A stretch of DNA of 64,000 nucleotides, from positions 2,240,001 to 2,304,000 of the forward strand of contig CM000155.2 in the NCBI GenBank assembly GCA_000004695.1. The letters are read 5' to 3'. Both the position numbers and the translations under genes were made by a program. This DNA comes from Dictyostelium discoideum. Its lineage: Eukaryota. The notes beneath the pieces are model-generated. The model was not told the DNA's origin, made no database searches, and saw nothing but the letters and a program-made list of their open reading frames with translations. Of the stretch, positions 1 to 64,000 are shown piece by piece. Numbering within the stretch: the first letter of the stretch is position 1; every line of letters begins with the position of its first letter.

Positions 1-13857: not shown

Positions 13858-14359
13858 TAATGTAATAATAATATTTTCATTAAAGAGTTCAAAATAAAAT
13901 TTTTTTTGTATCCCTTTTTCAAATTTACCCGCCAATATTTTTTTTTTATTATTTTTTTTATTTTTATTATTTTTTTTTTTATTTTGTTTTTATTTTTAAT
14001 TATTTTTTTTTATTATTTTTTTATTTTTTTTTTTATTTTTAAAATAGTGTTCACCTTTAATTATTTTTTTTAGTTTTTTTATTTTTTTTTCATTATTCCA
14101 TACTATTATTTTTATTTTTTTTTTTCAATTTTTTATTTCAATAATTTTTAAAATTTTTTTTTTTTTTTTTTTCATTATTTGTTCTCCCTAAAAAAAAACA
14201 ACTTCACACCAACTTGTTTTTTTACAATATATTATTTCATCTTTAAAGTTTTAATAAAAATAAATATATAAATATTTTTTTTTAAAAAATTGAATAAAAT
14301 AATAATTTATTCAGAAAAAAAAAAAAAAAAAAAAGGGAATAATAAATAAAAAATCAAAT

Positions 14360-15926
14360 ATGGATTCAAAAAATAAGGGTAGGAATGAAGTAAGCACAAA
14401 TGGTAAAACTTCACCACCTCAATCAACTACTCCAACTACTACCACCACCACCACTACAACAACATCATCATCATCATCCTCAGTGGGAAATAAAAGAAAC
14501 GAAAGTCCAACAATTTCATCCAGTGGAAATCAGTCACCAAAATCAATGGAAAATGATAATGAAAATGAGGAAGATGAAGTTATGGAAGAGGAAGAAGTGG
14601 ATGATAATGAAGAGAATGGTAATGATGAGGATGCACCACACCCATTCTTTGATGATGATCAAGTGGACGACGATGAGGATCTTAACGATCCAACCATTCA
14701 AAATGGTATCAATAGAAAAGATGAAACAGAGGAAGCAAGAAATGAGAGATTAGAATCAATTAGATTGGAAAAAGAGAGATTAAAACAAATTAGAGAACAA
14801 CAACGTAAACAATTACAAGAACTTGAAAAGAATCAAAGACAACAATTACAAGAGGATAAAGAGAAATCTGCAAATGCAAGATTAAAATATTTATTGGAAA
14901 GAACTGAAATCTTTACACATTTCGTTTCAAATAGTAATAATAATAATAATACAAAAAAAACAAAAACAAAATCACCAGTTTTATCATCGTCATCAGCATC
15001 ATCATCAAATAACAATAACAATAACAATAACAATGGTTCAATAGTTTCAAGTACCCCAACAAAAAGAGGTCATATAACAGAAGAAGCGGAAGATGAAGCT
15101 ATTATGAATGAAACAATGGAAGAAGAAGAACCACATTCTTTTAACTTTTTTACATCAAGTCCACCATGTATGTTACACACACAATAATAATTCATACCAT
15201 ATAAATTTTTATTATTAATCTTTTTAAAATTTTTTTTTTTTTTTTAAATTATAGATATTAAGTCAGGTACAATGAGAGATTATCAAGTTTATGGTTTAAA
15301 TTGGCTAATTCAATTATATGAAAGAGGTATTAATGGTATTTTAGCGGATGAAATGGGTTTAGGTAAAACATTACAAACAATTTCACTTTTGGGTTATTTA
15401 TCTGAATATAAAGGTATTAGAGGTCCACATTTAATTATTGCACCAAAATCAACACTTTCAGGTTGGGCAAAAGAATTTACAAGATGGTGTCCATTTTTAC
15501 GTGTCGTTAGATTTCATGGTAGTAAAGAAGAAAGAGTAAATAGTTTAAATTATATAGATATTGTTAAATAATCAATAGAGAGATATATATACTAAATTAC
15601 TTTTATTATTATAAATATTTAAACATAAATATATATAGGAAGATATTAAAAAGAATCAATTAATTTTTAAGAAATTTGATGTTTGTATAACTACATATGA
15701 AGTTGCTATTAGAGAGAAATCAACATTTAAAAAGTTTAGTTGGAGATATATTATTATTGATGAAGCACATCGTATTAAAAATGAAAATTCAGTACTTTCA
15801 AAAGGTGTTAGAATGTTTAATAGTCAATTTAGATTATTAATTACTGGTACTCCATTACAAGTAAGTATAAATATATATATAAATATATTTATAATAAATA
15901 ATTAACTTTTATTATTATTATTATTA

Positions 15927-16020
<94 letters not shown>

Positions 16021-18387
16021 TTATTTATTAAGAATAATTTACATGAATTATGGTCATTATTAAACTTTTTATTACCAGATGTTTTTTCATCATCAGATGA
16101 TTTTGATAAATGGTTTGATTTAGCAAATAATACAGAGAATCAACAAGAGGTTATTGATAAATTACATAAAGTTTTAAGACCATTTTTATTAAGAAGAATT
16201 AAAACTGAAGTAGAGAAATCATTACCACCAAAGAAAGAGATTAAATTATTTGTTGGTTTATCAACGATGCAAAAAGAATGGTATAAAAGATTACTTTCAA
16301 AGGATTTGGATGCAGTTGTTGTTGGAGCAAAAGGTAATACAGGTCGTGTTAGATTATTGAATATTTGTATGCAATTAAGAAAGGCATGTAATCATCCTTA
16401 CCTTTTCGATGGTGCAGAGGAAGAACCATACACAACCGGTGAACATTTAATTGACAATAGTGGAAAGATGGCATTATTGGATAAACTATTGAAAAAGTTG
16501 AAAGAAAGAGGATCAAGAGTTTTAATCTTTTCACAAATGTCGCGTATGTTGGATATTTTGGAGGATTATATGTTGTATCGTGGTTATAAGTATGCAAGAA
16601 TCGATGGTTCTACCGAATCGATCGTTAGAGAGAATTCAATTGAAAATTACAATAAACCAGGTTCAGACTTATTTGCATTCCTTTTAACCACCAGAGCCGG
16701 TGGTCTTGGTATCACTTTGAATACAGCCGATATCGTTATCTTGTTTGATAGTGATTGGAACCCACAAATGGATCTTCAAGCACAAGATCGTGCCCATCGT
16801 ATTGGTCAAACTAAACCAGTGACAGTCTACCGTTTTGTGACAGAGAATTCAATGGAGGAGAAAATGGTAGAGAAAGCAGAAATGAAACTTCAATTGGATG
16901 CATTGGTAATTCAACAAGGTCGTCTCGTTGAGGCAAATAAAAATGCAAAACCTGAAGAACTCTTGGCAATGCTTAGATTTGGTGCTGATGATATCTTTAA
17001 GAGTAAATCATCAACCATCACCGACGAGGATATCGATTCCATTCTCAAGAAAGGTGAAGAGAAAACTGAACAACTCAATAGCAAAGTTAAGGATTTAGCC
17101 TCCAATCCATTGAAATTCCAATCCGATGGTAATCTATACATGTTTGATGGCGTAAACTATAAGAATTCTCATTCCAGTGCAGGCTATTGGGCAGAGACAT
17201 TGAAACGTGAGAGAAAAACAGTCGCAGGTACAGTGGCAGCCGATGAAGAAATCGCTCCTGCAAAACCAGTGGTAAAGAGAGAAAGACGTTTCAATAAACC
17301 AAAGCAGACACCAATCTATGATTTCCAATTCTATCCACCAAGATTAACTCAACTCTATGAGAAAGAGAATGAAGCCTACAATAAAAAGGTGGAATGGTAC
17401 GACCAAAAAGATAAAGGTGAACTTCCAGAGGAAGAGGAGGAACCAGACTTTGGTGATCTATCAAAGGAGGAACAAGATCTCAAAGAAAGATTAATTAAAA
17501 CCGGTGGTTTTGGTGATTGGTCAAAAACTGATTTCCGTACTTTTATTCGTGGTTGTGAATTGTATGGTCGTAAGGCTTATCAAAGTATCGCTGAAGAGGT
17601 TCAAACTAAAACTGAAAAAGAGGTTCAACAATATTCTCAAGCATTTTGGAAAAAACACTCTGAGGTTGCCGATCATGAGAAATTGGTTGCACGTATTGAA
17701 AAGGGTGAAGAGAGAATCATGAAATATAAAGAAACTCAAGACTCTTTAAATTATAAGATCAACAAATATAAAAATCCTTGGATTGAATTAAAGATTCAAT
17801 ATGGTTTGAAAAAGAATAAAAACTATAACGACGAGGAGGATATATTTTTGGTTTGTATGTGCCATCGTTTGGGTTATGGTGCCTTTGAAGAATTGAAAGA
17901 GGAAATTAGAAAATCACCACAATTCCGTTTCGATTGGTTCATTCAAACTCGTACTTGTCAAGAATTGAAAGCTCGTGTCGATCAATTACTAAAATATATA
18001 ATCAAAGAACATCAAGAGGAAGTGGAAGCTGCAAAAGAAGCAGAGAAAAGAAAGAAAGAAAAAGAGAAATTAAAATTGGCAGCCTCTGGTGTCACCGCCT
18101 CTAAAGCAAAGACTGAATCTCCAAATAAAACACTTGGTAAGAGAAAAGATGCTCCACCATCAAAACCTCCTGCTAAACCATCTAAAGCTTCTGCTAAATC
18201 AAAACCTGCTCCAAAATCAAAGACTTCCACAACTACAAAACCTACTACTACAAATGGTAGAGGTAAAAAGAAACCTGTTGAAGAAGAAGAACCAATGGAA
18301 GAGGAAGAGGAAGAAGAAGAAGAGGTTGAAGAGGAAGAGGAAGAAGAAGAAGTTAAAGTTCCACTCAAAAAGAGACAAGTTAAATAA
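14360..18387 (+). CDS. isw: ISWI-type SNF2-family chromatin-remodelling ATPase. It has 4 exons: 14360..15167, 15255..15535, 15639..15860 and 16033..18387, giving 1221 aa. Intron 3 contains a roughly 120 bp (ATT)n microsatellite.
   Basis: Exon 1 carries the ISWI N-terminal AutoN-like motif ([15 protein letters not shown]). The exon 1/2 junction gives [21 protein letters not shown]... (human SPSYVKGGTLRDYQ). The helicase motifs are [25 protein letters not shown]|[16 protein letters not shown] (split across intron 3) and the C-terminal helicase lobe [14 protein letters not shown]. The C-terminus has HAND-SANT-SLIDE ([14 protein letters not shown]...). All four junctions were phase-checked. The 1221 aa size agrees with my memory of Dictyostelium Isw. 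Confidence 0.9.
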
Positions 18388-18614
18388 AAAAAAAAAAAAA
18401 AAAAATTAAATAAAAAAAAATAAATACAATCTTAAAAATTCAAACAAAACAATGTATCATTTTTCGTTTATAATTGTTTAAAGGGTTAAGTTTTGTTGTT
18501 TTTTTGTTTTTAGCAGGAATTGTTTAGTTTTTTAAGTCGGAAAGCAAAAAATTCTTTGGAGCCAAATAATTAAAAAAAGGTTAAAAATCGATATTAAAAT
18601 TTTTTTTTCAACAT

Positions 18615-18686
18615 GTTTCGATAGCTCAGTGGAAGAGCAAGCGACTGCAAATCGTTAGGTCGCCAGTTCAATCCTGGTTCGGAACT
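18615..18686 (+). tRNA. tRNA-Cys (anticodon GCA)
   Basis: GTTTCGATAGCTCAGTGGAAGAGCAAGCGACTGCAAATCGTTAGGTCGCCAGTTCAATCCTGGTTCGGAAC folds as a cloverleaf. It has a 7 bp acceptor stem, D arm GCTC/GAGC, anticodon stem AGCGA/TCGTT with loop CTGCAAA, and T arm GCCAG-TTCAATC-CTGGT. A T-rich Pol III terminator follows. Confidence 0.9.
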
Positions 18687-19081
18687 TTCTTTTTGGGGAA
18701 ATCAATCTTGTTATTGTTTCATATTAAAAAGTTTTCTTTTTGAAATTTTAATATGTTATTAGATTCTTTTTTAAAATTTTGGTTTGTTAGTTTGTTTGAA
18801 ATCTTCCCCAATCTCATAGGAATAATAGCACACCAATTATGGAAGATAATCTGTCACAAATTGTTCAACACTGATGAAAGCAAACCAGAGCCAAAATTCG
18901 AACAAAAGGTCATAGAAACAGAATTACTAAATCTCATCGAAACTGAAAAATTCATCACACTAAAGAAAATCAAACACGACGAAGCAATACTAAAAAATAC
19001 AAATCAAGATCTTCACAAATACAAATTCAACAAAGCCTGGCAAACCCCAGCAGCTCCGAACCCTCTTCCAATTTAAGTAGT

Positions 19082-19144
<63 letters not shown>

Positions 19145-19300
19145 GTTTAAAAAATTTAATACAATTGAATAATAAAAATAAAACCGTTTAACAAACACCG
19201 CCGAAAAGACACAAGGACATTCCTTGAAGGTCTGATCACAGGTAAAAAAAAAAAAAAAAAAGTTTGTTAGTTTGTGAGATATTTATTTTTATTAAATTTT

Positions 19301-19651
19301 TAATTTCCACCTCTTAATACAAAATGGAGTGTGGATTCTTTTTGAATGTTATAATCTGATAAAGTACTACCTTCCTCTAATTGTTTACCAGCAAAAATAA
19401 ATCTATGTTGATCTGGTGGAATACCTTCTTTATTTTAATCTTACTATTAAATGGACTGTGGATTCCATTCGAATGTTATAATATAATAAAGTATGAACAT
19501 CCTCTAATTGTTTACCTGCAAAAATTAAAATTTGTTGATCTGGTGGAATACCTTCTTTTTCTTGAATTCTAGATTTAACCTTTTCAATAGTATCTGAATT
19601 TTTAACTTGTAATTCGAAAGTTTTACCAACTAATGAAACATAAATATACAT
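19301..19651 (-). pseudogene. Ubiquitin-like gene with an internal partial tandem duplication. A diverged full-length copy (19436..19651, [73 protein letters not shown]) is followed directly, out of frame, by a second C-terminal half (19304..19435, [43 protein letters not shown]) that is nearly identical to canonical ubiquitin.
   Basis: Minus-strand translation shows the two segments in different frames, separated by a TAA. The second is about 90% identical to ubiquitin residues 27-76 and ends GGN, like the last unit of a polyubiquitin precursor. Confidence 0.55.
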
Positions 19652-20160
19652 GTTGCTGTTGTTATTTTTATAATAATAATAATAATAATTAAAGTGTTTT
19701 ATAAAATAATTTGTTGGTTTGGTTTAATTGAAAATAAAAAAAAAAAAAAACCTTTTAATTTTATAAATAAAAATTTATCTCCATTGTTATTACTACTCTT
19801 GCAAGAGACATTCAAAAAAAAAAAAAAAATCTTAAATTTGTAAGCATGACTCATAATTAAAAAAAAAAAACAAATTTCTCCAATTTTCCAAATTTATTGA
19901 GGGAACTCTAAAAAAAAAAAAAGGCAAAATTTAATAAATTGGGTACCTCGACAAAAAAAAAATATAAAATTAAAAGTAATCATTTATTATTTAATTAATG
20001 TAAATGACCTAATAATGATTATAATCAATCACTTTTTCTAAATAAAATTTTTTTATTATCACTTGTTGAAAAGAGATTACAAAAAAAAAAAAAAAAAAAA
20101 AAATTAAAAAAAAAAAAGAAAAATTATTTACTTAACCACGATAAAAAAAATAAAATAAAA

Positions 20161-20245
20161 ATTAAACCAAACTAAATCAAATCAAATCAAATCAAATCAA
20201 ATCAAATCAAATCAAATCAAATCAAATCAAATCAAATCAAATCGA
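20161..20245. repeat. (AAATC)n pentanucleotide microsatellite, about 17 units
   Basis: A run of aaatcaaatcaaatc... is directly visible. The last units degenerate to gaatc/taatc. Confidence 0.9.
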
Positions 20246-21063
20246 ATCTAATCAAATTAAATTAAACAAAATCAAAAAAAAAAAAAAAAAAAAAAAATTA
20301 ATTATATAAAAAAATAAAATTGTATAAAAACAAACTATACTTACTGAACCTACAAATTTTTATTAATCATAGAAAGAAATTTTTATGTTATCAAATATCA
20401 TTATTTTTTTTTTTTTTTTTATTTTTTTTTTTTTAATATGAATTTGTAATTTTATTAAAATGTTATTTTAAAAAATGTGGTTGCTAAATTAATTGAAACT
20501 TTTTTAATATAAAAACTTATTGTGTTTTTTTGTGTTTATTTGATTTTTTTGTTTTTATTTTTTTTCTCACCTAAATAAAAAAAAAATAAAAAATAAAATA
20601 AAAAATTAATGAAAAAGGTCGAACACCGGTTGTAGGTTTTGTTGCATCTGTAAAATCAATTATTTATTCTTATAATCAATTATTCATTCACAATCACCGG
20701 CCTCATCAAATTCATTTACATGACCCCATTAGATTTCAATTTGTTTAATCAGATTATTTAGATATGTACATATCACAAAAAGGAATTCCAAAGGTGTATA
20801 ACAAATCACCAGTACATCAATTATCTACATTACTATCATTTTTATAAACATTTTACCATTTACTCCCTTATTTCTGTGATATAGAATTTAGGTTACAATC
20901 AATTACGATAATCCATCATTATGAATTATAATTCCACGTCTATATTTAAATTTTAATTTTTTAATATGAATTTGGATTCTTTTTTTTTTAAATTTTGGTT
21001 AGTTGGTTTGTAAGATTAAAAGGAAATTAATAAACTAGAAGATGTTTAGTTTTATTTAATTTT

Positions 21064-21297
21064 TTAATTTCCTCCTCTTAATCTAAGTGATAAATTGATT
21101 GTGGAACCCGGTTGAATTTTTAATTCTCCTAAAGTACGACCATTCTCTAATTTTTTACCTAAGAAAGATAATGTTTGTTGATCAATTGGAACACCTTCTC
21201 TTCCTTCAATTACAGCTTTAACCCTTTCAATAGTATCTGTTTCTTTAAATTCGTATGAGACGGCGGAATTACCAACTTTTTTAACAAAAATTTGCAT
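21064..21297 (-). CDS. Diverged ubiquitin-like protein, 77 aa with an intact ORF ([77 protein letters not shown])
   Basis: It has a ubiquitin fold signature, MQIFVK...LRLRGG plus a terminal N, and is about 40% identical to ubiquitin. It is the second unit of a tandem array of roughly 1.4 kb units that share 3' flank motifs (taatatgaatttggat..., gtaagattaaaagg, agatgtttagttttatt). Confidence 0.6.
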
Positions 21298-22459
21298 GCT
21301 GTTGTCGTTTCAATAATTATAATAAAAATAATAATTATAATTATAAAAATAAAAATTATAAAAATAATAATAATAATAAAAATAATAATAATAATAATAA
21401 CAATAATAATAAGGTTTTATTTATTATTTATTATTTATCATTACCATTGAAAATAATTATAAACCTTTTTCTATTTTTTTTTTTTTTTAAAATTTTTTAA
21501 AAAATTACTAAAAAGAGTTAATTTCATTTTTTTAATTTTTAGTCATTATTATGTGAAAAATAATTTTTATTTTTTATTTTTGTGGGATAATAATAAAATT
21601 TTTTAAATTAACTTTATCAATAGGCATGATTCATAATTTTTTGTGGTGTTGGAATTAAAAAAAAATAAAATGCGAGCGATTACTTTTTGAGGTTTTAAAA
21701 AAAAAGTTGCAAACAACTAACCATTGCCTCATAAATTACTTTTCACCGTTTTAATTCAAAAATTATAATATCTGCAAGATCAACCTAAAAATTTCTAACA
21801 AAATAAAAAATTGGAAATTTTTAAAATATTTAACTCCATTATTTCAGTGATAGAGAGTTTAGGTTACAATAAATATTATTCATCATGAATAATATACCGC
21901 GTTTAATAATTCTTCATCTGTATTTGATTGTAACCTAAACCCTCTACCCCACTTACAAGTATATCTAACTTTTAAAATAGAAATTAATTAAAAATTAAAT
22001 AATTAATTAATTGAAAAAAGAGTATCAAGTTAAAGACACTCTATCCGCTACGAATAAAATAAATTTTAAAAATAAAAAAAAAAAATATTATTTTTGAATT
22101 ATTTTTATATTTTTTTTATATAATTTTTATATTAATAGATAAATAACCTTTTCTTAAACAAAATTTCACTACAACTATATGGCCAATGATATCTGGTAAA
22201 AGAAAAATTTTTTTTTTTTTTTTTAAAAATTTTAATTCAAAAATTAATTTTCTGTATAGATTATTTTAAAATACAAGTTTTCAATTAAATAGCAACATAT
22301 CTATTAATAACTTTGGTGATGAGGTTAAATTTTAAAATTTTATTTTTTAATATGAATTTGGATCCTTTTTTTTAAAATTTTATTTTGTTTGTAAGATTAA
22401 AAGGAAAATAATAAACAAGAAGATGTTTAGTTTTATTAAATTTTTTATATAAAACATCT

Positions 22460-22648
22460 TAATTTGGATTTTAAACTGACTGTGGAATCTGGATAAATTT
22501 TATATTAGTCTAAAGTACGACCATATTTGTTGATCTGTTGGAGTACCTTCTTTTGTTGAATTTTAGCTTTAACCTTTTCAATAGTATCTGTTTCAGTAAC
22601 TTGGTATGTGCTGGTTTGTATACCAACTATCTGGACAAAAAGTTTCAT
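22460..22648 (-). pseudogene. Degenerate third ubiquitin-like copy (MKLFVQIVGIQTSTYQVTETDTIEKVKAKIQQKK..., truncated)
   Basis: It has the same flanking motifs as the 21064..21297 unit (…gtttgtaagattaaaaggaaaataataaacaagaagatgtttagttttatt…). The ORF loses frame after about 45 codons and lacks the GKQLEDG...RGG portion. Confidence 0.5.
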
Positions 22649-23233
22649 GTTGCTGTTGTTGTTTTAAAATTATAATTATAGGTTTTTATAAAAATAAAAA
22701 ATAATTTGAAAAAAAAATAAAAAATTGGAAATTTCAAAAATATAATTTAAATACCTTATTTCAGTGATTGGATGTTTAAGTTACAGGTGATGAATTAAAT
22801 ACCTCATTTAATAATTAGTCATCTGTATTTGATTATAACCCTATGAACATTGGAAAGAGTGCATTCATTAATTCAAGTTAAAGACACTCTGTTCACTATG
22901 AATAAAATAAGTATTAAAATAAAAAATAAAAAATTAAAATTAAAAAAATTATTAATTGAGCTCAATTCGAATAATAATTAAGATACTATAGTAATATTTA
23001 ATAACTTTTTTTTTTTTTTTTTTAATATTATTTGCAAACCCAAAAAAAAAAAAAAAAAAAAAAAAAAAATAAATAAATAAACTCATTTTATAAACAATAT
23101 TGACTTTTGGTGTCCATAAAATAACTGGAAAGATTTAAAAAAAATTAAAAATGTGGAATGAGATCAATCTATTACTATATTTAAAATTAAAAAATTAAAT
23201 TGGAATTGTGCGATAAAAAATACCCTCTAAAAT

Positions 23234-23278
<45 letters not shown>

Positions 23279-24368
23279 TCATTTACATTAATTAAACAAT
23301 CTTTATTTAGGTTATTTTTAAAAGTAAATTCAAACTATTAATAAAAAGATAAAATCGGATTTCGATAATTTTAATTTTATAAATATATTTTTTAGTATTG
23401 TTTTTTTTTTTTTAAGTTATTTTATATTATTTACAACTAACATTTTTTTTTTTTTTTAAGTTATTTTATATTATTTTATATTATTTTTATATTATTTTTA
23501 TATTATTTTTATATTATTTTTATATTAATAGATAAATCACCTTTTCTTAAACAAAATTTCACTACAATTATATGGCTAATGATATAAATCTAATCAAAGA
23601 AATTTTTTTTTTTTTTTTTTTTTTAAAAAATAATAGTTTTCGTTTTAAATTAAAAATTAATTTTCTGTATAGATTATTTTAAAATACAAGTTTTCAATTA
23701 AATAACAACACATCTATTACCAAGTTTGTTAAAAAATTACCAAGAAATAAATTAAAAAATATTTGTGGTTATAGTGTGTATGTAAATGCTTAAAAAAAAA
23801 AAATAAAGCTAAGGAAAAAAAAAAAAATCTACAAACCACACATATTTTAACACACTCACACACACACGCATACACACTAAAAACTATTTTTACTATTGAA
23901 ATATATAAAGACATAATCAAAAATAACAACAACTACCATTCAAGATGAATCGTAATTTTTTTTTTTTTAAAAACGTCTTCCACATTTTATATGTTAAGAC
24001 TATTTAATATATATTTTATTTAATTAATTTTAAAATTTTTAAAATAATGGATTATATTATTGTTATTTAAAGGAAAAAAATAAATAAATAAATAAAAATA
24101 ATAGTTAAAAATAAAAAACAAATAATAAAGTAATAATAAAAAAAAAAAAAAAGGTTATTTTATTTTAAACAATTCGATTGAATAAAATCAATTTTCCTTA
24201 AAAAAAAAAATAAAAATAAAAAAATAAAAAAAAGAATTAAATTTTATAGAATCCTATAAAAATTTTGTAATATTATTATTTATTTTTTAATTTATTTATT
24301 TAATTATTTATTTTTTTTCTTATTTTTAAAAAAACTAAAAAATAAATAAAAAAAAAAAAAATAATTGA

Positions 24369-24404
<36 letters not shown>

Positions 24405-24408
<4 letters not shown>

Positions 24409-26712
24409 GAAATATAAATAAAAAATTATTTTACTTTTTAATTCAATTAATAACAATTCTAATTGTTTTATCAGATGGTAAATATTTAAATTATATTTTT
24501 AATATTTTATATGATTTTTTTATTAACTATTATTTTTTAAAAAGATTCATATAATAGTTTATTACCACTTGAAAAGGATATAGCAGTTATAATTAGGGAT
24601 TTATCACCACAAACCAATCCAGATTTTGAAATTGATAATCCAAATCGTGTTATAAAAGGGTTAGTTAAGGATCAATTGAATGAAGAAGATCGTAGTCCAA
24701 TTTATTGTTGTGGAGATGATCATGCACCAAATATCGATAGAAATAGATTTGTAATACATAATCAAAGTACATTTTATAGTTGGTTTCATAATCAAAAGGA
24801 TGTTAATATTGTAATTTCCAAATCATTAGTATTCACTAGAAATGTTACATCTGATGATCCAAGAATTTACTCTTATGAAAGTGATAATTTCTTTCCAATT
24901 GATAAGATGGGTTTTGAAGCAGATTCATACAATGGACCAATAAAAAAGAATCAATGGAAGGATAGATGGGGATTTCCAAGAAATTTCCATTTCTGCTTAG
25001 AGTTACATGCTTCATTTTTCTATATTGGTGGTGAATTATTCAGTTTCAAAGGTGATGATGATGTTTGGGTATTCATTGATAATCGTTTGGTATTGGATTT
25101 GGGTGCACCACATGATGTGTCTGGTCAAAATGGTCAAGGATCTGTATATTTGGATAATTTAGGTTTAGAGAAGAGTAAGAGTTACAATTTCGATTTCTTC
25201 TATTGTGAGCGTCATACAACCGATTCTCATATTATGGTTGAGACAAGTATAGATTTCAAATGTAAATACTATGACTATTGTGGTGTTTGTGAAGGTATGG
25301 GTAAATGTTGTAATCCTTCAGAGTGTTATGGTAGTTTGCCTGCATGTGGCCATTTCGAATGTCCAGGTTTAACTGATATCGCTCCAAATGTTGATTGGCG
25401 TTATCATTGTAAAGTTGTAGTTCCAAATTGTTCCCTCTCTGATACATTCTGTGTTAAACATCAATGTGACCCTGATAGTAAACAATGTGTACCATCCACT
25501 GATTATCAACCATGTCAAGGTAAATCCAATAGTTCTTGTATCGAAGCCCGTTGTGATGATAAAATGGGTGGTTGTTACTTAAAGAGTAAACCAAAGGATC
25601 AATCTAAAAATGATACAACTTGTTATCGTGAAACTTGTAATGAAGATACTAGCACTTGGGAGTATAAAGCACTTTGTGAAGATGATTCTGATAAATGTAT
25701 TTCAAAGAAATGTATTCCAAATTCTGGTTGCTCCAGTAGCGTTGTTGATTGTAATGATAACAATCATTGTACCATCGATAGTTGTTCAAAGGATACTGGT
25801 TGCATTCATGACCCAATTGAAAATTGTGTACCATGTGTTGAAGGCAATAAATGTTCAGAATCCAGTGATAAATGTCAACAATTGGAATGTAATCCATACA
25901 ATAGTACAACGGAATGTATTGATCGTACTAAAAAGAATTGTGATGATTCAAATGCTTGTACTATTGATACTTGTAATGGTGAAAGTGGTGAATGTGAAAA
26001 TACTCCAAAACAATGTCTTGCTAAAAATAAATGCTCCACTGCACGTTGTAACTCTAAAACAGGCCAATGTGATAATATCTATCATTGTGATGATGGTATA
26101 CTTTGTACTCTCGATAAATGTTCAGAAAATGGTACTTGCTATTATGAAGCAAATCCATGTGATGATGGTGATCAATGTACAATTGACATTTGTTTGAATA
26201 CTCTAACTGAAACTGGTGGTTGCTCTCACAGTGCTCGTGTTTGTGAACCAAAAAATTCATGTTTTACAAGTCATTGTGATAAAAAGTTGGGTTGTGTTCA
26301 AACTCCAATTGAATGCCCAGTTGAAGCTTTCTGTTTAATTAGTTTCTGTGATAATTCAACAAAGAAATGTATGACCGCTGATAGACCATGTATTCCTGAT
26401 GATCCACGTTGTCAATATGGTGTTTGTGATAACGATACCAAAGCTTGTATTTTTAAAGACTATGATCCATTACCATTTAAATGTCAATCTGCTGCTGTTA
26501 AAGCTGCCGTTGGTGTTGGTGCTGGTGCTGCAGCTGGTATTGCCATTGGTGGTGCAATTGCATTAGGTCTTGCTGCTTTTGGTGGTAAACGTGGTTATGA
26601 TGCTTGGAAATCCTCAAGAGATAATCAAATCCAAACTTCTTCTGAAAATCCATTATATAATCCAAATCCAAATCAAGGTGATAATCCACTTTATGCTGCT
26701 AATAATTCTTGA
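24405..26712 (+). CDS. PA14-domain, cysteine-rich type I membrane protein (Dictyostelium Psi/PA14 family-like). It has 2 exons: 24405..24477 (signal peptide MGNINKKLFYFLIQLITILIVLSD) and 24545..26712.
   Basis: The PA14 core reads LELHASFFYIGGELFSFKGDDDVWVFIDNRLVLDLGAPH...YNFDFFYCERHT. It is followed by about 20 Cys-rich C-x-D-x-N/D-x-C-T-x-D-x-C repeats, a hydrophobic Gly/Ala-rich TM segment, and a short cytoplasmic tail with two NPxY motifs (NPLYNPNPNQGDNPLY). Donor GAT G|GTAAAT and acceptor AAAG|AT reconstitute a GAT codon. Confidence 0.75.
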
Positions 26713-26717
26713 TAAAG

Positions 26718-26749
<32 letters not shown>

Positions 26750-26834
26750 TATTTGTTTTTTTTTTTTAAAAAAAAAATCATTTCATTTTAAAGATATATA
26801 TATTTATGTAAAAAAAATAAAAATAAAAATAAAA

Positions 26835-26878
<44 letters not shown>

Positions 26879-27209
26879 TTGCTCTATTTTAAAATTTAAT
26901 TTTTATTTTATTTTATTTTAATATTTATTTTAGATTTAAAACAAATTTATAAATAATATTTTTATATTTGATAATCGTTTAGGTTTAAAATAAAGTTTTA
27001 AAATAATATTTTTTTTATTTTTTTTTATTTTTTTTTGCCTCCAACTGATAATAAAATTCATACTTTTTTTTTTTCATTTTCTTTTCATTTTTTTTTTTTT
27101 TTTTTTTTTTTTTTCATTTCTCAAAAATTTGTAAAACTAAATATATTTGTATTTTGTATTTATATATGTATATTTAAAAAAAAAAAAAAGGGGAAAGATA
27201 TAAGAAAGA

Positions 27210-28332
<1,123 letters not shown>

Positions 28333-28532
28333 AGAATCTTTTTTTTTTTTTTTGTTTTTTTTTTTTTTTTTCAATAATAAAATTTATTTATTCCAAACAA
28401 AAATATTTTTAATATTATTTTAATTGTATATTCATATCTAAACTACATTAATTAAAATTTATCTTAACAAAAAAAAAAAATAAAAATAATAAAAAAAAAA
28501 AAAAACGAAAAAAATACTCTAACTTGAAAACT

Positions 28533-39433: not shown

Positions 39434-40234
39434 CTTTTTCTAAAAACCTAAAAAGGATTACAAAATCAAATAAATATTAACTTTTTTTGGTTACATAATA
39501 AAAAATATACAACCAAAAAAAAAAAAAAAAAAAATAATTATATTTAATATTAAATAAAAAACAGGAATTTAAATTTTTTAATTTTTTTTTAATTTTTTAT
39601 TTGGTTTTATTTAAAGAATGTACTCTTTATGAGAAGCCTCAATTTAAAGGAAATGAAAATCAAGGGTTGATTTAAGTCACGTTAAGAGAATTGTTCTCAG
39701 TTGACTCATTTGGAAAATTTTTCATAGCACAGCTCAAAAATTTCCGGTAAAGTAACTTTGTGATATAAAAAATCTATGAATTGTTAAAAAATGTTATTTA
39801 GATTATCCTTTGATATTTTCTTATTATGGGTTTTTTTTTTTTTTTTTAAAATTTTTTTTTTTTAATTTTTTTTTAATTTTTTTTTTTCTTTTTTTATTTT
39901 TTTATTTTTTTATTTTTATTTTTGTTTTTTTTTTTTTTAAATTAAATAAAATAATTTTTTTATTTTTCCAACGATTCTATAAATATTTTTTTGTTTTGTT
40001 TTGTTTAAACATATTTTTTTGTTTTGTTTTTTTTTATTTTCTTATAAAATAATATTTTAAAAATATAAAAAAAATAATATTTAAAACACTTTCCCATAAA
40101 ATTCACAAAAAGGGTTTTTTTTTTTATTTTTTTTTTTTTAATTTTTTTAAATATAAGTTATTAAAAAAAAAAAAAAAAAATGACATAACATAAAGCTAAA
40201 AAAAAAATCAAAACAAAAAAAAAAAAAAAGGAAA

Positions 40235-42724
<2,490 letters not shown>

Positions 42725-42810
42725 AAAAATAAAATAAAATAAAAAGTTATTTATTATTTATTATTTATTATTTATTATTTATTATTTATTATTTATTATT
42801 TACAAGTTTA

Positions 42811-43293
42811 TTATTTCTTATTATTTTCTAAAAAATGAGGGAAAAAGAAATTAATTTCATCAATTGCTTCTTCTTCAGAACCAGATCCATGGAATGCATT
42901 TCTTGTATCTGAAGTACCATATTCACCTCTTAAACATCCAATTTGTTCTCTTGCTTTATCTCTGTGTGTTGGACCAATAAAATCTCTCCAAGGTTTTATA
43001 CTAGTATTATTATTATTATTGTTATTGTTATTATTAATTTCTAAAGATTTATCAGATAATATTAAAGGTATTATATCACCTCTAGTCATGAATGATATTA
43101 ATCTTTCATAGAAAAATTTTCCTCTATGATCTTTATAAAATTGTTCTGCTTCTTCTAAGGATAATTTAATTTGCTTTCTTTGGTGTATTATAAATTTTGA
43201 TTCTATTTTATTTATAATTTTATCTACATTTTGATTTTGTTTTACTAATATATCTGGTTTTATAATTGCAAGAGTATATTTAAATTTATTCAT
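42811..43293 (-). CDS. Nucleoside diphosphate kinase (NDK) fold protein, 160 aa (NME5/7-like rather than housekeeping NDK), with a poly-Asn insertion
   Basis: TLAIIKPDILVK...EEAEQFYKDHRGKFFYERLISFMTRGDIIPLIL...WRDFIGPT...IGCLRGEYGTSDTRNAFHGSGSEEEAIDEINFFFP matches NDK motifs (T.A.IKPD, FY..H..K.FF..L..FM.SG, WR...GPT, R..FG....N..HGSDS.E.A.REI.FFF). The catalytic His context NAFHGSGS is retained. Confidence 0.65.
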   Translation of the reverse strand: MNKFKYTLAIIKPDILVKQNQNVDKIINKIESKFIIHQRKQIKLSLEEAEQFYKDHRGKFFYERLISFMTRGDIIPLILSDKSLEINNNNNNNNNNTSIKPWRDFIGPTHRDKAREQIGCLRGEYGTSDTRNAFHGSGSEEEAIDEINFFFPHFLENNKK

Positions 43294-43487
43294 TTTCCAA
43301 TTCTATCCGTTTTTTATTTATCCTTTTATTTTTAATTTTTTGAAAAAAAAGTTTTAAGCAAAAGGTTTTTTCGTGAAAATAAAAAAAAAAGAAATAAAAA
43401 AAAAAATGAAAAATTAAAAAAATCTTTTTTTTTTTTTTTCTTTTTTTTTTTATAAATAATATTTTTTTTTACAACAACTAAAATAAC

Positions 43488-44143
43488 ATGTTAAGAATTG
43501 TTGTAAAAAATGTTAATAAATATTTAAATTGTTCAATTTCTAAAAATAAAAATTTAACTATAAATAGAATTGGATTACAAATTAAATCATTTTATTCAAC
43601 AACAGCAATAAACACACAAACATATAATTCCAAAGTAATATATAAACTAAAAGATGGATCTAAAAAAGAAATTCAATTAGAATATGAGGAAGAAAAAGAA
43701 AAAGAAAAAGAAAAAGAGAAAGAAAATGAAGAGGAAGATGAAAATAAATTAAAATTAATAGACGATAATTTATTAAAAAATATAAAAGAAATGGATATTG
43801 ATTTCGATGAAAAGTTAGAAGGTTTAGTTGAAAGAGCGCCACAAATTTATTCAGAAACATATGTTATAGAAGACAAATATAAATGGAGTGTACACCACAA
43901 TAACTATTTGGACCTTTTGCTACAACCTTTTCAAACTTTTTATAAAGATAAAGTTCTCAGTAAACTTCAAGTCCTTAATTTAGGAATCGCTCACCCTAGG
44001 GAATTCGATTTCCTACCAACATCACCACTTTTAAAAACTTTTCGTTGGGGTGACTTGGAATCTTTAAGATTCCTTTTTAATTTTATTGCAAAGTAAGTTT
44101 TATTATTATTATTTAATATTATTACTTCGGGTTATTTTGTTAA

Positions 44144-44182
<39 letters not shown>

Positions 44183-45980
44183 GGAGAGAGGGTTTTAAAA
44201 GTTTAGATGATTGGTATAAGCAAGATATTTATTCAATTCATCGTATATATCAATTACAAAGAATTAGAAATCAATATGCTCCATTAAACATTCCTTCACT
44301 TTTAACGCATATTTATCCATATCATAATTGGGATACAAGAAAGTTTACATTAAAAGTAATAGTAATATCAGCATCAACTCAAATAATTCAAAGAATACTT
44401 AAAGAACTTGGATATATTAGTAAAGTTGAGCCATATCCAATTCCCAACCCTATTAAACCATTACCTATATCATTGCATCACCAGATCATGTATAAAAATT
44501 ATTTTGCACAACATAGGGTAAAAAACTTAATATTATTGACTCAGAATTTTAAATTAGATTATTTTAGTTTGTATGATCATTTATCATTATATAAAATTGG
44601 TGACTATACTAATGATCAAATAAATAATAATGAAAATAATGAAAATAATAATAATAATGAAAATAATGAAAATAATAAAAATAATGAAAATGATTTTGTA
44701 ATGCGTAAAAAACTATTTAAACTAAAAGAAGAGTTTAAAAAAAATCCATATAAAGTGGATAAAGAGAAAGTATATGCAATTGATTTCAATAATAATAGAC
44801 CATATCTTATTTATGATTCAATCACTCGTTCTATTAGTTTTATTTGTTTTTTTCATCCATATTTAAAACCATGGTTATTCAAGTATCAAGATTTTGAAAG
44901 TGAAAGAGAATATTCACAATTAATGATCAAAGAGATTGAAGAGAGATTCAATATTGTAGGACCATCTCAATGGTATGATTTAAAATATAGTAAAGAGTTG
45001 GAGGAATTGTTACCAAAAGATTGGCATTATTGTTTGAATTTCATTCAATATTTGAATATCAAGTATCCATCATTCAATTTTCAATCGAATAAATTTAAAG
45101 ATCAAAAGATTTTTGAAAAGTTTTATTACACTCCCACTACTCGCTTCATTAAATCGGTCTTGGATGAATTTCTCTTGTCAAATGATTTTAAAGAAATTTC
45201 CGACTTGTGGGGACATTCCAGTGTTGAACATATGTTGACTGAAAGATTAAGAACAGAATTAAAACTTCCTTTTAGATTAGCCTATTTAGCTCAACTTTAC
45301 CCTTTTGTTCATCCTGAAAGAAATTTTGGTCCGGAACCACCACCAAAACTAGCTATTCACAAAGGATCTTTGATTGAAATGGTTGCAAAAGAAAATCTAT
45401 CAATGGAGGATTTATACAAATTAGATAAAATCAATGCCTTAAAAAAAGAGAATCTAATCCAATCTACTATTAGATCTGTATTTCCAGATTATGATTGGAT
45501 TGACTTGAAATTTCCTATCAAACCAAATCAAATAACCAAATTTAGGAAAAATAAGATTGCCATTCAATATTACAATTACCTTGCAAAAAAATATTCTTTT
45601 GCTCATCCATTGGATTTGATATCAATCATCAGTACTATCGATAGTACTTCAATAGATGGTCTTGCCAATAAAAGATTCATTGAATTTGGTCTCTTTAATC
45701 ATATTATTGCCAAATCTATTGGTATGGAGGATTTTCCAAACGTTACTTCTTTACCATTCGATGATTCTATGATTAATAGTTATTTTAGAAAGATTTTAAA
45801 TCTAACTGATGGTATGCTCTTTTTTTTTTTTTTTTTTTTTTTAAAATTTTAATAATAATAATAATTTTACAAATATTAACAACCTTCTTTTTTTTTTTTC
45901 AATTATTAGAAGACATTGGTATCAATATTAATAGATTCACTGTTTTTTCAGAATTGTTAAAAAAACAAGTTAAAAAATAA
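43488..45980 (+). CDS. Hypothetical 767 aa protein, possibly mitochondrial, with a presequence-like N-terminus MLRIVVKNVNKYLNCSISKNKNLTINRIGLQIKSFYSTTAINT. It has 3 exons: 43488..44092, 44184..45811 and 45910..45980.
   Basis: Two adjacent ORF-track ORFs (43488..44096 and 44086..45852) are joined by GCAAA|GTAAGT and ...AAAAAG|G, which reconstitutes AAG. A third short exon follows the donor GAT G|GTATGC, and the acceptor TTATTAG|AA gives ...NLTDEDIGININRFTVFSELLKKQVKK*. I recognised no conserved family. It contains a short ENN/NNE repeat. Confidence 0.5.
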
Positions 45981-46131
45981 AATTTATTCCTCTTTTTATT
46001 TTCAACAAAAAACATTATTTTTTTATTTTTATATTTATATAAAATTATATATAATTATTTAAATTATGAAAATAAAAAATTATATTTAATTGCAATATAA
46101 AATTTGCTAATAAAATTTATAAAAATATCAA

Positions 46132-46204
46132 GGTTTTATAGTGTAATTGGTTAGCACCCAGGACTTTGAATCCTGTAATCTGAGTTCGAGTCTCAGTAGA
46201 ACCA
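46132..46204 (+). tRNA. tRNA-Gln (anticodon UUG)
   Basis: GGTTTTATAGTGTAATTGGTTAGCACCCAGGACTTTGAATCCTGTAATCTGAGTTCGAGTCTCAGTAGAACCA forms a cloverleaf. Acceptor GGTTTTA pairs with TAGAACC. The anticodon stem CAGGA/TCCTG has loop CTTTGAA, and the T arm is CTGAG-TTCGAGT-CTCAG. A T6 terminator follows. It closely resembles the eukaryotic tRNA-Gln(UUG) consensus. Confidence 0.88.
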
Positions 46205-46338
46205 TTTTTTTTTCTTAAAAATATTTTGACAGGTCACAGGTTCAAATCTTAAATTGGGTATCTACATAAAAAAAAATAAAGAAATAAATTTTGAGTAAAG
46301 ATCAAAAAAAGATTTTACACATTTTTTAAAATTTTTAA

Positions 46339-48074
46339 TTAAAAATTTGAAAAATTTAAATTTTTATTATTATTAAAATCATCTATTATTAAAGGTTTAT
46401 AACCATTAAATGACACACCAAAATTTTTTAAAAATTTATATTGAATGTCGGATAACTTAAATTGGTTTTCAATAACTGTTTGCTGATTTGATTTGTTTCT
46501 TTTTATATTTATTAAATATTCTAATAGAGAGTCATTTTGTAATTTTACAGATGATTTTAAAATTCTAATTAAAAGGTCACAAAATTCATTTTTAGATAAT
46601 AAAATAAAATCAATTAGTTTGATAGTGAAATAGTGATTATTGGATTGAATGAAAATTTCAAATATATATTCAATTTCCTTTTCACAGAAAAAACCAATTG
46701 AAATTAAATATAAAATAACCCTAGGGTTTGAAGCCAATAAATCATGTAATAATCTTTTCTTAAATGAGTTGCTTTTGTTTAAAACCAATTGTTTCTTTAA
46801 ATACTGATCAATAAAAAAGACCCAATTATTATTTATACAAAGAAATAAAATATTTAAAAATTCATTCTTTTCAAATTGAATTTGATTTTCAGAGTTTGAA
46901 ATTTCGGTTGACCACTTTTTTAAAATAAAAGGTAAAAGTTTTTTATTTGATTGATCATTACTTTCAAATAAATGATGATTTAAAGTTTTTGTTTTATATT
47001 CGAAGGTTTTTTTTGAAATGTAATCATTAAAGTATGGAAGACTATTCAATTTATTAAAAAATTTACATCTTGATACTCTGCAAAGAGGAGGTGATTGTAA
47101 TAATCTTTCAAACATATTTTCAAATAGATTTTTATTATCTTGAATCTTTAATGTTTTAACAAAATTCAAATTCAAGTTATTGAATAGTAATTGTTGATCA
47201 TATTTAATTGAGGATTCTAATAAAGCAAAATAATTATATACACTATTAATAATTTGAGATTGATTCTCGATTGAGGTTAATTGAATTTTAAAGTGATCAA
47301 ACCAATAATTTTCAAATAAATAATTTAAAATTTCTTGATGATTTTCATTTGCTACAGATATTAATAAAGTTAGCGGTGGTTTATAATATTTAGTATATAG
47401 TTTTACTAAAGGTAAATCATTTTGAATGGAAAATGTACGATTTGAATCAAAAATCTTTTGAAGATTTATACCATTTTTTAAAAAGAATTGAAACTTTTCA
47501 ACTGTTAAATATTCAGATGATGATAAACCTCTCCATATTGTCGTTGGTGCTTTCTTTGAAAGTTCAATTGCATTTGATAAATCATTATTTATACATGTTG
47601 GTAAAAATTTAATATTATTTATTAATGAATCGAATGCACGAGTTTTTAAAATGTATTGAGCAATACTTGGATCTTTAACTATAATTGAACTGGTATAGGA
47701 ATTCTTTAATTTCTTTATAAAATCATCAGGTAAAGAAATCATAACTTTTAAAAGTACCAACATTGATGATTTCATTAATGAACATGGTCTAATTTTAAAT
47801 TGATCAATGGTTTTAATTGAAACTTTTGTATCATAAACTTTTATTTTCGAATCAAAAGGATCCATATTTGAATTTAATTTTTTCTTAAAAATTTCTAAAA
47901 CCATTTTAAACATAAATTCATCACTGTATTCTATAATCTTTTCTAAAAATGTTAAATTTGAAGAATTTGATTCAAATAAACCAATTTTATTCAATACCAT
48001 AGGTCCAAACTCTTTTGATAATTTCTTTTCAACAATTTTTTCTAAAACTTTAAAAATTGATTCTTCAAAATTTA

Positions 48075-48129
<55 letters not shown>

Positions 48130-48645
48130 GTTATTAGCTTGAGGAGTTATTAAATCTAATAAAATTTTAAATCTTCTTTTAGAATCACAACTTGATGAGA
48201 ATGAAAATTTTTCTAAATTTTTACAATCATAAATTGTTGGATTAAATATATCTACAATAAATTTCAATGTTTCATAATTTTCTATTGAAACTAATAATGA
48301 ATCTAAAGAATTTGAAACTTTTTTAAATTGTTGTTCAATTTCAAATTGAAAAATCTTATAAATCTTGTAAAATATTTGAAAATCTAATTCCTTCCATTTA
48401 AATAATTTATATAAACAATAATAATTAAAATTTATAAAATGTTTATAATTATCTTTTTGAGAATTTTCAAATAAATAATTTAATTTCTCTATTAATAAAA
48501 CTTCATTCTTGGTTTTAATTATTAATGAAAGTGGAAATTCATAATAATTATATGTTAGATAATATTGATTACTAATTTTTAAAAATTGAAAAATTTTTTT
48601 CCTTAAAAATGAATTTCTATAAACTTTAAAAAATAAATCTCCCAT
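46339..48645 (-). CDS. Member 1 of a tandem lineage-specific paralog family, 768 aa (MGDLFFKVYRNSFLRKKIFQFLKISNQYYLTYNYYEFPLSLIIKTKNEVLLIEKLNYLFEN...). It is the most divergent copy and contains an N18 tract.
   Basis: It shares the roughly 100 aa N-terminal domain (LFxxVFxNxYLxxKIxxYI ... YNYY(D/E)FPLELxLKTKNxxLLIEKL ... FxxxCLxxLxxWxEL) and dispersed C-terminal similarity with the ORFs at 49490, 52229, 55609 and 58560. No known domain was recognised. Confidence 0.7.
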
Positions 48646-48715
48646 TTTAAATTTGTACTGTGCTTATTTAAAAAAAAAAAAAAAAAAGAAAAAATCAAAA
48701 AAAAAAAAAAAAAAA

Positions 48716-48748
<33 letters not shown>

Positions 48749-49489
48749 TAAAGATTTAATTATTTTATAAATAGAAAATTTAAAAAAAATTATTGTCCTT
48801 TTATTTTAAATTAAATATTAAATAAATAAAAATAAACATATACATATATATTAATTTTTGGTGATTATAAATTCAATCTTTAGCTTTATTACAAAAAAAA
48901 GTGGGTGAAAATAAGAAATTGTTTTTTTTTTATTTTTATTTTTTTTTCATTTTTTTTTTTATTTTTTTTTTAAAAAAGATAAAACATTGTTATTAACTTT
49001 TTTTTTATATCTTAAAATCATTAAGAGTTTCTAATTAAAAAAAAAAAAAAAAATTAAAAATAGAAATAAATAATAATAACTATTTTTTGAAATTATCAAT
49101 CTATTTTTATCTTTTTTTTTTTCAATTATCTAATTTGGGATATCTAAATTAAATTCCAAGATTAAAATAGTGTGTTATTGTTGGTTGATTCAATACCCCA
49201 AAAAAAATAAAAAAAAAAATAATAAAAAATCAGGTTCACTTAGAGACACTAGTTCTCATTAGTCGGGTCATTTTTTTTTTTTATTTCTTAAATTAATTGT
49301 GTTCAATTTTTTTTTTTTTTTTTTTTTTTTTAATAACCTTCTATATTTTGTTAATAAACTTTGAAATGTTCAACTATTTTTTTTTAAAAGTTTAAACTCT
49401 TTTTAATACAAATAAATAATAAAGGGTTATTTTCAAAATAAATTAAAATTAATAATTATTTTTTTTTTTTTTTTTTTTGAAGATAAATT

Positions 49490-51814
49490 TTATTTAAAAG
49501 TTAAAGAATAATTAAAAATAGTATTTAAATTTTTAATGAAAAAATTATAATGTTGAGAAGAAGTTTTTTTTGATAAATAATTAATTTTTGAATTATTAAT
49601 TGATAAATGACCAATTAAAAATAATTTAATTAAAATTTTATGTAAAATAAAACTATTACCTAGTTTTCTTTCTAATGAAATTGAACAAAATGATAAATCA
49701 TTTAAAAAACCACCATTATAAACAGAAATGAACAAAAGTTCAACATTTAAAGAAAAACCAAAAGATTTAATTTGAGAATTTGTAAAGATAATCGAATTTA
49801 AAATTGCAAAACGAATAATATTTAATGCAAAGGTTTTTGATCTCCATTTCGAAAGTCCTTTTAAAATATTTTCATTTGAAATTAATTGAGCAATTACAAA
49901 TTTAGAATTTTTTTTATTTATTTTACTAATTGAACTATAGATTTGACCTAAAATTTCGAAAACCATATTAGATACGATATCAGTATACACCTTTCTCAAT
50001 TGAGAATTGTAAAGCCACTTTCTTGCAGTTCCTGGGTTACTTTTTAACCATGACACAAACTCTGGATTAAATTTAAAATTTAGTATACTAATATCATAGA
50101 TTTTATTATCATCTTCTTGATTAAAAAAAAAAGAAGACCTTTCATCAAGTTCTACATAATGTTGTAAAATTATTGGTGAAATGTAATTAAAAAGGTCAAT
50201 TAAATTACATTGAATTGAATGAATTAACAATAAAATAAGATTTGTTTTAAAAAGTGATGGAGATGATCCATCACCAAAGCATATATTACCATGGTTGATA
50301 ATATTCTCTAAAAAACATTTATGTAATTCTTTATTACTACTACTACTGCCAGATTCAAATGCTTTTTTAATTTGATTATAATTATACTTTTTTGGAAACC
50401 TTTTAAAATAAGATTTTAATGCATTCACATCTTGATTCTTGATAATAACATTAAGAATTTCTAATGGATTATAAAAAAATGGTATTTCTTTTTCAAAAAG
50501 ATTTGATTCTATCATTTCTTTATTAACTGATTGTAAAAAGTAGTAATCAATATATTTGTGTTGTGGGAGTGGTAAAGTCTCAAACTTGACCTGTTCTCTT
50601 TTTCCAATTTTTCTAAGTTGGTAATCACAAACCCAAGAGATTTTAACATTATATAAGTTTTTTAATTCTTCAAAATAATTATCATTTAACCATATTGCTA
50701 CATCTGAATCATATATTAATCTTTGTTTGTGAATTGGTTCTTTATCTCTTTGAAAATATTTCCAGTAAAAATTTTTACATAAAACTTTTACAATATCTAG
50801 GTTAAAACTTTCAAAAATAAATCCAATTGGTATATCGAATGATTCCAATATCGATCTCTCTATACTAATTCCTAATAATTTCACAATTTCATCATTATTT
50901 TCTAATAGTGCTAAAGGTAACTTTGTTGGTGGTAGTGGTGTATATTTATATTTTTCTAATAATAATTTAAGCATAAATTGATCTTGGTATTTACTAATTG
51001 CACTAAATAAATTATTTATTGCTGAATAGAATGGATCATACAATATTTGAAATTTATTTGGGAAATATTCTAAAATTAGTGAACCAAATAGTTTTGATTG
51101 ATTTGTTTTAATTATATACTCTAAATAATGTACCAATTCTCTGAATGATACATCAATTTTTAATTCACTAAGGATGTATCTAAAAATTTCTTTTTTCTTT
51201 TTAATTTCATCATCATCATCATCATCATCACCATTTACTGTTCTTTTAAATTTATCAAACATTTTAAATATTGGTTCTATATCTATGGTTTCAATTTCGA
51301 GATACTTATTATTTATCAAGTATTTAAGTTTCTTTAAATCACAAATACCAATTATAATTGAATTATAATCAATTCTAACCAATCGAGCTATATATGGACT
51401 ATTATAATTTAATTTATTATGATATTTAATTTCCTTATTGGTTTTTTTAATTTGTTTATTAATTTCTGTTATTTCATTTTTAAATGTTTCAAAAACAATT
51501 TCAAATAATTCAAATGGTAATTCCCTCCATTTATATAATCTTTTTAAACAATATTCACTAAAATTTAAAAAATGTTTACTTTCTATTATTGATTTATTAT
51601 TATTATTATTATTATTATTTTTAAAATATTTATTATAATTATTTATTTTTTCAATTAATAATGGTTGATTTTTTGTTTTTAATATTAATTCAAGTGGGAA
51701 ATCATAATAGTTATATCCAATATATGTTTGTTCTTTATTGTGTTGTGTAATATATGAATAGATTTTATTGATTAAATATTTATTTTTGAATACTTTATAA
51801 AATAAAAAATCCAT
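49490..51814 (-). CDS. Member 2 of the paralog family, about 774 aa. It most likely starts at MDFLFYKVFKNKYL (ATG 51814). In-frame ATGs at 51821 and 51847 lie within an inverted-repeat arm.
   Basis: The ORF-track ORF 49490..51847 begins MIIFSPNPNMKMDFLF..., and the other paralogs begin MDLLF/MGDLFF. The N-terminal domain is conserved (YNYYDFPLELILKTKNQPLLIEKINNY). It lacks the Pro/Thr linker (YKYTPLPPTKLPLALLENNDEIVKLLGISIERS). Confidence 0.7.
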   Translation of the reverse strand: MDFLFYKVFKNKYLINKIYSYITQHNKEQTYIGYNYYDFPLELILKTKNQPLLIEKINNYNKYFKNNNNNNNNKSIIESKHFLNFSEYCLKRLYKWRELPFELFEIVFETFKNEITEINKQIKKTNKEIKYHNKLNYNSPYIARLVRIDYNSIIIGICDLKKLKYLINNKYLEIETIDIEPIFKMFDKFKRTVNGDDDDDDDEIKKKKEIFRYILSELKIDVSFRELVHYLEYIIKTNQSKLFGSLILEYFPNKFQILYDPFYSAINNLFSAISKYQDQFMLKLLLEKYKYTPLPPTKLPLALLENNDEIVKLLGISIERSILESFDIPIGFIFESFNLDIVKVLCKNFYWKYFQRDKEPIHKQRLIYDSDVAIWLNDNYFEELKNLYNVKISWVCDYQLRKIGKREQVKFETLPLPQHKYIDYYFLQSVNKEMIESNLFEKEIPFFYNPLEILNVIIKNQDVNALKSYFKRFPKKYNYNQIKKAFESGSSSSNKELHKCFLENIINHGNICFGDGSSPSLFKTNLILLLIHSIQCNLIDLFNYISPIILQHYVELDERSSFFFNQEDDNKIYDISILNFKFNPEFVSWLKSNPGTARKWLYNSQLRKVYTDIVSNMVFEILGQIYSSISKINKKNSKFVIAQLISNENILKGLSKWRSKTFALNIIRFAILNSIIFTNSQIKSFGFSLNVELLFISVYNGGFLNDLSFCSISLERKLGNSFILHKILIKLFLIGHLSINNSKINYLSKKTSSQHYNFFIKNLNTIFNYSLTFK

Positions 51815-52216
51815 TTTCATGTTTGGGTTGGGGGAGAAAATGATCATTTTTATTTTTTTTTTTTTTTTTTTATTTTTTTTTTTTTTTTATTAATTTATTA
51901 ATAAAAATTTTTTTTTTTTAACTTATTTTTTATTTTTTATTTTTTTATTTTTTTTTTTTTTTTTGTGATTTAATTTTATTTTTAGTATGAATTTAGTGGA
52001 GAGAACTCAAAATACACACGATATAATATATAAAAATTAATGTAATCATTCTGTTTATTTTTTTTGTTTTTTTTTTTTTATTTTTAGAATTCAATTATTT
52101 ATCATTCTTTTTTTTATGTAATTGTTTTTTTTTATTTTGAAAAGAGAGGGAATATATTTTATATCAATGATAAAAAAAAAAAAAAAAAAGATCATTTTCT
52201 CCCCCAACCCAAACAT
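51815..52216. repeat. MITE-like structure: a perfect 27 bp inverted repeat (atgtttgggttgggggagaaaatgatc / gatcattttctcccccaacccaaacat) flanking a roughly 340 bp AT-rich spacer
   Basis: Arm A at about 51822..51848 overlaps the 5' end of the member-2 ORF. Arm B at about 52189..52215 lies just 3' of member 3's stop (52229). The arms are exact reverse complements of each other. Confidence 0.55.
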
Positions 52217-52228
52217 TTTTTTTTTTAT

Positions 52229-52631
52229 TTAAAATTTTAATTTATTAAAATTTTTATTAAAAATAGTAATATTGTTATAACTAGCATTATGTATCATTGA
52301 AAAAGAAAATAATGCATTGATTTCTGGAAATTTATTTGTTGATGATATTGTTCTTAATAAACAATTATCTACATTTTTAAATGACATATATCCATTAAAA
52401 AACATTTTAATTAAAATTTTATGAAATACAAATCCTTTACCATTATTTTTATCCAAAAATGGTCTACAACATAATATTTCATTAATACTATTTTCATAAA
52501 ATGATTTTACCAAATTTTCATCATCGAAACCAAATGATTTGAATTGATTATCTGAATCTAAAACAATACCATTAATAACAGCAAAACGAATGATATTTAA
52601 AGGAATATTTTTCAAATCCTTTTTATTTTCA

Positions 52632-52669
<38 letters not shown>

Positions 52670-52673
52670 TTTA

Positions 52674-52768
<95 letters not shown>

Positions 52769-54702
52769 TTTATGATTATTATTATTAATATTTTCATACA
52801 TAATTTGATTTGATGTTAATTCTCTAATGATAAACTTTGAATCTGATTTTAAAGTTTTATTAATAATTTTATAATCAACTTTTTCATTTAAAATTTGAAA
52901 GACAGTGTGTGATAATGCATCAAAATAAAATGATTTTAAATGTGAATTGAAAAACCATTTTCTTGAGATATTATTATTTTTAGCACTTTTTAAACATTTA
53001 ATAAATTGGTGATTATATATAAAATCTTTTAAAGTAATCTTTTCATTATTCTTTATTGCTAATGAAATAAAATTAAAAAGTTCAAAAGAACCATAATCAA
53101 CACATGAAGCCAAAAATGAAATAATTGAATTCATATTATGATTTTTTGGAAAATTACAATTAAATATATTTTCTATAAAACAATTAAATAATTGTTTATT
53201 TCCACTATAAAATGCACTATTAACTTGATCGAAATTGTAATAATTTGGAAAAATATTAAAATAAGCAATCAATACTTCAACATTTTCTTCCTTTATTATA
53301 ATATCAACTAATGATGTTAAAAATGAATATTTATTATGAAGTTGTGCTAAAATTGAATATTCATTATAATTATTATTATTATTATTATTATGCTGTTGTA
53401 CTAAAAATTGTTCAGACTCTATCATTTCTTTATTGATAAAATCAAAATAACAATTTGCAATATATTGAAAAGTTTCAAATTTAACCTGTTCCCTTTTATT
53501 ATTGATTCTTAAATGTAAATCACATAGACATGAGATTTTAATTTCGTTTTTCTTTTTTTTTAATAATAAAAAATAATTATCACTTAAAAACAATGCAATT
53601 TTAGGGTCATATATTATTTGAATAGTTGAATTTCTATAAAATCTATCTGTTGTTTCATTGAATAAACTTGATTTTAATGCTTCACAAAGTACCTTTACAA
53701 TTTCTAAATCAAAATTGTTTAAAATAAATTCAAGTGGAAAATTCATTGCTTCTAAAGTTGATTTACTTATTCTAATACCTAACAATGTAAAAATTTCTGA
53801 TTCAGTTGTTGGTGTTAGTGTTGGTGTTGCTGTTGGTGGTGCAAGTGTTGTTGTTGTTGTTGTTTTTGTTGATGATGATGGTGGTGCAGGTGTTGTTGGT
53901 GCAAGTGTTGTTAGTGTTGGTGTTGGTGGTGGGGGTGGTGGTGGTGTTGGTGTTGTTGGTGGCGCAAGTGTTGTTAGTGTTAGTGTTGGTGTTGGTGTTG
54001 GTGTTGGTGTTGGTGTTGGTGTTGGTGTTGGTGGTGTTGGTGGTGTTGGTGGTGGTGTATATTTATATTTTTCTAATAATAATTTAAATATATATTGGTC
54101 TTTGTATTTAGAAATTATTTGAAATACATTGGTTAATTGATTATGTATAATTGGTAATTCTTTTGGGAATAAATCTATAATTTGTTTTCCAAAAATTTTC
54201 GATTGATCTTTAATCATAATTTCACATAAATATGTTGTTAATTGAGTAAATGATAAATCAATTTTAGATTCGTTTATTAAATATTGAAATATTTCTTTTA
54301 ATTTTATTTCTTCATCATGATGATCATGATTCACTTGGATTCTATAAATCATTTTTCTTTTTCTTTTTAATTTTCTTGAATGTATTAAACTAAAAACTGA
54401 ATTGATATTGATTGACTCAGTTTCGAGTAATTGATTATTTATTATATATTTGAGTTTATCTAAATCTCCATTAATGATTAGATAACTATGGTATAGTATT
54501 TTTTCTTTTCCATATTTATTTATTTTAATTTTTCCAATTATTTTTTCAATTTCTTTTTTAAATGTTTGAAAAATAAGTTCAAATAATTCTAATGATAATT
54601 CACTCCATTTATATAATAGTTTTAAACATTGTTCATTAAATGTTAAAAAATGTTTACTATTTAATATTGATATTTCTGAATATTTATTATTTTTATTATT
54701 AC

Positions 54703-54760
<58 letters not shown>

Positions 54761-54955
54761 TATAAAATATTTAATATAATTATTTAATTTTTCAATTAAT
54801 AATGGTTGATTCTTTGTTTTTAAAACAAGTTCTAATGGGAAATCATAATAGCTGTATCTGATTAATCTTTGTTCTTTATTATACTCTGAAATATATGAAT
54901 AGATTTTTTTCTTTAAATAAATATTTTTAAAAACCTGACTGAATAATAAATCCAT
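52229..54955 (-). CDS. Member 3 of the paralog family, 908 aa. It has the longest Pro/Thr-rich hypervariable linker (YTPPPTPPTPPTPTPTPTPTPTPTPTLTLTTLAPPTTPTPPPPPPPTPTLTTLAPTTPAPPSSSTKTTTTTTLAPPTATPTLTPTTESEIF) and a long Asn/Lys tract.
   Basis: It is over 80% identical to members 4 and 5 outside the linker and homopolymer regions. The linker is encoded by (ACACCA)n-type repeats, seen on the plus strand as (ggtgtt)n at 53811..54060. Confidence 0.7.
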
Positions 54956-55094
54956 TATATATATATAAAATAATATGTTGCTAGTTAAAAAAAAAAAAAA
55001 AAGAAAAAGAAAAATGAAAAATGAAAAAAAAAGTTTTTATAAATATATTTTTTTTTTTTTTTTTGATAAATTCTCAAAAAAAAAAAAAAACAAA

Positions 55095-55103
55095 ATCCCA
55101 CAA
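55095..55103 (+). promoter_or_regulatory. DUSE-like box (TCCCACAA), about 76-83 bp upstream of the Class I RNA at 55179
   Basis: The sequence caaaatcccacaaccaaaaa is present. The same box recurs at the same distance upstream of the second Class I RNA copy (58089..58096). Confidence 0.4.
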
Positions 55104-55178
55104 CCAAAAATAATAAAATATGTATCACGATATATATTAATAATTATAAAAATAATTAAATGTGCAAAAACACAAATA

Positions 55179-55239
55179 AGTTGACCTTACAGCAATCTTA
55201 ACAATTTTATCACATTATAAAAAAAAACCTCAGTCAACT
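55179..55239 (+). ncRNA. Class I RNA (Dictyostelid-specific small ncRNA), about 61 nt
   Basis: AAGTTGACCTTACAGCAATCTTAACAATTTTATCACATTATAAAAAAAAACCTCAGTCAACTG contains the exact 11 nt Class I motif CCTTACAGCAA, immediately 3' of a 5' stem strand (AGTTGAC). That strand pairs with the 3' end (GTCAACT). This is the published architecture of Class I RNAs. A DUSE-like TCCCACAA box lies upstream. Confidence 0.6.
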
Positions 55240-55608
55240 GTATAAAGTGATAAATTTTTTTAAGTTCCTAACTTCCGAATATTAAGAGAGGTCCGAGGTT
55301 CGAAACTCCGTATAGTAACCAATAAAAGTGACCCAAATGGGGCTCAGCTTAGTTGTAGGCCCACTAAAGCTAAAAACTACAAAAAACAATTTGAATCACC
55401 CAAAAACCAAAAACCAATCAAAAAAAAAAAAAAAAAGATTTAAAAAAAGAATGGAAAAAAAGTTATACATAACTTTTTTTTATTTAAAATTTTAATTTAT
55501 TAAAATTTTCATTAAAAATAGAAATATTATTATAACTAGAATTACGTATCATTGAAAAAGAAAATAAGGCATTGATTTCTGGAAATTTATTTGTTGATGA
55601 TAATGTTC

Positions 55609-57951
55609 TTAATGAACGATTTCCTTTATCTTTAAATGACATATATCCATTAAAAACATTTTAATTAAAATTTTATGAAATACAAATCCTTTACCATTAT
55701 TTTTATCCAATAATTGTTTACTACATAATATTTCATCAATACTATTTTCATATAACGATTTTACTAAATCTTCATCATCGAAACCAAATGATTTGAATTG
55801 GTTATCTGAATCTAAAACAATACCATTAATAACAGCAAAACGAATGATATTTAAAGGAATATTTTTCAAATCCTTTATATTTTCATTATTATTATTAATA
55901 TTATTATCATTATTATTACAATACATAATTTGGTTTGATATTAATTCTCCAATGATAAACTTTGAATCTGATTTTAAAGCTTTACGAATAATTCCATAAT
56001 CAACTTTTTTATTTAAAATTTGAAAGACTGTATGTGATAATGCATCAGAATAAATTGATTTTAAATGTGAATTGATAAACCATTTTCTTGAGATATTATT
56101 ATTATTTTTTGCACTTTTTAAACATTTAATAAATCGATAATTATTAATAAAATCATTTAAAGTAATCTTTTCATTATTCTTAATTGTTAATGAAATAAAA
56201 TTAAAAAGTTTAAAAGAACCATAATCGATACATGAAGCCAAAAATGAAATAATTGAAATTATATTATAATTGTATGGAAAATTACCATTAAATATATTTT
56301 CTATAAAACAATTAAATAATTGTTTATTTCCACTATAAAATGCACTATTAACTTGATCGAAATTGTAATAATTTGGAAAAATACTAAAATGAGCAATCAA
56401 TACTTCAACATTTTCTTCCTTTATTATAATATCAACTAATGATGTTAAAAATGGATATTTATTAAAATTAATTTGCTGTTGCGCTAATAATGAATTATTA
56501 TAATAATTATTAATATTATTATTATTTTGTCGTGCTAAAAATTGTTCAGACTCTATCATTTCTTTATTGATAGTATCAAAATAACAATTTAAAATATATT
56601 GAGAAGTTTCAAATTTAACCTGTTCCCTTTTACCAATGATTCTTAATTGTAAATCACATAGCCATGAGATTTTAATTTCATTTTTCTTTTTTTTTAATAA
56701 TAAAAAATAATTATCACTTAAAAACAATGCAATTTTAGGGTCATATATTATATGATTAGTTGGGCATGTATTGAATTTATCTGTTGTTTCATTGAATAAT
56801 CTTGATTTTAATGCTTCACAAAGTACCTTTACAATTTCTAAATCAAAATTGTTTAAAATAAATTCAAGTGGAAAATTCATTGCTTCTAAAGTTGATTTAC
56901 TTATTCTAATACCTAACAATGTAAAAATTTCTGATTCGGTTGTTGTTGATGTTGCTTTTGTTGCTGTTGTTGGTGGTACAAGTGTTGGTGTTGGTGTTTG
57001 TGTTGGTGTTGGTGTTGGTGTTGGTGGTGTTGGTGGTGTATATTTATATTTATCTAATAATAATTTAAATATATATTGATCTTTAAATTTAGAAATTATA
57101 TCAAATACATTGGTTAATTGCTTATGTATGATTGGTAATTCTTTTGGAAATAATTCTATAATTTGTTTTCCAAATATTTTCGATTGATCTGTAATCATAA
57201 TTTCACATAGATATGTTGTTAATTGAGTAAATGATAAATAAATTTTATATTCATTTATTAAATATTGAAATATTTCTTGTAATTTTATTTCTTCATCATG
57301 ATTCACTTGGATTGTAATTTCAGAACGAATCATTTTTCTTTTTCTTTTTAATTTTCTTGAATGTATTAAACTAAAAACTGAATTGATATTGATTGACTCA
57401 GTTTCGAGTAATTGATTATTTATTATATATTTGAGTTTATCTAAATCTCCATTACTGATTAAATTAATATGGTGTTGTATTTTTTCTTTTCCATCTTTAT
57501 TTATTTTTTTAATTTTTCCAATTATTTCTTCAATTTCTTTTTTAAATGTTTGAAAAATAAGTTCAAATAATTCTAATGATAATTCACCCCATTTATATAA
57601 TAGTTTTAAACATTGTTCATTAAATGTTAAAAAATGTTTACTATTTAATATTGATATTTCTGAATACTGATTATTATCGTTATTATTATTATTTTTATTA
57701 TTACTATTATTATTATTTTTTTTTTTATTACTATTATTTTTATTATTATTATTATTTTTAAAATATTTATTAAAATTATTTAATTTTTCAATTAATAATG
57801 GTTGATTCTTTGTTTTTAAAACGAGTTCTAATGGGAAATCATAATAGTTATATCTGATTAATCTTTGTTCTTTATTATACTCTGAAATATATGAATAGAT
57901 TTTTTTCTTTAAATAAATATTTTTAAAAACCTGACTGAATAATAAATCCAT
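55609..57951 (-). CDS. Member 4 of the paralog family, 780 aa as read. It has an apparent 1 bp deletion in a poly-A run near the 3' end, which truncates and alters the last roughly 45 residues relative to members 3 and 5. It has a short PT linker (YTPPTPPTPTPTPTQTPTPTLVPPTTATKATSTTTESEIF).
   Basis: The DNA downstream of the stop (55475..55608) still matches the C-terminal coding sequence of members 3 and 5 (…ccattaaaaacattttaattaaaatt versus …ccattaaaaaacaatttaattaaaatt). This indicates a frameshift, which is either a pseudogenising mutation or a homopolymer sequencing error. Confidence 0.6.
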   Translation of the reverse strand: MDLLFSQVFKNIYLKKKIYSYISEYNKEQRLIRYNYYDFPLELVLKTKNQPLLIEKLNNFNKYFKNNNNNKNNSNKKKNNNNSNNKNNNNNDNNQYSEISILNSKHFLTFNEQCLKLLYKWGELSLELFELIFQTFKKEIEEIIGKIKKINKDGKEKIQHHINLISNGDLDKLKYIINNQLLETESININSVFSLIHSRKLKRKRKMIRSEITIQVNHDEEIKLQEIFQYLINEYKIYLSFTQLTTYLCEIMITDQSKIFGKQIIELFPKELPIIHKQLTNVFDIISKFKDQYIFKLLLDKYKYTPPTPPTPTPTPTQTPTPTLVPPTTATKATSTTTESEIFTLLGIRISKSTLEAMNFPLEFILNNFDLEIVKVLCEALKSRLFNETTDKFNTCPTNHIIYDPKIALFLSDNYFLLLKKKKNEIKISWLCDLQLRIIGKREQVKFETSQYILNCYFDTINKEMIESEQFLARQNNNNINNYYNNSLLAQQQINFNKYPFLTSLVDIIIKEENVEVLIAHFSIFPNYYNFDQVNSAFYSGNKQLFNCFIENIFNGNFPYNYNIISIISFLASCIDYGSFKLFNFISLTIKNNEKITLNDFINNYRFIKCLKSAKNNNNISRKWFINSHLKSIYSDALSHTVFQILNKKVDYGIIRKALKSDSKFIIGELISNQIMYCNNNDNNINNNNENIKDLKNIPLNIIRFAVINGIVLDSDNQFKSFGFDDEDLVKSLYENSIDEILCSKQLLDKNNGKGFVFHKILIKMFLMDICHLKIKEIVH

Positions 57952-58088
57952 TTAATATATTAATAGGTTGTTAATCAAAATAAAAGAAAAAAAAAAGAAA
58001 AAGAAAAAAAAAGTTTTTTTAATTTTTTTTTTTTTTTTTTGATAAATTCTCAAAAAAAAAAAAAAAATAAAAAAAAGAGGAAAGAAAA

Positions 58089-58096
58089 TCCCACAA
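58089..58096 (+). promoter_or_regulatory. DUSE-like box (TCCCACAA) upstream of the Class I RNA at 58171
   Basis: The sequence gaaaatcccacaaccaaaaa is present at the same spacing, about 75-82 bp, as in the first copy. Confidence 0.4.
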
Positions 58097-58170
58097 CCAA
58101 AAATTATAAATATTTATCAGGATATATATTAATTATTTTAAAAATAATTAAATGTGCAAAAACACAAATA

Positions 58171-58229
58171 AGTTGACCTTACAGCAATCTTAACAAAATT
58201 TTTTCTGAATAAAAAAACCTAAGTCAACT
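58171..58229 (+). ncRNA. Class I RNA, second copy, about 59 nt
   Basis: AGTTGACCTTACAGCAATCTTAACAAAATTTTTTCTGAATAAAAAAACCTAAGTCAACT has the same motif and terminal stem, with the internal loop region diverged. A 3'-end fragment (aaaacctaagtcaactgtatc) is duplicated again at about 58321..58341. Confidence 0.6.
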
Positions 58230-58559
58230 GTATCTTTTATAAAATTTTTTCTAAAACCTAAGTCTTTTTTTTTTGAATTGGATAACGCAATTATTATTTG
58301 CTTCTCCTTGAGGTTATTCTAAAACCTAAGTCAACTGTATCTTTATAAAATTTTTTAAGGTTCGAACTCCCAAGCTAAAGATGTCCTAGGTTCGAAACTC
58401 GGTCACGAATCAAATTAATGTGACCCAAAATGGGGCTCACCTTGTTGTAGTCTTACTAAAGCTAAAAACAATCAAACCACCCAAAAACAGTAAAAAACTA
58501 AAAACCAACCAACATTCAAATTTAAAAAAGAATGGAAAAAAGTTATATATAAATATATT

Positions 58560-58982
58560 TTAAAATTTTAATTTATTAAAATCTTCATTAAAAATAGTAA
58601 TATTGTTATAATTAGCATTACGTATCATTGAAAAAGAAATTAATGCATTGATTTCTGGAAATTTATTTGTTGATGATAATGTTCTTAATAAACGATTTCC
58701 TTTAACTTTAAATGACATATATCCATTAAAAAACAATTTAATTAAAATTCTATGAAATACAAATCCTCTACCATTATTTTTATCCAATAATGGTCTACTA
58801 CATAATATTTCATTGATACTATTTTCATAAAATGATTTTACCAAATTTTCATCATCGAAACCAAATGATTTGAATTGAATATCTGAATCTAAAACAATAC
58901 CATTAATAACAGCAAAACGAATGATATTTAAAGGAATATTTTTCAAATCCATTTTATTTTCATTATTATTTTCATTATTGTA

Positions 58983-59072
<90 letters not shown>

Positions 59073-61019
59073 ATATATAATTTGGTTTGATGTTAATTCT
59101 CTAATGATAAACTTTGAATCTGATTTTAAAGCTTTATGAGTAATTCTATAATCGACTTTTTTGTTTAAAATTTGAAAGACAGTATGTGATAATGCATCAA
59201 AATAAAATGATTTTAAATGTGAATTGATAAACCATTTTCTTGAGATATTATTATTACTTTTAACACTTTTTAAACATTCAATAAATTGATAATTACTAAT
59301 AAAATATTCTATACTAATATTTTCATTATTCTTTATTGTTAATGAAATAAAATTAAAAAGTTTGAAAGAACCATAATCGATACATGAAGCCAAAAATGAA
59401 ATAATTGAAAATATATTATAATTGTATGGAAAATTACCATTAAATATATTTTCTATAAAACAATTAAATAATTGTTTATTTCCACTATAAAATGCATTAT
59501 TAACTTGATTGAAATTGTAATAATTTGGAAAAATATTAAAATAAGCAATCAATGCTCCAACATCTTCTTCCATTACTATAATATCAACAAATGATGTTAA
59601 AAATGAATAATTATTATTATAATAATTATTATGCTGTTGTGCTAAAAATTGTTCAGACTCTATCATTTCTTTATTGATAAAATCAAAATAACAATTTGCA
59701 ATATATTGAGAAGTTTCAAATTTAACCTGTTCCCTTTTACCAACGATTCTTAATCGTAAATCACATAGCCATGAGATTTTAATTTCGTTTTTCTTTTTTT
59801 TTAATAATAAAAAATAATTATCACTTAAAAACAATGCAATTTTAGGGTCATATATTATTTGAATAGTTGAATTTGTATTAAATTTATCTGTTGTTTCATT
59901 GAGTAATCTTGATTTTAATGCTTCGCAAAGTACCTTTACAATTTCTAAATCAAAATTGTTTAAAATAAATTCAAGTGGGAAATTCATTGCTTCTAAAGTT
60001 GATTTACTTATTCTAATACCTAACAATGTAAAAATTTCTGATTCGGTTGTTGTTGGTGTTGGTGTTGGTGTTGGTGTTGGTTTTTTTGTTGGTGTTTGTG
60101 GTGGTACAAGTGTTGGTGTTGGTGTTGGTGGTGGTGTTGGTGGTGTTGGTGGTGGTGTATATTTATATTTATCTAATAATAATTTAAATATAAATTGGTC
60201 TTTGTATTTAGAAATTATTTGAAATACATTGGTTAATTGATTATGTATAATTGGTAATTCTTTTGGAAATAATTCTATAATTTGTTTTCCAAATATTTTC
60301 GATTGATCTTTAATCATAATTTCACATAAATATGTTGTTAATTGAGTGAATGATAAATCAATTTTTGATTCTTTTATTAAATATTGAAATATTTCTTGTA
60401 ATTTTATTTCTTCATCATGATGATCATGATTCACTTGGATTGTAATTTCAGAACGAATCATTTTTCTTTTTCTTTTTAATTTTCTTGAATGTATTAAACT
60501 AAAAACTGAATTGAAGTTGATTGATTCAGTTTCGAGTAATTGATTATCTATTATATATTTGAGTTTATCTAAATCTCCATTACTGATTAAATTAATATGG
60601 TGTTGTATTTTTTCTTTTCTATATTTATTTATTTTTTTAATTTTTCCAATTAATTTCTCAATTTCTTTTTTAAATGTTTGAAAAATAAGTTCAAATAATT
60701 CTAATGGTAATTCACTCCATTTATATAATAGTTTTAAACATTGTTCATTAAATGTTAAAAAATGTTTACTATTTAATATTGATATTTCTGAATACTGATT
60801 ATTATTATTATTAATATTATTATTTTTAAAATATTTATTATAATTATTTAATTTTTCAATTAATAATGGTTGATTCTTTGTTTTTAAAACGAGTTCTAAT
60901 GGGAAATCATAATAGTTATATCTGATAGATCTCTGTTCTTTATTATACTCTGAAATATATGAATAGATTTTTTTCTTTAAATAAATATTTTTAAAAACCT
61001 GACTGAATAATAAATCCAT
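58560..61019 (-). CDS. Member 5 of the paralog family, 819 aa. Its PT linker reads YTPPPTPPTPPPTPTPTLVPPQTPTKKPTPTPTPTPTTTESEIF, and it has an N30 tract.
   Basis: Outside the linker it is near-identical to members 3 and 4 in sequence and domain order. The full C-terminus is intact (…LRTLSSTNKFPEINALISFSMIRNANYNNITIFNEDFNKLKF*). Confidence 0.7.
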
Positions 61020-61095
61020 ATTATATATAAAAAAAAAAAAGAAAAAGAAGTTTTTTTTTTTTTTACAAATTGTTGTAGGGAATTTTCAATAAAAT

Positions 61096-61153
61096 TTCAC
61101 TACAGTAGCGTAGTGAATTTTATTATTTAATTTCACTACAGTAGCGTAGTGAA
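61096..61153. promoter_or_regulatory. Two tandem copies, 36 bp apart, of a 22 nt perfect hairpin palindrome ttcactac-agtagc-gtagtgaa. They lie about 75-130 bp upstream of the member-5 start codon.
   Basis: The rc of ttcactac is gtagtgaa, giving an 8 bp stem and a 6 nt loop. The copies are at 61096..61117 and 61132..61153. The element is not present upstream of the other paralogs. Confidence 0.3.
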
Positions 61154-61580
61154 AAAAAAAAATCACTGACCCTAAATTTTTTTTTTTTTCAAAAAACAAA
61201 TAAAGTTTATTAAATTATTATCTTTTATTTGAATATTAGCTCTATTTAAGGTTTTTTAATTTTTTTTTTTTAATTTAATTTTTTTTTTTTTTAATTTAAT
61301 TTTTTTTTTTTTTTTTGCGCCAAAATTTTTTTTTTTTTTCCCCAACAAAACTTTTTTTTTTTTTTTTTTTTTTTTTATTTTCATTTTCCCAAAATGAAAC
61401 AAGATAAATTATTTAAAATTTATTGAAGATAATAATTTTGAAAATACTAAACATAAAAATTATAAATTTTTACATGATGAGTAAATATTTTTCCTTACCA
61501 TAACACAATCATTTTTTAAATTCTGACCAATAAAAAACAGAAACAGAAAAGAAAAATTATTTAGAATTGAAAAAAAAGTC

Positions 61581-62424
61581 ATGAATTGTGGCGGAGATAG
61601 AAATATATCAAAAGAAGTGTGTTTAGAAGTAATTAATGATTATAGAATGGTATCACTCTGGGAAGAAATGCATAAAGGTCATATAGGAAGAGATGCAACC
61701 TATGGGAACTACAAGACTAAATATTATAATATGGGATTGTATTCTTTTGTATCTGATGCAGTAGATACGTGTGACATTTGCCAACGAAATAGAATAAAAG
61801 GTTTGGTATCAATCATTTTTTATATGATGTTTTGTAACTTTTATATTAAAACTCTGTGAAAGTATGGCACTGCGATAATGGACGTGAATTTAAAAACAAA
61901 GTCCAAAAAGAATTCCTAAAACTTTTTCCAGGCTCCAAGTCAGCACATGGAGCTCCTCGTACACCAACAACTCAAGGTATGGTAGAAAGATTGAATCGAA
62001 CTATCAAGGAGAGGATCTCAAAATTAAAACAACAAGAGTATGATATTGTGAACAATATAAATTATCGATATGTTTATTAATTAATCATTTATAAATAAAT
62101 TTTAGTTTTCTTGATGGTACTTCTAGGTCTCTTTCTGAACTATTAAAACAAGCTTTGTATGATTACAATAATACAAAAACAAGAACAATTAAAATGACAC
62201 CATCTCAAGCTGTTGGTATTGTTCCTTTGTTTATTAATGTTCAATCAGAACAAGACTCTCAATCAATTGGTGTTTCAGATGTTTCAAAAGAAGAAAGAAC
62301 AGCTATTATTCTTGAAAATCTCACAAGTTACCAAAATCAATGGAATTCAAAACCACCAAAGGGATTGAAAGTTGGTGATACTGTACTCTTTCTAGAAATT
62401 AAAAAAAATAATGTAAGTAATTAA
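61581..62424 (+). mobile_element. Degenerate internally deleted remnant of a Ty3/gypsy-type LTR retrotransposon integrase (skipper/DGLT-A-like)
   Basis: Three consecutive ORF fragments lie in pol order. The first has an HHCC zinc finger (HKGHIGRDATY...CDICQRNR). The second has the distal catalytic core (WHCDNGREFKN...GAPRTPTTQGMVERLNRTIKE). The third has the C-terminal region (YNNTKTRTIKMTPSQAVG). They are separated by stops and frameshifts. The first two-thirds of the D,D(35)E core is missing. GC content is locally elevated. The remnant abuts an assembly gap. Confidence 0.6.
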
Positions 62425-62702
62425 AACATAAAGATTAATAATATATGAAACAGTAATAATTATCAAATTTTATATTTAATTCTAATAGATAATATTGATT
62501 TTAGGTATAATAATAAGGGGGTTCTGGAAGACACTATACTGCTCTATAAACTTGAGTTTTTGGAAGACGGACTAATCGCCTGAATACAAGGTCATACTCT
62601 GTGTTGGNGAAGGGAACAAACCATGGATGTTTATAACATGCGAACTTGATATTGTTAGAGCATTGTCCTCATACATGAAGATACNGACTCTTTTACTTCT
62701 GG

Positions 62703-62802
62703 NNNNNNNNNNNNNNNNNNNNNNNNNNNNNNNNNNNNNNNNNNNNNNNNNNNNNNNNNNNNNNNNNNNNNNNNNNNNNNNNNNNNNNNNNNNNNNNNNN
62801 NN
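62703..62802. other. Assembly gap (100 N)
   Basis: There is a run of n characters. Isolated n also occur at 35993, 62588 and 62685. Confidence 0.95.
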
Positions 62803-63151
62803 TATTAAAAGTTTCAAAATCTAATTCCTTCCAAACTAGTAATGATTTTAAACATTCTTTATTAAAATCTAAATAATATTTGGTAATGATACTACTACTG
62901 CTAATGACTTCATCATCATTTGATTCACCTTTGATTATATATTTATTATAAAATTTAATTTTCTCTAATAGTAATATTTGATTTCTACTCTTTATTACCA
63001 TCTCTAATGGGAATTCGTAAAAATTATATGTTAAATATAATAAACTCTCATTATATTGTCTAATAAATTTAAATATAATATTATTTAAATAATTATTTTT
63101 AAAAACACTAAAAAATAATGTATCCATTGAAAAATGTAAAAAAAAATGCAA
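62803..63151 (-). CDS. N-terminal fragment of a sixth paralog-family member (MHFFLHFSMDTLFFSVFKNNYLNNIIFKFIRQYNESLLYLTYNFYEFPLEMVIKSRNQILLLEKIKFYNKYI...), truncated by the assembly gap
   Basis: The family N-terminal domain is recognisable. The ORF runs into the N block. Confidence 0.4.
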
Positions 63152-63390
63152 AAAATAAAATAATGATGTGTTTTTTCTCCCAAAAATAATAATAATAAAA
63201 AAAAAAAAATTTAAAAATCTTGCAAATATCCAATTAAAAAAAAAAAAAAATTTTTTTTTTATTTTAAAATCTATACTTTTTTAGATAAATAAAGAGTACT
63301 TATAATAATAATACTCTTTATTCTTCAAAATAAAAAAAATGAACGATAAATAATTTAATTGTAAAAATAAACTTTTTGGTTGAAAAAAAA

Positions 63391-64000
63391 TTATTTAAAT
63401 AAAAATGGTTTAAAAACTTTTATTCTTTTTAATCTATCAATATAAATAATTCTATCTTGGTAATTTAATTTTGAAATAACAGAAATTAAATATGATTGAT
63501 ATGTTAAATAAATTCGATAATTAATTTCTTGACTATTATTTTTGAAGAAATTTGAATTATTAGCAACTTCTAATAAATAATTAAATGGATAATCATTTTC
63601 TAAAAGTGATGAAAATAGTAATAATAAATGTAATTGTTTTTTATAGATAACCATTGATGTAAACTGTTTATTATTATTATATTTTGAAAGTAATTTTGGA
63701 ATTATTAAATTGAAAATATTAAATTCATCAATTTCATTACATTCACTAAAATATTTGATAACGTTCATGTCTAGCTCTAATAATAAAGTTTGATAAATCT
63801 CATCAGAGTATTGATTAATTAATAATTCCAATGATTGATAATCGTTTAAAGCAAGTAGACATTTTTTAATTGATAATTTTGAAAAGAATATATATCCATC
63901 AAATTTTATTAAAAACTTTAATTGATTAATTCCAATATATTCACAATCTTTTGAAAAATCCCACCTCAACTGTTCATTTGAAAAAAGTTGGATATTTTGA
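63391..64000 (-). CDS. C-terminal part of a further family-like gene. The ORF runs off the window end.
   Basis: The 192 aa ORF is open to the window edge. Its composition and length (NYQDRIIYIDRLKRIKVFKPF) resemble the C-terminal regions of the paralog family. The similarity is weak. Confidence 0.3.
   Translation of the reverse strand, partial: QNIQLFSNEQLRWDFSKDCEYIGINQLKFLIKFDGYIFFSKLSIKKCLLALNDYQSLELLINQYSDEIYQTLLLELDMNVIKYFSECNEIDEFNIFNLIIPKLLSKYNNNKQFTSMVIYKKQLHLLLLFSSLLENDYPFNYLLEVANNSNFFKNNSQEINYRIYLTYQSYLISVISKLNYQDRIIYIDRLKRIKVFKPFLFK

What the first reader, a model, noticed from the sequence alone, without database searches (positions are those of the whole stretch)
19301..23720. 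Decaying tandem array of ubiquitin-like genes derived from a polyubiquitin last unit (RGGN terminus)
At least three units exist: 19301..19651, 21064..21297 and a pseudogene at about 22460..22648, with a partial fourth flank at 23490..23720. Each has a ubiquitin-fold ORF ending RGG plus N, flanked by shared non-coding motifs. One unit is intact but only about 40% identical to ubiquitin. One carries an internal duplication of the C-terminal half that is about 90% identical to canonical ubiquitin. One is truncated. The Asn after GG is the extra residue found on polyubiquitin precursors, which suggests the array arose from the terminal unit of a polyubiquitin gene and is diverging. It may be evolving into novel ubiquitin-like modifiers, or it may be dying.
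Basis: partly seen in the sequence, partly recalled or inferred. Interest (0 to 1): 0.5.

Follow-up and report, generated by a model that had tools for sequence, protein, structure and literature searches.

The report
Decaying ubiquitin gene copies in Dictyostelium
Three neighbouring genes in the social amoeba Dictyostelium discoideum are young, fast-diverging copies of a polyubiquitin gene, one still intact and two broken; related strains and species have lost them independently, so this looks like ordinary gene birth and death rather than a new protein-tagging system.

Summary
The window is D. discoideum AX4 chromosome 6. The three units are real and already annotated as hypothetical "ubiquitin-like domain" genes: DDB_G0292984, DDB_G0292908 and DDB_G0292910.

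- **Unit B (21064-21297, minus strand)** is an intact 77-aa ORF ending LRLRGG-N. It is 54% identical to Dictyostelium ubiquitin.
- **Unit A** is a 73-aa ORF ending RLK*. An out-of-frame C-terminal half-copy ending LRGGN* follows it.
- **Unit C** is dead: a frameshift, a 29-nt deletion, a stop codon and a lost GG.
- **The "fourth flank"** is only the end of C's 1.39-kb repeat unit.

Descent from a polyubiquitin gene is supported. AX4 polyubiquitin-I ends GGN. The family's 5' and 3' proximal flanks match one polyubiquitin locus above background. A paralogous locus keeps the tail of a preceding repeat. However, the ancestor was a whole gene contracted to one or two repeats, not just its terminal unit.

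Syntenic loci show turnover. There is no copy in D. firmibasis or D. citrinum, one relic in D. cf. discoideum, and different copies are broken in a divergent "D. discoideum" isolate.

B evolves at about the neutral rate (ω about 0.6-1, against 0 for its neighbour phlp1). Even so, ORF and core conservation imply selection in the past.

Verdict: a young ubiquitin-derived cluster undergoing birth and death. Expression was not tested.

The parts
19430..19651 (-). Unit A, first part (A1). A 73-aa ORF, DDB_G0292984, with a ubiquitin fold. It ends RLK* with no GG, has a 1-codon deletion near the N-terminus, and is 65% identical to ubiquitin.
19301..19431 (-). Unit A, second part (A2). A copy of ubiquitin codons 33-76 ([11 protein letters not shown]...LHFVLRGGN*), offset 127 nt from A1 and therefore out of frame. 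It is 85% identical to ubiquitin in protein and 88-90% in DNA to canonical repeats. It is probably the remnant of a second repeat.
19652..19796 (-). 5' flank of unit A. It is homologous to the 5' flank of the paralogue L2u1 (L002). A block about 20-110 nt upstream of the ATG is homologous to the 5' flank of polyubiquitin locus L012.
19262..19300 (-). Proximal 3' flank of unit A, including one copy of the 14-nt target-site duplication (19262-19275).
18796..19261 (+). AX4-specific insertion that interrupts A's 3' flank. It consists of poly(A)-terminated retroelement fragment(s) flanked by the 14-nt duplication gtttgttagtttgt (18782-18795 and 19262-19275). It lies 110 nt downstream of tRNA-Cys and is absent from strain SRR28564542.
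18704..18795 (-). Distal 3' flank of unit A, displaced by the insertion. Positions 18738-18795 align with the 3' flank of B.
21064..21297 (-). Unit B. An intact 77-aa ORF, DDB_G0292908: MQIFVK...LSLRLRGGN*. It is 54% identical to ubiquitin. The tail LRLRGG and K6/K27/K48 are kept, while the L8-I44-H68-V70 patch has become V-S-N-S. The predicted structure is a ubiquitin fold (pLDDT 89.6).
20945..21063 (-). 3' flank of unit B, 88% identical to that of C. Its first ~21 nt match the 3' flank of polyubiquitin locus L010/L012.
22457..22648 (-). Unit C, a pseudogene; its first 47 codons are annotated as DDB_G0292910. It has a 1-nt deletion at about codon 32, a 29-nt deletion, an in-frame TAA, and GGN mutated to CFI.
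22331..22456 (-). 3' flank of unit C.
20945..22330 (.). Tandem repeat unit containing B. Order on the + strand: 3' flank, gene, 5' flank, block X (21797-21946), block Y (22025-22086), block Z (22085-22315).
22331..23728 (.).

Best explanation
This is a young, lineage-restricted cluster of ubiquitin-derived paralogues undergoing birth and death.

**Proposed history**
1. A DNA-level duplicate of a polyubiquitin gene escaped the constraint that keeps ubiquitin invariant. The duplicate carried the promoter-proximal 5' flank, the first repeat, the last repeat with its extra Asn codon, and the proximal 3' flank (shown by flank and repeat comparisons).
2. It contracted to one or two repeats (inferred).
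3. It spread to at least two loci (shown).
4. At this locus, next to tRNA-Cys, it was amplified by a roughly 1.4-kb tandem segmental duplication (shown).

**Present state in AX4**
- B still encodes a foldable 77-aa precursor. Its LRLRGG-Asn tail could in principle be trimmed by a ubiquitin C-terminal hydrolase and activated. Its Ile44 recognition patch is gone (sequence shown; biochemistry inferred).
- A is a fused or truncated remnant without an in-frame GG.
- C is dead.

**Selection**
- The copies kept an open frame and the beta-grasp core for part of their history, which implies past expression and selection (inferred from simulation and the core versus surface contrast).
- Since the split from the nearest sampled lineages they evolve at about the neutral rate and are being inactivated independently (shown).
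- Today they are most likely dispensable relics, not an essential new modifier.
For: **Identity and state of the copies**
- Searches identify the genes.
- Searches show the lesions in A and C and the intact B.

**Array anatomy**
- define the repeat units.

**Polyubiquitin descent**
- The GGN terminus exists on AX4 polyubiquitin-I.
- The 3'-flank 21-mer matches 18-19 of 21 at about the same offset from the stop codon in ubq locus L010/L012. Control DNA (238,554 positions) has 0 hits with up to 3 mismatches, and the core 10-mer TAAACATCTT occurs once.
- A's 5' flank against L012 scores 37; the control maximum is 30 in 3,550 segments. L2u1 scores 29 against a control maximum of 24.
- N-terminal halves are closer to the first repeat than to the last: L2u2 89% vs 81%, A1 77% vs 69%, B 69% vs 62%.
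- The paralogous locus L002 has an A1-like copy plus a copy 89% identical to ubiquitin over the 56 aa that align. That copy shares the family 3' flank and is preceded by the tail of another repeat (P = 7e-4).
- Repeat number is labile at real ubq loci: 3, 4 or 5 repeats at one locus.

**Turnover at the syntenic site**
- No ubiquitin-like sequence in D. firmibasis or D. citrinum, and one dead relic in D. cf. discoideum.
- In isolate GCA_054859355.1, A has a stop at codon 41, B has two indels, and C is an open 75-codon frame ending RLRG*.

**Rates**
- B in AX4 versus that isolate: dN 0.09, dS 0.14, ω 0.63. Polarised nonsynonymous changes are 7 on the AX4 branch and 5 on the other.
- Neighbour gene phlp1: dS 0.059, dN 0.
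- B versus C-type: ω 0.98. Canonical repeats: pN 0.01.

**Past selection**
- The probability that B's frame stays open at 27.8% divergence under neutral substitution is 0.002-0.02.
- Core residues are conserved more than the rest (p = 0.003, 0.012, 0.06).

**Fold**
- (pLDDT 89.6; TM-score 0.9-0.95 to ubiquitin).
Against: - No expression, proteomic or conjugation data could be consulted. A full-text search for the three gene identifiers found nothing.
- ω estimates rest on 18 substitutions in 63 codons and cannot distinguish neutrality from a mix of purifying and positive selection.
- B's open frame, conserved core and perfect LRLRGG tail are what a functional ubiquitin-like modifier would show.
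- The flank matches to the ubq locus are short: about 21 nt at the 3' end and about 80 nt of AT-rich sequence at the 5' end. They are to a D. citrinum gene, because the D. discoideum orthologue of that locus was not retrieved.
- Flank-only comparison with the six polyubiquitin loci that end GGN and were fetched first was no better than background.
- Possible remnants of a further repeat after L2u1 were not significant (P about 0.1).
- Indels in the comparison assembly could in principle be assembly errors.
Confidence: 0.7

Rival explanations
1. Unit B (DDB_G0292908) is a functional, rapidly evolving, lineage-specific ubiquitin-like modifier. It would be made as a GG-Asn precursor, trimmed, activated and conjugated, with a rewired recognition surface. 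The dead neighbours would be by-products of amplification.
For: - B is an intact 77-codon ORF with an ATG and LRLRGG-N.
- The chance of an open frame at this divergence under neutral substitution is 0.002-0.02.
- B and the C-type copy of another lineage align over 75 codons without any indel, despite about 48 substitutions.
- The core is conserved more than the surface.
- The predicted ubiquitin fold is confident.
- There is a human precedent for a conjugated product of a ubiquitin pseudogene (PMC7066184).
Against: - ω is about 0.6-1 on recent branches, with at least as many nonsynonymous changes on the AX4 branch as on the pseudogene branch.
- The orthologue is frameshifted in one sister lineage, reduced to a relic in another, and absent from D. 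citrinum and D. firmibasis.
- L8, I44, H68 and V70 are replaced by V, S, N and S. From established structural knowledge, these residues contribute to contacts with E1 and with most ubiquitin-binding domains.
- No B-like protein was found in any of the other Dictyostelium assemblies in the collection.
Confidence: 0.2
2. The units are processed (retroposed) pseudogenes of ubiquitin mRNA that landed near a tRNA gene, a known retroelement target.
For: A tRNA-Cys gene and a poly(A)-ended retroelement insertion lie next to unit A.
Against: - There is no poly(A) tract on the gene strand after any unit.
- Similarity to a ubq locus extends about 110 nt upstream of the ATG, into T-run and promoter-like sequence.
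- The repeated unit is 1.39 kb and carries more than 1 kb of non-genic DNA.
- The retroelement insertion is AX4-specific and younger than the array.
Confidence: 0.04
3. Unit A is a spliced gene. A 127-nt GT...AG interval (the first C-terminal half-copy) would be removed as an intron, joining A1's N-terminal half to A2. The product would be a 74-aa protein ending LRGGN.
For: The tandem offset gives a GT at GAAG|GTATTCC and an AG at AAAGAAG|GTATTCC. Removing exactly 127 nt restores the frame (read). The joined product scores 87.5 bits on PF00240.
Against: - Any tandem duplication creates such sites.
- The interval has coding-like composition and lacks the extreme A+T content and GTAAGT-type donor of Dictyostelium introns (established knowledge).
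- In the divergent isolate the same interval is heavily decayed and A1 carries a stop codon upstream of it.
Confidence: 0.04

Closest known systems
Polyubiquitin genes of D. discoideum (ubqA-J; here polyubiquitin-I, 4 repeats + Asn)
   Same: - The N-terminus MQIFVK and the tail LRLRGG followed by one extra Asn codon and TAA.
- The Dictyostelium-type Gly19 codon is visible in the L002 copies.
- The proximal 5' and 3' flanks resemble those of one ubq locus.
   Different: - These are separate single-unit genes 1.4-1.6 kb apart, not head-to-tail repeats.
- The protein is 37-65% identical instead of 100%.
- pN to canonical repeats is 0.19-0.30, against 0.01 among canonical repeats.
Ubiquitin pseudogenes that encode ubiquitin variants, e.g. 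human UBBP4 / Ub-KEKS (PMC7066184)
   Same: They are copies of a polyubiquitin gene annotated as pseudogenes or hypothetical genes, and at least one keeps an open frame and a GG terminus.
   Different: - Ub-KEKS differs from ubiquitin at 4 residues and is shown to be expressed and conjugated.
- B differs at 35 of 76 residues, has lost the Ile44 patch, and has no expression or conjugation evidence.
[quoted passage not shown] 2000, as discussed in PMC10457151)
   Same: There is duplication, change in repeat number by unequal crossing-over, and loss of copies. PMC10457151 reports polyubiquitin genes with as few as one repeat in some Plasmodium strains.
   Different: In the classical cases the protein stays invariant. 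Here the copies escaped both purifying selection and homogenisation, and they diverge at about the neutral rate.
Type I ubiquitin-like modifiers derived from ubiquitin (NEDD8, ISG15, FAT10)
   Same: They have a beta-grasp fold and a C-terminal GG exposed by removal of extra residues.
   Different: Those are ancient, conserved across large clades and have dedicated enzymes. This family is confined to the D. discoideum complex, is variable between close lineages, and has no known enzymes.

Membership tests
Ubiquitin family (Pfam PF00240, beta-grasp) | Significant match to the family profile | tested here: met
   A scores E = 3.7e-24, B 9.1e-21 and the joined A product 4.9e-25. The C fragment scores 6.5e-4, below the curated cut-off.
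Ubiquitin family (Pfam PF00240, beta-grasp) | Beta-grasp fold | tested here: met
   The B model has pLDDT 89.6. Its top matches among solved structures are all ubiquitin, with TM-score 0.9-0.95 and rmsd 0.8-1.8 Å. Caveat: the input alignment consisted of ubiquitin variants.
Canonical ubiquitin | Near-invariant 76-residue sequence, including the L8-I44-H68-V70 patch and seven lysines | tested here: not met
   Identity to ubiquitin is 54% (B), 65% (A) and 37% (C). In B the patch is V-S-N-S and only K6, K27 and K48 are kept.
Polyubiquitin gene | Head-to-tail coding repeats with no spacer in one ORF | tested here: not met
   The units are separate ORFs 1.4-1.6 kb apart. Only A shows two adjoining partial units, and these are out of frame.
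Polyubiquitin gene | One extra residue after the final GG (Asn or Leu in D. discoideum) | tested here: met
   B and A2 end GGN*. AX4 polyubiquitin-I ends GGN, and polyubiquitin-D and -G end GGL. C does not meet this.
Descent from a polyubiquitin locus | Flank homology to a ubq locus beyond chance | tested here: met
   The 3' 21-mer matches 18-19 of 21 at about the same offset, with 0 control hits. The 5' score is 37 against a control maximum of 30. The match is to one locus only (L010/L012); the six GGN-ending loci fetched first scored no better than background.
Conjugatable ubiquitin-like modifier | In-frame C-terminal GG with an Arg72-type tail | tested here: met
   Met by B only (LRLRGG-N). 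A's ORF ends RLK, and C has lost GG.
Conjugatable ubiquitin-like modifier | Expression, processing, E1 activation and conjugate formation | not testable with these tools
   No transcript or proteome data are available here, and the literature search for the gene identifiers was empty.
Conjugatable ubiquitin-like modifier | Purifying selection and conservation of orthologues | tested here: not met
   ω is 0.63-1.3. The orthologue is frameshifted, reduced to a relic or absent in sister lineages.
Processed (retroposed) pseudogene | Poly(A) tail, no upstream homology, target-site duplications at transcript ends | tested here: not met
   There is no A-tail on the gene strand, 5' flank homology is retained, and the tandem unit is 1.39 kb.

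The most novel reading that the evidence does not exclude
DDB_G0292908 (unit B) is a newly born ubiquitin-like modifier. It would be a polyubiquitin-derived gene only as old as the D. discoideum species complex, keeping the processing and activation tail while replacing ubiquitin's recognition surface, and evolving fast under diversifying rather than relaxed selection. It would be a rare live example of how a new ubiquitin-like modifier originates from ubiquitin itself.
Probability: 0.15. Interest if true: 0.65.

Novelty: new member of a known kind. Interest (0 to 1): 0.3.

Why it matters
Ubiquitin is among the most conserved eukaryotic proteins. Copies that escape both purifying selection and homogenisation are informative about how ubiquitin-like modifiers and ubiquitin "variants" arise.

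Here the whole path can be read from sequence: a polyubiquitin duplicate, contraction of repeats, tandem amplification, surface divergence with the core retained, and lineage-specific death.

That makes the locus a tidy case study and a cheap experimental test: tag B, then look for conjugates. As it stands, it is an ordinary young gene and pseudogene cluster that is already annotated. It does not open a new question.

Tried and rejected
- **Orthologue search with B.** Only 39 candidates were found, and the best non-self hits (49-57% identical) were generic ubiquitin variants.
- **Profile search with the family alignment.** It was swamped by di-ubiquitin fragments. Its one useful product was P0160, which led to the paralogous locus L002.
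- **BLAST extension into ubq flanks.** Hits appeared to extend 40-130 nt into the flanks of the first six ubq loci. A flank-only test showed these to be no better than background in AT-rich DNA, so I rejected them. The MAFFT alignment mostly showed generic TATA plus T-run promoter architecture.
- **Remnant of a further repeat downstream of L2u1.** Not significant (P about 0.1). A free local alignment upstream of L2u2 was also not significant; only the position-anchored test was.
- **Direct look-ups.** A look-up of B's encoding contigs found none. Exact cluster look-up solved this.
- **Rfam scan of 18400-24500.** It found only tRNA-Cys, so the inverted-repeat block X matches no known RNA family.
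- **Literature.** A search for the three gene identifiers returned nothing.
- **One script timed out** and was replaced.
- **Hypotheses considered and rejected.** NEDD8 origin is excluded because the units have MQIFVK and LRLRGG rather than LALRGG. Retroposition and a functional 127-nt intron in A were also rejected.


Full report
**Source and identity**

The window has 22.8% G+C. Exact look-up places it on D. discoideum AX4, on a 3.60-Mb record. The three units are XP_629435 / DDB_G0292984 (73 aa), XP_629436 / DDB_G0292908 (77 aa) and XP_629437 / DDB_G0292910 (47 aa). All are named only "hypothetical" or "ubiquitin-like domain-containing". A full-text search for these identifiers found no paper.

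**Checking the observation**

tblastn with Dictyostelium ubiquitin hits only these places in 64 kb, all on the minus strand. My recollection of the ubiquitin sequence was verified by exact matches to UBIQD, UBIQG and UBIQI_DICDI.

| Unit | Coordinates | Identity to ubiquitin | State |
|---|---|---|---|
| A1 | 19433-19651 | 65% | ORF ends RLK* |
| A2 | 19312-19434 | 85% over 41 aa | out-of-frame half-copy |
| B | 21070-21297 | 54% | intact |
| C | 22457-22648 | 37% | dead |

- **Unit B** reads [77 protein letters not shown] and is intact.
- **Unit A** has an ORF ending ...HLIVRLK*. A second copy of codons 33-76 follows, offset by 127 nt and therefore out of frame: [43 protein letters not shown].
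- **Unit C** has a 1-nt deletion, a 29-nt deletion, an in-frame TAA, and CFI in place of GGN.

So "each ends RGGN" is wrong for C and for A's annotated ORF, and the quoted identities needed correction.

**Array anatomy**

Self-comparison shows two full tandem units of about 1.39 kb: 20945-22330 holding B and 22331-23728 holding C. On the + strand each contains the 3' flank, the gene, the 5' flank and three non-genic blocks (X, Y, Z). These blocks occur nowhere else in the window.

No gene follows it.

Unit A shares only the gene and short flanks. A contig from another D. discoideum strain (L001, 98.7% identical) lacks 18796-19261. AX4 therefore carries a 466-bp poly(A)-ended insertion with a 14-nt target-site duplication, 110 nt downstream of tRNA-Cys. 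This insertion split A's 3' flank. Without it, 18738-18795 aligns with the 3' flank of B.

**Origin from polyubiquitin**

1. *Terminal Asn.* AX4 polyubiquitin-I (four repeats) ends GGN, while polyubiquitin-D and -G end GGL. Other assemblies hold 3+N, 5+N and 4+L versions.
2. *Flanks.* I fetched seventeen ubq loci.
   - BLAST hits that seemed to run into ubq flanks did not survive a flank-only test against about 93 kb of control Dictyostelium DNA for the first six loci.
   - One locus (L010/L012, three repeats + N) does match. It comes from the two assemblies whose phlp1 proteins are labelled D. citrinum.
   - The first ~21 nt after the stop codon of the units match it at about the same offset: TTTAATAAAACTAAACATCTT against TATAATAAAATTAAACATCTT, 19 of 21 for C and 18 of 21 for B. 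The 21-mer has no match with up to 3 mismatches in 238,554 control positions, and the 10-mer TAAACATCTT occurs once.
   - A block 20-110 nt upstream of A's ATG aligns with the same locus at a collinear position. It scores 37, against a maximum of 30 in 3,550 control segments. The paralogue L2u1 scores 29 against a maximum of 24.
3. *First-repeat signature.* The N-terminal halves of all family members are closer to the first repeat of that ubq gene than to its last: L2u2 89% vs 81%, A1 77% vs 69%, B 69% vs 62%, C 68% vs 62%.
4. *A paralogous locus.* The profile search turned up L002, next to a kinesin gene in assembly GCA_054859355.1. It holds two copies.
   - L2u1 is A1-like. It shares A's 5' flank and the derived residues His54 and Ile70-Val71, and has a 7-nt deletion.
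   - L2u2 is near-canonical, 89% identical to ubiquitin over the 56 aa that align. It has TTG in place of ATG, a 2-nt deletion, a stop codon, and ends RGRN*.
   - L2u2 carries the family's 3' flank, including ATCCAAATTCATATTAA.
   - The 21 nt before L2u2's first codon resemble the end of a preceding repeat...VLRLRGG. The position-anchored test gives P = 7e-4.
5. *Labile repeat number.* Repeat number varies at real ubq loci: 3, 4 or 5 at the locus next to the Arc1p-like gene. PMC10457151 reports polyubiquitin genes with a single repeat in some Plasmodium strains.

Together these results support descent from a whole polyubiquitin gene that contracted, not from the terminal unit alone.

A1 groups with L2u1, while A2 and L2u2 are both near-canonical and share the 3' flank. 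A's "internal duplication" is therefore at least as well read as a two-repeat gene that lost 101 nt at the repeat junction (228 - 127). This last step is inference.

**Is it dying or becoming something new?**

I used the neighbouring gene phlp1 as an anchor to fetch syntenic regions.

| Lineage | Locus | State at the syntenic site |
|---|---|---|
| D. firmibasis | L022 | no ubiquitin-like sequence between tRNA-Cys and the PA14-domain gene |
| D. citrinum | L020 | none in the 10 kb upstream of phlp1, which includes that gene's upstream region |
| D. cf. discoideum | L021 | one relic: ACG for ATG, 13 codons (TQIFVKIVGKPAV), then a large deletion |
| Divergent "D. discoideum" isolate | L023 | all three units present, broken differently (below) |

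In L023:
- A has a stop at codon 41 and a decayed second half.
- B has two indels within the first 13 codons.
- C is an open 75-codon frame, [75 protein letters not shown], with Gly76 turned into TGA.

B and C were therefore probably both intact in the common ancestor of AX4 and this isolate. Several independent inactivations have followed.

*Rates.*
- B in AX4 versus L023, over 63 alignable codons: dN 0.09, dS 0.14, ω 0.63 (12.5 nonsynonymous and 5.5 synonymous changes).
- Using the C-type copy as outgroup, 7 nonsynonymous changes fall on the AX4 branch and 5 on the other.
- phlp1 over the same split: dS 0.059, dN 0.
- B versus the C-type copy: ω 0.98 to 1.29. Canonical repeats differ at 40% of synonymous sites but only 1% of nonsynonymous sites.

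*Evidence for past selection.* Complete neutrality since the origin is unlikely.
- Starting from a canonical repeat, simulated neutral substitution to B's 27.8% divergence leaves the frame open in only 0.2-1.9% of runs, before counting indels.
- B and the C-type copy align over 75 codons without a gap.
- Buried core positions are conserved more than the rest: p = 0.003 for the C-type copy, 0.012 for A1 and 0.06 for B.
- B's model is a confident ubiquitin fold.

The simplest reading is that the copies were expressed and kept foldable for a time. They then lost ubiquitin's Ile44 patch (V-S-N-S in B). They are now dispensable and dying at different rates in different lineages.

**How B would work if it still works (inferred)**

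B would be translated as a 77-residue precursor. A ubiquitin C-terminal hydrolase would remove Asn77, and the LRLRGG tail would be activated (Arg72 is the E1 specificity residue). With Leu8, Ile44, His68 and Val70 changed, activation by Uba1 and recognition by ubiquitin receptors would probably be weak. None of this could be tested here.

**Comparison with known cases, and novelty**

The closest known cases are ubiquitin pseudogenes and the variants some of them encode (human UBBP4 / Ub-KEKS, PMC7066184), and the birth-and-death view of the ubiquitin family (Nei et al. 2000, cited in PMC10457151).

This cluster belongs to the ubiquitin family by profile and fold. It is not canonical ubiquitin, not a polyubiquitin gene in its present form, and not a processed pseudogene. 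It does not meet the conservation criterion of an established ubiquitin-like modifier.

It is a new member of a known kind and is already annotated. Interest is modest (0.3). The residual novel reading, that B is a newborn modifier, gets a probability of about 0.15.

Noticed in passing
window 18796-19261 (duplicated target sites at 18782-18795 and 19262-19275); tRNA-Cys at 18615-18686: A 466-bp insertion of poly(A)-terminated retroelement fragment(s) with a 14-nt target-site duplication, 110 nt downstream of a tRNA-Cys gene. It is present in AX4 but absent from strain SRR28564542 (L001). Its position and structure fit a tRNA-gene-targeted TRE3-type non-LTR element (named from general knowledge, not tested). 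Its last 40 nt are 100% identical to L020 5471-5510 in D. citrinum.
   Followed up: partly
L002 4178-4391 and 5161-5392 (assembly GCA_054859355.1, next to a kinesin gene): A second, unlinked locus with two decayed polyubiquitin-derived units separated by about 780 nt of T-rich DNA. It is annotated there as one spliced 128-aa hypothetical protein (P0160), which looks like a mis-modelled pseudogene. Whether AX4 has this locus was not determined.
   Followed up: partly
L003, L004, L009, L011, L013 (ubq locus next to an Arc1p-like gene); L017, L019 (ubq locus next to an Oxidored_FMN (PF00724) gene): The number of ubiquitin repeats at the same polyubiquitin locus differs between Dictyostelium assemblies: 3, 4 or 5 at one locus, and 3 or 5 at another. 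The extra terminal residue (Asn or Leu) is the same in every assembly sampled at a given locus.
   Followed up: partly
L023 and L002 (assembly GCA_054859355.1) versus the window: An assembly labelled D. discoideum differs from AX4 by dS of about 0.06 in phlp1 and by 12-20% in nearby non-coding DNA. That is similar to the isolates labelled D. cf. discoideum, which suggests a deep or cryptic lineage.
   Followed up: no
window 21797-21946, with copies at 20859-20919 and 22711-22840; also L023 3614-3698: Block X of the repeat unit contains a roughly 19-nt inverted repeat (agagagtttaggttacaat ... attgtaacctaaaccctct) with a loop of about 58 nt. It has no Rfam match and no copies elsewhere in the window. 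Its nature is unknown.
   Followed up: partly
window 20170-20245: An (AAATC)n microsatellite of about 15 repeats lies between units A and B.
   Followed up: no
L001 919-1097 and L002 5858-5895: Beyond position 918 the contig from the other strain departs from AX4, just after the tRNA-Cys side. There it matches a segment near the paralogous locus at 94.7%, in the opposite orientation. This may be another mobile element or an assembly join.
   Followed up: no
window 16267-18387, about 24405-26712, 27210-28332, 31200-32927: Neighbouring genes are the 3' end of an ISWI-type SNF2 ATPase, a PA14 / Dicty_CTDC cysteine-rich membrane protein, phosducin-like protein 1 (two exons, intron 27828-27999) and a GH47 alpha-mannosidase. 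Their order is conserved in D. cf. discoideum and D. firmibasis. In D. citrinum the order from the PA14 gene onward is conserved, but the ISWI gene was not reached within 10 kb, where other genes lie.
   Followed up: partly

Follow-up and report, generated by a model that had tools for sequence, protein, structure and literature searches.

Locus Anatomy

The DNA analysed (the window, 64,000 nucleotides) lies on chromosome 6 of Dictyostelium discoideum AX4, as identified by two of its genes, DDB_G0292950 (g2) and DDB_G0292934 (g4). It holds seven related genes, g1 to g7, head to tail on the minus strand; five are full-length ORFs and two are partial, and tblastn found no further family copies elsewhere in the window. 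A first-pass annotation, made from the letters alone, had listed five complete minus-strand genes at the lower coordinates given below and at least six paralogs. The cluster of seven was confirmed as real. The proteins share an N-terminal block with 29 invariant alignment columns, present in g1 to g5 and in the fragment at 62803-63151, in agreement with tblastn.

The most divergent and oldest full-length member, g1 (46339-48645, 768 aa), is 95% identical to its ortholog in the strain assembly ACTFIR (locus L001) and has no Pro/Thr linker. The g2 ORF (49490-51847) contains the protein P0004; its annotated start is at 51814, giving 774 aa, and at the linker site the alignment shows only a short seed, TPLPPTKLP. 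The proposal that older copies lack the linker thus stands for g1, while g2 has this seed. The three young copies are g3 (52229-54955, 908 aa, type D), g4 (55609-57951, 780 aa, type C, identical to P0003) and g5 (58560-61019, 819 aa, type B). In g4, one nucleotide has been lost from a T6 run (about 55652-55657), which cuts the C-terminus short; the original frame can still be followed to about 55487, and this out-of-frame tail is 80-87% identical to g3/g5. Exact-sequence look-ups of g1, g3 and g5 returned no match, so public gene models for them, if any, differ from the plain ORFs. Family members are already public as hypothetical proteins (DDB_G0292934, DDB_G0292936, DDB_G0292950, DDB_G0293040 and DDB_G0293782).

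The repeat unit comprises a gene and its spacer, about 3.0-3.3 kb, duplicated head to tail. Pairwise identity among g3, g4 and g5 is 77-84% in protein and 85-93% in DNA; the earlier estimate was more than 80%. The similarity continues through the intergenic spacers (53969-55261 versus 56950-58250, and 55224-55918 versus 58321-58995; 85-88% identical) and ends 12-18 bp upstream of the g5 ATG.

Between g5 and g6, the array is broken by an integrase fragment of a decayed LTR-retrotransposon on the plus strand (61581-62424), with frameshifted ORFs matching Integrase_H2C2 and rve_3. No counterpart of 61020-62702 was found at either of the other two strain loci. A 100-N scaffold gap follows (62703-62802), with ambiguous bases just before it at 62608 and 62685; it sits where other strains carry extra family genes. 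Directly beyond it, g6 (62803-63151, minus strand) encodes the N-terminal 108 aa of a sixth member from an ATG at 63127; they match the beginning of P0010, an 863-aa protein from a different D. discoideum strain, at 108/108 residues. The remainder of g6 is absent from the reference; the copy is cut by the scaffold gap and not by decay. Candidates for what the gap contains are this missing part, two genes of 798 aa and 787 aa at locus L002 (3593-8409) and perhaps copy A. The seventh member, g7 (63391-64000, minus strand), is a C-terminal end whose frame runs on past the end of the window. Its 190 aa at 63391-63969 match residues 467-657 of P0013 (658 aa) at 92% identity; the segment gave no hhalign alignment to the g1-g5 family profile and is placed through the near-identical P0013 only. 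P0013 does carry the N-terminal domain, and the part of g7 within the window does not. The domain had been ascribed to five genes and two fragments, of which the second fragment proved to be this C-terminal part.

Pro/Thr Linker and Poly-Asn Tracts

Measured between fixed anchors, the Pro/Thr linker is 85 aa long in g3 (53804-54058), 34 aa in g4 (56938-57039) and 38 aa in g5 (60045-60158), all on the minus strand, in keeping with the sharp differences between young copies that had been described. The coding DNA is a period-6 repeat that reads (CCAACA)n on the minus strand, a rotation of the ACACCA unit proposed earlier; in g3 it is degenerate (TRF, 53807-54058, period 6). Pro and Thr make up 80-90% of the linker. 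Its length across strains is 31-85 aa and varies both between paralogs and between orthologs (type B, 38 versus 76 aa; type A, 59 versus 78 aa). The loop joining two helical blocks carried a short seed of Pro and Thr, which in the young copies has expanded to the (CCAACA)n-encoded linker. The poly-Asn tract, (AAT)n on the minus strand, also varies as described; at the same site it measures 170 nt in g3 (52623-52792), 34 nt in g4 (55885-55918) and, in g5, 118 nt (58954-59071).

Plus-strand ORFs at 53658-54122, 56771-57079 and 59899-60222 overlie the Pro/Thr repeats. They were rejected as genes, being artefactual, Gly/Val-rich antisense readings of these repeats.

Family Distribution

The family was searched for with a profile of the N-terminal alignment. 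An earlier word-indexed search gave one 82-aa fragment, its candidate list having probably been swamped by poly-Asn words, and exhaustive HMMER was used instead. Out of 1.84 billion proteins, this retrieved no more than 25 cluster representatives, with the domain always N-terminal. The source was looked up for 17 of the 25 and was in each case a member of the Dictyostelia, as the lineage-specific origin suggested beforehand would predict, and additional family matches came from D. discoideum or D. firmibasis. Full-length orthologs are kept in D. firmibasis, D. citrinum, D. dimigraforme and D. purpureum. The published statement that DDB_G0292950 lacks conservation among other dictyostelids (PMC5282741) is corrected by homologs in at least six other dictyostelid species.

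Predicted Fold

Family proteins are about 650-1100 aa long (768-908 aa in the window). They begin with a signature module of about 125 aa, in which an LFxxVFRNKYLxxKIF helix is followed by helical hairpins. Pfam gave no match at E ≤ 1 for the seven window proteins, Ank included, which agrees with the earlier failure to place the N-terminal domain in a known family. The proteins are probably soluble and all-alpha; behind the module lie two blocks of helical repeats that are ankyrin-like but very degenerate. The AF2 model of g2, built on an alignment of 10 sequences, is nearly all helical (pLDDT 67.9) and, at full length, of moderate confidence only; its low-confidence loop, residues 298-307, is the exact linker site. 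The N-terminal domain was modelled as eight helices (pLDDT 86.5).

Any match to Ank was seen in 4 of 30 family members, and the only one seen above threshold was P0029 of T. lacteum (32.4 versus 27.3 bits). The 30-member family profile did not align significantly with consensus designed ankyrin (hhalign probability 0.14, E 0.42). In a PDB profile search, hits to designed ankyrin and helical-repeat proteins came no better than E 0.1-3, and Foldseek found generic alpha-solenoids only (PPR, HEAT, ARM; TM 0.1-0.2). By the Pfam gathering score the window proteins fall outside Ank, and the family profile does not match the TPLHxAxxxGxxxxVxxLL consensus. If the protein body is an ankyrin-like alpha-solenoid, only the N-terminal module is left unplaced.

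Comparison Between Strains

The locus recurs in the independent assemblies of two other strains. It holds three or four young copies there, and which ones are missing differs. In the post-linker block, positional orthologs share 94-98% identity and paralogs 92-93%, which defines the types A to D. Types B, C and D are seen in AX4, and A, C and D in ACTFIW; ACTFIR carries A, B and C together with a broken D, split into two ORFs. Strains therefore differ in copy number while their orthologs can be identified. By sequence comparison, the types were shown to be older than the split of the three strains, each of which then lost or broke a different one. The first-pass annotation had proposed recent expansion by unequal crossing-over with slippage; whole-unit homology and the strain differences favour that mode of change, with a qualification as to the recency. 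With a dS of 0.07-0.09 among the young copies, the duplications are, as judged from synonymous divergence, not very recent.

A claim of hypervariability specific to this locus was set aside. The unrelated neighbour DDB_G0292930 is itself only 86% identical to its ACTFIR counterpart, so the strains are broadly divergent. DDE-transposase and retroelement sequences adjoin the arrays.

Selection and Expression

Among the young copies, dN/dS was 0.63-0.77 overall, 0.30-0.68 in the N-terminal domain, 0.26-0.68 across the N-terminal and middle regions, and 0.78-1.22 (about 1) after the linker. A random substitution would be nonsense in about 6-7% of cases, and neutral evolution should thus have left about 3.5-4.5 stops in each young copy; no premature stops were found in g3 to g5.

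Literature searches on the gene identifiers and on Dictyostelium ankyrin or F-box expansions returned only a passing mention (PMC5282741, 2017). In that work, DDB_G0292950 had an RPKM < 1 at all stages, and family transcripts with hundreds of reads were PCR-validated, among them AX4 transcripts described as 'unaligned'. In another strain, the primers for these match two family genes flanking the array, so the gap in the AX4 reference probably hides at least two expressed family genes. If so, this would explain the 'orphan' transcripts reported in 2017.

Interpretation

We favour, at a probability of roughly 0.7, a birth-and-death tandem array, specific to dictyostelids, that encodes helical ankyrin-like proteins acting as putative intracellular scaffolds or adaptors. 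Copy number would change by unequal crossing-over, and linker and poly-Asn lengths by replication slippage, as suggested by whole-unit homology, by single copies that one strain has and another lacks, and by the unequal length of orthologous linkers. Tandem duplication, copy loss and linker slippage are what is expected of fast-evolving families in an AT-rich, repeat-rich genome. Judging from their architecture, the proteins may serve inside the cell in protein-protein interactions. A shared contact would fall to the constrained N-terminal module, and variable binding surfaces to the C-terminal repeat block, which evolves fast; as a flexible spacer, the Pro/Thr stretch would tolerate any length. 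The analysis defines an undescribed protein family, found in Dictyostelia only, whose signature N-terminal domain is missing from Pfam. For genes that until now were labelled 'hypothetical', an ankyrin-like alpha-solenoid is the probable fold.

An unlikely alternative is that the young copies are dispensable duplicates drifting towards pseudogenes. The array would then have arisen neutrally in a region rich in transposons and prone to recombination, with no mechanism left to explain. It would account for the overall dN/dS and the value near 1 in the C-terminal half, the g4 frameshift and split ACTFIR copy D, whole copies present in one strain and absent in another, the RPKM < 1 of DDB_G0292950 at all stages, and the retroelement and DDE-transposase sequences beside the arrays. 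Against it stand the lack of stops in g3 to g5 where about four per copy would be expected, the lower dN/dS (0.26-0.68) of the N-terminal and middle regions, the persistence of full-length orthologs in four other Dictyostelium species, and the PCR-confirmed transcripts of the family, with hundreds of reads. A weak or absent function of any single copy agrees equally well with the RPKM < 1, the dN/dS close to 1 after the linker, the frameshift in g4 and the broken copy D. That the copies arose by expansion of one gene in the reference assembly can be practically dismissed. The scaffold gap and ambiguous bases in the region would suit such an artefact, but the young copies are only 85-93% identical in DNA, spacers included, and so are not assembly duplicates; they differ at 7-15% of positions and also in linker, poly-Asn and spacer sequence. 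Moreover, the two independent strain assemblies have three or four copies at the same locus in one-to-one orthology.

Two further readings concern the proteins themselves. Variable-length Pro/Thr-rich repeats are typical of O-glycosylated stalks, and the linker, at 80-90% Pro and Thr, could suggest a secreted or cell-surface mucin-like protein resembling Dictyostelium spore-coat/prespore antigens. This is highly improbable. A Kyte-Doolittle scan found neither a hydrophobic N-terminus (mean of the first 20 residues about 0) nor a transmembrane-grade segment (best 19-residue window 1.37-1.63, none above 1.63); the N-terminus is predicted to lie inside a folded helical domain (pLDDT 86-93), and older family members have no linker. 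By analogy with Legionella AnkB and with the F-box families that have expanded in nematodes and plants, the N-terminal module might instead be a cryptic F-box-like (or SOCS/BTB-like) docking domain, making the proteins variable substrate receptors of cullin ubiquitin ligases. We regard this as very doubtful; Pfam searches of 28 N-terminal domains returned no F-box family at E ≤ 10, and the three-helix F-box fold was not found in the domain. A broader proposal, still quite unlikely, is a new class of intracellular variable receptors or adaptors, in which the dictyostelid-specific N-terminal docking module would couple the diversifying, ankyrin-like surface to some conserved effector, for instance a ubiquitin ligase or signalling hub, and strain variation in copy gain, copy loss and linker length would be kept by conflict with bacteria, viruses or cheaters. 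If true, the array would be an innate-immunity-like or self/non-self repertoire rather than a product of neutral turnover.

Comparison with Known Systems

Returning to the preferred reading, a birth-and-death array of putative scaffolds, it adds family, domain, fold, array structure and strain variation to five DDB_G genes whose public entries hold none of these. The ankyrin proteins are the compared system for the fold (Pfam Ank_2/Ank_4 clan; RFXANK 3v30, glutaminase ANK 5u0k and Legionella AnkB 5k34). Relative to these canonical proteins, the repeats of the family are irregular, and the 125-aa signature and the Pro/Thr linker have no counterpart there.

The F-box receptor families of C. elegans and plants, like the present family, form lineage-specific tandem arrays that vary in copy number and sequence between wild isolates; within-species variation has been described for those of C. 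elegans (PMC8120010). Both combine a short constrained N-terminal module with a variable repeat body and low expression. Unlike the F-box receptors, the present family has no F-box signature by sequence or fold, and a link to Skp1/cullin is putative. For the linker, the closest likeness is to the Pro/Thr linkers of glycoside hydrolases and of Dictyostelium prespore/spore-coat proteins, which are similar in composition and encoded by short DNA repeats. As in those, the family linker, with its 6-nt period, shows slippage length polymorphism at a domain boundary. Unlike those proteins, its host shows no signal peptide in the Kyte-Doolittle scan, and the linker is therefore probably intracellular and unglycosylated.

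Organization and Members of the Array

The window, part of chromosome 6 of D. discoideum AX4, is AT-rich (GC 15–25% through the region). Long ORFs were present exactly where the first-pass annotation had placed five minus-strand genes. These full-length paralogs, numbered by rising coordinate, are g1 (46339-48645), g2 (49490-51847), g3 (52229-54955), g4 (55609-57951) and g5 (58560-61019), and they can be aligned over their whole length. The g4 ORF (780 aa) is identical to DDB_G0292934, and DDB_G0292950 is contained within the g2 ORF. The N-terminal domain said to be shared by the copies was confirmed, with the motif LFxxVFxNxYLxxKIxxYI...YNYYDFPLELxLKTKNxxLLIEKL lying in the first ~125 residues and 29 invariant columns across six copies. 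No further family copy was found by tblastn in the first 46 kb of the window. A tRNA-Gln(TTG) gene (46132-46204, plus strand) lies at the array edge, 135 bp past the 3' end of g1, and a tRNA-Cys(GCA) gene (18615-18686, plus strand) is present at 18.6 kb; tRNA genes are frequent targets of Dictyostelium retroelements. Three 2-kb blocks (1-2000, 8001-10000 and 16001-18000) have a GC content of 34–37%, against a background of 17–25%.

The estimate of at least six paralogs was borne out, as the window holds seven: five are complete, a scaffold gap truncates the sixth (g6), and the seventh (g7) is cut off at the edge of the window. The g6 gene starts with an ATG at 63127 (minus strand) and encodes an N-terminal 108 aa before its reading frame meets the gap of 100 N (62703-62802). 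As g6 abuts the gap, and all 108 residues are identical to those that open P0010, an 863-aa protein of a different D. discoideum strain, it is an assembly-truncated gene and not a decayed one. Both fragments had been thought to carry the N-terminal domain; this is true of g6 but not of g7 (63391-63969, minus strand), which comprises only the C-terminal end of a seventh member, with a frame that runs past the window end. The g1-g5 profile gave no alignment to g7, from which the N-terminal domain is absent; g7 is 92% identical to the final 190 residues of a 658-aa family protein (P0013) that begins with this domain.

Family Distribution and Predicted Fold

When 1.84 billion cluster representatives were searched exhaustively by HMMER for the N-terminal profile, just 25 proteins passed E ≤ 0.001, in agreement with a lineage-specific family. 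Each is 650–1100 aa long and has the domain N-terminally. For 17 of them the source was looked up by name, and these belong to D. discoideum strains, D. cf. discoideum, D. citrinum, D. dimigraforme, D. firmibasis and D. purpureum, the last with two members on one 63-kb contig. Tieghemostelium lacteum and Polysphondylium violaceum gave weaker matches, with E-values of 3.8e-6 and 6e-4, respectively. The looked-up proteins were named 'hypothetical protein' or 'uncharacterized protein', except for the T. lacteum protein.

The window proteins had no match in Pfam. The view that the N-terminal domain could not be placed in a known family was upheld, since 28 isolated domains returned nothing from Pfam at E ≤ 10, F-box included; an F-box-like N-terminus was tested and unsupported. 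PDB profile searches were empty or insignificant. The full-length g2 model (pLDDT 67.9) was nearly all helical, with a low-confidence loop at residues 298–307, the exact linker site of the younger copies. The only recurring Pfam families among 30 family members were Ank models (4/30); the T. lacteum member exceeded the Ank_2 threshold and is named in UniRef as an ankyrin-repeat protein. Profile comparison with a consensus designed ankyrin protein was not significant. Given the helical model, the Ank matches in relatives and this insignificant comparison, the body of the window genes is probably a degenerate, ankyrin-like alpha-solenoid, and we do not file them as proven members of the ankyrin family.

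Divergence of the Young Copies

The three youngest copies had been described as over 80% identical, and the DNA identity of g3, g4 and g5 was 85–93%. The similarity runs on through the intergenic spacers, so the duplicated unit is the gene plus its spacer, ~3.0–3.3 kb. With KYKY and ESEIFTLLG as anchors, the length of the Pro/Thr linker differs sharply, as reported (g3 85 aa, g4 34 aa, g5 38 aa), and the origin of the linker from repeats was evident from the period-6 arrays detected at the site by Tandem Repeats Finder, which read (CCAACA)n on the coding strand. The linker was held to be missing from the older copies, which applies to g1, with nothing at the site, but not strictly to g2, with a short TPLPPTKLP. 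Poly-Asn length varies, as noted earlier, and does so at three sites; at one of these, g3 carries an (AAT)n run of 170 nt, compared to 34 nt for g4 and 118 nt for g5. Plus-strand Gly/Val-rich ORFs of 100–150 aa lie antisense to each linker (53658-54122, 56771-57079 and 59899-60222), and were rejected as genes, being a by-product of the hexamer repeat.

In g4, one T was lost from a T6 run near 55652-55657, resulting in a frameshift and a shortened protein. The former frame retains 80–87% identity to g3 and g5 over another 44–54 codons and is thus still recognisable, which makes the deletion recent or a homopolymer sequencing error. The ACTFIR ortholog of g4 (P0002) is in frame at this site, and the T6 loss could be an error in the reference instead of a real mutation.

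Comparison between Strains

The same locus was compared in two other D. discoideum assemblies, ACTFIR (L001) and ACTFIW (L002). Both contain young copies followed by the g2 ortholog, and L001 also reaches the g1 ortholog; this array with orthologous copies rules out the young copies being an assembly artefact. Pairwise identity in the post-linker block was 94–98% between orthologs and 92–93% between paralogs, defining four positional types (A–D). All four types occur in ACTFIR, where D is split into two ORFs; three are present in ACTFIW (A, C and D) and three in AX4, where g5 is of type B, g4 of type C and g3 of type D. As orthologs are more similar than paralogs, the duplications are older than the split of the three strains, with single copies later lost or broken. 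The linkers of orthologs also differ in length, with 38 and 76 aa for B, 59 and 78 aa for A, and 34, 36 and 31 aa for C. The pattern is that expected of unequal crossing-over for the copy changes and replication slippage for the repeat lengths, by which both would have arisen; the proposed expansion is supported, with the refinement that the duplications are not very recent.

The unrelated neighbour DDB_G0292930 (43488-45852, plus strand; 767 aa, hypothetical, without a Pfam domain) is 86% identical to its ACTFIR counterpart, 56% to that of D. citrinum and 43% to that of D. firmibasis. With only 86% identity to ACTFIR at this gene, we make no claim of exceptional polymorphism at the array locus, the compared strains being, as judged from sequence, divergent in general. 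These values point either to rapid evolution of this gene too or to deep divergence among the so-called D. discoideum strains. The locus tag of its ACTFIR counterpart (008849) is next to that of a family member (008850).

The Reference Gap

Upstream of g5, the match to the other repeat units ends 12–18 bp before the ATG, and ~1.7 kb (61020-62702) is without counterpart in L001 and L002. Between g5 and the scaffold gap, frameshifted plus-strand ORFs (61581-62424) with Integrase_H2C2 (zinc-binding) and rve_3 (core) domains indicate a decayed LTR retrotransposon. At the gap position, ACTFIW has two other family genes, of 798 aa and 787 aa (L002 3593-8409), and ACTFIR has the 787-aa type. AX4 transcripts that do not align to the reference, yet are similar to DDB_G0292950, have been reported (PMC5282741). 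The primers of three transcripts from that study (comp5569_c2, comp4660_c0 and comp4660_c4) map to the two family genes adjoining the ACTFIW array. The comp5569_c2 pair lies in the 798-aa gene (L002 4034-5528) and spans 1495 bp, with a published PCR product of 1491 nt (PMC5282741); the comp4660 primers lie in the 787-aa gene. As the published primers fit these flanking genes and have no site in the window, the gap probably hides expressed genes. The simplest reading is that expressed members of the 798-aa and 787-aa types, and the body of g6, would lie in or around the AX4 gap. A DDE_Tnp_4 (Harbinger-like) transposase gene (L002 1118-3308, plus strand) is located just outside the ACTFIW family cluster.

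Selection and Possible Function

Among g3-g5, dS was 0.07–0.09 and overall dN/dS 0.63–0.77, with regional values of 0.30–0.68 in the N-terminal domain, 0.26–0.45 in the middle block and 0.78–1.22 after the linker. The main rival explanation treats the young copies as almost neutral and heading for loss, and is kept in play by the frameshift in g4, the broken copy of type D in ACTFIR and the report of DDB_G0292950 at RPKM < 1 (PMC5282741). Against this, 6–7% of random substitutions in these codon-biased genes create stops, and no premature stops are present since duplication, compared to ~3.5–4.5 expected per young copy; the frames are thus being maintained as open.

The proteins have neither a hydrophobic N-terminus nor a segment of membrane grade, and are most likely soluble and intracellular; a secreted mucin-like protein is at odds with the absent signal sequence. 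The Pro/Thr stretch probably serves as a spacer, free of glycosylation, placed in an interdomain loop. Our best guess, from the architecture alone, is a protein-binding scaffold or adaptor, which would combine a shared N-terminal module under constraint with a rapidly changing surface of C-terminal repeats.

Overall, the first-pass observation was correct and its evolutionary interpretation supported. The genes form a new family restricted to dictyostelids, whose N-terminal domain is undescribed and whose body is probably ankyrin-like, arranged as a birth-and-death tandem array; this merits a family definition and a correction of the reference assembly. Among rapidly evolving gene families of eukaryotes, such a pattern is ordinary.

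Follow-up and report, generated by a model that had tools for sequence, protein, structure and literature searches.

A perfect 27-nt inverted repeat was found between two neighbouring paralogs in a 64-kb stretch of Dictyostelium discoideum AX4 chromosome 6 (hereafter the window). It is very probably a lineage-specific mutational scar, an inverted copy of the leader of DDB_G0292950 itself, and not an element. The left arm, ATGTTTGGGTTGGGGGAGAAAATGATC, is an exact match at positions 51819-51845 of the plus strand, on which it is G-rich. The right arm, at 52190-52216 on the minus strand, is its exact reverse complement (27/27). Between the two lies an AT-rich intergenic interior of 344 nt (51846-52189). 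An earlier note on this DNA had described a perfect 27-bp inverted repeat, and with 27 of 27 positions paired and only two copies in 64 kb this description stands. The arms were present where the note had seen them, with its positions (51822-51848 and 52189-52215) being 3 and 1 nt off, respectively, while the 340 bp given for the distance between them has to be replaced by the measured 344 nt.

The 27-mer repeat is far beyond chance. Any 27-mer match was obtained in 0 of 100 dinucleotide shuffles. No third copy was found in the 64-kb window with up to three mismatches allowed, nor, beyond this locus, did the 27-mer match anything in the four related loci that were fetched (about 76 kb). A custom scan of the window gave 6031 exact inverted repeats of at least 16 nt with arms within 2 kb. 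The 27-mer was the sole exact one in the whole window with a length of at least 17 nt, a G + C content of at least 25%, a non-repetitive sequence and arms within 2 kb. The G + C content was 44% in the arm versus about 20% in the region, in agreement with the previous remark that the arm is strikingly non-AT. Together with the adjoining T and A runs the complementarity reached 45 nt at 96%, an extension which carries little weight at ~20% G + C. The 22-mer core of the arm had no match in JGI metagenome contigs, a collection that says nothing on the Dictyostelium genome, and its 12-mer core was not found in any searchable Dictyostelium paper.

The genes around the repeat form an array of five tandem paralogs on the minus strand (46339-48645, 49490-51847, 52229-54955, 55609-57951 and 58560-61019), of which the ORF 49490-51847 was 100% identical to DDB_G0292950. 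No Pfam domain was found in this paralog family, which is an orphan family. Its tandem units are ~90% identical to each other, and their copy number varies among strains. An exact-protein look-up gave no locus for DDB_G0292950, and a locus was found for the neighbouring 908-aa protein.

The inverted repeat fills nearly the whole spacer between the 908-aa paralog and DDB_G0292950. The right arm follows the stop codon of the upstream, 908-aa paralog (TAA, 52229-52231, minus strand, from the ORF list) at a distance of 12 nt, and an AATAAA motif overlaps this stop codon on the sense strand. The left arm, which reads GATCATTTTCTCCCCCAACCCAAACAT on the sense (minus) strand, lies upstream of DDB_G0292950, with 4 nt between its end and the annotated ATG (51812-51814, minus strand). 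With the stop at 52229 and the start at 51814, the repeat does bridge the 3' end of one paralog and the 5' end of the next, as had been noted.

The mechanical ORF 49490-51847 begins MIIFSPNPNMKMDFLF, and the annotated DDB_G0292950 (774-aa protein P0001, 100% identity) begins MDFLF at the ATG 51814-51812. In the paralog alignment every member begins MD(L/F)LF. The additional residues, MIIFSPNPNMK, come from an in-frame upstream ATG within the left arm and are absent from the annotated protein. The suspicion that one arm supplies a spurious N-terminal extension was therefore correct, and the analysis of the inverted repeat accounts for this in-frame extension of DDB_G0292950 in annotation.

The spacer regions were compared by BLAST with a score cut-off. 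The comparison assemblies were GCA_054883475.1 (L004), GCA_054859385.1 (ACTFIR, L002) and GCA_054859355.1 (ACTFIW, L001). L004 encoded an identical 908-aa protein and matched the window with 99.85% identity over 8.7 kb, with one mismatch and five homopolymer gaps. Both arms were exact and in the same context in L004, with T- and A-run lengths in the spacer that differ from AX4. The repeat is, on this sequence evidence, no assembly artefact, because an independent assembly of the same lineage carries both arms. Chimeric clones can yield palindromic structures, but given the independent homopolymer lengths of L004 the chance that the AX4 reference has an error of assembly or cloning here is as good as nil.

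The syntenic spacer was also present in L001 and L002, both from more diverged D. discoideum isolates, at about 91-93% identity at the locus. In L002 and L001 the left arm had kept its place, with the same start codon 4 nt away, as the variants ATGTTTGGGTTTGGAGAAAAATGATGACC and ATGTTTGGGTTGGAGAAAAAATGGTGATC. These variants had at least four differences per 27 nt to the AX4 arm, and L004 was identical to it. Positions 51960-52190 of AX4 aligned with 16352-16118 of L002 and 19617-19423 of L001, in an orientation matching both flanks. As judged from these alignments, the interior is an ordinary intergenic spacer, orthologous and co-linear across strains, with no transposon cargo. No orthologous spacer was found within the stretch fetched for L003 (Dictyostelium cf. 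discoideum). Only the spacer is clearly orthologous; in an array that undergoes gene conversion and varies in copy number, the upstream gene need not be a strict orthologue.

An upstream ATG in an AAAATG context was retained in the DDB_G0292950 leader of the three lineages (window 51812-51847, L001 20370-20415 and L002 17010-17055). In AX4 it is in frame with DDB_G0292950 (MIIFSPNPNMKMD...), and in L001 and L002 it opens a short out-of-frame uORF, with a TGA overlapping the main start region.

The earlier note had proposed to check whether the arms are absent from other strains. The right arm was found in AX4 and L004 and was missing from L001 and L002, which retain the left arm. At the site of the right arm, L001 and L002 carry GAATGGAAAAAAAGTTTTATATAGC or GAATGTAAAAAAAGTTATATATATAGC, between the conserved ...ATTGATGATAATTAAAAAAA and TTTTTTTTATTTAAAATTTTAATTT. 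This replacement is the GAATGGAAAAAAAGTTATA motif that also follows all other examined paralog copies: ACTFIR, ACTFIW and every other examined paralog 3' flank had GAATG(G/T)AAAAAAAGTTAYAYATA at the position of the right arm. Across four assemblies, a AAAAAGTTAYAYATA-type motif came after the stop in 10 of the 12 paralog flanks, the exceptions being this locus in AX4 and in L004. Within the window the ancestral-type motif was found on the plus strand in the next paralog unit (GAATGGAAAAAAAGTTATACATAAC, 55449-55473), as the counterpart of the replaced segment, and in the unit after that one (GAATGGAAAAAAGTTATATATAAATATAT, 58530-58558). Since all 10 other paralog flanks carry it, the 3' flank motif is ancestral and the right arm derived.

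The replaced segment is bounded on both sides by alignable orthologous sequence (...ATTGATGATAA..AAAAAAA and TTTTTTTTATTTAAAATTTTAATTT). No similarity of the ancestral segment to the arm was found, so that the event was de novo copying and not the correction of an older imperfect palindrome. The copy is recent and was made in cis from an AX4-type allele, because it agrees 27/27 with the left arm of the AX4 type, and not with the variants of the other strains. The polarity of the copying error can thus be read from the comparison of strains.

The preferred explanation is an inverted templated copy, for which the left arm, as DDB_G0292950's native 5' leader, served as template. About 23-25 nt just past the stop of the neighbouring paralog (ancestrally ATGGAAAAAAAGTTTTATATAGC) would, in the AX4/NC4-type lineage, have been replaced by a 25-27 nt inverted copy of the leader, taken from a source about 350 bp away from the insertion point, most likely by a single switch-and-return event. 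On the plus strand, AX4 agrees with the ancestral-type alleles through ...AAAAAAGA, up to 52191. Next it has TCATTTTCTCCCCCAACCCAAACAT, the complement of 51843 back to 51819, where the ancestral type has ATGGAAAAAAAGTTTTATATAGC, and the shared sequence resumes at the T-run, at 52217. The putative primer end, as read from the sequence, is a run of 18 A followed by GA (52172-52191, plus strand). Its 3' end, ...AAAAAAGA (52191), would pair with TCATTTTT at 51844-51851, within a perfect 14-nt palindrome (AAAATGATCATTTT, 51837-51850) at the inner end of the left arm. Synthesis would then run back along the template to 51819, and the nascent strand would return to its original path at the T-run from 52217.

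At the primer junction the ancestral-type alleles read ...TAATTAAAAAAAGA/ATGG, the slash marking the junction. The microhomology on the priming side, AAAAA(A/T)GA, matches the complement of 51844-51851 in seven of eight positions, and that on the return side is 1-3 nt (T). Such junctions fit either a template switch in replication or break repair primed by fold-back. The setting may accordingly have been a replication fork (template switch, four-point model) or a resected double-strand break folding back on itself; as far as enzymology can be deduced from the product, it could equally have been fork switching or break repair. One of the readings offered earlier, a hairpin-forming recombination footprint, agrees in essence with the outcome of the strain comparison. 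For a selected function of the repeat there is no sign.

The repeat is a further instance of a known mutation type. In the four-point template switch, the 1->4 fragment gives way to the 2->3 fragment in reverse complement (Loytynoja & Goldman 2017, PMC5453318). Our case has in common with it an insert that is the exact reverse complement of a nearby segment, a perfect inverted repeat as the product, the appearance, in linear alignment, of clustered substitutions and indels, and conserved flanks on both sides of the replaced segment. The published template-switch screens cover events within a few tens of bp (PMC5453318), whereas the template is here about 350 bp distant. The target was also without a prior quasi-palindrome, and the setting, an amoebozoan intergenic spacer with about 80% A + T, is unlike the described four-point cases.

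The fold-back templated inversions of yeast have inserts of about 5-34 bp and a microhomology of 0-5 bp at the second junction (PMC11724301). The insert of 25-27 nt is within the range of these and of polymerase-theta-type insertions, with which it also shares a small deletion alongside the insert. As in fold-back insertion at double-strand breaks, the priming microhomology is longer (7/8) and the capture microhomology minimal (1-3 nt). The yeast system differs in its loop of 41 nt (PMC11724301), compared with about 344 nt here. Fold-back insertion is characterised by dependence on a double-strand break and on Pol delta/NHEJ or Pol theta. In the literature consulted, no such insertion pathway is documented for Dictyostelium. 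The distance of the template (~350 bp, as opposed to tens of bp or a 41-nt loop in the described systems) weighs against our interpretation. If it is correct, inverted templated patches can use templates about 350 bp off, beyond the reach of most template-switch screens. A transposon-like, G-rich perfect repeat in a very AT-rich genome would then be a one-step copying error, which makes it both a caution and a tidy example.

The structure had been called MITE-like in the earlier note, and it does resemble MITEs such as the Dictyostelium thug-S (mentioned in PMC6161686) in its perfect 27-nt terminal inverted repeats around a short, AT-rich, non-coding interior. A MITE-like insertion is moreover known in the same spacer of another strain (L001 20190-20320). 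A non-autonomous DNA transposon of ~400 bp inserted between the paralogs is nevertheless very unlikely. No target-site duplication was found, the flanks CCATTTTC and TTTTTTTT sharing only ubiquitous T-runs, and no further copy was present in the 64 kb or in the roughly 76 kb from related loci. L001 and L002 offer no empty site: their alleles, which are without the right arm, still have the left one and an orthologous interior, and in AX4 some 23 nt have given way to the right arm, which is not part of an inserted block. Because these two strains lack the right arm only, the ~400-bp unit never inserted as a block. With the two arms as the only copies in the window and the fetched loci, and no target-site duplication, the evidence favours what the note had named as the alternative to a MITE, a local palindromic duplication.

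It is improbable, too, that the repeat predates the split of the strains, with gene conversion by neighbouring units having since removed it from the other isolates. A tandem array with ~90% identity between units and a copy number that varies among strains makes conversion plausible. The arms are, however, 27/27 identical, and the left arm differs at four or more positions between strains; an old repeat would be expected to have diverged to a similar degree. The spacer adjacent to the motif in the other strains (attgatgataa...) is orthologous to AX4 and not to the paralog units, so that a conversion tract of only about 25 nt would be required. Even then the arm would still have originated by an inverted templated replacement of the family-wide motif. 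Two further candidates were rejected. In a retrocopy with the 18-nt A-run as its poly(A) tail, the run would be 3' of the sense-oriented copy, and it is 5' of it. An inversion of the interior by recombination between the arms does not agree with an interior that is co-linear in AX4, L004, L001 and L002.

The spacers of L001 and L002 are about 500-600 bp longer than that of AX4, which reflects either a deletion in AX4 or an insertion in the others, and is possibly tied to the inverted-copy event. The segment missing from the AX4 spacer includes a short palindrome, AAGATATTTTCACGG...GAGCTCGAAAATATCTT, common to L001 and L002. At 20190-20320 of L001 there is a strain-specific palindromic MITE-like element of ~125 bp (GTAAAAAACATTCAAGTTTGAGCACTTTTG ... 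CAAAAAGTGCGCAAATTTGAATGGTTTTAAC), and at 16400-16560 of L002 a strain-specific block with three ctgctgaaattaatatgg repeats. Real mobile or repeat insertions thus happen in this spacer in other strains, and not in AX4.

An inverted templated copy can at once make long-range complementarity between the UTRs of neighbouring genes, and template switching can make new RNA hairpins and miRNA genes (PMC8794818, PMC10710096). In D. discoideum, miRNAs come from intergenic hairpins (PMC6161686). We considered a functional RNA device, in which the upstream paralog would pair through its 3' UTR with the complementary DDB_G0292950 leader and the tandem paralogs would cross-regulate each other through the duplex. 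By read-through or by pairing in trans, a 27-bp duplex would mask the leader or feed the Dicer/RNAi machinery. Both arms are on the strand that is sense for both genes and in UTR-like positions, one 12 nt behind a stop codon that has an AATAAA motif, the other 4 nt ahead of a start codon. In a predicted fold of the 441-nt sense RNA the arms pair, with a minimum free energy of -80 kcal/mol compared with -41 ± 4 for shuffles (z = -9.5). Like the template-switch-born hairpins and miRNA genes, the repeat would be a perfect stem made de novo, in one step, in (potentially) transcribed DNA; it differs from them in the loop of 344 nt and in a pairing that is not conserved. The right arm was absent from two D. 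discoideum isolates, a 344-nt loop is unlike the known Dictyostelium miRNA precursors, there was no Rfam match, and the arm sequence was in no searchable paper. A miRNA-like locus is defined by a compact stem-loop precursor that gives rise to DrnB-dependent 21-nt RNAs. Such a device is unlikely. That one template switch created a strain-specific antisense or hairpin circuit between the paralogs, acting through siRNAs or a translation block, would be a snapshot of the birth of a regulatory RNA in Dictyostelium, and we hold it to be quite doubtful. The only predictable consequence of the copy is that a read-through transcript could form the predicted perfect stem of 27 bp. A hidden ncRNA in the interior was also rejected, with no Rfam match at E<=10 and no DUSE in 51800-52230. 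MAFFT gave a weak homology of the interior to the DUSE-TSS interval of the neighbouring spacers, and the interior is at most a decayed remnant of an ncRNA spacer.

The G-rich arm could in principle be a transcription-factor site (GBF G-box or DUSE-like), the copy adding an upstream element for DDB_G0292950. The arm is unusually G/C-rich for intergenic DNA, the left arm has been kept beside the start codon in three lineages, and the distance from the ATG to the new, upstream copy is about 375-400 bp. On neither strand does the arm contain an exact GBF element, (T/G)G(T/G)G(T/G)G(T/G) (PMC2257962); 7-mers with one mismatch are all that occur. No DUSE (WCCCAYAA) was found in the spacer (51800-52230), in contrast to the window's U3 and Class I RNA genes, which have true DUSEs ahead of them. 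We consider a site of this kind extremely unlikely. A cruciform regulatory element, which had also been suggested, gained no support, the right arm being absent from other strains. Cruciform extrusion would, on general grounds, be disfavoured by a spacer of 344 bp.

An Rfam search of the window detected Dictyostelium Class I RNAs, two U3 genes and tRNAs. Two genes of the Class I RNA type (RF01414; 57 and 53.5 bits) were at 55096-55240 and 58089-58230, between the paralog units that come next, and some 75-80 nt upstream of either one is a DUSE (TCCCACAA). In both spacers a DUSE goes with a Class I RNA, so in the tandem duplication the ncRNA gene travelled with the protein gene. The spacer between the fourth and fifth paralogs had an extra, partial duplicate of the Class I RNA 3' end, with aaacctaagtcaactgtatc occurring twice in 58215-58345. 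Downstream of the Class I RNA genes, 55260-55400 and 58340-58500 have a block in common, with a tRNA B-box-like GGTTCGAAACTC and gtgacccaaa(a)tggggctca. This block may be a tRNA-derived or SINE-like remnant. DUSE-like motifs at 35238 (plus strand), 39824 (minus strand) and 40092 (plus strand) had no Rfam gene nearby.

A 23-nt inverted repeat with 91% complementarity and a 50-nt loop (TAGAGAGTTTAGGTTACAATAAA ... TTGATTGTAACCTAAACCCTCTA) was found at 21851-21946, with a third related copy about 1 kb off (20875-20906). This compact hairpin may represent a MITE or the precursor of a small RNA, and at 21580 on the minus strand there is a DUSE-like TCCCACAA. At 61093-61117 and 61129-61153, upstream of the last paralog, there is a direct repeat of 25 nt, AATTTCACTACAGTAGCGTAGTGAA, with identical copies. 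Each copy has an internal palindrome (CACTAC..GTAGTG), and the repeats adjoin an apparent retroelement integrase fragment (about 61560-62000). The two U3 snoRNA genes (28536-28807 and 30739-31010, about 90 bits each) are 2.2 kb apart, and each has a DUSE (TCCCATAA) about 63 nt upstream.

Follow-up and report, generated by a model that had tools for sequence, protein, structure and literature searches.

Class I RNAs of Dictyostelium discoideum are found mainly in the cytoplasm and are regulated during development (PMC7919456, citing Aspegren 2004 and Avesson 2011). Kjellin et al. (2021, Genome Res 31:436, PMC7919456) provide curated sequences of the family in their supplementary code archive. 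According to that study, the D. discoideum RNAs start with a G after AA, end with CUG(U) and measure 42-65 nt, and their genes are intergenic and often located in clusters of two or more. In many of these genes it is a TGTG box (AAATGTG), and not the RNA start, that follows the DUSE at about 60 nt, the distance from this box to the mature 5' end being variable. T runs trail many of the genes and RNA polymerase III has been suggested for their transcription; the DUSE itself is tied to both Pol II and Pol III genes (PMC7919456). [quoted passage not shown]

The whole 64-kb stretch of DNA analysed here (64,000 nucleotides, the window) was scanned against all 4227 Rfam families. The family RF01414 (Dicty_Class_I_RNA) matched at 55180-55240 on the forward strand with 57.0 bits, where the gathering score is 41.5 (E 1.9e-8). 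This alignment spans positions 1-56 of the 56 of the model with zero non-canonical pairs. The match was recovered in a sub-window search with an E of 1.1e-9. A string search revealed that the same segment is identical, in 61 out of 61 nucleotides, to DdR-59 of the curated set (PMC7919456). Moreover, adding 2,240,000 to the window coordinates gives the published coordinates of r59, r60 and r61 alike on DDB0232433 (chromosome 6), which places the window at 2,240,001-2,304,000 of chromosome 6 of D. discoideum AX4. The exact match of the neighbouring ORF 55609-57951 to an AX4 protein confirms this independently. An earlier note, made from the letters of this stretch, had proposed a Class I RNA gene with an upstream DUSE here and had named a covariance-model search as a way to check it; the score above the gathering threshold and the complete identity to DdR-59 bear this proposal out. 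The features of the locus and its surroundings are collected in the table.

Features of the DdR-59 locus, the related DdR-60 locus and the flanking paralogous genes (window positions unless a chromosome is given)
Feature	Position	Strand	Remarks
Mature Class I RNA DdR-59	55180-55240	+	61 nt; RF01414; exact match; published coordinates
DdR-59 5' stem GTTGAC	55180-55185	+	
11-nt motif CCTTACAGCAA	55185-55195	+	
DdR-59 variable A/U-rich loop	55196-55232	+	
DdR-59 3' stem GTCAAC	55233-55238	+	followed by terminal UG at 55239-55240
DUSE TCCCACAA	55096-55103	+	pattern search; putative DdR-59 promoter box
TGTG box AAATGTG	55158-55164	+	62 nt after DUSE start, 22 nt before RNA start
T7 run	55255-55261	+	first run of at least four T past the RNA, 15 nt beyond the mature 3' end
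r59 (DDB_G0295633)	chromosome 6, 2295180-2295241	+	published Class I annotation
DdR-60 (r60, DDB_G0295635)	58172-58230	+	59 nt; RF01414, 53.5 bits; 59/59 exact match
DdR-60 DUSE	58089-58096	+	
DdR-60 TGTG box	58150-58156	+	
r60 (DDB_G0295635)	chromosome 6, 2298172-2298230		published Class I annotation
r61 (DDB_G0295637)	chromosome 6, 2298272-2298337		published Class I annotation
Paralog ORF 1	46339-48645	-	
Paralog ORF 2	49490-51847	-	
Paralog ORF 3	52229-54955	-	
Paralog ORF 4	55609-57951	-	DDB_G0292934, Q54CG4_DICDI, hypothetical protein
Paralog ORF 5	58560-61019	-	

In the RNA, GTTGAC pairs with GTCAAC over a 47-nt loop, and the minimum free energy fold of the 61 nt consists of this 6-bp terminal stem (-3.82 kcal/mol, z -1.06). 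As this value is no better than that of shuffled sequences, folding energy was dropped as evidence and the support for DdR-59 comes from the covariance model and the sequence identity. The 11-nt motif named in the earlier note is present. Allowing for at most one mismatch, CCTTACAGCAA occurs in two copies in the window (55185 and 58177) against 0.4 expected, the second copy being that of DdR-60. The motif had been placed directly 3' of a stem strand; it does adjoin that strand, but it is not strictly 3' of it, since the two overlap by one base, the C that opens the motif being at once the final base of the stem strand. Six pairs of the AGTTGAC/GTCAACT stem put forward in the earlier note hold, while the seventh, A55179-T55239, is possible in the DNA but the annotated RNA starts at G55180. 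For the same gene, the end coordinate 55239 given there is 1-2 nt short of the annotated end, which is drawn differently by Kjellin et al. (G55240, +61) and by dictyBase (55241, +62); otherwise no difference from the published r59 was found. The RNA starts with GTTGAC after ATAA and ends with GTCAACTG before TA, and both these termini and the length of 61 nt fit the family rule. In the folded molecule, the conserved 11-nt motif CCUUACAGCAA would be single-stranded, beside the 5' strand of the 6-bp stem that joins the ends.

For comparison with the family, the 37 curated D. discoideum Class I RNAs (PMC7919456) were used. The six stem positions are paired in 95-100% of these RNAs and show compensatory changes (e.g. 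GCUCGC/GCGAGU), while an exact CCTTACAGCAA is present in 30 and a CTG (CUG) end in 35 of the 37. DdR-59 has the motif CCUUACAGCAA exactly and adjoining the 5' stem strand, as well as the end-joining stem of about 6 bp. Its gene is intergenic, between the minus-strand ORFs 52229-54955 and 55609-57951, and clustered, with DdR-60 located 2,992 bp downstream.

Upstream of the RNA, the first base of the DUSE TCCCACAA lies 84 nt before G55180, and 76 nt separate its end from the RNA; the box described earlier at about 80 bp upstream is indeed present. In the MEME output of that study (Kjellin et al. 2021, PMC7919456), the r59 box is given with identical flanks (AAAAACAAAA TCCCACAA CCAAAAATAA). Table S2 of the same study lists for DdR-59 the DUSE TCCCACAA with a duse_dist of 75, and the TGTG-box AAATGTG with a TGTG-box_dist of 14 and an inter_dist of 61. 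It had been remarked that the DUSE sits farther upstream than the roughly 60 bp reported; this distance is correct but not an anomaly, since the TGTG box is situated about 60 nt downstream of the DUSE (62 nt, start to start). The TGTG box of DdR-59 may act as a further promoter element or may mark where a precursor transcript begins. On its own, the DUSE consensus WCCCAYAA shows no enrichment, with 11 sites in the window where 9.4 would be expected. Downstream of the RNA, the T7 run is a candidate RNA polymerase III terminator, in which case the transcript would carry a short 3' trailer that is trimmed. A scan for bacterial-type promoters and terminators was uninformative for this eukaryotic locus.

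A sequence resembling a downstream Pol III B box, GGTTCGAAACT, is located 57 nt after DdR-59 and was not counted as evidence for Pol III. The pattern GTTCRANNC occurs 11 times in the window against 7.3 expected, a number reached by 10 out of 100 shuffles, and B-box-like motifs have been described at about every 7.5 kb genome-wide (PMC5391098). The GGTTCGAAACT block is conserved no better than other blocks of the same flank. B-box-like GGTTCGAAACT or GGTTCGAACTC sequences are present at 55297-55307, 58359-58369 and 58389-58399 (+), and also at 4760-4770; those downstream of DdR-59 and DdR-60 are not accompanied by a tRNA and may be chance motifs copied by duplication. ARAGORN predicted no tRNA within the DdR-59/DdR-60 spacer region. 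Elsewhere in the window, tRNA-Cys(GCA) is encoded at 18615-18686 (+) and tRNA-Gln(UUG) at 46132-46204 (+), the latter followed 36 nt downstream by a B-box-like GTTCAAATC (46240-46248) that resembles the Dictyostelium external B box.

Five paralogous intronless ORFs of 768-908 amino acids form a tandem array on the minus strand from 46339 to 61019, as revealed by self-BLAST and the ORF listing. The fourth of these corresponds exactly to XP_629452.1, the hypothetical protein encoded by DDB_G0292934 of D. discoideum AX4, and a Pfam search with the five flanking paralogs found zero families. The last three paralogs are part of tandem units of about 3 kb that are about 89-92% identical. In agreement with the earlier note, the ORF listing places the locus between the third and the fourth paralog. 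DdR-59 is oriented divergently from the third one, whose ATG at 54955 is 140 bp from the DUSE, and DdR-60 occupies the equivalent place between the fourth and the fifth. These equivalent positions in the tandem units show that the Class I gene was duplicated along with the protein gene; in the self-BLAST, segment 53995-55243 showed 89.5% identity to 56982-58233. The pair accordingly originated in a tandem duplication of a unit of about 3 kb, comprising the gene of the hypothetical protein and the Class I gene. Such a co-duplication is a concrete case of the expansion by duplication proposed by Kjellin et al. (PMC7919456). Self-BLAST also showed short-period simple repeats (85-97% identity) common to 27817-27996, 40711-40951 and 52620-52811, the last copy being inverted relative to the other two. 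At least this last copy is located inside a paralog ORF, and the repeats probably represent the low-complexity coding sequence that is typical of Dictyostelium.

Among the 37 curated RNAs, DdR-60 is the nearest relative of DdR-59 with 87% identity. The two share the promoter architecture, the first 26 nt, the 3' stem and the position relative to the paralogous protein gene, and differ in length (59 nt for DdR-60) and in the variable loop. Compared element by element, the DUSE, the TGTG box, the stretch from the TGTG box to +1, the 5' stem plus motif and the 3' stem plus UG are all 100% identical, with lower values for the DUSE-to-TGTG spacer (89%), the variable loop (76%), the trailer (73%) and the downstream DNA (66%). 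Upstream, the differences comprise six changes in the DUSE-TGTG spacer and a 17-bp indel just upstream of the DUSE. This pattern of conservation matches the constraint seen across the family. Past the 3' end, DdR-60 has a T4 run after 5 nt, whereas the T7 run of DdR-59 follows after 15 nt.

The DdR-60 locus alone has a downstream insertion of about 105 bp with a duplicated 3' end, annotated as r61. The insertion region (58216-58357) holds r61 at 58272-58337 and ends in a second Class I 3' end plus trailer (AAACCTAAGTCAACTGTATCTTTATAAAATTTTTT), 58323-58357 repeating 58216-58250. Only the 3' stem strand is present in r61, which has neither the 11-nt motif nor a DUSE at the right distance. It gave zero Rfam matches even at E values up to 5 and is not among the RNAs curated in 2021; it probably represents an incomplete duplicate and not a functional gene. 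Beyond the two Class I matches, a permissive Rfam search of 54900-58700 returned only chance-level hits to SNORD28 and mir-3613 (E above 1).

It is unlikely, in our estimation, that DdR-59 is a decaying pseudogene copy of the highly expressed DdR-60, heading to silence with the family signature still in place. Published read numbers would agree with such a decay: in the RNA-seq libraries from 0, 4 and 8 h of development, 3,416-7,833 reads each were counted for DdR-59, against 543,127-1,555,072 for DdR-60 (PMC7919456, Table S2). However, thousands of reads are not silence, the counts of small structured RNAs are biased by library preparation, and DdR-59 was scored as expressed by the authors (read coverage 1). 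Similarly, the divergence of the loop and the trailer from those of DdR-60 could be read as decay, but the DUSE, the TGTG box, their spacing, the stem, the motif and the terminal G...CUG are intact and identical to DdR-60. Moreover, the classifier score of DdR-59 (74.37) and its score in the authors' own covariance model (56.9) are the top values among the D. discoideum rows listed of Table S2 (PMC7919456). A further point compatible with decay comes from a precursor that would extend from the TGTG box as far as the terminator, in which the DdR-59 loop (55206-55218) can pair with the trailer (55241-55253) and displace the terminal stem. With this loop-trailer pairing, the putative precursor (55158-55262) folds at -13.6 kcal/mol with a z of -2.17.

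The same abundance gap, about 160-200-fold despite 100% identical promoter and core elements, could mean that the abundance of Class I RNAs is set after transcription start, a proposal to which we attach little probability. If true, DdR-59 and DdR-60 would constitute a natural gene pair for dissecting Class I RNA biogenesis. As a speculative explanation of the low abundance of DdR-59, its modelled loop-trailer pairing, in competition with the terminal stem, might impair processing or stability. Another possible cause is the distance of the terminator, with T4 at +5 in DdR-60 versus T7 at +15 in DdR-59.

A chance arrangement, in which an A/T-rich spacer contains the 11-mer, a short inverted repeat and a DUSE-like octamer but no RNA is made, is extremely improbable. 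The DUSE consensus is indeed unenriched and the stem energetically unremarkable, so the single pieces are weak, but their combination is strong and far beyond chance, as expressed by the E value of the covariance model. In addition, chance would not give exact identity in sequence and coordinates to a curated, RNA-seq-supported gene, is refuted by the published read counts, and would not keep the functional blocks perfectly when compared with the diverged paralogous DdR-60 locus. Finally, the suggestion that the locus may be an unannotated new member of the family, which had nothing in its favour other than that the earlier note had no access to annotation, is wrong, since r59 is listed in published_class_I.gff (ID DDB0237397, parent DDB_G0295633) and DdR-59 in ddi_curated.fa, ddi_curated.bed and Tables S2/S3 (PMC7919456), an outcome that the note had itself foreseen.

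The locus as a whole is therefore best explained, with near certainty, as the known Class I RNA gene DdR-59, with a DUSE and a TGTG box upstream and co-duplicated with DdR-60. No evidence contrary to this identification was found, and the caveats touch the mechanism. The gene has been annotated for years and was included, with expression data, in the 2021 curated set. The result consequently has little weight as a discovery; it shows that a real ncRNA family is recognisable from raw sequence.

For the known gene DdR-59, the following course of events is proposed. The DUSE 84 nt and the TGTG box 22 nt upstream, in an arrangement typical of D. discoideum, would drive transcription. The polymerase is probably Pol III, which would stop at the T7 run 15 nt downstream, and the ends of the precursor would then be trimmed to the 61-nt form. 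By analogy with DdR-21, the mature RNA would be expected to reside in the cytoplasm and to bind Rnp1A/CIBP. It would join the pool of Class I RNAs that modulates the early phase of multicellular development, the buffering of RNA-binding proteins being a possible mode of action. In the published counts the abundance of DdR-59 is about 160-200 times below that of DdR-60, so that this RNA individually may contribute little.

Boxes similar to the DUSE are found at other places in the window. One of them, ACCCATAA at 39824-39831 (-), is located in a 1.2-kb intergenic region (39014-40235), with comparatively G+C-richer sequence downstream of it on the minus strand. The region contains zero Rfam families, the best hit being a chance-level preQ1-II (E 0.28). 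This box could belong to another small ncRNA gene or be due to chance. Two U3 snoRNA genes (RF00012, 90 bits each) are encoded at 28599-28807 and 30802-31010 (+), within a duplicated segment of 316 bp that is 97.5% identical and whose copies are 2.2 kb apart. A DUSE TCCCATAA (28536 and 30739) starts 63 nt upstream of either gene.

When compared with known systems, DdR-59 has an upstream [A/T]CCCA[C/T]AA box in common with the two U3 snoRNA genes. The box of the U3 genes starts 63 nt before the RNA and is not followed by a TGTG box, whereas that of DdR-59 starts 84 nt before the RNA with a TGTG box in between. Among the Class I RNAs, a knockout phenotype, in vitro structure probing and Rnp1A/CIBP binding are described for DdR-21 only (PMC7919456). 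The loop sequence of DdR-21 is unlike that of DdR-59, but both RNAs share the GUUGAC/GUCAAC stem, the 11-nt motif, the terminal CUG and a similar length (55 nt for DdR-21).

Follow-up and report, generated by a model that had tools for sequence, protein, structure and literature searches.

DdR-60, a Class I RNA gene within a tandem protein-gene array of Dictyostelium discoideum, and the partial copy of its 3′ end

We analyzed a 64-kb stretch of Dictyostelium discoideum AX4 DNA, hereafter the window, whose numbering is used throughout. Judged from the published positions of DdR-59 and DdR-60, its numbering is offset by 2,240,000 from that of chromosome 6, of which it spans about 2,240,001-2,304,000. 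An Rfam scan of the full 64-kb window gave a match to RF01414 (Dictyostelium Class I RNA) at 58172-58230 on the plus strand, with a score of 53.5 bits against a gathering score of 41.5 bits. This segment is base-for-base identical to the curated gene DdR-60 (r60) in the file ddi_curated.fa of Kjellin et al. 2021 (PMC7919456), and Table S3 of the same work places DdR-60 on the plus strand of chromosome 6 (DDB0232433) at 2298170-2298230. A second member of the family, DdR-59, lies 2,992 bp upstream of DdR-60 and is listed in Table S3 at 2295178-2295240 of chromosome 6, also on the plus strand (PMC7919456). An earlier note, based on the sequence alone, had proposed that a Class I RNA copy with the same stem and motif recurs 2.99 kb downstream of the first, and the scores of 53.5 and 57.0 bits together with the exact identities to DdR-60 and DdR-59 bear this out. 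The DdR-60 gene itself is thus already catalogued, mapped and known to be expressed, and is not new. The elements of the two genes are as follows.

58089..58096, plus strand: DUSE (Dictyostelium upstream sequence element) TCCCACAA, putative promoter element of DdR-60, found by pattern search
58150..58156, plus strand: TGTG box AAATGTG, read from the sequence, 61 nt past the start of the DUSE
58172..58231, plus strand: mature Class I RNA DdR-60 (Rfam, curated identity, fold and RNA-seq)
58172-58177, plus strand: 5′ stem half of DdR-60, GUUGAC
58177-58187, plus strand: 11-nt signature motif of DdR-60, CCUUACAGCAA
58223-58228, plus strand: 3′ stem half of DdR-60, GUCAAC
58228-58231, plus strand: 3′ end of DdR-60, CUGU (genomic CTGT)
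58235-58238 (T4) and 58245-58250 (T6), plus strand: T runs just 3′ of DdR-60, candidate Pol III-type terminators, read from the sequence
55096-55103, plus strand: DUSE TCCCACAA of DdR-59, found by pattern search
55158-55164, plus strand: TGTG box AAATGTG of DdR-59, read from the sequence
55180..55241, plus strand: DdR-59 RNA (Rfam, 57.0 bits at 55180-55240; exact identity to curated DdR-59)

Class I RNAs are 42 to 65 nt long, with genomic CTGT at the 3′ end; a further criterion for their genes is a DUSE some 60 nt ahead of the transcription start or of a TGTG box. They are cytoplasmic and developmentally regulated. The DUSE is needed for their expression, and the TGTG box either serves as a second promoter element or marks where a precursor begins. 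Transcription by Pol III is suspected because T runs are found 3′ of many members (PMC7919456). DdR-60 has the 5′ G, the stem, the motif, the CUGU end, both upstream boxes and a length of 59 nt as curated, or 59-60 nt when the terminal U of CUGU is counted. Its 5′ end is 22 nt past the start of the TGTG box. The r60 entry in Table S2 gives a matching DUSE sequence and distance, with TGTG-box_seq AAATGTG and an inter_dist of 60 (PMC7919456). The 6-bp terminal stem GUUGAC/GUCAAC is present in both the minimum-free-energy and the centroid fold, and the exact 11-nt motif CCTTACAGCAA occurs twice in the 64-kb window, at 55185 and 58177. The stem is also supported at the level of the family: when 22 distinct stems, drawn from D. 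discoideum, D. firmibasis and the fetched loci, were compared, pairing was seen in 95.5% of cells and compensatory changes in four of the six pairs, a result that none of 500 shuffles equalled. With the prototype DdR-21 and RF01414, DdR-60 has in common the 5′ G, the 6-bp stem, CCUUACAGCAA, CUGU and the length of about 60 nt, and with the family at large the intergenic location, the DUSE and TGTG box and high expression; no defining feature differs, DdR-60 being a listed member. A scan for bacterial-type promoters and terminators, irrelevant to a eukaryotic host, returned nothing above shuffles.

According to the family model in the literature, the elements of which we checked in the sequence, transcription of DdR-60 would be driven through the upstream DUSE, and the AAATGTG box 60 nt past it would act as a second promoter element or mark the start of a short precursor. 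The mature RNA of about 60 nt would begin at the conserved G and finish in CUGU, its ends paired in the 6-bp stem, with single-stranded CCUUACAGCAA beside the terminal stem as the family signature. For DdR-21, binding to the RRM protein Rnp1A (CIBP) is on record, and early development is disturbed when this RNA is lost. By the family model, cytoplasmic DdR-60 would bind Rnp1A (CIBP) as well and influence early multicellular development; the binding and the knockout phenotype have been published for DdR-21 only.

The two genes are close to identical at their ends and in their upstream regions. From the DUSE to the RNA start, 78 of 83 positions are the same (94%), as are the first 25 nt of the RNA (25/25) and 15 of its last 16 nt, with a rearranged loop in between; the downstream flanks are about 80% identical once an extra block behind DdR-60 is taken out. 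The spacing of the DUSE-like box, which the earlier note took to be identical, is 1 nt shorter in the second copy although the box itself, TCCCACAA, is present in both: by the published measure, the distance from DUSE to RNA start is 75 nt for DdR-59 and 74 nt for DdR-60, and that from DUSE to TGTG box 61 nt and 60 nt, respectively (PMC7919456). The TGTG box AAATGTG was absent from that note, as was a shorter copy of the 3′ part of DdR-60 at 58249-58264.

Both copies are expressed in published RNA-seq libraries, each with 'read coverage = 1' in Table S2 (PMC7919456). Reads per library range from 543,127 to 1,555,072 for DdR-60 and from 3,416 to 7,833 for DdR-59, i.e., about 160-200 times more for DdR-60. 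By abundance among Class I RNAs, DdR-60 is surpassed by DdR-21 alone at both 4 h and 8 h and takes third place at 0 h, and DdR-59 is weakly expressed despite having the best classifier score (PMC7919456). DdR-60 is no dead copy, nor is it an artefact of assembly, and the gene pair cannot be put down to misassembly because the two sequences are distinct and their reads were counted separately.

DdR-59 and DdR-60 sit in an array of paralogous protein genes on the opposite strand. Five minus-strand ORFs of this family lie at 46339-48645, 49490-51847, 52229-54955, 55609-57951 and 58560-61019, and the search of Pfam found no domain in any of the five proteins. The last three ORFs form a young sub-array.

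52229..54955, minus strand: array paralog, 908-aa ORF (ORF list)
55609..57951, minus strand: DDB_G0292934, hypothetical protein, 780 aa (ORF list, 100% match)
58560..61019, minus strand: third young array paralog, 819-aa ORF (ORF list)

Their coding sequences are 93-95% identical, the unit of the 908-aa paralog showing 93-94% nucleotide identity to the other two. The periods range from 2.95 to 3.4 kb, so that the repeating unit of about 3.3 kb described in the earlier note exists but has no fixed size. DdR-60 is 221 nt upstream of the DDB_G0292934 ATG and DdR-59 225 nt upstream of the ATG of the 908-aa paralog, each transcribed away from its neighbor. In AX4 an RNA gene is visible in only two of at least five array-family units. 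No Class I motif occurs in the spacers upstream of the older paralogs (48646-49489 and 51848-52228), nor is a Class I gene visible upstream of the third young unit, because there the spacer, in which homology is lost at about 61065, runs into a retroelement remnant and a gap. This interval, 61066-62802, contains a palindromic 24-mer, ATTTCACTACAGTAGCGTAGTGAA, twice (61095 and 61130), frameshifted LTR-retrotransposon integrase fragments (Integrase_H2C2 and rve_3, 61581-62040) and a 100-N assembly gap (62703-62802), after which comes a 5′ fragment of an array gene (62803-63136).

To compare the array with its counterparts in related genomes, we fetched homologous loci by means of the array protein and the single-copy neighbor DDB_G0292930. 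In two assemblies labelled D. discoideum, the homologous array includes five Class I genes (L001, GCA_054859385.1) and three (L003, GCA_054859355.1). All are of the same subfamily and lie antisense to and upstream of array genes. L003 has one unit fewer than L001. Between L001 and AX4, the orthologous array paralog is 95% identical in nucleotide sequence and the DDB_G0292930 ortholog 86% identical in amino acid sequence. A divergence of L001 and L003 from AX4 of about 5% in coding sequence, and of 14% in the DDB_G0292930 protein for L001, is far beyond that to be expected of strains of the same species. In L001, one RNA gene has a full 268-nt tandem duplicate, the second copy of which is degenerate (42.2 bits), and one unit has collapsed, its protein gene deleted except for the ends, leaving two RNA genes 550 nt apart. 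The changes in L001 span 5579-6672 and 9202-10000 and those in L003 12500-13400; the decaying second copy in L001, at 9472-9530, has the motif CCTTACTGCAA and a broken stem.

The arrangement extends to more distant relatives. In D. citrinum (L005) the neighbor gene is followed by tRNA-Gln and three array genes; 240 nt upstream of the last of these stands a Class I gene (49 bits), at the place that DdR-59 has in AX4. For D. firmibasis, whose syntenic sequence (L004) stops inside the third array gene and a short way before the pair, the pair is known here from published coordinates and sequences: DfiR-5 and DfiR-3 lie 2.9 kb apart on a single contig, in the same order and orientation as in AX4 (PMC7919456), where the spacing is 2.99 kb. 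Another sequence considered as the D. firmibasis counterpart, L002, was rejected, being a distant paralog at a non-syntenic place without a Class I gene. A tRNA gene with the same Rfam score as tRNA-Gln(UUG) of AX4 (46132-46204) lies between the DDB_G0292930 ortholog and the array in both D. citrinum (L005 12863-12935) and D. firmibasis (L004 14358-14430) and therefore marks conserved synteny. The D. firmibasis interval also holds an extra tRNA gene and, on the minus strand at 12675-12792 of L004, a U5 snRNA gene (60.4 bits); AX4 has no U5 gene at that position.

Comparison across these loci sorts the loops of the RNA genes into two types. The '59-type' loop (TTCGCAyAT…CCTCAG) is found in DdR-59, in the L001 copy at 6428, in the L003 copy at 13320 and in DfiR-5; the '60-type' loop (TTTTCTGAwTAAAAAAA) is found in DdR-60, four L001 copies, two L003 copies, DfiR-3 and the D. 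citrinum gene. The loops are therefore not unconstrained: while the divergence between the two AX4 loops pointed out in the earlier note is real, its view that only stem and motif are constrained does not hold, because the same two types recur across genomes. As judged from these alignments, the loop difference is old and has been maintained, with no free drift after a recent duplication. The order of the two types is also the same in D. firmibasis as in AX4. This conservation of two loop types is a modest new point.

The comparison suggests a tandem duplication of the whole unit of about 3 kb, comprising both the protein gene and the RNA gene. Since both loop types occur in all these lineages, this duplication would predate the split of D. 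discoideum from D. firmibasis and from the L001/L003 lineage. Set against this age, the identity of 93-94% between units within AX4, compared with 95% between orthologous neighbors of AX4 and L001, implies that some homogenisation has probably taken place. We therefore consider the feature to be DdR-60, a known functional Class I RNA gene copied together with its paralog unit, with the 3′ fragment behind it a later local event, and give this reading a probability of about 90%. The core of what had been proposed from the sequence alone, a real second Class I gene with a DUSE promoter that was copied with the paralog unit, is thus supported. Co-duplication applies to the RNA gene, as seen in the similarity of spacers and coding sequences and in the arrays of the relatives, but not to the fragment, which is local to the DdR-60 spacer. 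Likewise, the idea that expansion of the array also amplifies RNA genes agrees with the two to five copies among the relatives but not with AX4 as a whole, where just the two units mentioned carry one. Growth of the Class I family has so far only been suggested ('perhaps indicating expansion by duplication'). The array offers a concrete example, in which a protein gene repeated in tandem takes the RNA gene along with it, and the new detail is that a Class I gene forms part of a protein-gene array that grows and shrinks, with two copies in AX4, three in L003 and five in L001, the last with a tandem duplicate and a collapsed unit of its own.

The difference in expression between DdR-59 and DdR-60 was set against the 3′ flanks of the subfamily, for which we compared 11 genes (two from AX4, five from L001, three from L003 and one from D. 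citrinum). DdR-60 and the eight L001 and L003 genes, i.e., 9 of the 11, continue as CUGU(A/C)UCUUUU; in the D. citrinum gene, CUGUC is immediately followed by a T7 run. DdR-59 alone reads CUGUAUAAAGUGAUAAAUUUUUUU, without a T run close behind CUGU (55240-55270, compared with 58230-58250 for DdR-60). DdR-59 differs from DdR-60 in having the other loop type, in having lost the T4 after CUGU and in lacking a 106-nt block downstream. The expression gap, a single contrast, may reflect an effect on a Pol III-type terminator or on 3′-end formation. The pair represents a natural experiment, with nearly the same promoters, differing loops and 3′ flanks, and expression two orders of magnitude apart.

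A broader and rather improbable proposal is that the array is a co-amplification module for one Class I subfamily, in which unequal crossing-over would set the dose and loss of the T4 would explain the low expression of DdR-59. If so, an RNA gene and a fast-evolving protein gene would have a divergent control region of about 220 bp in common, and the dose of a top-ranked Class I RNA would vary among relatives (2, 3 and 5 genes). With two loop variants kept apart across species, the 'variable' loop would carry a function. If the part on the T4 holds, Pol III-type termination and 3′-end formation would be a main determinant of Class I RNA abundance.

A B-box-like motif, GGTTCGAAACTC (GTTCRANNC), occurs about 55 nt downstream of DdR-59, of DdR-60 as it stood before the insertion described below and of several L001 and L003 copies (window 55262-55310 and 58357-58400; L001 9396-9461, minus strand). 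In AX4 the inverted repeat whose right arm it forms is degenerate; in L001 this repeat is a perfect 20-bp hairpin. We rejected the motif as evidence for TFIIIC and did not rely on it, because the 11 instances of GTTCRANNC in the window are no enrichment over the 7.3 expected, all copies derive from one ancestral site, and none follows the D. citrinum gene. A fourth GGTTCGAA in the window (GTCCTTGGTTCGAAACT, 4750-4775) lies behind a long T run, in a context resembling that of the motif downstream of DdR-60, with no annotated RNA nearby. An external B-box-like GGTTCAAATCT is found about 35 nt downstream of tRNA-Gln(UUG) (46132-46204), at 46239-46249.

The alignment of the two AX4 spacers, which the earlier note had put forward as a check, located the extra sequence behind DdR-60 in a single 106-nt block, 58251-58356, present in the DdR-60 spacer only. 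Neither the DdR-59 spacer nor the L001 and L003 spacers compared contain it. The extra 3′ fragment proposed at about 58321 is there, as aaaacctaagtcaactgtatc at 58321-58341, and forms part of a 36-nt direct repeat. The block and its surroundings comprise the following.

58249..58264, plus strand: left copy of a 16-bp exact direct repeat, TTCTAAAACCTAAGTC, found among k-mer self-matches
58265..58316, plus strand: inserted sequence, T10 (58265-58274) plus about 42 nt of unique sequence, missing from the other spacers
58317..58356, plus strand: second partial copy, within a 36-nt repeat with a spacing of 107

The block is defined by three nested repeats. The first, of 20 nt with a spacing of 46 (58190-58209 and 58236-58255), includes AAAATTTTTT, which stands at 58195-58204 within the DdR-60 loop and again at 58241-58250. 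The second is the 36-nt direct repeat with a spacing of 107 (58214-58249 and 58321-58356), whose right copy reproduces the final 18 nt of DdR-60, CUGU among them (58321-58338), and 18 nt of its 3′ flank (58339-58356). The third, of 19 nt with a spacing of 68 (58249-58264 and 58317-58332), has 18 of 19 positions identical, 16 of them forming the exact match between 58317-58332 and the left copy. TTCTAAAACCTAAGTC includes a short copy of the 3′ part of DdR-60 (AAAACCTAAGTC) and is read as the left target-site duplication. Tandem Repeats Finder reported nothing in 58100-58450, because the copies are set apart by unique sequence. Taking out 58265-58332 leaves a clean tandem duplication of a 46-nt unit, 58205-58250, the second copy of which lacks 7 nt (GAATAAA) and one T; the piece taken out comprises T10, the unique sequence of about 42 nt and the right copy of the 16-bp repeat.

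The block is therefore best read, from its repeat structure, as a 46-nt tandem duplication that was later split by an insertion of about 52 nt flanked by the 16-bp repeat. In a first step, slippage between the AAAATTTTTT stretches at 58195-58204 and 58241-58250 would have duplicated the 46-nt unit, made up of the 3′ part of the RNA and its flank. In a second, a piece of about 52 nt with a T10/A10 run would have inserted into the new copy, generating the 16-bp target-site duplication. This two-step origin is less certain than the identity of the gene. The fragment carries the DdR-60-private CCTAAGTC state and is therefore young. At 58317-58356 there is no GTTGAC, no CCTTACAGCAA, no upstream DUSE or TGTG box and no Rfam hit at E≤5, and the fold of the region is unlike that of a Class I RNA. 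The fragment is most likely inert, and its anatomy and probable origin add a minor new detail.

The insert 58265-58316 ends in A10 on the minus strand. Together, the T10/A10 run and the 16-bp repeat would be the signature of a heavily 5′-truncated poly(A) retro-insertion. Non-LTR elements of D. discoideum have poly(A) ends, 5′ truncations and target-site duplications of variable length (PMC5391098, PMC5006619), and a poly(A) end with a flanking target-site duplication, by which TRE-type insertions are recognized, is found at 58265-58316. With TRE3-type insertions downstream of Pol III genes the insert has in common a homopolymer end facing the small RNA gene, extreme 5′ truncation with a flanking direct repeat, and a site a few tens of nucleotides downstream of a suspected Pol III gene. 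It differs in being only about 52 nt long and in that its target is not a tRNA gene; the likeness is one of structure. A source for the insert was sought in the window and the five fetched loci, which held no match, and a retroelement origin is a candidate. A resemblance to an L001 flank (GGATAA..GCAAT) was rejected, as its score of 24, set against shuffles at 17.6 ± 2.8, lies below the shuffle maximum of 34.

Instead of two steps, the 106-nt block might have arisen in one, by error-prone repair of a break with template switching and without a mobile element. The repeated pieces could all have been copied from within 110 nt, the junctions lie at short homologies (AAAATTTTTT and TTCT), and neither the window nor the fetched loci provided a transposon-like source of the unique part. 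As the origin of the insert was not found, this is a fair rival, which we nevertheless hold to be possible rather than probable: about 42 nt of the insert have no nearby template, and a homopolymer abutting a perfect 16-bp repeat is more typical of target-primed reverse transcription (PMC5391098).

The fragment could also be the relic of a full second tandem Class I gene whose promoter and 5′ half were removed by a deletion between AAAATTTTTT stretches. Such a second gene, the degenerate copy of 42.2 bits 268 nt downstream, exists in the homologous spacer of L001, and a deletion between the 10-nt repeats would yield the same junction as the 46-nt duplication. However, the fragment is nearly identical to the 3′ end and flank of DdR-60, apart from one T-run indel and the 7-nt deletion, and has the DdR-60-private CCTAAGTC state, whereas over the same stretch about 9 of 37 positions distinguish the tandem copies in L001 from each other. 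In addition, no trace of the B-box-like region or of a promoter is left between DdR-60 and the fragment, whereas L001 has both there. A relic is thus the less likely origin, since the fragment matches the DdR-60 end so closely while the L001 tandem copies have diverged, and we regard it as quite unlikely. Finally, that the second copy or the fragment is an artefact of assembling a repetitive region near a gap, the outcome that would have undone the earlier note, is very improbable: an N-run gap and retroelement debris do lie about 3-4.5 kb away (61066-62802), but DdR-59 and DdR-60 are two distinct transcripts, counted separately in RNA-seq (PMC7919456), and the array architecture recurs in independent assemblies of related genomes, a confirmation that covers all but the 106-nt block.

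Another close pair of noncoding RNA genes lies in the window. Two nearly identical U3 snoRNA genes, at 28599-28807 and 30802-31010 (90 bits each), are 2.2 kb apart, each with a DUSE, TCCCATAA, 63 nt upstream (28536 and 30739). Two other DUSE matches, at 35238 and 40092, were dismissed as chance occurrences, one falling within a coding ORF and the other in the stretch leading to the ATG of a gene. The U3 genes resemble the Class I pair in being close, tandem, nearly identical and DUSE-driven, and snRNA gene pairs of D. discoideum have likewise been described as close tandem DUSE-driven pairs. The Class I pair differs from them in being embedded in a protein-gene array and in its diverged loop.
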